A stretch of 64,000 bases of DNA. Origin: Trichoplax adhaerens (Eukaryota > Animalia > Placozoa). Location: NCBI RefSeq assembly GCF_000150275.1, contig NW_002060949.1:5365767-5429766 (forward strand). Direction: 5' to 3'. This document shows positions 1 to 64,000 of the stretch, piece by piece. Within the stretch, counting starts at the first letter, position 1. Every line of letters begins with the position of its first letter. A program made the position numbers and the translations under genes. The notes below the pieces were generated by a model. The model saw only the letters and a list, made by a program, of their open reading frames with translations. It ran no database searches and was not told the origin of the DNA.

Positions 1-2
1 AT

Positions 3-2220
3 GAAATGAAATTATAGCTATGGGATATCAGTGGTATCACAGAATTAATTATTCAACTGCTAGATAAAATTTTCATATTTTATATATTTCATTCAGTAGA
101 AATTAGGAGCTTCGTGCAAGTTCCTGCACTATATCTTTTAATCGATTCTTATATCATATACACAGACACATACGTATTTATTATTTTAACATGTCTTGAC
201 TATGAGAATACAATGGTAGCATTATCATTTCAACATACAGAGTTATAGCTAACTTTAAATCATTATGATTCTTTTCACTCATATATTTAAAAAGCCGGAC
301 AAATTTATGGGAATATAGAAAGAGTAAACATCATAACAATACGAATATTGTATAACTAAATAAATTCCTACAAATTTTTTTCATCTGTCAGACTCACAAT
401 TTTTCTCTAATATGGAACTCTAATTCGATAATTGAAACACTGCGTAGATGGTTTACTATAGAGAAGCTATGGGTGCTATTGGCGTTTATAGTGTAATCGA
501 GAAAAAAACTTTTGAAATTACTAAAAGGTGGAAAAGGGACATTGATAGCAAAGTCTCTCTTCCCGATGGTTCCTCAATTTCTGCAATTTTATTAGCAAAT
601 AAGGTAACTATAAATAGACAATGTTTATATGATCTTATAAGTTTATAAGTCTCTATAACAATGTAAAAGTTAAGTTAACATTCTATAAATAGTGTGAAGT
701 ACAGTTTCGGTATATGAAAATAGATAATGGTAATGATCGCTGATATAAATATCTATATTACTTAATCTATATTACGATGGTGCGATCAAATGAAAGTTAG
801 AGATCACAACGATCCAGAATATCTTGATTTATTTATCCAAGACAACGGTTATATAAAATGGTTTGAAACATCAGCTAAGACTAATCTAAATATTGACAAG
901 GCGTTCAGAAGTTTAGCAGAAGAGGTAAAATAATAATGGATGTGCATATATTAAAATTTGTAACCACTTTGAATTCCAACTTAAGCTAAGCTTGGCGGAA
1001 AACATCAATTTATTATAATTTCAATAACAGACTTATAAAAAATTACTTAAAGAGAATTACAATAACGGCAGAATTATTGACTAAACCAACCGAATTAATG
1101 TATCAAAAATTAGATTTACTTACAATTTAGGATTATCCTACTTACCTTCTTAATTCAGTACCGATTGAGCTATTTAACTACTAAACTACGGTACTTTTAT
1201 ATGCTAGGTGTAGTAGTTGATTGTATAGGACGATCGATATATCACTCTAAAGTATTCTAAACTAAACTAACAATTAATCGCATATGTTAAAATCAATTCT
1301 ACCCTAGAATCCAAAAATTACTAAATTAATATAATCATACTTCAACTATAAGTACAATATAACCAAAAACCTAAGATAAAGCTGCATTCTTAAACTAGAA
1401 CCCAAATCAAAACCTTCAGGTTCACATTATATTGCAGAACAAAGTAATACAACTTTTACTATACATTATAAACAAGATTAGGTACAAGTTTTATCCGAAT
1501 TAAAAGCGCAAATATTATAGTAATTAAACATATAGGTTAAATTACGTAAGATTTAAGAAAAAGTATACCGTTCAATATTACTAAGATATTACCTGAATAA
1601 AATAATCGGATTTACAGTTTACTACGATACCGTACTAAATGAAATTCATTGTAATTACACTAAACTATTAGTTACTTTTAAAGCAACAGTGCCAATTAAA
1701 ACACAAAATTTTGGATGAGAATTCTAAAAGCCAACCTTCATTATAATGAAATGTTGCTATGATCATTGTATTAATTCTTTTTATATACAGATAGGATAGT
1801 ATTTAGAAATAAATTTAATGATCACACAATATCTAAATCTACAGTACTATCAATGCTTTATAATTAAAAGGATCATTTAATAATGAAAATATGCAACTGC
1901 CACCGTAGCTTTGTAAATCGTTAGAAACAACTACAGTTACTGTATATATGCGTACGTTGGTGATTTATATTTCTATTAATTTACAATCTTTTTGCTTATC
2001 TTTATTCCTCTTTCTAGTTTTTGACATTATATTATTCTTTATATTTTGCAAATTAAATACATAATAACAATTTTACTGATATGTAATATATAACAGATCT
2101 ATGAAAGAGTCTGATAAACTCAATAAAAAGAAAATAGCAGATTCTGGAGCTGTCGATCTTAATGATTCTAACGATACTAACGAGAAAGAGCGACTGATGT
2201 TTAATTTTTGTATTTTTTAA
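3..2220 (+). pseudogene. Rab32/38-family GTPase paralog, probably a pseudogene; 5' end lies outside the window
   Basis: Exon remnants at 3-33, 295-323, 448-603, 781-924 and 2097-2220 align with the intact Rab32 at 12369-13959, including identical 29-nt and 144-nt exons. They encode KL*LWDIS, YYREAMGA, LLANK, CD and WFETSAK. Lesions: TAG at 15-17, acceptor GG at 779-780 and an extra base at about 2100. Confidence 0.75.
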
Positions 2221-3164
2221 TTTTGTTAATTTACTGCTATCACAAAATAAATGTAAAACTATACAATTTTATATGTATACTATTTATATGTACTCTCTTA
2301 TTCATTAGTTGCTTTGGTATCAGAAGGAAATAATGGTTATTGTAAATAACGATATCGTAAACTTTAGTAAATATTAGCTTTATTATCTTTTTTCTGATTC
2401 CTTGTTATTGGAATCAGATAATTATGAATCTGCCATATTTTATTACAGAAAGCCAAATTTCATTAATAGAGATACATTTAAAGTCTTATTTGTCTGATTA
2501 CTGTGTATTATATATTCTGACTGACTAACGAGACGTGAATAAATAAAGGGCTTTTTATGATTGGTTTTAAAAATTTTTTTAAATGTTGACTTTGAATACA
2601 AGTTACGAGTATATTGCAAATTGGAAACCAATATGTAGTACAATGTGCGTAGATTGTGTAGCCATACGCGTAAATATGGCAATAAATGACGTAATTATCC
2701 TCATATAGCACACCATAAAATATACGATACTGTACCTTTGTATGTAACCTCTACATTCATATTATTTTGTTACAGTTAGATATAGAATATGAATGTTACA
2801 TTATATACTACGCGTTACTATTATTGTCATATTGAAATAAAATTAGTTTAAAACACAGGCATTTTACTAGTGTGATTAACAGGATATAGCAGATATTAGC
2901 GATAAGTCAATGCTATAATAATTTTACAGATTATATGGTATTAAGAGTTTTTAATTTTAACAGTGTCAGCCGAAATAAACTGAATATGTTCTGTAGAAAT
3001 AAAATATAGTCAGCTAATTACCAAATAAGAGACAATAATGGCATAAAAACACACTACGAACAACGTAAAATTGACATAGATTATAGTAAAGTAATCGTGC
3101 TATTTTCTGATGCAAAAGTGATCAGAAATAAAGCGTCCGATAGAAATTTTTCCTTATGTAAAGT

Positions 3165-3640
3165 ATAAACGTTAAATACACAGTGTTTTAAACCTCCTTT
3201 TATTACAAAGATTGGCCAATTTGATCATTCTAGACAAAATATACTTAGCTTATAATTACCATACTTTGGGCATTGACTTCAAGACGAGTAAATTGATTTT
3301 GCACAATGTACCTCAGCGCTAGTATACTATTGTCTTAATCTGCGTCAGCAGAGTATAAATGTGAAATGTATAGTGTTTTAAATCTCTTCTATTGCGAAGA
3401 TTGACCAAATTTGATCATTCCAAGCAAGTGTACTTACGTAGGTCATGATTACCGTGCATGAGGTATAGTATTTTGACCTAACGACAATTAAACTTGATTT
3501 TGCACAATATACCTCAATACCACTACTATACTGTTTACTTATACTGCATTAGCAATCAATTATGGAAATGCTATACGATCGTTAGTTTTCGACATATGTA
3601 TATTACCTAAACGTTAAATATCTAGTGTTTTAAATCTGTA
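3165..3640. repeat. Degenerate tandem duplication, unit about 190 bp
   Basis: GTGTTTTAAA...AAGATTG(G/A)CCAA..TTTGATCATTC occurs at about 3183 and 3373, with a partial third start at about 3625. Confidence 0.65.
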
Positions 3641-4326
3641 TAGATATTTACTGTATGCACAATATAGCGCAATAGAGATCCTTATCACGCTTAAGATGAA
3701 TAATCGTGATTCTTATCCGAGTTATTCACCATGTTATAAGTTCATTCATCATGATTCTCAGTAAAATCTTTCTTATTCATTTGATTGATGTAGATTATAT
3801 ATCTTCTCTACTAAGATAAAGAAATGAAATGGTTTTATTGGGTATTAACTGATTTTCATTACTATGTTTAAGACTTGCTTGTATTAGCATTTTGCCGATC
3901 CTCTTGGAAATCAGTATTCAGCATATGTACGAACTGTACGTTAATTTATTAGACTACTATCTATGAAATTGTAGAATGACACATTTGATGTCCTTGCATT
4001 TTAAAGCATACGCTAACCTAAATATAACATTTGACAGTTGAGGCGTACTCACTCTCACCGAACAGAATTAATTGCAACACACACTCGAACCCAGGAAAAT
4101 AGAAAACCTTATGCATTTCTTATGGTATACTATTACTGCATAGACCGCTCACATATCGATAAGTATATGGAGTGATTATGTTCTCATATTCAGGAATAGA
4201 TCAAACAGTTATTACTAATAATATAAACTTCTACTTTAATTGTAATTAGCCTCTTTTATTGTGTCACATTCTCGAAAGATGCCCTATAGCATGGTACAAG
4301 ACAGAAGGAAACTTCGCACATTAAGA

Positions 4327-7300
4327 TTAGTTCGCTGAAACACCACAACGCCATGACAAGTTCAAATTCTCGGCAATAACTGCATACATATCAGCAGCTT
4401 CTTCGATCTTATAGATTGAAACAATCATTAAATCAAGTTAGGCAATTAGGTTTTTACTAAATTAAAAATTTGGATCATTAAAATGTAGATAACTAACAAT
4501 TTTGGCCGTAGGCTTTCCAGCACCATGTCCAGCTTTTGTCTCAATTCGAATGAGCAAAGGATTGATCTGTAAATGAGCCAAAAATATCATTATGAGCAGG
4601 AGAGAAAGAGAGCATATTATTATGAAATTAAGTTACTTAAATAAACAATTAACCGCTTACTTGGTGCGGTAAAGAGCCAAGTTCATGTTGTATAGCAGCT
4701 ATAAACTTATACGAATGCAGGGGAACAACTCTATCATCATGGTCAGCTGTCATTAATAGTAATGCTGGATACTGTATATTAGGGTTTGAAGAGGCCTTAA
4801 TGCTGTGGAGAGGCGAATATCTACAAGTATTACACAATGGCAATTGGTAATATTAGAGAGACAATTCAATGATACAATTAAAACGTGAACCGTAAGTTAA
4901 TCTTACTTTATAAGATAATTAAACTCTTCTTCGCTATCACTGGCACAACCATAATCAGTGGTCCTATAAATAATTAGGATTATTAGATGATTACATGAGC
5001 GTCTGTATTGAATAATTTAAATCTCAAATGCTGCTTAATTAAATGTACCAAGCATGACCAATAGTGAATTTGTGAAACTTCAGCATATCGAGGACTCTGG
5101 ATTAGAAATAATAAATAGATTAGCGTAAAACTTCTATTATTGTGAATTAGTTCATATTATGGACATTCATAAATAATATTCCGATAACAGCATTATACAA
5201 ATATATACCCGACTTGACTTATGACACAACGGAATAAATCTGGTCGTTGATTCATGCAGGCGCATACCAAAAGTCCGCCGTTCGAACCGCCATTGATTGC
5301 GATTAATCTTGAAGAGGTATATTTATTATCAATTAGAAATTCCGCAGCCCCAATGAAATCATCAAAAACGTTCTGTTTTTTGTCTTTTACACCAGCTTTA
5401 TGCCACTTTTCTCCATATTCACTAATTTTACGTCATTTCAAAATCAATATGAAGATTAAAATATCTAAATATTGTATAAGCTCTATACAGATGATTTTTA
5501 TTTACTATAAATATAAATTAGATTGTGTATACCCTCCTCCTCTGATATTTGGCACAGCTAGAATACCTCCCAAATGATAGATAAACATCAATCTGGAAAC
5601 ACTAAAAAACGGAGTCAAGGAAATATTAAAACCACCATAGCCGTACAAAAGTGTAGGGTGGCTACCATTTAGTTCAATTCCCTAAATATTCATAGAATTA
5701 TAAGATATGTAATTATAGGAAGATAAAAGGCAATTTTTGATAATAGTGAAATATTTTTACCTTTTTGTGAACAATAAACATTGGGATTGTAGTTCCATCC
5801 TTGCTTTTAAAGAAAACTTGACTTGTTACTAACTCAGATATATCAATGTCCTTCAGGTCAGTTTTCATAAATATCTATAAAAATAATTAATACCATTGTT
5901 GATAAACAGAAATTATATCATTTTCGATTTATTAACCATTAATATGACTTTTACTTCAGACTGAATGTTGTCTTTTCGAAGATCACAGTAATAAATTGTT
6001 CCGGGTGTGAGAAAGGATTTGAACTGATAGAAGATCTGTGAGTTTGCAAAAAATAGAAGACATTATTGAAGAAAAGAATTTGCGCTGGAAATATAGATCT
6101 TATTCACATAAATATACCTCAAATTGCGTTTTGCGGCCAGAGAAGCCAGCTATAGTCCCCACATCCAAAGGAAGAGTTGCAATTGAATCGCCCGAAATAG
6201 CGTCAAATATTAGAATAACATTCTAGAACAGAAAAGCTAGAATGACGATTTACTGAGTCAACTGTACTATACGATGGAAATAACATTTTAATTATGCTAG
6301 ATTTATACCTTGACATCCTGAAGATAGCAAACAAATAATTTATTTTCTGCTATACATGTTGCCCATTCAAGTACATCTTTTGAATGTTCCGGTACAAGAG
6401 TTGTCCAGTTATTCTGTTATCGTCATAAAACAATATTACGAACTTTACAAATATCCCTTAATCAATAAATTATCTACTGCTATCATTAAGAAGATTTATA
6501 AAAGTCAGATTTCGCCGTACGCATAGGCTTGAATCTCTGTTATTGTAGTGCAAGTATTAAAGTATATTCATATCATTAACTCTTACCATATCAGGATTAG
6601 TAAGATCAATGTTAATAAGCTTATAGTTGGGAGCGTTCAAATTCGTCAAAAACGTAAAAATATTTCCAAAATTGGTAACGTATTCGTACTTTGCGTCAAA
6701 GTTGTCCACGACTTTAATATATGGCAATCTTTCTGTAATTTTAAATTTAAAGATTTAGATATATTTTTTATGTTTATAGAATACTAGCTATCGATAACCG
6801 TTCACAGTGGAGGGATTAAACGTCTCTTTATGACTTGCAGTTATAAAATCTTATATCCATACTTATGCAGTGTAGGTGTGCACTGTACAGTTCAATCGCA
6901 ATTTTTAATTTTTAACAGGCTAAATAACATATCGTAAAGCTACTTTTTTATTCATACTAGAATGTTAACATAGCCGCTATGTTTCCTAAATTCTAGGACT
7001 GCAATCATGCTTCTTTGCTTAATTTAATAACTTTTACCGTAACTGACTAAAACGAGCGAGATCGTAGTTGGAAAGATCGTTATTTATATAATAATTAATA
7101 TTTATACGAACACTAGTACTTTTACATAGTGTTGGATTAAACATTAACGAAGCTTTATACGAACATGCACATTTAATTAATAGATAACATATTAACGCAT
7201 GACGCAAGAAATTCTAAGCTTCTTACCCTTTATACCATCAGTTAATTCAGCCAAATCGCAATAATAAAGTCGATTAACTGGATCACATCCTTCACATGCC

Positions 7301-9974
7301 TCCAAGACTACGTATCGACCGTCGTCGGTAACAGTTGCTTCACTGCAAAATTTTATATCGATTAACATTTTTTTTGTAACTCCAATGTATAGAAAATATC
7401 GTTTGTTTTAAAAACTGCAGAATTTATGGTCTAATGAAACATTGCTGCAATGATTAATAACAGCTTGCAAACATTCTTAACGATTCGTAGAATTCGTTAC
7501 TGCCTACTACTGACATAAAGTTTGTATAATATTTTTAGAATTGTAATTATCACTGTCCTTTCAAATAAGATTATGTTCTAAGATACGTAAACGTACCAAA
7601 TCCACTTTGGCTCATTGGGAAATTCTGCACAAAGAACATCTTCCGATTGTTGTGTTCCCAAATAGTGGTAATATAGCTTTTGATGAAGATTCTGCGAAGT
7701 TTCAGTTCCATCAGATTTGCTATCAACATGATAACGATTATAAAAAACTCCTTTGTTATCATGGGTCCATGACAACGAACTGAACTTTACATCTTTTAAT
7801 TCATCGGGCAACGTCTTTTGGCTATCAACTTCCATGAACTGTATACGTACATGAATATAAGAATATTACTGCATAAAAATAGCGGTAAATTGATAGACTT
7901 TGTATTCGTAATATTGTACTAGTTTCGCACAATGAAACGTTTGGATAGCGGAATGTATAAGCAAATGTGCATATTTGATATCATTTCACAAATATTGATG
8001 AACGCAATTTAAGTATACCCTAAAACATTATGTCAACCTAGTTGAATGACACTGTATTCAGTAGTTCCCTTACTAATTACAGATAATTTAAACTATGACA
8101 CTAACATGAATGGTTTTCCAATCTGATCCACTCTTCGATAGAGTATAAGCAAAGTATTGTCCATCCTTAGTAAAAGCATGTCTTGATAGAGCAATTGTAC
8201 CATCATCTGATAATTTATTGGGATCGAAAAACACAGTTCCTTCTCCATTGAGAGAGTCCTTGGTGTAGAGGACACTGGATAATTATGAAATATAAGCCAT
8301 TAGGCATGTGCTAAGTATGTACCCACATGCAAAGTGTGAATTCATGACCTAATTGATATATTTCGCATGCTTATATATAGTACCGTAACAAGTATACCAC
8401 TACTACAATACAGTAGATAGATTATGGTGAGCTGCGCTACACTGTACAATATTATTGGAACTAGTGACAGGATTACAGGATTAATTTGTTCTTTAATGCT
8501 AGCTGTACTCCCATAGTCACCTAGCAATATCTTGGCTGAATAGATTATCGTCTCCGTAAAGTACATGATGACTGCGAAATAAGTGTACTATCGATATTAT
8601 GTATAATACTTAATACTTATTGCTCGTAAAATATTAATTGACGTTCTTTTGTAATATTTTCTTAATCTGGTACATCATTTATGATTCATCTAAGTCATGC
8701 ATTTATACAGTAGATCTAATTTTATATCTTGCATCAACCATGAATTAAAAATTGATCGTTACTACATACCCGTATGTTAGAGTAAAACATCATCCTTTCA
8801 AGTTAATATAATTCTACACGAGTAATTAAGCTAACCTTTGATTTTGTAATCCAGAATTATAAAAGTAAAAGTATCTGTTGCCGCGTTTAAAAGGGCATCC
8901 ATATTTAGGATAATCGTACAACTCTGTCAATCTAAAAGCGAATAAACAAAGCAGTCATTCGATAAGAATCGTTCAACTTTATCATACCAGTCTTCCAAGA
9001 ATAATAAAATTCTACATCTTATTAAAATGCTCGACTAGTCGACTTTAAATCGTTCAACCTTATCATAGCAGTCTTACTGAAGTTACTGTAATGCTTGACT
9101 GGTTTTAAATCGTTCAACTTTGTCAATACTAGTCTTACAGTACAAGAATGATGAGATTGTATATCTTATGAAAGTATTTCAATGCTCGACTTGTATTACT
9201 TTCAATCGTTCAACCTTGTCCTACCAGTCTTACAAGTATAATGAAATTCTACATCCTATTAAAGAGTATTTCAATGCTCAACTTGTATACTGTACGTACT
9301 TTTAAATCTTGTCTTTGTTATAGCAGTCCTACAAGAATAATGAGATTCTACATCCTATTAAAGCATTCAAATATTGGACTTGTATACTTTAAATCGTTCA
9401 ACGTTATCATACCAATTTTGTAGTATAAGAATAATGACATTCTACATACATACTATTAAAGTATTCAACAACTGGACTTGTATACTTTAAATCATTCAAC
9501 CTTGTCCTACCCAGTCTGATAGTATCAGAATAACGAAATTCTACATTTCAATTCATATATTTCAATACGCGACTAGTATACTCCATTTAAATGGCTCAAG
9601 CTTGTCATAGCAGTCTTACACAAGAATAATGAAATTTCTACATCCTACTGAAGTATTCAAATGGTCGATTTGCATCCTTTAGAATCTACCCATTCAGGGT
9701 ATACTAGAAACTAAAAGTTCTTCATTGTCATCTACGACTTGGTATTACTGTACCTGCTTTGATACTGTTGGCGAATTTTGCATTTTTTCAGATATGCATT
9801 GGTAATGTCATTTTGTGCCTTAACAAATTCCCTTGTCTCCTCACTGTCTGGATCTTCTAACCATTGATAAGGATCAGCTACTTGTTTTCCATGATATGAA
9901 TCAAAAACATTCTCTTGTCGATGGATTTTGGGATAATGAATTCTAGACTGGGTGCTGTTCTCGGCGTCAGACAT
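4327..9974 (-). CDS. PREP: Prolyl endopeptidase (prolyl oligopeptidase, family S9A), multi-exon
   Basis: N-terminus MSDAENS...[13 protein letters not shown]; catalytic motifs GGSNGG (Ser), DHDDRV (Asp) and AGHGAG (His); beta-propeller segment [11 protein letters not shown]; stop TAA at 4327-4329. Confidence 0.96.
8968..9680. repeat. Degenerate minisatellite in PREP intron 1, about 8 units of roughly 60-120 bp
   Basis: Recurring block AATCGTTCAAC(C/T)TT(A/G)TC...CAGTCTTAC..AAGAATAATGA(A/G)ATTCTACATC.TATTAAA..ATTCAA. Confidence 0.85.
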
Positions 9975-12368
9975 GATGATCACAGGACGAAATTTTAGCT
10001 CTTTTCACAATTTCTGCTGCCAAGGCGCGTCAAATTCAACTCTTGAAAATTTTCAATGTTGATAATGTGTGAAATTGAGGTTATTGGAATGCTCTATGGC
10101 CAATAGATTGTATCCAATTCAATGATTGGCAAGTGTTGTACGACTAATGTAGGACGAAAAAATCAGTTCTGGATTGCTAGGAAGCGACAAGGACCAGTTC
10201 TGGCAGCGGTTGTCTAGTAACGTATTCATTACCATGGTGCTGTATAGCCTAAAGGACTACTGAATAACTCTAGTACAGTATGACGCAGTATACTAGACGT
10301 TGTATAGCAATAGCATCCATACTCCATATTGAATTTTAGATCTTTGAATATGTATTTGTTACTATACATTTATACTTCTATATAGGATCAAAAAAGAAAA
10401 TAATAACCGAGGCTAAGAGAACTTTCTCTTCAAAGTCCTAATAAAAGTAATGGAAAATTTACTAGATATGATAATTATAATCGATCTAAAATATACGTAT
10501 TTAGCTATTTAGCTGAACGGCGCCTATAGTACGTGTATGCCAACATATGGACTATTATTCACTGTACCATAGTAATAAATATTCCCTAGCTTTTATCAAC
10601 TATTTCTATAGGAATAGAATTAGCTTAGAAAGTACAGGAAATATGAAAAAATTACTTAATTTGGTGTACGGTGAATGATAGAGGATACTGTAACATTGTA
10701 TAGCTTATTAATGCTCCGTAGGGTGATAGTTTCTGATATTAATTCATGTACAGTACTCGTATAACCCGTATAATATCTTTCATTGGCCAAATTATTAATG
10801 ATAATATAGGAGCAAAATTAAATAATAAATTACTCTTCTTATGACATGATTACTAAATCGACAGTAAATGAAGCAGGCAATGAGATTACGCTTTGTACTG
10901 CAGTGAAAATTAAGAACTACGTTATTCTGCAGGTGACTATAGTAATTAAATTGATAGGGAATGAAATTAAGTCGAAATTGAATTATAGAATGAATTAGAT
11001 AATCCATCATAAATTGCTATCATTTTGCAAAAGAGCTGTAATGTCATCTATACTGCACATAGTATTGCAATTACTGTTAGATCTTATTTAATTAATTTAT
11101 TGTAGCACCTTAATATGAAAACTAGGGTTATAATGTTATAAATCGAACGCTGACTTTTCTCGCAAATAATCAATGAAAAATAATAAATAAAAGCTAGAAT
11201 ATTTCCAATCTAGACTACTGACATTAGACACAGTATCCTCTTTTTTGGTTATATTAAGGTTTCATTACAATCATTTTGACCATGGCATTAATAAGAGTAT
11301 TTGTACCCTACATATATGTTAGTAAATGAAGGAAAGTCTGATAAAAGAAATTCCAATAACAGATTACAAGTATAAACTTTGAAAAGCTTCGTCTGTAAAG
11401 TTGCATGACAGCCAACATGTTCATCTAAATACGCCGACTAAGAATATCCTTTACGATATTACTTTACAATCCGAAGCTCAAAATAAAACTCAGATTCGTA
11501 ATAAGATTCAACCAAAATGTTGATAATAGGCCTCATTTTATGGAGCAGTGTACAAGGTATACGGTCAGAAATTCCTGCAGCTAATATTGTAGTAAATGAG
11601 ATTAACAAACTACCAAGTAATGCGCAGTTTATACAGTCAATGTTGCATTTTAATTTAATGCCTGGAAGGACATTAATGTTGTACAATACAGCGTTTATTT
11701 GAAAAGTCTGACTTTCAAATTAATCAATAATATGAATATAAAAAATAAGTCACATGCTGCAACGATTGCACCGTCAAATCAATTGCTAAATTTCTCTTTC
11801 TAGAATAATAAAAAATTTTTAATTTTTACGATTAAAACTAAGTAGGTATATTCTTAGTCTGATAGTAAATTATTAACTTAATACTTACAAACTGATTACT
11901 CTAACAAAGACAAGATAAAAAATTTCAAATCAATTTCATCTCTAGAAATTAAAGAACGTATTCAGTGGCAGTATATCCATCCGTAATTGCGAACATTATG
12001 ACAGAGTACGAATATGACTTTTAAAAAATGTAAGAAATGCACTAGATACAAGCTAACTAGACATTTTTAGATCGAAATATTGAAAGTTGTAAGAATTGCA
12101 ACAATATCATATAGTATATTTTACGATTTTTAAAAGACTTTGTAAAATTATCATATCATTGGTTCGATAGTGTAGAATCGAATGTAGCATTACTAAGCAT
12201 CATAAATCATTATAATGATCTTATTTCGTAAGCATAAATTTACAGAAAATATCATTGAGTCAATACTGCTTTTATCAATCAAACAGTAATTGATTGATTG
12301 ATTAGCAGAAAGAAATTATGCGATAGGCTTTAAATACTATCAGCAACAAGGTATGTACATACTGAATT

Positions 12369-15285
12369 TTAACAACATCTACCAGATTCTTTAGTAACTG
12401 AAGTATTAGATGTTGCATTTAGATTAACTGTGTCCTTATCTTTAGCTTCATCTGCCACACATTTATCATCATTATTCATAATCTGTAAATACAATAAATG
12501 TAAGTCAATACATCATAGTTATTATTAATGGATGAGCGTGAAGAATGTCCATTGGTGATAATATTGATTAATTTATAAAACTAAATACCTTCGATACTAA
12601 AAAATTTGCAGCCTCATCGATGTTGATATTCTCTTTCGCAGACGTTTCAAACCAGCCAGCAAACCCTTTCTCTTTACAATAATTATCTAAAGTTCCTCGA
12701 AAATTTGCGAGACTTTCCATATCTATATCACACTGAAAGACAGATTTTCAGGTATAGTGAGAACAAAAAGGCCCAACCGTTGTCATTGACAAAGTTATGT
12801 GTCAAACATTAAGAATCGTAAACTATACAGTAGTTGCTCAATGTTTGAAACTTACTTTATTTGCCAACAATACTACTGGTATAGCCATATCTTCTCCGAT
12901 GGTAACTTTACTGTCCAAGTCGCTCTTCCACTTTTGCACAGCATCAAATGTTGATGCCCTCGAAATATCGAAAACTATAAAAGCTCCAACCGCTTCCCGA
13001 TAGTAAACCTGAATTTAACCAAATGTACCATAAAATTATCAAATCTACGGACAGAGATAAATAGTAAAACAGCAACAAAAGCAATAAATCTAGCAGACCT
13101 TAAATGCAGTTTGAAATACAGTTACTCATTATCACTTGAAAATACATTCAAATTTTACGAATAGTATGGCTAATTAAAATGATATTTTAGCAAAATTTAC
13201 CCTCGTCATATTTCCGAATCTCTCTTGACCTGAAATTAATAGTATCGATGGTTAACTAATAAGTTACCAATAACTGCTATTTGACTAATTATGGCATACA
13301 ACATATATTGGCGTATAATGGTGTACAATAATTATCAGTTACTAAAAATGAGAATTATTACAGATTCTGTATCTACAAAAAATATGAGAGCGATGGTACA
13401 ACATACACAGCATACCTGCTATATCCCATAGTTGTAACCTTACTACCGAATTGGAATCTTTCCAATCAATGACTTTTAGAGCAAAATCTACACCAATCTA
13501 AAAATTTAAGAATGCTTGATATCAAAAATGTTGGCGCGATTATATCTACCTGTCAATAGATTCATACATACTGTCATCATAAGCTATATTGTGTATCGTA
13601 CAGCTTAGCAACAATAAGGATTGATCTAATTCTGTTACGATTGCACGAAACAATTTGTATAAAATACAGCATTCCATTTACTGCCACTTACCTAATGAAA
13701 CATTTATCACAACGAATATAAGATGCAGTAATAACTAATACTTGTAGTGAATTAGAAGGTGTTATTTTTTTTCAATATTTTTCATTAGCATCATACTATC
13801 ATTTAAATATTAAAAGTGTGACGTCAATCATACCGTAGCTCTATATTGAGTGGAGAAAAACTGATGAACATATCGCTTGATAATACTTGTTTTACCCACT
13901 CCTAGATCACCAATAACTAGGATCTTGTACAGGTATTCTTTTTTTGCTGCAATATTAGCCTAGCAGAAATATTAACTTTTTTTAGTATTATGTAAAAGAT
14001 CAACAACCGTCAGTTTGTCATTACGCGTGTAAACGCGTATAGATATTATTTTATGTACGAGTAGACGAGTATATACATACAATGTTATGCATACCCATAT
14101 ATCGCACTATCTATTACTAAATTACTAACAGTAAATAACGTAATGGGCCAAAATGATATTTATTCTATCAAGAAGACAATAAGGATGGGTACTGGATAGT
14201 GTGTTTGTGTGTGTCCTTCATATCCATGATTTTAAGATTAAATCAAGGCTATGCATAATCGTAAAATGTGAATATACAGTAAATATGATAACATGGGTTC
14301 AACGTAAATGCTATAAAAAACAGTGAAATTATCTGATTTGATCTTGTACCTCGTATAGCACTCTACCGATAAAACTGTATAACATAAGTTGGTATGGCTA
14401 GAGTCTGCAGTATATTTATTATACTCAAAGATAGAGACATGTTGGTAATTTTCGCGTATAGCAGTTTTCTTTTCTTGCATAAATAATTTAACTACTGTAC
14501 AGTATAATACTGAAAGATGCATTTACTTTCAGTGCTATAAATCAATGAAGCTATTCGATTTTAAGGATAGGATCTTCTCTATACCACTTGACCGATAAAA
14601 CTGTGTAACTTTATAAGTTCACATGACTAGAGTCTATCGCACATTGATTCTACTAACGGATACAAGCCTATCGGTTATTTTGGACAATAAATGTTGAAAG
14701 TATATCTGTTGTTGTATATTTGTACTGTATGTAGTGCAGAGCTGTATATCGTATATCTTATGATTTTGGGGCAAAGTGGGCAAGAAAGGTAATTACTGTA
14801 GGGTGTATTATAGTGATTGATGACGGCAGGCAATGGAAAATACGCGTGTGGAAGACTAATTCATTTTTCAGTGCAAAGCGTTGATGGAATATTTCAATTT
14901 GTAAAAGTATCAATGTTATTTGACCCCCTTTCAAGAATGCACAATAGTAATAGAAAAATAAATAAGCCAATAGATATCTGTTTAGTAATCAGTAAATATG
15001 ATTGGGGTTATTATTTGCTAGAAATTTGGCGTTTACTATCTTCTGTAAGCCATGAGTTATATCACCTATACAACGATTGGTGATAATGGAACATTTTAGG
15101 CATATAACTCATGGCTTAACAATCTAATCTATACAGTAGTATGGTCTTACTCTCGTCAGTATACGACTACTGCACTGATTGGAAGAGGGGGCGCTATTTG
15201 CAAGGAATACGAAGCTGAGATGATATGTATGATTCAAGCAGGCTAGTTGATGAACTGTTTCACGGTCAATAGACAATGAATGCAT
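12369..15285 (-). CDS. RAB32: Rab32/Rab38-family small GTPase
   Basis: Exons 13959-13834, 13497-13416, 13229-13201, 13008-12856, 12732-12589 and 12482-12369 encode GDLGVGKTS, YRATIGVDF, LQLWDIAGQERFGNMTR (WDIAGQE is the Rab32/38/29 signature), NKCD, ETSAK and a C-terminal CC. The first exon 15285-15151 (ATG, in-frame GTAAGA donor) is tentative. Confidence 0.92.
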
Positions 15286-16114
15286 TTACGAAGGTCTTGC
15301 GAGTTTTATCAATGGAGACCATGGCATCAATAAATCTTCTACAGTACAAGAATTAACGATACATGCGATCTAGGGCAAGAAGATGCGCCATCCACTCTAC
15401 CGTTTCAGTAGCATCGCATTTAGTCGATGAATACACTATGCGTTGTGGGATCTGAACTTGTAGAAAAATGCAATTGATTCCATTGGACACTTGCTAGCCT
15501 ACATATGCCTCTCTAAATAGTGAATAGACACATCAATATATTGTGGTTTAGTGTTATAAGACATGAAGAAGCAATATCATCTTGGGCAATATGTAGTCAA
15601 TGGATGATGAACCAATGCTGTCATCCTCCTCCATGATTGTATTTATTGACAGTGACTACCAATATTGACCTAAGCAGCAGCTATCGTAACCTGTAGTACA
15701 GTACAAATACATTTGTATACCAACCATAACAGAATCCAATGGAGACACAACAACTGAGTGGCTGTCTATCGATCGATTGTCTTTCTTCTTGACGTTGAAC
15801 GATTGAAAAGTAAAGGAAACAAGGCAAGAAAGCAAATCCAGCTAGGTAATCCTCCTTGGCTGTGATGTTGTTCGTTGAAAGCAAATACTATGCAGAAATT
15901 GGTAGTTGTGTATTTTTTTTTTTTTCTACAGCATCTGCAGTTGCGTACGATACCATTCGGCGTTGTGACATCACTGACATGGTCCATCGACACCGTACTC
16001 CACCCTAGTGCTAGTGTCATACACTATTACACACTAGTACTAGTGTCATACACTATTGCGTCATAAAATATCCCATGGACGATTGGACATGCTGACACTC
16101 AGCAGTCCGATGTC

Positions 16115-16835
16115 GTACAGTGTACAGTGTGTCGTACTGTACAATACATGACCACACCCACACCATACTGTACAGTACAGTACAGTACTGTACTGTAAGA
16201 AACATAAAAGAGGTTGACTCGCTTTTTCTTCCGCCAGCGGATCATGGGTTACACGCATGATTCTCTGAGCTGGATTTTCTTTTCTAGTAGCCCTACAGAC
16301 TGACAGAGTCGACCGACAGAGCTGGATTTTTCTTTTCTACAGTAGTAGCCCTATACTCAGTGAGCTCTGCTGTACAGTGTACAGTGTACAGTACTCGCAT
16401 CGACTTCAGTACTGTAGACTGTACTGTACTGTACTGTACTGTACTCTAAACATGATTCTCTGAGCTGGATTTTCTTTTCTAGTAGCCCTACAGACTGACA
16501 GAGACGACCGACAGAGCTGGATTTTTCTTTTCTAGTAGCCCTAATAGCCCTATACTGTACTGTACACAGTGAGCTCTGCTGTACAGTGTACACTGTACAG
16601 TACTCGTATCAACTTCAGTACTGTAGACTGTACAGTACAGTACTGTACTCTGAATATGATTCTCTGAGCTGGATTTTTCTTTTCTAGTAGCCTTACAGTG
16701 ACTCAATGGGCTCTGCTGTACAGTACAGTACAGTACAGTGTACAATGTACTGTACTGTACACTCAGTGAGCTCTGCCGTACAGTGTACAGTGTACAGTAC
16801 TTGGACTCTCGACTACAGTACTATGGACTGTACTC
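16115..16835. repeat. Composite tandem repeat (3 units of about 200 bp) interlaced with (TACAG)n/(CTGTA)n microsatellite
   Basis: ATGATTCTCTGAGCTGGATTTT...TCTAGTAGCC at about 16257, 16452 and 16657; inverted pentamer runs such as TACAGTACAGTACAGTACTGTACTGTA. Confidence 0.9.
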
Positions 16836-16995
16836 GAGAACACTACAGACCAGGCTCATACTGACATACTGTATGAGCATGGTCTCTAGTGTTATCTAGT
16901 GTCTAATCTAGTGTAATCTAGTGCAATCTTATGATAAAATCCGTAAGCTAGCCAATCAGTCACTCCATCGGTAATTCTGTCCTCAGCGAACCAAA

Positions 16996-19599
16996 ATGGC
17001 TACTCCTACTCGGGTAAATAAAACAGATAGAATTAAATACAATTTGTAACTATAGGATAGAGTAGAGAGGGTAACTTGCAAGTAAAAAGTCTTTACACTG
17101 ATTCAAAAGGATGTTGCATTCTAGAATAGGACTAACACGGTTTCTAATTGTTCATAGATGGAATTTGCAGTACACATGACATGCAACACTTGCGTCGACA
17201 AGGTTAAGGATGCTCTCAATGGTGTTGAAGGTGAGCTCTTGGTGTCGATAGTAGTCATACTTGCATACGTTTTGAATTCTATCATATCCATAGCTTGTAT
17301 CATCCTACGAATTAGAGTGTTAACGATCCTTGCAACTGTCTATAAAACCACACCATTACACTGTGTTAGAAGAAAAATTGGGCACTAGACCCTCTGCCGT
17401 TGTCTGCTGTACCTGTAATCATGGTACATGTTACATTTAAAAGCTTCAGAATATTACACTAGCTCGTCCGGTACTATCCCAATAAATGACATAGGCGTAT
17501 ATATGCATGCTTATTAAACACCGCAACATCATTTTCGTAAACTGAATAATATTTTAAAGTGACAAATGAATAAGCAGAAGTTATTATTACTCTCCATATC
17601 AAACACTGTTTCAAAATTGAGCCATGATCTTGCTCATCACAAAATGCACAGGTCGCGTCGACAACAATTCGCTACAGCACCGCACCATGGGTATTGTAAT
17701 TCAAGGCTGAATTTTAGTCAATGTATAGTCCATAGTCCAATCTTTCTTTGCTAATCTCTTACTGTACAGTACGCCCTCTTACAGGATAACTGTAATCGCT
17801 TAAACCATATATTGTTTGTTTAGTATGTAATGCAATCATAATAATACGTAGTTGTAATGCAACCATAATAATAAGTAGTGGTCCAAACATTACCCTATAC
17901 TTGTTACAATATTTGTATACTGTATCATGGTCTATGAAATACTCCCCAAGGGAAGTATTTCGTAGTCCATGACTGTATACTACATCAGGATTATGAATTG
18001 ATTTGTAGCTATGCGAATACATTTAAATTTCTTTCTACTCAAAGTAAGTCATCTATCAGTTTAATTGAATAATCGATAGTACAATGGTGAACTTTAATAC
18101 TGTTTACCGCTTTAGCTTAAATGCTTCGTCGCCGTAGTAATAACTATTTTTAAATTAACCCGTACAGTATCTAGCAAAGTCTCAGCTAATGGCAGTGCTG
18201 TATATTTACTGCTTACACATAAACTTTCAAATAACAAGAGTTGCAACCTGTAAAGATACGTAACCACCTAGCTAACGATTGTTTGTTGATTGTTGCAGGT
18301 ATAGACAACTACATGATAAGTTTAGCTGAAGAGCAAGTCATAATTGATAGCGCTCTACCAATGGCACAACTACATAATCTACTTGTTACAACCGGATTAA
18401 CAGTTATAATGAGAGGTCAAGGAGCTGCAACCGAAGGTAATAATAGTCTACGATTAATCTCTAATTGCTACTAATGTGGTCTATGACGAAATGAATAGGT
18501 TAACCAAAGTAATTTAAAAGTAAATTTACTTATACATGTGCATCACTTGCTGTCGCTACTCGCACGATCAATCCTGACATAATGGATAGAATTACACAGC
18601 AGTCGGATGGACTGTCATTTAGTACTTGGTTCGTATATGACATCATATCGCCTGTTGCATATTAATATTATAGGTGCCTCACATCTAGGAGCTGCTGTTT
18701 CAATATTATCTGGCACAAGTGTTAAGGGATTAGTACGATTTACACAGGTATCTACGGTAGCTACAATTGCAGCTAGTAAGAATACCTAGCAACTATTTAA
18801 GATAGTAATTGTACAGTATTATCATAGATCTATATTCCTTCCTTTGCTATTTCTAGTTATCAGCTGATAAATGCATGATAGAGGGTACCGTAGACAATCT
18901 AAGACCTGGTAATTATGATATCAAAATTCATGAATACGGTGATTTATCGGATGGTTGCAATAAGTAAGTAAACGTACAAAAGTGTAATAGACACTATGAT
19001 TTAGACTAACAATGTCCTACAAAATACCTATCATTAAGTTCATTTATTCATATGGTTATAGTTGTGGAGATATTTTTAATCCATATGAATATCCTCATGG
19101 CAACAACAATACTTCTGCTAGAGTAAGCTACAGTTATAGCTTTAAAATTAGCCAATTATGAGAAAATCAACTTCTAGCTTTCCGAACAATATTAAGTAGA
19201 TGCTGAATTTTGCTCTAACCTATCTTTACTATATCAGAAATTGGGTGATATTGGTAGCATGACTGCAAATAAGAACGGTCGCGCAATGTTCAGAATTGAA
19301 GATGACACAGTCAAAGTCTGGGACGTCATTGGTCGTTCGGTTATTATTCATGATAAACAAGTAGAATCCAGTGGTAAATCTTTGGCTTCTAGGTACATTA
19401 GGTTATGTGTTGGATTTGCACGTAAGGCCTGTGTATGATTTTTTGACTTTAATTTTTGCATTGTCGCAGAATCACATGTGGAATTATTGCAAGATCTGCT
19501 GGATTATTTGAAAATTCCAAGAAGTTTTGTGCTTGTGATGGGAAAACATTATGGGAAGATAAGCCATTAACTAACAAAAGCCCACAAGCATCTTTATAA
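16996..19599 (+). CDS. CCS: Copper chaperone for superoxide dismutase
   Basis: Domain I MTCNTC (MxCxxC, HMA fold); SOD-like domain II IHEYGDL...KVWDVIGRS; domain [25 protein letters not shown] (CxC). ATG at 16996, TAA at 19597-19599. Confidence 0.95.
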
Positions 19600-20261
19600 T
19601 TTGATACACTGCTCAGCTAAAATATCATCATATTACCCATCACTAACAAATGATCAATTTTTTTAGCTACTTAAAATTGAGAATAGATTACTAAATGTTG
19701 TAAGCCGAGTCATTCTATCTATCAAATAATACTTATTACGAGATAAATCAGATGCTTTACTACTTGAAAATTAAAATGATTTCTGATCAAAGTTAACACT
19801 ATAGCATAATTTATGGTATTTAAATGAAGTTTATGATAAATGTAACTGATGCATTATTGATTACAAATCGAATCATAATAATCAAGACTGTTAGGATTAG
19901 GTCTTTCCAAAATGCCTGTATGAATTAATCACCCCAGCCTTTTGATCTGACAATATAAGTCGTTGCATAAATGTTCGTAATTTTATTTAAATAGTTTATT
20001 TAAAAAGATTTTCAATATAATAAGATTAACGACATAAATCTCTGTTTGTCATTTTTTAATTGTATAACGAATTCTTGTTTAACATACCGGATTGGGTTTA
20101 CGAAATAGAACGCAAAATAACTGAGCCCGAATCACTTAAAAAAAATGTTTCGTAAAGCAAGCACTAGTTACTGGGATATAATAAATTACGTTACGCTTAG
20201 CTAGCGACATTGCAGTAATGCTAATCGTAAAGTGAACTATCCAGATTGACATTTTTTAAGT

Positions 20262-22571
20262 CTAATTTCTACCAGGTAAACGATTAATTTGACGTTCAAT
20301 AACGATAGTCCCACTAATAATGTCATATGCGGTTCTTCCATGCTTGAATAACATAATTGTTAAAATAACAGGAAAGAAAAACATGGTAGAAAAGTTCTTT
20401 ATCACAGACCTCATGATAGACCTATATTGAAAAAGCGATACGGTGTTAAGTTTGAGCGTGACATACAACTATGAGAGGACAATGAATTATAAGGAGATAG
20501 GGCTTTCATTATTCAGTAGTAATAACACATTGCTAAGACTAGAAGTATTCTTGGTTAAATGTTACCTAGTTCTATGTTAATGTAAACAGAATCAGTATAC
20601 ATATTCAAATTTAATTTATCAAACCTTTGCCAGTTTAAACTATCTCCTGGAAATACTTGTACGTATCCGTGATTGTTTCCTGTATTGCCATCATCGATAA
20701 TAGCATCACATGCAATTACCTGTATACCAACAATTAACTTCCCAATTGTCATACCGTTACCAACGCCTTTGTACAGGCAAATAGTCTTCAATGAAGAGTA
20801 ATATTTACACGTCATATAATTTTAAAAACTTTCAAGTATATTAGGGCTATGCACAATTGTATCAGCCAATAAAGTTACGTGATTGATTAATGTTATATTA
20901 AGAGTAAGTAAACCCCACGATAACGCTTGTTAGAGAATAGAATTACGGCAAAGTTGCATTGCTACTGCTGCTTAGCTGTACACTGTAAGTCTATATGCCA
21001 TAGATACAGTATAATAAAGACTGCATAATAATCCAGGTCGTACATATTGGAATAATCCAGCAGAAAATAGCAATTATAACTCTTTATCGATACCATACAG
21101 TAGGTTAAAATACAGTAACTACGAGTCTGTGAGCACACAAGAGTCTAATCAAACCTAATACGTAACATAGCTGCTTATCCTATAGATTAATTTATGTTAG
21201 CATATAGTAAATACCATTTAACAGTACAGTACATTGTAAAAGCTCTATTTGTTAAAGCTTCTCTAGAAGTAACCATTAGTAATAACTTAGCACTAACAGG
21301 GACTACTAAAACACGTAATTTCTAGCATAACTATCCTAAAATATACAGTAGACATTTTATGTTACCTTACATACCTCAATAATGAAGACAAATATTCTAT
21401 AAAATATCGCGTAAACGATAATCAATTGTAAATCTTCGGCGTTGTATCTATCTTCTATTAAAACACGCAATTGTGCTTGAGAGAATTTAGCTTCGATCCT
21501 GTTTAGACCCGAAAAATAAAGATACATTTAAAAAAAAGTAGTCTTTAAAGCTACAGTACAAGTATACAGTATAGTAACTATTCTGAGGATAGTGAAAAGA
21601 AATGACTTTCTGAAATTGATTGGCAATACATTACTGAATGAATCTTAAAAATAGGTCGTATACAGTAGACGTTTGCAATATCAAATTATTGGACTGTATC
21701 TAATTTACTATCAACTACAATACAATAGCAATTGCAGCACTAGCTTTATGGCTTGAAGATAAGCAAGGTGATCAATGCTGACGAATAACCAATTTCATTG
21801 TGATTGATATTAGATACTAAAATCAAATCAGTTTGACAAAAGTAATTACTGAATTGTTTGGAATTATCAATATGAAAACTCACCCGTGATAAGACAATAT
21901 CATGGTTTTAACTGTGAAGATTATGAGAAAGTCAATCATTTCAGCAAATACCCTTTTTGCAAGACTTGCAGGTTTAACTCCTATTCAATAAAAACAAGTA
22001 TTCAATCCAAGCTATTCGCTGTAAACATGCACTAAAATATTGATGTAGACGTGTAACAATTTTCTTCATGTACGAATATCTACATTAGATGTATATCGTT
22101 AACAGGTACACTGGTACAGTACAGTGCTCCATTAGATAAAATGCATGTAGTGACTAATGATTCAATCTACAAGTCAGTCTTTAGCTAAATGAGAGCAATT
22201 TCCAAACCTTGCTGTCTATTGAGGAGACGAGTTGTGCGCCTGATGTGAGTTGACGAATTGGTATTGGTTGTACTTGGTGATTGATTGCTATTGGGCTGAT
22301 TTCTGTTTATTTGGTTGTTTTTGTAATAATTATTATAATGTAATAATGCCATATAATGATTGTAGTAATAGTAGTAGTAGAAATAATATTGCCATATCCT
22401 AGTCAACGTGTGGATATCGTTTTTATTTACACCGTGATTATGATCACCGCCATTATTTTTGGCTTCATTTTGATTGTCTGGCGTATCTTTTCCCCCTTGA
22501 TCGTTCTCCTCCTTTTGGTTTCTTTGTTTTAAATCGTTATCGTTCTGACGGCTGCCAACGGATGTCGCCAT
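20262..22571 (-). CDS. FAM8A1: FAM8A1-like RDD-domain membrane protein
   Basis: KPASLAKRVFAEMIDFLIIF, GMTIGKLIVGIQVIAC and RSVIKNFS...RTAYDIISGTIV are RDD motifs as in FAM8A1; low-complexity N-terminus. Confidence 0.8.
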
Positions 22572-22849
22572 GATGCTAATTTGCGCAATAAATAATACTA
22601 TTTCTCCCTTGTTTTTAGATTGTTATTAAATATAAAGTCATAATCAAGTGGATTTTATAAGCCACAGTCGAGTTTCGCGTTAGTAATACTAATCTTCGCT
22701 CAACAACTGTAAGACGTCCACTGGCACTTGTGACTTGTGACTAGGTTACCTGGGTAATATACTGTAGGCTCTTCCGTCCGTCCCATACACATGGTAGACT
22801 GTATCACACACCCGGCAATATACAGTATACTACCCGGCCATAACCTTGT

Positions 22850-23795
22850 CAAAATATCATTCCTGTAGAATTTCTATTAGGACTACAAATGTCAAGCGGA
22901 GAAGAGATTTTTCTCTGATCTCTATAAATGACGAATAACCCAGCGTATATATTGAATAAAATATTCCATATTTTGCCTAAAAAATCTATAGTGAGATACT
23001 AACGTTGGCCTACTGTGTACTCAGTGTGCAGTACTGTGAAGTCACGGCAGTGTACGTCTATACTGCAATATAGTACGCGTCAAAATGGGATTCCTTCACA
23101 ATTTCGATTAGGACTACAAATGCCAAGTGGAGAAGAGATTTTCCTCTGACCTCTATACATTACGAATAACTACCTACATACTGAATAAAATATTCTATAT
23201 TTTACCGTAAAAATCGACAGCGTTGGCCCATTGTAGACTTAGTGTGCAGTCACTGCAGAATACCACTATACTGTAATATACTGTAGTATGCGTCAAAATG
23301 GGATTCCTTCACAATTTCTATTAGGACTAGAAATGTCAAGAGGAGAAGAGATTTTCTTCTGATCTCTATACATTACGAATAACTTTACCTACATATTATA
23401 AATAAAATATTTCTATGTCAAAAATCTATAGTGAAATATTTACGTTGGCCTATTATGGACTCAGTCTGCAGTCATTGCAGTGTATAATATAGTACGCGTC
23501 GAAATGTGATTTTTCACAATTTCTATTAGAACTAGAAATATCAAAGATCTTCCCTTAGTCTCTATAATTACGAATAGCCCTACATACATATTGAATAAAA
23601 TATTCTATATTTTGTCTTAACCTATAGCGAAATACAAACGTTGGCCCACTTGGACTCAGCGTGCAGTCATTGTAGTATACTGTACACTAGTATAATACTC
23701 TTATAGTACGCGTCAAAATGGGATTTCTTCACAATTTCTATTAGGACTAGAAAAAGGCAAAGCAGAGAAGAGATTTCACCTAATCTCTATGTCTA
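22850..23795. repeat. Tandem array of about 4.5 units (205-232 bp)
   Basis: AATTTC(T/G)ATTAG(G/A)ACTA(C/G)AAA at about 22869, 23100, 23313, 23518 and 23733; shared ACGCGTCAAAATGGGATT and GAATAAAATATTC blocks. Confidence 0.92.
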
Positions 23796-24609
23796 CTGTA
23801 GTATGAGCAAGCAGCAAAGAGCAGTATAGTGGTCATGATACAATATGGAAAGACTCTAGTACAGTATAGAAAGCTTTTAGACTTGACTACTATGTGATAC
23901 TAGCTAGAATAATATTTAGAGCTAGTTTAATTAAAGAATCGACTAATTTAGATCAGATAGTGCGTACTGATAGTGAGTAAAACACAAATAAATATTTCAA
24001 TTAATTAATAACAATAATCAGAAATCTTATTCGCACGCCATAGTGTGCGAATTCAGCAAGTAGTATAATAAAATGAGTAATATAGATAGTAGTAACATCT
24101 TAAGGGTAGAATACTATAAACTGATGATAAGGGTATCTAGTTCTAAAAAACTGATAGATGAGTCGTACATGCAAATCGACCCCAAATTAAAAAATTGCAT
24201 TCATCACTCTCGATATAGAATTGCAAGTATATTTCTATTTTATTCCATTTTAAGTTCCATTGGACTATTATAAAGTGATACGAAGTTGCTTAATAAATTC
24301 AATTCAATTAATCCCTTCACAAATTTTTGTTTTTCCCAAACAGGAATCGTGTTCTCAAGAATGGATCATTTACGTGAAATCCATTGCTAATAAGATCTAC
24401 GTACATTAGCGAATCCAACAAAGACAGTCTTCATTTACATTATACCAGCACATACAGCTAATTAAGGATAAAACTGCAATCATCGTAGAAATCGTCGAAT
24501 ATCTTATTACAGTAGGAAAGATCATGAATCAGCTTAATCAATCAGAATAGAATTATCGTACGAGAAATATAAATGATCCATTCAAACTGCTAAATTGACC
24601 CAGGAGTAT

Positions 24610-27600
24610 CTAGTAATAGCTATCGTTTAAATTAGATTGCGATTTATTATAGAGGGGCGTATGACATAACGGGCAATTTTGTAAGCGAATAATTTCCTGC
24701 TCAAAAGCCTTATGCTTACAAACGTTACACATCCAGAAATGATAACTCATTACTGGCCGACCTGTGACAATGCAAATTGGAAAATTGTTCTCACAGTTCG
24801 GACAAACTGGTAAGTAATCTGGGATAAGAGTCTCGCAATGGGAACATTCCGCCTTATTATTTCGGATATCTTTGGGTGGATGCCTGAAATAAGCAATTAC
24901 AATCGGCGGATGAATATAAATTAGATCTTCGTAGAAATACTAACTTAGAGTACTTAATCTACGATATACAAGGGAGTAACGCAAGGGATAACCATTCTAG
25001 TCTTGACTAACCTGCTAAAGATATCTAATGCAAGATCTTCATAACTCTGCCTCTGACTATCAGTAAAACTTTCCATACTCTCTAACTTTATAAAGGCCTA
25101 TAATAAAATCAATGCAATCGTTATAGTATTTCTTTCTGATCATGGAACATAATGTATCAATTAATTACATTTTACTATAATGCTCGTGTAATAATGCTGT
25201 AGCAAACCTTGGATGCTATTCCGTAGCATTTATTAGAAATGCTAGCCAAGACCAAAAGCGAATAAACTCTCTCGGAGTCAATGAAGTCTTCAAAATCGCG
25301 TAAGTGTAAAGCCTAGAGGTAATCAATCTACTGTTACATAGCAAATATCTAATGATATGATAATGATTAAGTGGAAAAATCTTCAATAGCAAATTGAGGT
25401 CAAAACTTATCATTACCGTTTTCATTGCTGCATCAAATTGGCCATCATAGAGTTGTCTCTGAGCCAATAAATAGAAGTGGAATGCCTACGGAAATTATGA
25501 TAAAAATTTCATGACTTGGCCTATCCAAGCATCTATAGCTCATAGGTATGAGTGTTACTAATCTTCTCTGTAATTAAAATAAGATAGTAATGATATTCTA
25601 TTCCGGCTTTTATAATTATACAAATTATTGTAGGCCTTATTATCGTCTACATACAGTACTTTGACAAAATGTCCTTAAACATCTCTTGTTTTATAACAGG
25701 TCAATTTTAACTAATCATACATTACTATTAATAAGCAAGTTTCTGCGAAATAATCTTGTAAAAATCACTACAAATAGGTAACATCATTCCGTGAAATAAC
25801 CATTGATTTCATAATATTACCTCAGCTCCACGCCATGCATTGTCCATTGTCTTGGTATCTCCATCCATGCTATCTCCATCTACAAAAAGGCTGGTCAGAG
25901 TTGCAGTTGTCTACCAGATATTATAGCATGCAGTTAGATATACTATTAAAGAAGTAATAAAGTAATTGATAATTGGCAATCTAAAATTTACATTGTCTTG
26001 TCCAGATGTTCCTTGTACACGTTGTTTCATATAAGAAACATGATTCTCCACCTAAAGAATTTTAATTCAAGCAATTTCTAATTAAGAATTATTTGAAATA
26101 AACTTCAATGAATTATTATATTTCACTTGAAGTACCGTAATACATAGTATAGTCTTATAATATAAGGTAGATATCATACCATCAATGCGGCTAATACGTA
26201 TAATTTCTTAGTTCGCATTGGTTTATTGCCAACTGCAGCACTTTCTTTAGCCAACTGTCGAAATTAAATTAAGCAATGATAGTAAATTAATTTTTAGTGT
26301 TTATAATATTTGGCTGGAGTTATTTTAATTTAATATCATCACAAGAATTTTTCAGGTCAAATTTTTTCCCACAATATCGCATATGTATAGTACCTGGTAT
26401 AACAATTTAGCAGCTTGGACGTGGCGACTTGCTTTACGATATAATTCGATGGCATTTAATACTTTGCTCTTTTCAAGCAAGTGAGAAGCATACTTTGCTA
26501 ATAAATTATCAATTTCCTTCATATTATTGGCACGAGCTAAATTAACCGCTTGATCCCATTGATTTAAATTTACGCATGTATCAATTGCCATCTTTATTTT
26601 ACCACACTAAAATGGAGTTAACAAACACCACTTAATATGGATTTAATCAATTTTATTTATTAAAAATACAATATATACCTTCATGTAAGATCGAACAGCT
26701 GGTTCACACATCCCAACGGTGAAAAACATATTCCCTATTTCCTGTAAGGAATAGACAATTCTTAATTATAACAAACAACATTATAGATAGATTGAATAAA
26801 ATACATTAATGAAAATTTAATGCCATTAACTTGTAATACTAATAGAAGAGTATCCTAGAATTACTTACAGCTAGTAGAGGATGATTTTCAGGTACAGAAT
26901 TCATTAAATTATCTAAACCTTCAAAATCTTCTAACATGTAGTAACATTCCGCTAAACGATTCTGATTATGTCCCACTACATATTGTCGAATTGCATCGCG
27001 CCTGATATCAATTAAGCCCAACACCAATGAAAGAACATAACAATTTTAGATTAAAAGACCAATCGAATAAATATAGCTGATAATTGAATGAATGCTATGT
27101 TATGAGTATATTTATATTTGAATTCTAGTGAAATTTTTTCAACAAAGTAGTACAAATATTATCATTGTTAATTTCATTATATAGTACAAGGTTTAACGAT
27201 CTGTTACAAGTATAAGGCATCATATACGAGTATATCATAAAAATTTATCTACAAGCAAGGTAATATGAAACTAATATCATTTGCATTTATACTTATCGAA
27301 AAAATATTTATGATAAAAATCTTTACAAGTGCTTAGAAGATCTATTCTAAACCTTATTTATAGTACTAACCAACGATGCCGATCTGCATAGTAATCGCCG
27401 ATTGCGTTATGTGATTGCCTCACCAAATTATCATCACCTCCACCCCCTTCGGTTTTAAGTAATTGAGATACACGGAACCAGTCACCAAGTTTAACACGCA
27501 TATCGATAGCAAGGTCTCTGTATTAAAGCAATTATATGATAAAATCTTCAATAAATTCACAAAACTGTAAGAAATCTATTAGGTATCAGTATTTAAAAAA

Positions 27601-30600
27601 TCAAAGAAAGACTATAATTACTTATTTGATGCTAGATAATTAAAAGTTAATTTAGTGCATTAGACGATACCTTCTATCCATATCAAAATAGTAACTTTCT
27701 GCTTCATCAAATCTTTTAAAGTAAGCAGAAATTTCGGCTAACTTCTTTTTTTCACTCTAAAATATGGGAAAATACTAGGTCATATTTCGTTTTTAAGTAA
27801 TGGCGCTTCATGATTATGACAGATTAGCCTATCATTATCCAGAGATAGGACATATACGCGTATGCTACTACAGGAACCACTATGGAAATAAAATTAAAGA
27901 TTTATCTTTCAGCTAACAACTTACGTCCAATTTATGCAAACTCTTCACAAACTGAATACCCTGATAATCCAAGTATCTTACAAATGCCTTTTCAGCAATT
28001 TTTAAATCCAAATTGCTAAGGGAATACTCTGCTAAGAGTCTCCATAATCGAGGATGAGGATTTTCTTCAATAAATTGATAGGAATCGCCTATACCAACTT
28101 CACTTTGTGCAAGAAGCTCTCGAGTATCACGTAAAGACTAAAACAAATACAATTTAGTATATTAGCTGCACTGTAGATGAAATAGGGCAAAATCCACTAA
28201 TTTGTATAATTGTACTGTAACTAGCACAACATATAATTTTATATGATGATAACGTGCTATTTTGATATAGAATGCAAAAAACTTGTATACTTCAAATTTA
28301 TTAGGATTTTGCCGCATTTTACGCAGTATTAACTTACTCGTGTTTCAATATCCAAAATTAAGTTATTAGTCGGATTGTCAGGATCCTAAATATAAATTAT
28401 GCAAATTATCCACTTTAATTATCATAGTTGTAAATTTGCGCTATTTAAATAGTCTAAATAATTTCAATACAATCTTTTGACCATGAGAAATCCATACCTT
28501 AAATACTTCATCAAGTAAAACGGATCGAACTTCCAAATCGTTGAATTTACAAATGTAACCAGAACTTGTAATCGGTTCCTTTATTTGTAATAAAAGTGTA
28601 AGCTTATCACAAAACATCGATAAAATATTTTTGTAAAATTGAATTTTAACTTATTTATATTAGGTTAGATTATGTCGAAAATTCTAGGTCTTGCAATTAA
28701 AAATCTATTGATAAATATAACTATTTCCCCGGAAGTACGTTACTCGCAGCTAGTAATGATATTAAAGAGCTATAATCACTATTGTTTTGGTAACAATACC
28801 TCTGGATCCATATTGCGAAAAATATACATTCTTGTCTTCTCTGTCATAGCGAATAGGTCAGGTCGATCCTATTAGTTAAGAATATTATTTAGAATCCTGC
28901 GAAATAAATAAGGCATGAAAAAGTATACAAGCAATATTCTTTATCGATAGAATCTCTTATGAAAATTAATATTTTGCCTACTTCGGCCCATTTCATATCC
29001 CAAACATCTTTCCTTTCAAAGGAGAGTTGTTCTCCTTTTTCGCCATCAGATGATACAATATCCTAAGCGTAACCATTTAAATAAAATGTAAATATTTAGG
29101 TAATTTTTAAGATTGCTTTCATTCCGCTTGAAATTCCATTTATAACAACTTACCAAATCAAAGAATGATAAGATACCAGAAATATCAATAAATGCTAATC
29201 GCGTTGAGTTACAGTTCAACGATAGTCTATATGGTCGACATTTTAACATATTTTTCATTTCTAGTGCAAGATGTGGTAGTGAATAGCGATGAATTGTGCC
29301 AGACTCGCGTCCCTAAAATATTTAATTAATGAGTGAGATAATTATAGTCTCTAGTTTTATTTAAAACATTCCCAAAAGGATAGAAGTTAGAGTCAGTTAG
29401 TATCTTAGTCCTATAAGACAAAGGATATGCAATTTGCTATAGCTTGCTTACCACAATCAACAATTCACTAGAAGCGCATATACAGCAAATAGGATCTTTA
29501 GTTTTCTGTAATGACCAAAATGTAAATCGATTATGATCCTACCTCCCTCAATTTATTTAAAATTTATACCCATATAAATTTCTATCAAATTGAAATTAGC
29601 GTAAATATAGCTATAATTGCAAATACAGATAGCATCAAGTACTGCTATTTATTTGTTATACTACCTCACGAGCTCTCTTGCTATCCGACTGCCGCTCTCC
29701 AGTACCAGATGGAACATCGTCGATGTGATAGAGTCTTCGGTACACATGATATAATGGTAATACGACATAATTTAGAAAAATCGTAGAGGGTAATGCATAT
29801 TAACTTCTTAATTCAATTGCTAGGAACATATTCTTCATAACAGTAGTTAAGTAAGAGTAGGTTTGGTTTGTCATTTTACCTTTCTCTATTATCTTTTCGC
29901 TTATTACTTGTACCAGCTAAATCAAGCGACGTTAACTTTTTAGGCGTTTTAAATTGCCAGGAGTAAAAAGCTTCTTTTGATGCAACAATGATATGAGTAT
30001 CTGTTATAGCTGCGTATTCGGGCTCTGTAGAGCGTAGGACAATCGCAAGGTGAGACAATTTTTTGACCATTAATGCAAACTTTCAGGTATCTAAGTATGC
30101 CTATGTTCGGTTGTATTGTGACTAATTATATATATAAAAAGGCTCTAGCAGGAACTCTTAAGACAATTTTGTCTTAGGGGTCCCTGGCTATAGACCGGTA
30201 TTACGACGTGACTTGTAAAAAGCTTGGAGTGACCGAACATGTAACAGTGACTGATAGTTTGTATTAGAAACTTGAAAGAAATACAAATTATTCTATACTG
30301 CGATAAAAAGTAATAAAAATATCAAGAGCCAATTGCTCAAGGTTGTACTGATCTATCTGCATGGAATTTGAGCCACATTTAAAGTATATTTCTTCACAAT
30401 TTAAAGAATAATTTAAGGCAACACTATAGCTGAACATCTGTCAACCATTTTAGAGGACTCGCCACGCCCTGTAATAGTGGTCTATACTACAAGGTCATAT
30501 AGCTGATCAGAAGAATTTTCTCGGTAGTTAAGTTTTGTCATTAAAATAATTGCATTAGTACTGCTGTATTAATTGAATAGTAAGGTAATATACGTATACC

Positions 30601-33600
30601 GTAATAAACGTAGTAGCAAAGTCAATATACAATTAAAAAAGCTCATAACAGATTGGCATAAAATTAATATAATCTTAAATTATCTGGTTGGAACATTGCA
30701 TAAAAATTAATTCTCTGATATTTTTTTTACGTATGCTAAAGCATAAACTGCTATTTTATCTGTGTTTACAGTTAAACTTACTAATATCGATGTATTTAGT
30801 TTCTAGCGGCGTGCCAATAGCATTACTTAAAATTAAAACGTACTAAATCAAGTACAAAATGTCATAGTATTATTGAAAGATGAATTTTAGTAGAAATTAC
30901 ATAAAAATGAATTAAAAGATACCTGACCACTACCATCAGGTGCTTTAGTGCTTATTAGACAGTAATCACCATATGCAGTTATACCCAAGAGATTTTTTAT
31001 ATATTTGACAATGCACTATTGAAAATCAAATGGAATGTGAAGATTAGAAATTGCGAAAACATCAATTTGAGGATACAAAAATAATTCTTATAATATTGAA
31101 TATACATGATCGTATTAGAGAATTACCGTACCTATCTTGATGATTTAGATAGAAATGACTTACCTCCTTATTTTTAGTTTCCCAGAAAACAACACTAGAA
31201 TCTTGTCGATCGGGTTTATTGAAGGCATATACTACCGTATTACCACAATAACCCCACTGGAAATATAATACAAGAAATATGTAATAAATATTTATACACT
31301 TAATATTAATCAAATAGCTTAATAGACAGTGTATTAGCAAATGAACCTTATAATCAGGCCGAATGTTAGCGAAATAAATATAGCTGTCAATAGCTAATGA
31401 CAGTCTTAAGCCATCACCATCCCAAGATAAATCGGCTAATTTCTTCCCTGGTATTCGTAATGTTCTCAAGTGCTATATTCAAATTAAATATTTATCCATT
31501 TAAAACACTTTTTCATCCAATTAATACGTATTAATTGAAATAAATTATATAAATTATTACATCTCCAAATGGGGTATAAAATAGTACAACATTTGTTTCC
31601 TTTTCCTGCATTAATATAAGAAAATAGTCAAAGTTAGCCATCTAAAAGACATTATTGGTATAAATAGAGCCAGGGAAGAACTTTTAGTCTAATAAACGAA
31701 AGTTTATATTTCTATAAGGTACCTGATTTTGTTGCAAACCACCTACAGCAAGAACAGAGCCAGTATGATTCCACTGAACAGTGGAGATAGACAAGCCAGT
31801 ATCAATGATAATCGGATCTTAGTTTAAAAATTTAAACGCATTGTTTTTATTGATTCCTGGTAATTAGGTTAAAAATTTTATATAGTCTTTAAATTTTTGT
31901 ATATACTTTCATCCGTTTCCGATTTCATTAGCTGCATCTTTCCATTATCATAACATGCAACAAGAGAATGACATTCTTGCTCTATATATCCTTCGGAACC
32001 ATTATACCTAATTTTCCATATTAATTTTCGATAAATAGTATTTATCCAACAGTAAGATCATTGAAAATTTCACCAAAAATATTTTGATGTTGTAACTTAT
32101 TACCAATTAAGACCAGCTATAACGCAAGAAGTATCCGAGCAGCAGTAATTAACTAGTTTAGACTAAGCAAGGAAAAAGTATATGTGTTAACATACTAAGC
32201 ATATATAGTGGAAAGATCCTTAATTAAGATATTATATGGAATGTATCATACTGTAAAATTTCCATTGTTGTCATAAATATGGATCTCTCCATTAACTAAG
32301 CCAAATAAAATGCTTTTTCCATCAGGTGACCACTAAAAAATCCAAGATTTATTCGGTTATAAACTGTAGACAAATTTGTAACGAATATAAAATCTTACGC
32401 TAATATATGATTATGAAAAGATATAAAGATTCTATATCATAAGACTAAAATGAATTTTCTATAACTATGAACACTTTACTTCGCACCTCAACCCATGAAA
32501 GCTGGATTTTTAGCTCTTTTCCCCAAATTCTGTTACCGTCAACTGAACCTACAATGACAGCACCTGTAAAATAATAAATATGTGAGATAACTATGTAATC
32601 ATTGTTATATTTTAATTCTGTAATTCTCAATTAGAGACAAGTTAAAACTTAATCTTACCATCTTCGTATATAATACAGATTTTCCCTCCATCGAAATTCC
32701 ACTTCATGTCTTTAACAACACTTTTATTGCGATTGTTAACCATTTCTTCATACCACTGGCCTGTAGATAGTTATTGAGTTATAATTTGTATAAATTTGTC
32801 TTAGCATGATAAAAAAATTATGTAAATGAAAGAAACTGTAATCTTGTGATTTCCAAGAATAATATGGATTTTAGATGTAATACTGAAATATAAAGTTATC
32901 GCTTCAACCTTTGTATAGTGTCCAAACAATAATTAACCCAAATTGATCGCTACTTGTCAGCTTCATATGTTCCATATTCCATACTACTACTTCTACTGAA
33001 CCTGAGAAGCGAAAAATTTACGTGAAGAATGTTTCACTTTTCAAGATACATATGTATACTGTATTAGTACTAGACAACATATCCAATTATAATAGTACTC
33101 TGTATTAGCTTTATTAACCTCCATGGCCTTCAAGTGTTTGATTCATGGACAAATTACTTGGTGCAGCTAATCCCTTAACTTTGTTATCTATTACGATAGA
33201 ATTAAAAATTATGTACGAAATAACTTTCGACTTACGGTATAATACGAATAAGAGAATGGTAAGAAGCAAAACAGAATGAACTCTTAATAAAATGTTGTAC
33301 GTTTGATCATTACCGGACTGTATATCCAATTTAAGGACCTTGAGTAATCCATCTTCGCCTCCACACGCAATGTATCCTTGTTCATGATTCCAGGATAAGC
33401 ATCGCAGATTTGTGTTGTTTGGAATGGCAATCTGCAATTAAATAGCATGAATATAAGCCAGTTCCTTAAGTAGCGCTTCAACTAGCGATTAATCGTGATA
33501 TACTCTTAAATGTAAAATTAAGAGATCATATCTAACATAAACATAAGATTATCCATAACTCTATACATCTTCGCTCTATTTTTTCTCTAAAACAACTTAT

Positions 33601-33640
33601 ATAAGTTTACACTTACTTTTTTGCTTAAATAGATAAACAT
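24610..33640 (-). CDS. WDR35: WD repeat protein 35 / IFT121 (IFT-A subunit), many short exons
   Basis: Starts MFIYLSKK|[15 protein letters not shown]; contains [27 protein letters not shown] and [12 protein letters not shown]; ends with the zinc-ribbon CIVTGRP...CPLCH; stop TAG at 24610-24612. Confidence 0.96.
30191..30484 (+). mobile_element. MITE-like non-autonomous element in a WDR35 intron
   Basis: Imperfect TIRs TAGACCGGTATTACGACGTGAC and GCCACGCCCTGTAATAGTGGTCTA, flanked by TA on both sides; homologous to an inverted copy at 61829-62194. Confidence 0.8.
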
Positions 33641-33914
33641 CTTATTGCCAATAGGGGATTCTCATAAGATTCAATAAAACGTTTAATAATTTTAAGAATA
33701 TTTTAAAATACACTAGCACTCAGCCTATTTGATTGATCGATTGTATCTCTTGTAATTAATTTGCTATATAGTAAAATCGTTCAATGCTTCGGGTTTTGAT
33801 GCAAGTACTCGAGCATATACTATACGTTATAGTGCGTTAATGAAATCTTCGATGAAATCCTTTTTAATACTATAGAATATGTTGAAGGCGGACGATGGTT
33901 TTAGTTCATGTTCG

Positions 33915-33928
33915 GTTTCCATATCAAC
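33915..33928. promoter_or_regulatory. Candidate RFX X-box upstream of WDR35
   Basis: GTTTCCATATCAAC is one mismatch from GTTTCCATAGCAAC and lies 275 bp upstream of a ciliary IFT gene. Confidence 0.55.
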
Positions 33929-34316
33929 CGGTAATGATAATGGTGCGCATGCTTAACATTTCAGATATATTAGTCTACCAATAGGTCTAGAGCTAGGAGG
34001 CAGAGAAATACTAGTATTCGCAGGTATTGTATTATACACTAGATAGCAAGTTGCGCACTAGTAGCGTACGGTACCTTACCAGCCAACCATTCAACCTGAG
34101 CTGCTATCTGCAAAGTCTTGCAACCTGCAGGATAATCTTGGTATCATTTCTTCCGTTTTTGTTCATATCTAAGTACAGTAGATGGATTAATATTATCCAA
34201 AACATTTAAAGCAGTGAGAAATATTTAATTGCTATACAAGGTGCATACCTACATATGCTGTATATACTTGCTGTAATCATTGACAGCTTATTAGGGCATA
34301 ATTTCTCTGCTAAAGC

Positions 34317-36220
34317 ATGGCCTACGTTCAGCTTGCAGCATTGGATACCTGCATAACCTCATCTGAAGATAATGCATGTGACTGGATGACTAATAAGATT
34401 GGAGGAAGACCGGTATTGATTTGATTTTATATCTATCTTATTTTATATATGAATTTTATCTACATGAAATGTTGAGATCAATGTCGAGTTAAATACTGAT
34501 ATCATACAGTTTCTATCTTCGCAATGCATTCATAAAATAAGTTGTCGTAATGATTAGTACTTCTGTATAGAACTAGATGGAGTTCTGAAACGAATGTCTT
34601 AAAGAATTTATTATATTATCTTTATTAAGTATAGAATAGCAAGTATCATTAATTTTAGCCCCTTCAAGGGGGTACAGCTGCGAATAGACTCTTTCAATCA
34701 TAATGATAGTTGTGCATTTGCATTTTTTACGAGTATATGCATTCTCTATAAAATTTTCTATGATCTGAAGAGAATACCAAGGATAATAATTATCTAATTG
34801 AAATTATCGTATTTTTTTATACGCACAAATTTTTTTAACTTTCGATATATAGAACTGGATGCATAATTCAAATCATCCTTCTTGCAAGTTGTGCAATAAA
34901 ACGCAAATGCTTATGGTTCAAATTTATTGCCCTCTTACTGGTTCCTCATATCACAGGACGTTATATCTATTTTCTTGTATTAATAAGGATTGCTGGAATA
35001 AATCAGACAGGCAAATATTGCAATGTACACTAATGTCATACGTTATGATAAGAATATTCACCAATTTTTCTAATGTTAATTACGTAAATCATATGAATTA
35101 TTATAGTTGGTCTATAATAAGATCACAAGTAGTGGAGATCAAACAAGATGTAGCAAAGACGAAAATCGAAAATTCCAGCAATATTTGGAGTTGTTCTGGT
35201 GATGATGATTGGAATGACGGGTAAAAGCTTAAGATGAGTGTACAAATAAACGTATAATACAGACACAATATGCCTTCAGTATGATTTAACTTTTTGAAAT
35301 TAAATTTCTAAACAGAAATGAAGGAGAACGTGAAAAAAATAATCTAGACATAGAAGCTGTGTTACGAGAAGATAATAAAGTAGATATGGAGACTGTTATA
35401 GAATCAGCAAATCAAGTATCTATTCATCATCAAAGAAATACGATAGCTGATGTTCCATTCATAACTCCGGTCATTCTTGTGGTATTTGATGAACCGAATA
35501 TTAGCCAAAAATCTTTCAAATATGAGCAAAAGTTACTACAGGCTTATGAACAGCAGCATGGTTAGTTTATCACCAAATGTACCATATCTTCTTCACGGAC
35601 GGATTTTCATAAACTCTAACCATTTTCTGTTGTTATTCTATTGTACATTGCTCGCTTTTTAGTAATTGGGATGCCCAGATATGTCATACTTCTCATTTCA
35701 TGTTATTAGGAGCCGTAACTGAACAAATTACTGATGATGAAGTTAAGATGGAGTTGTATGAGAAAACGTCCGCTAAACATGGCAATCGAACTTTTGAAAA
35801 ATTTATGAAGAGACTACAACGATATCCTAAGCAAGTTCTGAGGTAACAAATTAAGAAGTAAGCTGCTAACCGTAAAAGAATGAGTGTGCAGTATCGCGTT
35901 TAAATTTTAGATATATCTATTCGCTTTTATTATTTAGATACAATCGTGGTGGATCTCCCTTATTGATGACAGCAACCGAAACAGATATTATTGCTGTACC
36001 TGATTGTCCAAGGTGTAGCTCTAAGAGAGTATTTGAATTTCAGCTGATGCCAACTCTTATATATGAACTGAAAGAAATTAGTCCCTCATCATCCGTACCG
36101 GAGTTCGGTACTGTATTTGTCTATACATGTGACAACAGCTGTTGGAACGATGATAACCAACCTTACGAGGAATTTGTTTACCTGCAATCTGATCCACAGG
36201 AGAAAAATTTACCTTATTAA
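34317..36220 (+). CDS. PDCD2L: Programmed cell death 2-like protein (uS5 chaperone family, no MYND finger)
   Basis: NKIGGRP|NW...C..C...QIYCPL...YHRTLYLFSC; C-terminal domain PKQVLRYNRGG...CPRCSSKRVFEFQLMP...EFGTVFVYTC..SCW. Confidence 0.9.
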
Positions 36221-36605
36221 ATCTACATTGTCGCCATTTTTATGATAAAACAAAACCGATTTTATTATATCGTTTACTTAAACTAATGTGAACTATTAAT
36301 TACATATTTATAAATGCTCTTCCTCCTGGCTAAATAATGCAGGAATCAAAATTTGTAATATATAGGAGTTTGTAAAACCTCTCATAATTACTTAATAAAA
36401 TTAAAATTTATTCAATATTACAGTTTGCCCAAAATTTAATTTATAAATTATGGAACGTAATATGCACGTTGATATTAGATTTGATCAGGATTTACTTTTT
36501 TCTATAATAAAAGTATTTAATACGGACAACTGAATGCAGTTATTCATTTAAATACAGTTTCTTTAACTCAATCTTATGTATGGAGACATTCCGATTACGA
36601 AATAA

Positions 36606-39600
36606 TTATTTCCTATTCGAGGATTTCCCTCGTTTGGAAGTATTCTTTGTTGAGCTTTGTTGTTTTGCCTTAGAAGCAGCTTTCTTTGATTTAATCATAG
36701 GATCAGATTCAATTTTAGTTTCTTCCTCTGTATTCTCGGTTTCTGCACTTTCTTCAGTTTCTTCATCTACTCCTTCATCGCTTACACGCTTAACTTTGCT
36801 CTGACTAGCGTAAGGCATTAGATGAGGCATTTTATTATATGCTCTGGAGAATGCAGATTTAACCTATTGTAAATAAAAAAGATAGCTATTGAATCCTGGG
36901 AAAGCTTGCGATTAGCTTTCAGATCGATTAAGACCGATAAAATTTGTAACAAAATATTTACAGAATGTACTTAATGATACGAAGCATACCTTGCTACTTA
37001 ATTTCGTAGTAGGATCCAGCCGGCCCGGATATAGCCCTATATCCATAATGTTGGACCAATCATCTCGAGTTAGAAAGTAAGCGTCCATGACGTCGATGAC
37101 GTCGGTTACTCCTTCACTTTCCTATAATAAAACGTTCAATTTTTAAAGTTAAAATGGGTGAAGATCTAAAGGGGAGTAATAAATAATCTAACCCTTTCAG
37201 TTAAAGGCCCAGATAGCAAGTAGCGTAATTGGGGGACATATTCCATACCCAGTTGAATATGATTAGCTGAACTCCTACGTGCCAAAAAATTCATCGTGTA
37301 AGAATTGTTTAGTCAAAAATTTATATTAATGAAGTAGTAGCGACGTTGTTTTCGAAAACTGTACCTTATCCTCATATGAAGTGCCAATTCCTGTAAAATT
37401 CGATCATACTTCCCTTGTCTAGAATTCTTGCCAAGCCACGATGGAAAGTCTATCCGACTGCCAAAATAACCTTGCATTGCTGCACCAGGTATAACACTTC
37501 CGAATGCTGCTAGTGTTGGTAATAGTCCCCATCGATTGGTTGAGTACAGTATTTTATTTACAAGATCTCCACAGGAAATTGAGTCAGCAGCTTCACTTAG
37601 TTGATCCAACGTTTTTTGTAGATCACCGCTAATATAACATCAACACATTATCAATACGTAAATCAAAATATGATGGATTAACGAAAACTAAGACGTTAAC
37701 TTTCCGTTAATAATCACGCTATGTACTTACTTGGATTTAACAGGGACGACGCGTGGATAATTCTCTTGTACAAATAAAGGCATTAAGGAATAATCGGTAA
37801 AAAAAAGCTCAGCTTTATCGTTATAGGTCATTTTGGATGCTTCAGAGCTTGAATCAAATACTTTACGAATAGCTTCAAATGGACCCTGGATAGTGGAAAA
37901 GGGGTTTTTTCATATAATTGTACGTCATTACGGAGGATGAAAATGTATATTTCTATACGGTATCTTACCAGTTTGATATTCTTCGTTTGTATTACTGCTT
38001 TGCTACTTTTACCCGAGGAATTAGCACACCACATATTAAGATTATGAATACTTTGACGAATATCTTGATTTGTTGCTGTCACAATTTGTTGAGCAATTTG
38101 TGGGGTGATTTTTACTCCTTCTTTAAATGCTATAGACATTAATGTACTACATATTTGTTCACTTCTAGGACGTTGAAATCTAAGGTCGAAGCAGTAGTTG
38201 GCTAGAGATCGAATCTTTGGATGATTTCTATCATTACACATGCAGATAATGGGTATCTTCGTCTTTTTGATGATTGATATTAATTCTTGCATTCCGCCTC
38301 TATCATCATTTCCGGACATTCCGTCAACTTCATCCATAACTAAAGCTAACCTTTTGCTTTTGTTGTTATTCATTGCAGTGAAACCAGCGATAGATTTATT
38401 ATTAAAAATTTCAGAGATTACAGCTTCTAGACCTTTTTTCCCTCTCGCATCGCTCGCATTTAGCTCTACAACGTCGTAATTGCATTCACGGCAAACTAAT
38501 AGAGCACTAGTGGTTTTTCCTATGCCAGGGGGACCGGATAGTAAGGCAGCTTTGAACGTAAATCCCATCTCACGACTTAAAACGTGCTTATGTGTTGCTG
38601 TACTATTATTTTCGTGCCATTTCTTCAACCATAACAGAAGTTTATTAACGCAACTTTTTGCACCTTGTTGGCCAACAATCGCTTTTATACTTGAAGGTTT
38701 ATATTTATCAACCCACATCTCGGTCACCGAGTTTGAAGACTTTTTAGATGCTGATTGTGTATTAAGATTTTCTGGCTTGATATTTGCTATCGAAGAAGAG
38801 CTGCTTTCAAAAGTATTCTCAGTCACATTTTTCTTCGTAGGTGTTATATTTGCAGTGGGCTTGCTATCTATGTTTTTGTCATCTCCGATACTAGTCTTCG
38901 GTGTGTTAACCTTTACAGGCGTCTTATTGACCGTTGTTTTCTTTTTGTCTGTTTTACTTGTTACTAATGGCTTGGCAGGCATAGTAGAAATGAGATCATA
39001 AAAACTATTTTCATCTAACTGTTTTGTACTAAAGTTTTTCGCTTTTTCCAATTTGGTTAATCCAGGGTCCCGTCCAACAACTAAGTAATTTGTTTTTTTA
39101 CTAATTGAGCCGGACACATTGACTTTACCACCAAGGCTTTGAATTAGTTCTATAGCGGTCTCTCTTTCAATGGTATCTAGAACACCAGTGATAACAAATA
39201 CCAATCCTGAGAGACAGTTTTCTTGACCCTAATATTAAATTTATGAATAAAAATTTAAAGTTAGCAGCACTTCTTTCCATTACTAAGTAATATAAAATGA
39301 ATTTTAAAGAAACGGTGAACAGACCTTTGGAATTTCTCTAGATCCAAGAGCCCGAGGTCCATCACGTGCAACAAAGTCACGATAAGCGGCTTTATTACCT
39401 AAATTTTTGGCACCAATGTTGGTTGCCTCAGGATCTGGTTTTTGACTAGTTTCGATTTTGGAACTGTTGGCATCTGGCTGATTTTTACGGGGTGTACTTT
39501 GTGATGTTTCTAGTGACAATTAGCATAGGATACTTTTATTGACATTTATTCCTATTAAGTTACACTAAACTATTTTAATATAGATTACCATTATTTAGTT

Positions 39601-42600
39601 TGCTTACTTTCCGTTTTGACAGGAGTTTGAACTTTAGATAATTTATTAGATTTTTCTTTCGATGTACTTTGTGATATTTCTAGTGATAATATATCATACT
39701 TACTGATATTCATTCCTATCAACTTACACTAAATCGTTTTAAAATAGATAACCATTATTTCGTCTGCTTACTTTCCGTTTTGGTAGGTGTTTGAACTTTA
39801 GATAATTTATTAGATTTTTCTTTCGGTGGATCTATATCAACCGTTGAGATCTGGGCCTACAAAGGTATACAGTAATATAAAATAAATGGTAAACAAGAAC
39901 AAAAATTTCGTGCTAACACAATATATACATATATATATATAACATAACTTTTAAAAACTTAAAATTACCTTTTCAGAAGGGGGTTCATCAAAGTCGTCAT
40001 CGAAATATGTCTTCCGCTAAAGATAGTAAAAGAAAACCATCAGTACTTGCTTAAAGTGAAACTTTATACTAGATATTAGATTAGCAAAAGAAATCTTACC
40101 TTTCTGCTTGCTTGATCACTATTTTTTGGTTGAGGGAGTTGTCCATCCTAGATAAGATGAAAATTTAACAGAATTTAATTAGCATACAACATATATCAAA
40201 ATTGAACAATACATGTGCAATAACGTTTGCTTTATTAAATATGAATTTAATATGTATTTGATAAGTGGCGCATATGATGCAGGTCATGCCAAATTTTTAA
40301 CTAACTTTTTTTTTCTCTACGCAAACTGATCTATCTGTTTGTTGCACAGGTTTACTTCCAAAGAAATCTTGGACGTCAACATCTTTAACGTGCCGCGATT
40401 TGTCCTGGTTAGCCGACTTTGATGATTTACTACTGCTAACTTTGGGCACTTTCTTCTTGACTTCATCAGCTGAATCTTAAATAATAGTTGCAAGCATATA
40501 GGGTTAATCATAAAGTCAAATTAACATTGAATAATGCTTTACTACATACATAACGTAATAAGTATACAAAATAAGGTAATAAATTGGATACCTGAATCAG
40601 ATAGTATACTAGTAGTAGCGGTGCGTTTCTTGCCAGATCTTGGTGCTCTTCTACAATAGCGGTTGTTGGTATAGTTGTTTTGTAAAATAATCCACAAAAA
40701 ATTTCAAATTTTTAGTTTTCCATACGTTTGGTTTTATATATATCTATCTACCAATTAGTTATGATTAATCGTTTAATTGCTACAGCATATTAATGCAATA
40801 TCAGAAATCAACATTACAAATAATGGCAGTAGAACTAGCACACCTTTCAGTACGTCACAATAATATCCTGCTCATAGACTATCAATTTTAGAGTGAAATG
40901 TACAATTGTTCTTTTTGAAAATATCGCAAAAATAAATTTTCATACCTAAATCTAGGGTTATCCACAAAGTCGTCATCGTCGTCTAATTAGCAATGAAATT
41001 GGGATTTAGTAATAGTGCAGTGCAAATACTGTAAGTTTCTATATCTATAGTATCGTGTTATAGCAACCAATCTTAGAATAATAATATATCTACACATTAA
41101 ATCATCATCCTACTATGATGTCCTAGGTTTATATACAGTATGTGGGCTTTTATAGACTAAGAAATTATAATTTATATATAATTTACCGTCATTTTTGTTT
41201 TTTTTTAAGGCATCTTTTTCCCCTTGTTTATTTTTCTAATAATATAATAATATATTTAACATACTTATAAAATACTTATAAATTAATAATATCCTAGCAT
41301 TACTACTACTATATATGCTAATAGTGAATATTATTAAATCATAAAAATCGTAAACGGCCGATATCAACTACAGGTACAGCGCTAATATGATGCAATTGAT
41401 CGAAATATGAGTAGAAACTTGATTCAGGAAGTAATTATTTATTAATTACTGTAGAGTGCTCTTGCAATTAATTACAATCTTGAATTGGAGGTTGTTTTAT
41501 AATCTCGTATTTTGGCATAATTAACATCTATAGTATCTACACAATCGATGCAAGCACAATAGCTATCTGCATAAGCATTCTTGTTACTTATTGCAGGCTA
41601 GTGAAAGATCTAAGAGGTGATTATAATTATTGTTATCGGCGTATTACATTATGATTATATACCTTCTCAGGGGCTTTCGCTTTCTTATGCGTAGATTGTT
41701 TTGATGTGGAAGCCTTACCACCAAAGTATTTTCTAATATCCTATTATAATAGTATAGATGTGCTCGACATAAATAAATCATTGACTAGTTAGCTTTAGTA
41801 TAATTTGTAATTAAAATTAATGTTATATCGGAAATTGGCAGAGCTATAGCAGAGTGAGATTATCCTGATATACGCGTATACAACGTATGTAGTTGATATA
41901 GTGTTACCGTATAATCATTTTTCACGATACATTAGTAGATACAATATTGTGTAGAAATGGTTGCTCCACCAGTGGGTGAATAATAGAATGATGAGCAAGT
42001 TGATTGTTTGTATCTACCTTTCAATGATGTATTTGTTTACGGTCATGCTTGTAAAATGATATTTATCAGCAATCGGAATTGAAATCTAAGATGACTGTAA
42101 GGAATTGATAATATAGATTTAATGAGTAAATTGCTTTATCTTAGCTTTCAATGAAGTAGTTGTTTATGATCATGCCTTTAAAAGTGTATTTATCATCAAT
42201 CGGATTTGAAATCTACGATGGTCGCAAGGAACCGATAATGTCGATTTGGCCCTTTTGATCAGAGTTATAAAAGATATTTGATAATAAATTATAGGCAAAA
42301 AAGTACCACTATTGCATGTATCTTGATTGATATACATTGCAACTATATCACAGCAAACTAACGTATACTGTACATATATAGTATGTGTTTTACTGTTGGA
42401 AAGCAATTTTCCGTTATGATTGATTGATATTTAACTACAGTACATGAAAAAATGATACTGTAGGAGGTAAGCACTGAGCTATCACTCTACCAGGATTGGG
42501 CCTTGAATAGGCACCGAATAAAAATAAATTTAATCGACAACAGAAGTAGAATTACTGTCACTTTACAGATGTTTGGGAATCCTTTGTCATCAGATTGATC

Positions 42601-43341
42601 CTTTCCTACTGTTAAGTTAAACTATTCCGGTCTGATGTCTCAAGTCATCCAGACTGCATGGCAATAGGCATAAAATAACTCCTTCAACGGATCTGTGCTG
42701 ACATGTGGATCTACTGCATTGATTGCAAAGCTACCAAAGCCCGTAACCTTTGTCCATGTATGCGTACTATCAATATTATTAAGCCTTGTCACTCTTGCAA
42801 AAGCAAGTAGGTATTACTCAATATTTTATTGCATCTGATACGCTCAGTTTGAGGTTACTTCTTCTTGACTGAGCTGGTCGGTGTCTATGTGTGATTACTT
42901 TGCTACAAAACACCAACAATCTTTGTCCACGTACTATCCATGTTATTATTCAATTCCTGGACTCTTGCAAAAGCAAATAAGATTAGAAGGTGCTACTCAA
43001 TATTTTATTGCGTATATACTCAATTTGAAATTATTTCTTCTTAAGCTGATCGTTGCCTGTTGCTATAGCTACGCAGAGATAGTTAGCTCTGGAATGGTCG
43101 AGTATAAGCGTCACGACACAAAGTAAAATTGAAGCTGAACTCATCCTGCCATATGCAGCTAGCTGGATACTAGCCAATAGCTAGTGAGTGAATAGCCAGC
43201 CATCATCCCTTAAGCTTACAGTAATTCAAAACATGAACAATCTATGCCTAGCTGGCATTCAGTACATAGACTATTCATTCTATAATTAACGTTCAATAAC
43301 ATTAGCCATGATTGAAAATTAAAGCTATCCATTCCTACCAT
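36606..43341 (-). CDS. RFC1: Replication factor C subunit 1
   Basis: M|DIRKYFG N-terminus (ATG-only first coding exon inferred at 43341-43339, AAAATG|GTAGGA); BRCT FVITGVLDTIER; WVDKYKP; Walker A GPPGIGKT; Walker B MDEVDGM; RFC1 C-terminal FPSWLGKNS. Confidence 0.94.
39493..39825. repeat. Tandem duplication of about 170 bp spanning an RFC1 exon-intron-exon junction
   Basis: TGTACTTTGTGAT(G/A)TTTCTAGTGA...CTTACTTTCCGTTTTG...TTAGATTTTTCTTTCG occurs at 39493 and 39663. Confidence 0.9.
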
Positions 43342-44441
43342 TTTCACCAGTGGTCTAAAGAAATGTTTTGGCTTGACGTTTGACAAACGATGACTTGATG
43401 TTGATGTGACACAAGGTTGACTCACTGCAGGCTCTGATGAGTTTGTTTGAAGCAGTAGAGGCAAGCGAAGTGAGTGTATTCATTCGTCCATATCGGTCAT
43501 GTGACCTCTGATGACGTAAGCTATGGCGGGCACCGTATCCGGATTTTCATTGGTTCTAGCATGGAGTAGCCGCAGTGCATATACAGTACTATACTGTAGT
43601 CCATGGTTCTCCTCGAGTAGTCCTTGCTTCTGTCCATACGGTTGCTTGTAAATTAAATTTTATTTTACAAGTGGACTTTAATCGAATGTGGAACCCTGAT
43701 GAACACTTTGACAGTGATCACTGTCGAGCAAACTGCAAACTATTTAACGTTTGGAAGTTTTATTTGATCTATCAAGTTCGCATGATATTCATTCGGAACT
43801 TGTATCGATTTCTTTCTACAGTGTAGTACGATAGTATTGAAGTATGGCAGCAATGCATGATTTACTAGAACATAGCTTGTCACTTTGTCACTTTGCAAGG
43901 TAGTTGAAAACACTTGAGCTTTCTCTTTACTCGATGCCCACTAGACAAACAGAAACATGAACTTTGTTACTCAAAACTGTCGAGTAAAGTTCCTAAACTA
44001 CGATTGCACAGTCGCCATTTTTGCTCGTATAAAATGCATATAGTTGTGGTTGTCTAGATCGCTTCATAGAACTACAGCTATGAATCGATGATCGTATACG
44101 CAGCTACCATAGTTGGGATCGAACAGTTGGTTTTACTTGTGTAGCATGAATTACTAGACGACTAGATTGATCTCTTGTACGATAGTTCACATACAGTACT
44201 ACTACTGTAGTTCTCAGTACAGGACAGCAAGTGTTTCTTGTTTACTTATACACGTACAATGAGTATTCAGTATTTATTATTTCTAAGAGCACGCATAATT
44301 ATTTTATACCATGAAACGTCTAGCTTATTTGGACGATGATTAATCATGCATGAACTACGTATGCTTACAGCCATGTGCTAGTGTATAGCTGAAACGACCA
44401 GTAAACTAGTAGCACCGGATGTTTTAACATACTAAAAGGAT

Positions 44442-44691
44442 CATTCGTGCTCCCTTCCTCTTGACTGTTTCCTTAGTCATTCCTCATTAGACATCAACGA
44501 TATAATAAACGTACCTATTTTACAAGCAACTGTACAGTACTGTGTGGACATCTTGCCTAATCGATTTAGCATTCGTGCTCCCTTCCTCTTGACTGTTTCC
44601 TTAGTCATTCCTCATTAGACATCAACAATATAATCAACGTACCTATTTTACAAGCAACTGTACAGTACGACATCTTGCCTAATCGATTTAG
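44442..44691. repeat. Near-perfect tandem duplication (128 + 122 bp) in the RFC1/GCLC divergent spacer
   Basis: CATTCGTGCTCCCTTCCTCTTGAC...CCTAATCGATTTAG starts at 44442 and 44570. Confidence 0.95.
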
Positions 44692-44819
44692 TAATGATAG
44701 ATCTGTACGATGGAGAAGCCCATCGATCAAAGTGGCACCCTACTGCGGCTTATTCACCACTCCATCATAATTTTGCTAGACTGCAGTGGCTCGCTTTCTT
44801 CTTGGCGCTTGTTGTCATG

Positions 44820-44839
44820 TCACGATGACTAGGCAACTT
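44820..44839 (+). promoter_or_regulatory. Candidate antioxidant response element (ARE) upstream of GCLC copy 1
   Basis: TCAcgATGACtagGCAactt matches the extended consensus TMAnnRTGAYnnnGCR and 3 of 4 trailing W positions; about 360 bp upstream of the ATG. Confidence 0.55.
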
Positions 44840-45197
44840 GTACTGTGAGTATGGTAGCGCGCTGGCCATCCGCTGTCCATTGATTTAGCACTTCCTCCTT
44901 AGGCACGTCTCAAGCAGAGGATAGTCCAACCCTTGAGACTACAGTGTACAGTACCCTGTACTGTAGCTCCAGCTACTGTGCACTGTGTCGACGATACCCC
45001 TGCGCCGCCGCCCGGTAACTGAGTGGCTATAGTACGTATAGTACAGTATAGTAGGGTATATATAGAAAGCAATCGGCGCTTGTAGCGACAGAAGTACTAG
45101 TGGACTGAACTAGTCTAGAGCTCGCTTGAAGTTCATCTTTGCAATCTTTCCAACGCCACATCCACCTTGCAAAGTTTGCAGATTTATATTCCAAGAT

Positions 45198-48100
45198 ATG
45201 GGCCTATTATCCAACGGAACACCATTAACTTGGGATGAGATTAAAGAGTATGTTGCTTCTATTAAAAGCCAAGGAATTCGCCAGTTTATTGCAATCTATC
45301 ATCGATTGCTCAAGCGTCAAAATGACATGCTAAAATGGGGCGATGAGGTAAAAAAAAAATGATCTTGTTGGGATACAGATGTATACGATTCATGTCGTTA
45401 TTCTGCCACAAATGGAAATTGATAAAGTTTCATGATACTTTTATTCATCCAATGAAATAGATTCATTGGTATAAAATACACTGTAGTCTACACTTATCAT
45501 GGACGTAGCGTTTTGATAGTCATGGGTATATTAAGGTTACAAAACTGCTTGAAAATGGACTACCGGTAAAAGAAAACACGCGTATAGACTTGCATGCGGA
45601 TGATTCAGTCGAAAAATAGAACCCTCCTCCCCAACACACACTTCATCGTGATAGCGGAGAGTGGATCAGGATATCAACTTAACATACTTTACTGTAACTC
45701 AAATCAAACATTTCGTTAACGTTCATAGGAGTAATTAATATATTAATAATACTGTATGTATATATGTAAATGAAGATCGATCAAATTCCTATGCTATTGT
45801 TTTTTTGTACTTTAGCGGTTATCGCTCCATTGGATTGAGAATAAATTAATTTCCAGATTACGATAGTATTCTTGCCATATTTTAATTAATATCAAATAAG
45901 AATGGAGAGCATCATCTAGATTTAATACCCTCCATTAATTTAATTAATATATTAATCTCATACGCACGCTTAAATGAAGATCGCAGAAGTTCAATGACAT
46001 TGTTGTTTTTACCTTCTCGTTTATCGCCAATACTGTATTGTGTAGTCAGTCATGCAGATAGATGGATAAAATAATTCACCCACCCAATATACAGTACATA
46101 CAGTAGGTTGCAGCAATATTAGAGCAATAGTTTAGTATCCAATAATCCAATGCTGTAGACGCAAGATCGTACAGCCTTGATCTACATACAAAACTGCTCA
46201 TCAAATTGATTAAAAAAGAAAACTTGAGTCAATCGTGTATTAATTTGCACGTCCACTGTACAATAAATAAATTAAGAACAATAAACAATACGAATGGTAG
46301 AATCCGCTAGTAACACAATTGTATTCCTGTAACTATATTCTTATTGATCGCTTTTAAATGAAATTGTAGGATTGTTATCAACTTTTCTTTTATTACATCG
46401 TTTTTAAAATGTCTCTCAATTTTTTGCCCAAATTTGGTATCTTGTAGATTGAATATATGGTTGTTAAATTTGATCATAAAAATAATACTGCAAGATTGTA
46501 CTGCGAAGCCGATCAATATCTTGATGTATTACAAGAATTGGAAAGAGAAAATCCCAGGTAATGGATATTTTTCTATTAGCACGAATAATAAATACAGTTG
46601 ATTTGTGCAAATGTTCAATACATTATACAGTAAACCCCTTTCAAAGGTTGGACTATATGATGATTTTGATGTTGTACTGTATATTGATAAAAGTGTATGG
46701 AAGTACAGTACATACGTATCGCAGCAATTGTTAATATCACATATACTGCATTGAGGTAGAGAAAATTGCACGTTGCAGTTTTCATTAATTTTATTATCTC
46801 TGAATATTTTTCAACAAATTGAGTTGGCATACTTTAGCAGGTCATTTTTTTCCCACCTCTTCGAGCATTAGTGTTTATAGTAAAATGGAAGATAACGTAT
46901 ATAATGATATCTAAATTCGTAGTGATAATCGCCTATACTACAGTATTCAATAGGATGATATGGTATGTATTCGTATGTTGATGATAGTATGTAAATCACA
47001 TGTGTACTAATTTTTATTTTTGAATTTTTTTTTTATAACAAATCGGAAATGAGTTAATAAATATCAGTAGATCAATTTATCCTCGTACAGAGATAGATAC
47101 GAAATGATGTAATCTCTTCTAGTGTTTGTGGTTGTAGCAAAATATACTTCTGTCGAAATTTCTCAATAATGTTGGACTATTCGTCAGCTTCAGATCGTAA
47201 ATTGTATTGCTAATAGTAATCTAGCCTACTGTAGATATCATAGGTGTACAGTACTGTATCGTTAACTAATCAAGCATTGCATCATTAGTTGATTCTGTTT
47301 CAAGCTTGCTTTACATTATATTAAAGTGCTCAATTAACGATGTATTTCTACGCCTACCATAAATGTAGGTTAAGATGCAATGCTAGATTAAACTCGTATT
47401 CAACCATTTGCACAAAAAATTGTTTAATTATTTTCCGTTGCAATTATAATTTCTTTGACTATAGCTATTACTATCTTTATGCAATTGACAGCTTTACTCT
47501 TATTACGTTGAACGTTGTTAATCTCGCTATCTGTTTGATAGAAATTAATTCAATAATTGACGCATTTTTGTTACCTTACATAAATATATAAAATAGCGCC
47601 AATCCTACCGCGTGGAGACCGGAGTATGCTAGCTATATGCTGGAAGGTAATTTATCTAATTTATGGTACATCTGAGATGATAATATTCTAACATGTAGGC
47701 CGCCGTTAGTGTTTAGCATAGAACTGGAGTTGCTAAAGTCTATTATTGGATACTCAACAGCTTAATACGAAGCGTATCAGTACATAAGTTGATGTAGATA
47801 TCACCGTTTAAATGATATTGCACTTTTTTTTAATTTATTAGCTACACCTGGGCAACCGTATTTAAATGAGCTAACACAAATTAATACCGTTGAAGCTAAT
47901 ATGAAACGAAGACGTCGTGAAATTACCGAATTACTCCATGAAGATATTATCCCTATGACTCTAACTGCCTTTCCCAGGTCTTTTTTTGCTATCACAATAT
48001 TATATAATATACAGCCATATTTAATTAAGTAAATTTTTCTTAATGATTATCAAGGTATCAGATTGGCGGATTGATTTAGTAATCTTTGCTTAAACACTGT

Positions 48101-50801
48101 TTAATTAATTTATCATTCACTAGATTGGGTTGCCCAGATTTTACTCATCCTGTTTACAAACCTGACATAACTGAAAATTCTTCTTCTCGATCTCTCTTTT
48201 TCCCAGAGAAAGCTATTAACTCACACCCTCGGTTTAAGTAAGAAAGTCTAATTGTAGAAATGACTTTAATTTCGGCGAAGTAGAAGTTTTTATTTTTTTA
48301 AAATTAGGTACTTAACTCGAAATATACGTCTCCGTCGGGGATCTAAAATAGCTATCAATGTGCCAGGTAGATTTCGATAAATGTAGCATCGTACTTATTG
48401 ATTAGCTGAAGCAAAGCCCTATATCCCTGTTGATAATAACCATGTATTTTCAATAATTTCAGTGTTTCATGACGTTAATACTCCGAAACCTTTCGTAGAA
48501 CATCTCCAGTATGGTGAAGAGGCTGTTGATGGTAAAGAAGATCATATATACTTAGATGCAATGGGGCATGGTATGGGATGTTCTTGTCTGCAAGTATGTA
48601 AATGTTCAGAATATGTGAAAATGATGGATAATATAGTAGCCATTATCGTCCGCTATTCTTAATTTCTGTAAAATTTTTTAATCGTATCATTCATTCATTC
48701 ATGCTATTGACTAGGTGACATTCCAAGCTTGTAGTATTGATGAGGCTAGACTGTTGTATGATCAACTTTGTCCTATATGCCCAATTGTGGTAAATTAAAC
48801 ATTGCTGTAACTGATATACGGAAGAACACAAGAAAAGTTAATACATAAATATGATGGTCATATATTTATTTAATAATACTTTTGTAGTTGGCATTATCAG
48901 CTGCATCACCTATATATCGTGGCTTCTTGGCTGATGTAGATTGTAGATGGAATATCATTGTAGGTTCTGTCGATGATAGAACTAAAGAAGAACGCGGTTT
49001 AGAAGTAAGAACGAAGTCATATTTCTAAAATTATCTATCTTATGATCTTTCTTAATTAAACTACTACCGCAATATTGGATGATACTACAATTACTTATGT
49101 TGAATTTTTTCATTGCATATAATAGCCACTTAAAAATAACAAACATCGAATACCGAAGTCTCGATATGATTCTGTAGATTATTATCTGTGTCCAGAAGGA
49201 CAAGCGTATAACGACATTGAATTAGTTTACGATAAAGAATTTTGTGAGCAGCTAGAGAAGGCTGGTGTGGACTCAATATTAGCTCATCATGTTGCTCACT
49301 TATTTATCCGCGAACCTGTCTCGGTCTTCAAAGAATTACTAGAACAAGATGATGTAAAAGATTCCGATCACTTTGAGGTAATATTTTATAATAGACTACA
49401 GTTAAATAACACTGTATGATATCATATTAATATTAAGATAAATAATATATATTAAATGAGTATTAAAGATTATAGAAAGTAATCTAATTCTCAGGTCATA
49501 TAAATATAATGATTACAATATTTTAAGTGTACAGTACTTATTTTATATATATTTTTTACACCTTCGCTAGAATATACAATCTACAAATTGGCAAACGATG
49601 CGCTTTAAGCCTCCACCACCAAATTCTGATATCGGTTGGAGAGTAGAATTTAGACCATGTGAAGTAAGAAACTTAGATAAAATAGATAATGTAAACCAGT
49701 AAATAATAGAGTAGAAATAATTTTAACCTAAAAAAAAATAATTAATTCTATTTTAAACTCAAGGTTCAGCTAACGGAATTCGAGAATGCTGCTTTTGCAG
49801 CGTTTATTGTTTTACTAACCCGAGTTATCCTAACATATGGACTAAATTTTTATATGCCAATGTCAAAGGTAAAGTTATTATTACATCAATGAACTACTAG
49901 TAATTTTTCGTAGTCCATGCTACATCTTTTAACTGTTCCTAAATACTACTATACTGTCTCACTTCTTATCAATTGATCCAATTAATCGCCAAAAATGTAT
50001 TAAATGATAATTTAATCGATAGGTCGATGAAAATATGCAAACAGCACAAAAGAGAGATGCAGTTCGTAATGGCATGTTTTATTTCAGGAAAGATCTTGGA
50101 AAAGGTAAACGATTTCGAATTACGACATATTTAAATAAGTAATAATAGATTTATCATAATTATCATTGGAGATAATATTAATAGAGATACCTTTCTGAAA
50201 TAACATCTAGCACCATCAACTAGTAGCCCACCAGACGAAAGCGAATATGAACTTATGTCGATTAATACGATTATTAACGGGAAGGTATGTCGATTTCAGT
50301 CAGATTGGTTATAGTAGTAATTACAAACTAGTATTTTCGTTAATAGAGTAATAAATATAAAATTTTGAACATATTTTACAGGCTGACGGCTTTCCTGGTC
50401 TTGTTCCTTTGATAAATGACTATTTGGCTAGTTTATCTATTGATTTTAACACTCGGTGCTCATTATATAGATATTTATCGTTAATTCAAAAGAGAGCTTC
50501 TGGTTAGTTATGGGATAATAATTATTATTATTTATTTTATATATAAATTATGTACTAAGTATCTTGAATTAATTTGGATTTATTTATATATTATATTATA
50601 GGTGAGCTAAAGACAACAGCTAAGTGGATGAGAGATTTTGTAGCTAGTCATCCGGACTATAAAAAAGATTCTGTCGTCTCTGAAAAGATTAATTACGATT
50701 TACTGTACGCGTGTAACGAAATAGTACAGGGCAAACGTCAAGAATCAGATTTTATTGACAATATGGAATCGAAAACTATAGATAGTTTTTCTACTACATA
50801 A
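45198..50801 (+). CDS. GCLC: Glutamate-cysteine ligase catalytic subunit, copy 1 (canonical)
   Basis: [18 protein letters not shown]|[70 protein letters not shown] and [10 protein letters not shown]. Confidence 0.96.
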
Positions 50802-51714
50802 GAAAGAAATTCATAGTAAAACGGGTACAAGCAAATCATATATTGATTTGTATTGGGATGGTTCTCGCTTAACTAGAGAACAAGTTTTTATAGATCACGA
50901 TAATATATAGAAAGCTACGATACTTATAGTAATAACCATTATGCTATACATGTTTTTATATTTACATTATACCGTTGAGTTATGAGGTAACTTTTAATAG
51001 CTTATACAAAATGTTATAAGACTATTATATTGATATTATCATTTACTCATTGTGTTCATCGATTTTACAGTAGCTAGCAAAAAGTAATATCTTCTAAAGT
51101 TACAGTTACGTAACTTTATTTTGCATTATATATCGTCGGTAACAATCAATACATTGTTACTTTCATTTTATTATAATATTAATTATCTTCATGTACTCAT
51201 ACGTATTATTGCAAATTTACACAGTACATTTGAAATCGTACCTTTATTGTTAATTTAGATTTAGTATTGATTACATATACGTATATCTTCGTACTATAAG
51301 TTGCTCAGCTCGTATTTAGCCGTTGAAAATCTCAGGAGTATACGCTCGTATCTACTTTTCCGTAATATATCTTTCTTTGCTTAGTATTGCCTATTACGTG
51401 TTAATCTTAACGTCTGTAGGATATATACTCGTATATTAGATTGCTGTCTAGTGTCCATTATAGTCATATAATGTTTTAATTTACTAATGCTTAGTGATTT
51501 ATAATTAGCGTTTTTTACAATGAATGGATGTCACCTTATTAAATTACCACTTCAATATAAGTCAGTAAAAACTGAAATTTCAATAGTTAGGAATGTTGAA
51601 AATTAATGGTGAGATGATAGTATTAATAATGAATTAAATCGTTAAGGGCATTTAACTTTTATTATTACATTATGTTTGAAATAAGGATTATAGATGCATA
51701 AATGCTCTAGCATG

Positions 51715-52415
51715 TGTGTAACTCCACAAGATTAAATTGTAGCTGAAGTCATCCTGCCATATGCAGTTAACTACATACTATCACTTAAACGAAACTATGG
51801 TAGTATTACCCAATTTTTCAGTGAATATAATACACTCAGATCGCTTATTCTTAAGCAAATCGTTGGCTGTTGCTCTAACTACGTAGGTATAGTTAGCCTT
51901 CAACGGTGTTGTCTGAGCGTAACTACACAAAATGATATTATAGTTAAGTTCTGTCACATGCAGTTAGCTGCACATTAGCTATCACTTAAGCGTAATATCC
52001 TATATTCTATTGCATGCCACAGTCGCTTTTAAATTACTTATTCTTAAGCTGATCGATACCTGTTGCTATAACTAAGTAGGAACAGTTAATCATCAAGGGC
52101 TCTAATGTGACTGTAGCTACACAAGATGAACTAGCAGTTGAACTCATTCTATCGTATGCTGCCACCAGTTAGTTAAGAACCAGCCATCACTTGGGGTTAA
52201 TAAAACAATAAATGTATAAATCGATACCCATCGGCATTTAATATATATGTTATAGAACATTCATTCTATAATTATATAATTAAAGTTATAATAGCTATGG
52301 TTGGAGCTAGAGCTATTCATTCTTATCATTTTTATCAACAATCTTAGAAATGTCGATGTTTCGGCTTAAAATTGGATGAGCGATAGTCGCTTTGACTTGA
52401 TGGTGGTGTAACACT
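51715..52415. pseudogene. Duplicated relic of the RFC1 exon 1/intron 1 region, carried by the GCLC duplication
   Basis: Similar to 43025-43415 (TCATCCTGCCATATGCAG, TTCTTAAGCTGATCG..CCTGTTGCTATA, TTCATTCTATAATTA, TGACTTGATG). The minus-strand ATG is kept at 52329-52327 but the donor GT has become AT. Confidence 0.7.
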
Positions 52416-52712
52416 AGATTAAATTGATTCGCTACGGGTTCGTTAATTGTGAATTTGTGATTGGTTAGAGAGAAGCACTCGCTTAGGTAATCACTAACAA
52501 AGGGAATAGTTCTCTATCGTAAGCGTATGGCACTTATTGGTAGTGCTTTAGACATTTTTTATCGGTTGTATGGATTTAGTTTCTTTATTTCTTGAATAAA
52601 ATAGGGAATGGCACTGTATTTAAATCGGCACCTAAAAGATAACTTTTATACCTGGCAGAGTAAAAGCCTTTATCGAGTTCAATACCCTATAATGACAATA
52701 TTTGGTTTTGAT

Positions 52713-52997
52713 GCAGTGTAAACTGGACGCATATAACGTATTTAGTACGAAAAATGATCAAAAAATGAATAAATCACAGCTATAAAAGAATAAGATACAA
52801 GATTAAAAGCTTGCTACTTTGAACAGAATAGTATTATAGTATATTCTGATAAGGCAGTGTAAAGTAAATCCGTATAATATATTTAATTCGAAAAATGATC
52901 AAAAAATAAATAAGTCACAGCTATAAGGCAATAAAACGCTAGGCTAAAAGCTTGCTGCTTTAAACGGATTAATTTTATAGTATATTCTAATGAGGCT
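52713..52997. repeat. Tandem duplication, unit about 140 bp
   Basis: GCAGTGTAAA...CGAAAAATGATCAAAAAAT...CACAGCTATAA...AAAAGCTTGCT...TATAGTATATTCT occurs twice. Confidence 0.85.
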
Positions 52998-54006
52998 TTG
53001 TCATTAATTTCTACTGCGTAATGCGATGTAGTTTTGATAGCAATTGTGCAACAATAGGTTTCGATTGTCATATACAACAGTAAAAAGCCACATTGTGCCT
53101 AATAGCCACCGGCACTTTGCAATTATATTCATCAGTACAGGACTTTAGCAATATACATGCATTATTGTTATAAAACTACTTAAGGCTAATATGTAATACA
53201 AAAGCTGACCATGTACTGCAAGTAGACTGGGTTTTGAAATTGGAATGGAGGTTGATTGGAAAGGATGATTAGTAATTATGATGTAAATAATAATCTTAAG
53301 TCTTACCAAAGGTACTGGTTACTTCATTCTATCAATAACATAAATCTGTCGGATAACAAATTTACATTCGGATATTAGTTTAGCACAAGTGTCGGAGGGT
53401 CGATCAAATTATATCTTACCTGACTTGTACATCGTTGTTGCACCCCAGGCATTTATCTTTATACAACCTATACGAGCCTAAACGTCTAGACTTGGATTTA
53501 AAATAATAAGCGCACAGAGCAACAGTTTTATCAAATATAAACACAGTTGTTATTGTGTGGAACTGACTGCTTTATTTCGTATCAATCTTCAAAACTTGTT
53601 GTGTCTGTTTCTATAGAGAGCTAGATAATAGGCTGACAAATTCAATCTAGGTTAGTATACACTTTCTTACTTGTATTTATATATTTGGTTCATATATCCT
53701 ATTGTATACACTAAGGCATATTTTTATTATTCCCTTGGGTCTCTCCGACCTAATTCAATATTTATTTCTAGTGTAGAATCACTAAAATACCATGTAGCAG
53801 TCTAATCGGGCTGCGCCATAATGCTTGTTCTCTACTCTCTGTAAAATCAGTGACTAGAGTTTAAATTAGTCAACGCCTCCTAAGCCTGTAGAAGTTCTGC
53901 ATCGGACTGGATCGATAACATTGCTTGATACGTACATTCTATCGTATAGAACATTAAAATTGAACTTGAACGTGAAAAGCCGTAGTAGATTTAGTTTAAA
54001 AATAAG

Positions 54007-57000
54007 ATGGGTATATTAACTAACGGAACACCCTTAACTTGGGATGAAATTAAAGAGTATATAACTCTTATTAAAAGTCAAGGAATTCGCCAGTTTATTT
54101 CACTTTATCATCGATTATCAAACCGTCCAAATGACATATTAAAATGGGGCGATGAGGTAAAATTATATTATTGATACAGGCGTATGGTAATGGATTAATA
54201 TTTAATTATTCTTTAAGATTTTATAATACTCTTATCGATGGAATGAAATGGATTGATGGTTAATTACAGCACTTTGATGTCTCTTGCTGTAAACGGTACT
54301 TATGTAAAACAAGTAGAACATCGATTTTTATAGATTTCCCACAGTTTAAATTGTAAAATATCCCATTTCACACTGCAAAAGAATCATGTATCAGGATGCT
54401 GTACAAATTACTAACTGAAATCAAACAGTTATCTAGCGTTAACATCATTAATTAATAGTGTAGTGAAATGAAATATGTAGAAATCAAGCTACAAAACTTC
54501 TAACAAACTTTGATTCTACTTTCTTGGCACTCTGGTAGACTTAACGAAACTTTGACATCAAATAAAAATTGAAGAAACAACCGATTAACAATTTATTAAG
54601 AAAACGTGAGAGAGACAGGTCAAACAACCTTCCAAATACTTAATTCTAAGTATTATAAGTAAAGAAATAAAAAAAAGCGACAGAACTGAAAGTATCAACA
54701 ACCCAACAAAAAGAAGAACTTTTTCACTTACAACAGTTCGACCCCGAAGGCCTTTAAAATTCAACAAGTTCTTTAAAAGAATCTTCTTTTACTCTCTACT
54801 CTAAATTTTCTGATTGCACTATTATTTATAAGCTTCGCAGAGCCCTCAGTGGTATTTAAAACTAAACATTTATTAAGTAATCACTCTTAAGATCCATTTT
54901 AGAGAACTACTTTGTACCACTTAGGAAACAAAATCATTCAAAGTTCAGACACAATTTACCTTATGATTCCCTTACAAAACACTATAAAACCAACAAATTA
55001 ACTATAAAATACATCAAGCTTCACTTCTAACATAATTCTTAATCATTCATACATTATAAAAGTCTAAAAATTAACCTTTAAACATCAAGATTTAGTCATA
55101 AAAATAACAGTCTAACTACTTAACAATCAACACAACCTCTGCTATTTGCCATCTTATTTTCTATTTTCTGAGCTAAACTTTCCTAATATAACTTTCATGT
55201 CACGTCATAAAATTTCAAAGTTTCAAATTCACAACAAAAAGTTCAAATTTCAAAAATCAACTCTTACAACATTTTCCAAAAATTAAAATCCAAAAATTAG
55301 TGGATAGATAATCAATGGATTACAGTAATAATTTAGCAACATCCAGTATCAAATGTTCTATACATAGTATCGTCTCATTGGCGTTTTATATAGTCGTAAC
55401 CGAAGCCAAACATTTACTAAATGTTAATTTTAATAAATAAATTAATGTTATCTGTAAATAATGATCGAGAAAATTTAAGGTCACTATTATTACTGTAATG
55501 GGTAACTATACGCGTACATATTAGCCTGCGTTAACAGGTAGATAAATAGATAGATAATCAATATAATACAGTAGCGTTTTAGCAACAACTAATATCAAAC
55601 AATCTACTATATATACAATGTCATTCATAAGAGCATTACCAATTCATGACGCTGTCTCAACTGATATTAAAACATTTCAGTTAACCTTTAACATCATCGA
55701 TTAATTGATGAACGTCGTAAGTAAATAAAGATTGAGAAAGTCCACGATCATAATCTATTATACAGAATATCATTCATGACAACCTAATCGCAACGGTCTA
55801 TCTAAACAAAGAGAACAGTTGTCAATTATCAGTTGTGTATCAATTTGCTTGATTTTAGTCATCTAATTTTATTTAATATACAATTACTTAATCTAATAAA
55901 ATATACTGATGATTGTAGTCCACTAGTAACGCAATAGTATTACCGTAATTACGATCACAGTTAAATTAAATTATTCTATTGTTATCAATTTTCTTCATTA
56001 TATCGTTTTGAAAGTCTGCTATTTTTTTCAATTTGATATTGTCTTGTAGCTGGAATACATGGTTGTCAAATTTGATCACGAAAATAAAACTGCAAGACTG
56101 TACTGTGAGGTCGATCAATATCTTGATATATTACAAAACTTCGAAAGAGAAAATCCCGGGTAATGCATATTCTTCTGCTAATTGTATCATATAGTTTATT
56201 TGTATAAATATTAAATGTACTATGGAACTAGTCAAAAATTATGATCATATGATGATAAATATTCATAGTAAATAAGTAATACATGTCTCAACATTGAATT
56301 GTTGATGTTACATACTGAAAGATACAAAAATTTAGATATTGCGCTTACATTATCACTGAATATTTTATAACAGATTAAAAATAATTAAATAAACATTACT
56401 AGATATTTTGTCCATTTCAAACGATAAATAGGAAACGATGCAATCTTTTCTAGCCTTAGCGATTACAGTAACATGAAAATGAACTAATAAACACTAGTAG
56501 ATATATTACGCAACGTAATAGATAGATGAGAGAAGACGGAATCTCTTTCAGACTTGATAATGATAAACAAAATATAAAACAAGATGTAATTATAACAAAA
56601 TTCGTCTAGTAATCGCCTATTCCTCATTGCGCTCTTGTCAACGCCCTTTACAACATAAACTGTATTCTTAACGCCAATCCAATATACTATAATGTCAGCT
56701 AATCAAATATTGCATCATTAATCGATTCTATTCTAAACTTACTCTTCACATCACAATAGTGTATTAAATCAACCGTAGGATCAATACTTACTATAAGTAT
56801 AAGCTAAGATGTAATGCAAGATTAAACTATTCAAGCCCTAATCACATAAAATTTACATCAATATCTTACTACAATAATAATTCGATCTTTCTATGATTGA
56901 AAGTTTATTTTAAATGGATATGATTATTAACCTCAACATTATTTAATTGGTTGAAACTGATTGAAAAAGTTAACTCATTTTTATTACTTTACTTAATATT

Positions 57001-60000
57001 AAAATAGCGCCAGTCCTACCTCATGGAAGCCTGAGTTTACTAGTTATATGTTGGAAGGTGATAATTTAATTTATGCTACATCTAAGATGACTTATTCTAA
57101 CATATTGGGCATCAATCAATGTTAAGCATAGACAAGAATAAGAACAAGAACAAGAAAAGCCAAAGTCTATCTTTGGAAGATGCATAGTTCAATGCAAAAT
57201 GTGCATATGAAACTAACGATGTCATTTCTCCCTTTTTAATTCTTAGCTTCACCAGGACAACCATATTTAGGTGATTTAGCACAAATCAATAGCGTTGAAG
57301 CTAATATGAAGCGAAGACGTCGTGAAGTTATTGATTTGCTTGATGAAGACATTGTACCTATTACTCTAACTGCCTTTCCCAGGTCTCTTCAAACTATTGT
57401 ATTGCAATACGCATGTAATTATATTTAAAATTGTTTTCTTAGTGATTATTCATAAAAGTATATCAAGCTGGATCTCAAATACTAATTGATTAATTTGTTA
57501 TGAATTAGGTTGGGTTGTCCAAATTTTACATATCCTGCTTACGAACCTGATACAAATAAGAGGTCTTCAGCTCCATCTCTCTTTTTTCCGTGGGAGGTTG
57601 TTGGCTCACATCCTCGATTTAAGTAAGAAAGTAATTGTAGAATTATGGAATTGATCTTAAATTCGGTGAAGAAGAACTTTTACTTTCTTAAATTAGGTCC
57701 TTTTCTCAAAATATATATCTCCGTCGGGGATCTAAAGTAGCTATCAATGTACCGGGTAAATTTCAATAAAAATATATCGTACTTTTTGATTAGTTCAGGC
57801 AAAATCCCCACTATACGTTGATAATAAACGTGATTTTTCAAATTTCAGTATTCCGTGACGTCAATACACCAAAACCTTTCGTAGAACATCTCCAATATGG
57901 CGAAGAGGCTATTGATGGCAAAGAAGATCACATATATTTAGATGCAACAGGACATGGACATGGCAACTCTTGTCTGCAGGTAGTAAATACTCGTATCTAG
58001 TTATGTAGATTAATGAAAAGTATTGTAGCTACTATTCATTTCGGTATCTTTTTTAATCAACGTTATTTACTGATTTATGGTACTAACTAGGTGACTCTCC
58101 AGGCTTACAATGTTGATGAGGCAAGACTGTTATATGATCAACTTTGTCCTATATGCCCAATTGTGGTAAAATATTGAAAAATTAAATTTGCTATTGGTGA
58201 TATACTCATAAACATAGGTAATCATGTGCACGTAAAATTAAGAATGATAGTCATGTATTACTTAATAATATATTTATAGTTGGCATTATCAGCTGCATCG
58301 CCTATATATCGTGGCTTCTTGTCTGATGTAGATTGTAGATGGAATATCATTTCGCAATCCGTTGATGATAGAACTAAAGAAGAACGCGGTTTAGAAGTAA
58401 GAACAAAGTCATATTTTTAAAAATATCTTATCGGCTTATCATAATTAAAAAAACAACTGTAATATTGAGTGATACCATAATTACTTATATTGAATTTTTT
58501 TATTGCATATAATAGCCACTTAAAAATAATAAACATCGAATACCGAAATCTCGATATGATTCTGTAGACTATTATCTGTCTCCAGAAGGACAAGCGTATA
58601 ACGATATTGAATTAGTTTACGATAAAGAATTTTGTGAACAGCTAGAGAAGGCTGGCGTGGACTCAATATTAGCTCGTCATATTGCTCATTTATTTATCCG
58701 GGAGCCTATATCAGTCTTTAAAGAATTACTAGAACAAGATGATTTAAAAGATTCAGATCACTTTGAGGTAATAATTCATAATAAAGTAAAATAGCACTTT
58801 ATAAGATCATATTAAGTTTAAGATAAATAATGTATGCATATTAAGATTATTATAGCGAATAATCTAATTCTTACGTCGTATAAATAATGATAATTATAAC
58901 ATTATAACTGTACAGTACTTATTTTATGTATTTTTTACACCTTCGCTAGAATATACAATCTACAAATTGGCAAACGATGCGCTTTAAGCCTCCGCCGCTA
59001 GATGCTGATATTGGTTGGAGAGTAGAATTCAGACCGTGTGAAGTAAGTAATTTAGATAGACAAATAGTATAAACTAGTAATTGGTAGAGTGAAGTTAATT
59101 TCAATCTAAAAGGGGAGTTAGATAATTAATTCTATTTTAAACTCAAGGTTCAGCTAACGGAATTCGAGAATGCTGCTTTTGCAGCGTTTATCATATTACT
59201 GACTCGAGTAATTCTAACATATGGACTAAATTTTTATATGCCAATATCAAAGGTAAAGTGAATACTAAATCTTTTTTAAGTGTTCCTAAATACTATTGTA
59301 CTGTCTCACTTCTTATCAGTAGATGTAATTAATTGAACGTGAAAATGTATCGAACGATTTGATCTAATCGATAGGTCGATGAAAATATGCAAACAGCACA
59401 AAAGAGAGATGCAGTTCGTAATGGCATGTTTTATTTCAGGAAAGATCTTGGAAAAGGTAAACGATTTCGAATTACGACATATTTAAATAAGTAATAATAG
59501 ATTTATCATAATTATCATTGGAGATAATATTAATAGAGATACCTTTCTGAAATAACATCTAGCACCATCAACTAGTAGCCCACCAGACGAAAGCGAATAT
59601 GAACTTATGTCGATTAATACGATTATTAACGGGAAGGTATGTCGATTTCAGTCAGATTGGTTATAGTAGTAATTACAAACTAGTATTTTCGTTAATAGAG
59701 TAATAAATATAAAATTTTGAACATATTTTACAGGCTGACGGCTTTCCTGGTCTTGTTCCTTTGATAAATGACTATTTGGCTAGTTTATCTATTGATGTTG
59801 ATACTCGGTACTCATTATATAGATATTTATCGTTAATTCAAAAGAGAGCTTCTGGTTAGTTATGGGATAATAATTATTATTATTTATTTTATATATAAAT
59901 TATGTACTAAGTATCTTGAATTAATTTGGATTTATTTATGTATTATATTATAGGCGAGCTAAAGACAACAGCTAAGTGGATGAGAGATTTTGTAGCTAGT

Positions 60001-60153
60001 CATCCGGACTATAAAAAAGATTCTGTCGTCTCTGAAAAGATTAATTACGATTTACTGTACGCGTGTAACGAAATAGTACAGGGCAAACGTCAAGAATCAG
60101 ATTTTATTGACAATATGGAATCGAAAACTATAGATAGTTTTTCTACTACATAA
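54007..60153 (+). CDS. GCLC: Glutamate-cysteine ligase catalytic subunit, copy 2 (divergent substrate pocket)
   Basis: Same exon structure as copy 1; no stop or frameshift seen in the exons read. [27 protein letters not shown] and [20 protein letters not shown]. Confidence 0.93.
54490..55299. mobile_element. A/C-skewed insertion in GCLC copy 2 intron 1; dispersed repeat
   Basis: No counterpart in copy 1 intron 1; 55042-55299 matches the reverse complement of 61218-61472. Confidence 0.6.
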
Positions 60154-61217
60154 GAAAGAAATTCATAGTAAAACGAGTACAAGCAAATCATATATTGATT
60201 TGTATTGGGATGATTCTCGCTTAACTAGAGAACAAGTTTTTATAGACCACGATAATATATAGAAAGCTACGATACTTATAGTAATAACCATTATGCTATA
60301 CATGTTTTTATATTTACATTATACCGTTGAGTTATGAGGTAACTTTTAATAGCTTATACAAAATGTTATAAGACTATTATATTGATATTATCATTTACTC
60401 ATTGTGTTCATCGATTTTACAGTAGCTAGCAAAAAGTAATATCTTCTAAAGTTACAGTTACGTAACTTTATTTTGCATTATATATCGTCGGTAACAATCA
60501 ATACATTGTTACTTTCATTTTATTATAATATTAATTATCTTCATGTACTCATACGTATTATTGCAAAATTATAAAGAATGAAGTTGCAATTGTGTAACTT
60601 AACTTACGTTATGTATCGTGGTGATAATATGTTGTTATTTTCATTTTATTATGATATTAATTGTAGTAAAGGACTAAAAATTAGAGTCCTTTGTAGCTTT
60701 TAGTATGCAATATTATTTTACTATAGAAAATACCTAGAAAGTGATAGTGTCTTTAAGTTTTACCCTGCCAAATCATCATGTCGCCATCTTTTCTTCTTCA
60801 TTATTTTACAAGGTATTATATAGATTACTATAGAAATTGTCCGAGAGCAATTGCCTAACCTAAAGAAAGGGGGTTTGATCGTCTATTCAAATTGTAAAGG
60901 AATTTGACTTAGTAACAAAACCCTATCCTTAGAGAAAGGGGATTTATGACATGACGGTAAAGTACTGTAATGTAGTCTATAATCGTAGAGTTACCGTACA
61001 ATCTGACGCTAAAACATCAACTGTCAATACTCGCGAATACTCAGCGATACTAATGTCAGAAAAGTAGTCGTAATAGTCATATAAATTTTTTTGATAAGCG
61101 GTTACTGTGATCTTTATAAAAACCGCATTTTTCGGATTCGGATTCCGGAACCGGTCGGATTTATGTCCGATATAATTTTCCTGTTTTAATTTATGTCTGA
61201 TATAATTTTTTCTGTTG

Positions 61218-61472
61218 TAATTTTTGGATTTTAGTTTATGAAAAATATCGTGAGTTGATTTTTGAAATTTGAACTTTTTGTTATGAATTTGAAACTTTGG
61301 AATTTTATGACGTGACTTGAAAGTCACATTAGGAAAGTTTAGTTAGAAAAATAGAAAATAAGGTGGAAATTGGCAGAGGTTGTATTGATTGTTAAGTAGT
61401 TAGAATGTTATTTTTATGACTAAATCTTGATGTTTAAAGGTTGATTTTTAGACTTGTATAGTGTATTAATGA
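61218..61472 (-). repeat. Inverted copy of the dispersed repeat at 55042-55299; runs into the N gap
   Basis: The reverse complement reads ...AACCTTTAAACATCAAGATTTAGTCATAAAAATAAC...GTCACGTCATAAAAT...AAAAAGTTCAAATTTCAAAAATCAACTC...AAAATCCAAAAATTA, as in 55042-55299. Confidence 0.85.
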
Positions 61473-61473
61473 T

Positions 61474-61523
61474 NNNNNNNNNNNNNNNNNNNNNNNNNNN
61501 NNNNNNNNNNNNNNNNNNNNNNN
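61474..61523. other. Assembly gap (50 N)
   Basis: Run of N. Confidence 1.
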
Positions 61524-61828
61524 TTCTTGAGCACTTGAATGGTTGTTTCTATTGTCGTATTCATACAGTAAGTATAATCGTCCAAGAATTTAATGTGTCT
61601 GAGAAAAGAATAAGATAGAGAACAAAAACTGCCCATAATTAATATACTGTAAGCAATAAAAGGGTACACTGCAAAGTGTGGCAATGCAGTAAAATATTCT
61701 GATTACCCCCTCCATTAATCTCGTTTCGGAGAAAATTCAAGGTAATTCATTATCCATTTCCTTACGATTTTAAGTCCAGTTCACGCCACGCCCCTGGAAT
61801 AGTGGTCTTCTATACTGTAGTACTGTGA

Positions 61829-62194
61829 TAGACCACTCTTACAGGGGCGTGGCAAGCCCTCTAAAAGATGTTCATCTCTATTATACAGTACTGTACGGCG
61901 TATAGTGTACACTGTACAGTCGAGACCCTTTAGATTGTACACTATACAGCACAGTACTGTACTGTACTGTACAGTATGTCTTTGAATTGTGAAGAAATGT
62001 AGTTTAAATTTGGCTCTAATTCCAAGCAGATAGATCAATACAACTTTGAGCCATTGGCTCTTGATATTTTGATTACTTTTTATCGCAGTATTGCATAATT
62101 GTGTTTCTTTCAAGTTTCTAATACAAACGATAAGTCGCTGTTGCATATTCGGTCGCTCCAGCCATTTTACAAGTCACGTCGTAATACCGGTCTG
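61829..62194 (-). mobile_element. Second copy of the MITE-like element, inverted, with an internal TACAG expansion
   Basis: The reverse complement begins CAGACCGGTATTACGACGTGACTTGTAAAA and continues GTTTGTATTAGAAACTTGAAAGAAA...ATCAAGAGCCAAT as in 30191-30484. Confidence 0.82.
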
Positions 62195-62577
62195 TATTGT
62201 ACAGTACTGTATATCCTGTAAAGCAAAAGATCGAAAGCAACAGCATGATGGAGAGACAGACAGACAGTGGCTTGAAGTTTTTAAATTTGCCTTTACGGTA
62301 GTGTTTCATGTCGGAAAGTTTATTTATGATTAATAAAAGGCTACTAACTATTGTCTATCCAGGCATTAGACCAGAGTCACCAGACCATAAACATTTCTAC
62401 TGTACAGTACAGTAGTACTGTCTAGTTAGTACACACTCTACAGTATGTACTGTAGAGTATACCAGTGAGATTATTATTCCACTCACCGGTGATGATAATG
62501 GTAACTTTGGCGCAAAAGCCGTGTTCAAAATGACAACATTGATGATACACACGGATGTACTACTGTCCTTGCTGCCT

Positions 62578-63164
62578 NNNNNNNNNNNNNNNNNNNNNNN
62601 NNNNNNNNNNNNNNNNNNNNNNNNNNNNNNNNNNNNNNNNNNNNNNNNNNNNNNNNNNNNNNNNNNNNNNNNNNNNNNNNNNNNNNNNNNNNNNNNNNNN
62701 NNNNNNNNNNNNNNNNNNNNNNNNNNNNNNNNNNNNNNNNNNNNNNNNNNNNNNNNNNNNNNNNNNNNNNNNNNNNNNNNNNNNNNNNNNNNNNNNNNNN
62801 NNNNNNNNNNNNNNNNNNNNNNNNNNNNNNNNNNNNNNNNNNNNNNNNNNNNNNNNNNNNNNNNNNNNNNNNNNNNNNNNNNNNNNNNNNNNNNNNNNNN
62901 NNNNNNNNNNNNNNNNNNNNNNNNNNNNNNNNNNNNNNNNNNNNNNNNNNNNNNNNNNNNNNNNNNNNNNNNNNNNNNNNNNNNNNNNNNNNNNNNNNNN
63001 NNNNNNNNNNNNNNNNNNNNNNNNNNNNNNNNNNNNNNNNNNNNNNNNNNNNNNNNNNNNNNNNNNNNNNNNNNNNNNNNNNNNNNNNNNNNNNNNNNNN
63101 NNNNNNNNNNNNNNNNNNNNNNNNNNNNNNNNNNNNNNNNNNNNNNNNNNNNNNNNNNNNNNNN
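62578..63164. other. Assembly gap (587 N)
   Basis: Run of N. Confidence 1.
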
Positions 63165-63383
63165 GCGTTTGCAAGAAAACGCCACAGTTGGAAGTTTTGC
63201 CTGAGAAGGAGAAGAAGGCGCAAAAAGCAAATCCAAAACGTCGGGGAGCTAAATTATCGCATTGATTTAAGCCAATATCGATTGGAGACATCAAGTCTTG
63301 TAGTTTCTAATTGAATCTATACGATTCCTATCGACGAGTGTATCGATATACTGAAGAGAATAGAGAGGAAAGTACTGTAAATC

Positions 63384-63760
63384 ATGTTTTATGCTCATTT
63401 AATCTTATCTAAGAAAGGCCCTTTGGCCAAGGTATGGTTAGCTGCTCATTGGGATAAGAAGTTAACCAAAGCTCAAATTTACGAAGCGGATGTCAAATCA
63501 TCTGTAGATAGTATTAAATCACCTCAAGTCAAGATGGCACTCAGAACAAGTGGTCATCTCTTGCTAGGTGTAGTACGTATCTATTCACGCAAAGCCAAGT
63601 ACTTATTGACCGATTGTAGCGATGCATTTGTCAAGATTAAAATGGCCTTTAGGCCAGGTGTTAACGTCGATTTACCAAAGGATAGTGAAGAAGCAGCTGC
63701 CAACGCTGTGACCTTACCTGAAGTTTTCCATGATTTCAACCTTTTAGATGGCAATCAAAG
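63384..63760 (+). CDS. RAD21: Cohesin kleisin RAD21, first coding exon; the gene continues past the window
   Basis: [30 protein letters not shown]...[25 protein letters not shown]; likely donor AG|GTACAA at 63761. Confidence 0.95.
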
Positions 63761-64000
63761 GTACAACAGTTCATCTTTAATCGGATAACACGAATAGCTA
63801 CAACGGATAAGAATAAACTTAAAATTAGGCTAGACTCGATTTAAAAAAAAAAAATGGATGCAATCAGTCAACTTTTGTCCAAATGTTGAAAATGTCCTCA
63901 CTACACATTACAACTGCCATTTTCTGTTGAAAATACTCAATACAGTATGAAGAAAATCTCACCCTATTCTTACCATATTCAATCATTTTTAGTTGAAAAT

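Follow-up and report, generated by a model that had tools for sequence, protein, structure and literature searches.

A transcribed and selectively maintained tandem GCLC paralog with an altered acceptor region in Trichoplax adhaerens

The window, i.e., the whole stretch of 64,000 nucleotides that was analysed (Trichoplax adhaerens assembly GCF_000150275.1, contig NW_002060949.1, positions 5,365,767 to 5,429,766 of the forward strand), contains a tandem duplication with a period of ~9.4 kb when compared with itself. The duplication comprises two GCLC genes, copy 1 and copy 2, and no further GCLC locus exists in the genome (105.6-Mb assembly of 1414 contigs). The DNA of the window is AT-rich. 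We modelled the exons of both genes from the coordinates of the window, and copy 1 serves as the canonical comparator. The features are the following:

45198-50801, plus strand: GCLC copy 1, the canonical comparator, with 16 exons, a CDS of 1869 nt, and a product of 622 aa
45198-45347, 46448-46557, 47597-47646, 47842-47977, 48124-48237, 48308-48366, 48463-48593, 48715-48789, 48888-49004, 49126-49377, 49571-49663, 49764-49868, 50023-50104, 50211-50284, 50382-50502, 50602-50801, plus strand: exons 1 to 16 of copy 1
54007-60153, plus strand: GCLC copy 2, whole gene, with 16 exons, a CDS of 1869 nt, and a product of 622 aa
54007-54156, 56050-56159, 57008-57057, 57247-57382, 57509-57622, 57697-57755, 57849-57979, 58091-58165, 58280-58396, 58516-58767, 58950-59042, 59148-59252, 59375-59456, 59563-59636, 59734-59854, 59954-60153, plus strand: exons 1 to 16 of copy 2
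59360-60440, plus strand: 3' tract of copy 2, which matches ~50010-51090 of copy 1 with 98-100% identity, introns and 3' flank included

The two copies have the same length and the same structure of 16 exons, all their splice sites are GT-AG, and neither contains a stop or a coding indel. Their proteins are 87% identical, with 81 residue differences. The interval singled out in the preliminary description of this locus (57008-58110) corresponds to exons 3-8 of copy 2. Public databases hold counterparts of copy 2 in T. adhaerens (TRIADDRAFT_27782) and in Trichoplax sp. H2 (RDD36149.1). The H2 protein (P0270) is identical to our model at 619 of 622 residues. The T. adhaerens protein (P0285) has 630 aa and departs from the 622-aa model at two splice choices, both of which are contradicted by joints in RNA. 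Concerning their names, the H2 protein is plainly called glutamate-cysteine ligase, as is the T. adhaerens protein in UniRef, and the NCBI entries of T. adhaerens are unnamed. Since the records give only the name of glutamate-cysteine ligase (GCL), what distinguishes copy 2 is invisible in the databases.

Copy 2, which the preliminary description had proposed as an intact gene from its letters, is expressed. We aligned the contigs of four public runs to positions 54000-59990, and the RNA contigs showed all 15 introns of copy 2 spliced out, with GT..AG borders, in three runs: X5, which is declared as an RNA-seq library, X6, and X7. These runs belong to three studies and carry two organism labels. 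A single contig of 1052 nt links the exons at the 5' end of copy 2 with no mismatch: its six listed pieces fall between exon 1 and exon 7 and cover exons 1, 2, 4, 5, and 7, and the joints cross introns 1 to 7. Run X4, the fourth, behaves like DNA, since it has no joints and its introns are covered. The other letters seen in exons 10-15 are copy-1 bases at 32 of 33 places, and because of this match copy 1 must be expressed as well. Contig depth, which is a poor measure, is of the same order for both copies.

The divergence of the two genes is very different in their exons and in their introns. Over the 5' two-thirds, the copies are 60-80% identical in DNA. The introns between exons 3 and 12 differ at 26% of the sites and have accumulated 29 indel events in 1053 nt, whereas exons 3-12 differ at 13% of the sites and have none in 1132 nt, where ~31 would be expected at the rate of the introns (P ~3e-14). 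The exons free of indels and the low dN/dS, set against such divergent introns, indicate that both reading frames are held by selection. With its frame open and a pairwise dN/dS of ~0.25, copy 2 is indeed intact and does not evolve neutrally. More locally, dN/dS is 0.26 in codons 1-314 and 0.10 in codons 315-464, and dS is ~0.4-0.5 in the part that was not converted. The ratio exceeds one only across residues 177-194, where it reaches 1.31 (13 non-synonymous vs 3 synonymous differences), and it is 0.05 in the adjoining residues 195-239. At the other end of the gene, the 3' tract is nearly identical between copies even in its introns and flank, which indicates gene conversion. This tract stops short of the exons encoding the pocket discussed below.

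Copy 2 evolved around twice as fast as copy 1. Relative to 159 other GCLCs, which we used as the comparison set for the conservation of columns, the derived residues number 29 in copy 2 and 12 in copy 1 (p = 0.01). The two copies are sisters in the maximum-likelihood tree, with branches of 0.114 for copy 2 and 0.056 for copy 1, and this sister relation makes the duplication specific to placozoans. The faster rate, together with a lineage dN/dS of roughly 0.3 for copy 2, also fits a partial relaxation of constraint. Taken further, copy 2 might be a redundant duplicate under relaxed selection and heading to decay, in which case the changes in its pocket would be early losses of function and conversion would keep the gene partly intact. 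This would account for an excess of derived changes (2 to 2.4 times those of copy 1), for radical replacements at conserved sites, and for a conversion tract that spans the 3' third. However, the unconverted 5' two-thirds lack any stop, frameshift, or loss of splice site despite a dS of ~0.4 and frequent indels in the introns; dN/dS is well below one outside two short segments; all 85 columns conserved to 98% or more in the comparison set are kept in copy 2, as they are in copy 1; and the gene is spliced and expressed across the studies and organism labels mentioned above. We thus regard ongoing decay as quite unlikely.

The differences relevant for function lie in a few exons of copy 2, which we detail here:

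57008-57057, plus strand: exon 3 of copy 2; Glu96 (57033-57035), which anchors Mg and the acceptor, and Glu103 are kept, and Y97F is found
57509-57755, plus strand: exons 5-6 and intron 5 of copy 2, which form the first hot segment, from residue 177 to residue 194, with F186 and I193 retained
57849-58165, plus strand: exons 7-8 and intron 7 of copy 2, the second hot segment (residues 240-258); Gln250 is kept
58950-59042, plus strand: exon 11 of copy 2; Trp405 (58968-58970, yeast W445), Glu424, and Arg426 (VEFR motif) are kept

Codon checks recovered every substitution that had been listed for copy 2, each at its coordinate. Y97F is encoded at 57036-57038 (TAT to TTT). In the first hot segment, EKAIN of copy 1 reads WEVVG in copy 2 (E177W at 57591-57593, with two bases changed, K178E, A179V, I180V, and N181G), and KYLTRNIR reads KSFSQNIY (Y188S, L189F at 57701-57703, T190S, R191Q, and R194Y at 57716-57718, with two bases changed). 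The second hot segment includes M240T (57947-57949), M244H (57959-57961, ATG to CAT, with three bases changed), C246N (57965-57967), F253L (58097-58099), and C256Y (58106-58108). Because F242H is already common to both placozoan copies, copy 2 reads GHGHG in this region. The motifs that had been described as kept, GDExE, PExxxYMLE, CLQ, SRY, NWQ, and VEFR, are present in both copies. Consistently, the residues of the metal, glutamate, and ATP sites are all present in copy 2: Glu50, Glu52, Glu96, Glu103, Gln250, the Tyr of SRY, Trp405, Glu424, and Arg426.

Several of these substitutions fall at sites that we take to line the pocket of the cysteine side chain in the yeast GCL, given in the preliminary description as Y97, F197, L200, I204, M258, M262, and W445. 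Aligning a GCLC to chain 3ig5_A of yeast Gsh1 showed that the identities and the numbers of these residues are all true, and they correspond to placozoan positions 97, 186, 189, 193, 240, 244, and 405. A list that matches seven residue identities in this way is very unlikely to be an invention. By aligned positions, the earlier claim that four of the seven sites changed in copy 2 (to F, F, T, and H) and none in copy 1 stands; the role of these sites in the pocket is partly corroborated. In the yeast GCL, the cysteine moiety makes hydrogen bonds with Glu96 and Trp445 (PMC5613772 Table 3). In Leishmania, Met322 is found inside the substrate pocket in simulations (PMC5613772), and its place six residues before the conserved Gln makes it the equivalent of yeast Met262. 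Two further sites are concerned: yeast D188 is placozoan position 177 (W in copy 2) and yeast R205 is placozoan position 194 (Y in copy 2). A search of the PDB with exon 7 of copy 2 alone gave no match.

How unusual are these changes among GCLCs? Among the columns with 95% conservation or more in the comparison set, the only private departures of copy 2 are L189F, M240T, and M244H (yeast L200, M258, and M262), all of them on the list of pocket residues given in the preliminary description. Columns conserved at the level of at least 90% add L3I, T105S, D177W, R194Y, and F253L. Overall, copy 2 alone changed in 21 of 373 conserved columns, vs four of the seven pocket sites, an enrichment (hypergeometric P = 2.4e-4) that has to be read as post hoc, since the data were already known when the hypothesis was formulated. 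Half of the changes of copy 2 at conserved sites are in residues 177-194 and 240-258. Some of the replacements have precedents: position 97 is F in 37 of the 159 GCLCs, position 246 is N in 10 of them, and the equivalent of yeast R205 is replaced in a sequence of Caenorhabditis brenneri (P0105), among others. Because Y97F, N246, and replacements of R205 occur in other GCLCs, only L189F, M240T, M244H, and D/E177W are really unusual.

These precedents bear on the main rival explanation, namely that copy 2 is an ordinary glutamate-cysteine ligase, with changes in the pocket that are tolerated or that compensate each other, and that the two copies were kept for reasons of dosage or because they are expressed differently between cell types or conditions. 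The catalytic core of copy 2 is intact, both copies are expressed, the GCLCs with F at position 97, with N at position 246, or with a replaced R205 give no sign of a changed function, and gene conversion keeps the 3' third identical to that of copy 1. Moreover, GCL accepts many amino acids besides cysteine, 2-aminobutyrate being a good substrate (PMC10741565), a breadth of acceptors that is also treated in the preprint bioRxiv 10.1101/2020.05.29.123802. Since the enzyme is naturally promiscuous, changes in the pocket may only tune its kinetics. This explanation is harder to reconcile with the fact that the three private departures of copy 2 in the most conserved of its altered columns are precisely L189F, M240T, and M244H, with the clustering of changes in two short segments, one of them having a dN/dS above one, and with a rate of evolution significantly higher than that of copy 1. 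We see it as a real possibility, although less than probable.

Structure prediction supports the view that copy 2 folds as a GCL. Here and in the database searches, copy 2 was represented by its exons or by the H2 protein P0270. The H2 ortholog matches the Pfam profile PF03074 (GCS) with 573.3 bits, for a cutoff of 25, over positions 1-372 of 372. Its AlphaFold2 model has a mean pLDDT of 91.8 and a pTM of 0.93, and the top Foldseek match of this model is the yeast GCL 3ig5 (E 4.6e-57, TM 0.87/0.81, 40% identity). The helix of residues 184-197 is confidently predicted, and residues 186, 189, and 193 are on that one helix. Compared with yeast Gsh1 (PDB 3ig5, 3ig8, 3lvv, 3lvw) and with the animal GCLC, copy 2 has the same predicted fold, the same residues for Mg, glutamate, and ATP, and the same Glu96/Trp445 anchors, but it differs from them in having F, T, and H in place of the conserved L200, M258, and M262 of yeast, W in place of D188, and Y in place of R205.

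The model and the conserved residues must also be confronted with the hypothesis that copy 2 is a non-catalytic or regulatory partner of copy 1, either as a pseudoenzyme or as a subunit of a heteromer. Position 542 is relevant here, because we take it to be the equivalent of human Cys553, the cysteine of the intersubunit disulfide with GCLM. It is Tyr in the window and Cys in the H2 ortholog, and the four runs have only letters of the Cys type at this position, contigs being prone to lose the rarer branch. The altered acceptor site and the Tyr of the reference assembly would, indirectly, suit a partner lacking activity of its own; yet the residues of the metal, glutamate, and ATP sites are all kept, and the change of Cys to Tyr is absent from the H2 ortholog. 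Such a role seems to us highly improbable.

Other members of the family provide comparisons at different evolutionary distances. The pocket of the H2 ortholog is identical to that of copy 2, a comparison between sequences that are 99.6% identical in DNA to each other and thus too close to show long-term conservation of the pocket. Similarly, H1 and H2 have one intron difference in 4278 nt, which gives no power as a test of selection. A representative search for more distant placozoan orthologs returned no match above 63% identity. The homologs listed for a spider GCLC (P0006) were from arthropods only, the query with the ORF of exon 7 of copy 2 gave no candidate, a profile of spider GCLCs together with all exons recovered only the H2 and H1 proteins among placozoans, and a scan of metagenomes returned two unrelated GCLs with 44-48% identity. 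The preliminary description held that the animal GCLC is usually single-copy. This needs correction: it is not always so, since several animals have GCLC-like paralogs. Some of these have replaced both pocket methionines, as in Mytilus galloprovincialis/edulis (L/A, P0054), Tachypleus tridentatus (T/T, P0130), and Oppiella nova (N/A, P0071), and the same is true of the transcript family P0035 and of Tulasnella. The paralogs of Mytilus, Tachypleus, and Oppiella are PF03074 proteins like copy 2, and that of Tachypleus shares with it the change M258T. They differ from copy 2 in forming a separate long-branch clade, apart from the placozoan duplication, and in having 13-22 departures at conserved columns, vs 9 in copy 2. 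Our search of the literature on GCLC paralogs, including those of Mytilus, Tachypleus, and Oppiella, found no relevant paper and no known function.

Copy 2 is therefore a transcribed and selectively kept tandem GCLC paralog in which the catalytic core is intact and the acceptor region has been altered specifically. The best reading of these data, which we hold with moderate confidence and which derives from the sequences, is that either its acceptor preference or its feedback by glutathione has changed. The mechanism would be the following. First, the machinery that binds Mg-ATP and activates glutamate is kept whole in copy 2, which would still form gamma-glutamyl phosphate and ligate it to an alpha-amino acid. 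Second, the backbone of this acceptor would be held by the kept Glu96 and Trp405; since both residues are present, the acceptor probably continues to be an alpha-amino acid bound through its backbone, with its side chain in different surroundings. Third, these surroundings would have been rebuilt by L189F, M240T, M244H, and Y97F, next to which lie D/E177W and R194Y, and would be more polar owing to GHGHG and its two histidines. As a result, the preference of copy 2 may have shifted away from cysteine, or copy 2 may respond differently to glutathione, a molecule that occupies this pocket too, or both. Altered kinetics with cysteine or an altered feedback by glutathione would fit the same data. 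A shift of preference would be chemically easy, because GCL takes many acceptors. Copy 1 would stay the ordinary enzyme of glutathione synthesis.

Ligases with the fold of glutamine synthetase belong, by the titles of their entries, to the same superfamily and share its chemistry, in which an amine captures an acyl-phosphate formed with ATP. Among them, the 1-naphthylamine GS (8x6z, 8wwu) and the YbdK carboxylate-amine ligase (1r8g) are structural matches with 7-14% identity. By analogy, they may serve as a precedent, and as a precedent only, for shifts of acceptor specificity within the fold. A more specific proposal, which we find rather doubtful, is that copy 2 could be a dedicated animal gamma-glutamyl-amino-acid ligase, producing a gamma-glutamyl dipeptide other than the glutathione precursor from an acceptor that is polar or charged, as the Thr/His/His pocket would favour. 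If this were true, such a dipeptide might serve this animal, which has no neurons, as a metabolite or as a signal outside its cells, and the same innovation may have arisen independently in the molluscs and chelicerates whose GCLC-like proteins have altered pockets.

In animals, GCLC is treated as the single, invariant, and rate-limiting enzyme of glutathione synthesis. A second copy that is expressed, whose catalytic core is intact and whose acceptor pocket has been specifically rebuilt, would amount to a natural experiment on how the fold sets the specificity for the acceptor, and it could provide this early-branching animal with gamma-glutamyl compounds not yet described.

The public T. adhaerens model of copy 2, TRIADDRAFT_27782, is 630 aa long, carries an extra Val after Gln250 (window 57979-58091) and extends the coding sequence into intron 13 (59456-59563). 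We rejected this model, as both the spliced GT..AG introns in the contigs of the RNA runs and the annotation of Trichoplax sp. H2 favour a protein of 622 aa. Within exon 15, V538, D539 and Y542 of copy 2, the last of which is the equivalent of human Cys553, stem from a four-base island at 59797-59811. The H2 ortholog of copy 2 lacks this island; at these positions it reads F, N and C, as copy 1 does. Only copy-1 letters were found at the site in the contigs of all four public sequencing runs, where assembly into contigs can lose the less frequent of two branches. Possibly, only the reference assembly, or the strain behind it, carries the island.

Divergence between H1 and H2 is uneven around copy 2, being far higher in the 3.2-kb spacer (50802-54006; about 25 SNPs and an 11-bp indel between the window and the H2 contig) than in the copy-2 introns (1 difference over 4.3 kb within 54007-60153). 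Copy 2 has the longer intron 1, which exceeds its copy-1 counterpart by about 800 bp. A 258-bp repeat occurs in and after copy 2, its two units being 90% identical, and assembly gaps follow:

55042-55299, one unit, in intron 1 of copy 2
61218-61473, the other unit, inverted, downstream of copy 2
about 61.47-61.53 kb and 62.58-63.15 kb, stretches of N, downstream of copy 2

Contigs from the RNA runs pile up to very high depth across 54600-55200, which points to a repeat that is both dispersed and transcribed. Exons around the GCLC copies mark ordinary housekeeping neighbours:

7581-7865, minus strand, prolyl oligopeptidase match
24613-33437, minus strand, IFT121/WDR35 match
35876-36217, plus strand, PDCD2 C-terminal domain match
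37831-39228, minus strand, RFC1 match (BRCT and AAA)
63384-63785, plus strand, Rad21/Rec8 N-terminus match

In other animals, the GCLC-like proteins of Mytilus (P0054), Tachypleus (P0130/P0300) and Oppiella (P0071/P0290) make up a long-branch clade, and every one of them has both pocket methionines (yeast Gsh1 M258 and M262) replaced. Departures at highly conserved columns are also common to the two placozoan copies, namely F242H within MGFGMG (copy 2 codon 57953-57955) and G104A, directly after the Mg-binding Glu103; the residue-104 codon of copy 2 is split over the exon 3/4 junction (57057/57247-57248). Both residues adjoin the active site. Because these two changes occur in both copies, the canonical Trichoplax GCLC, copy 1, is itself slightly unusual.
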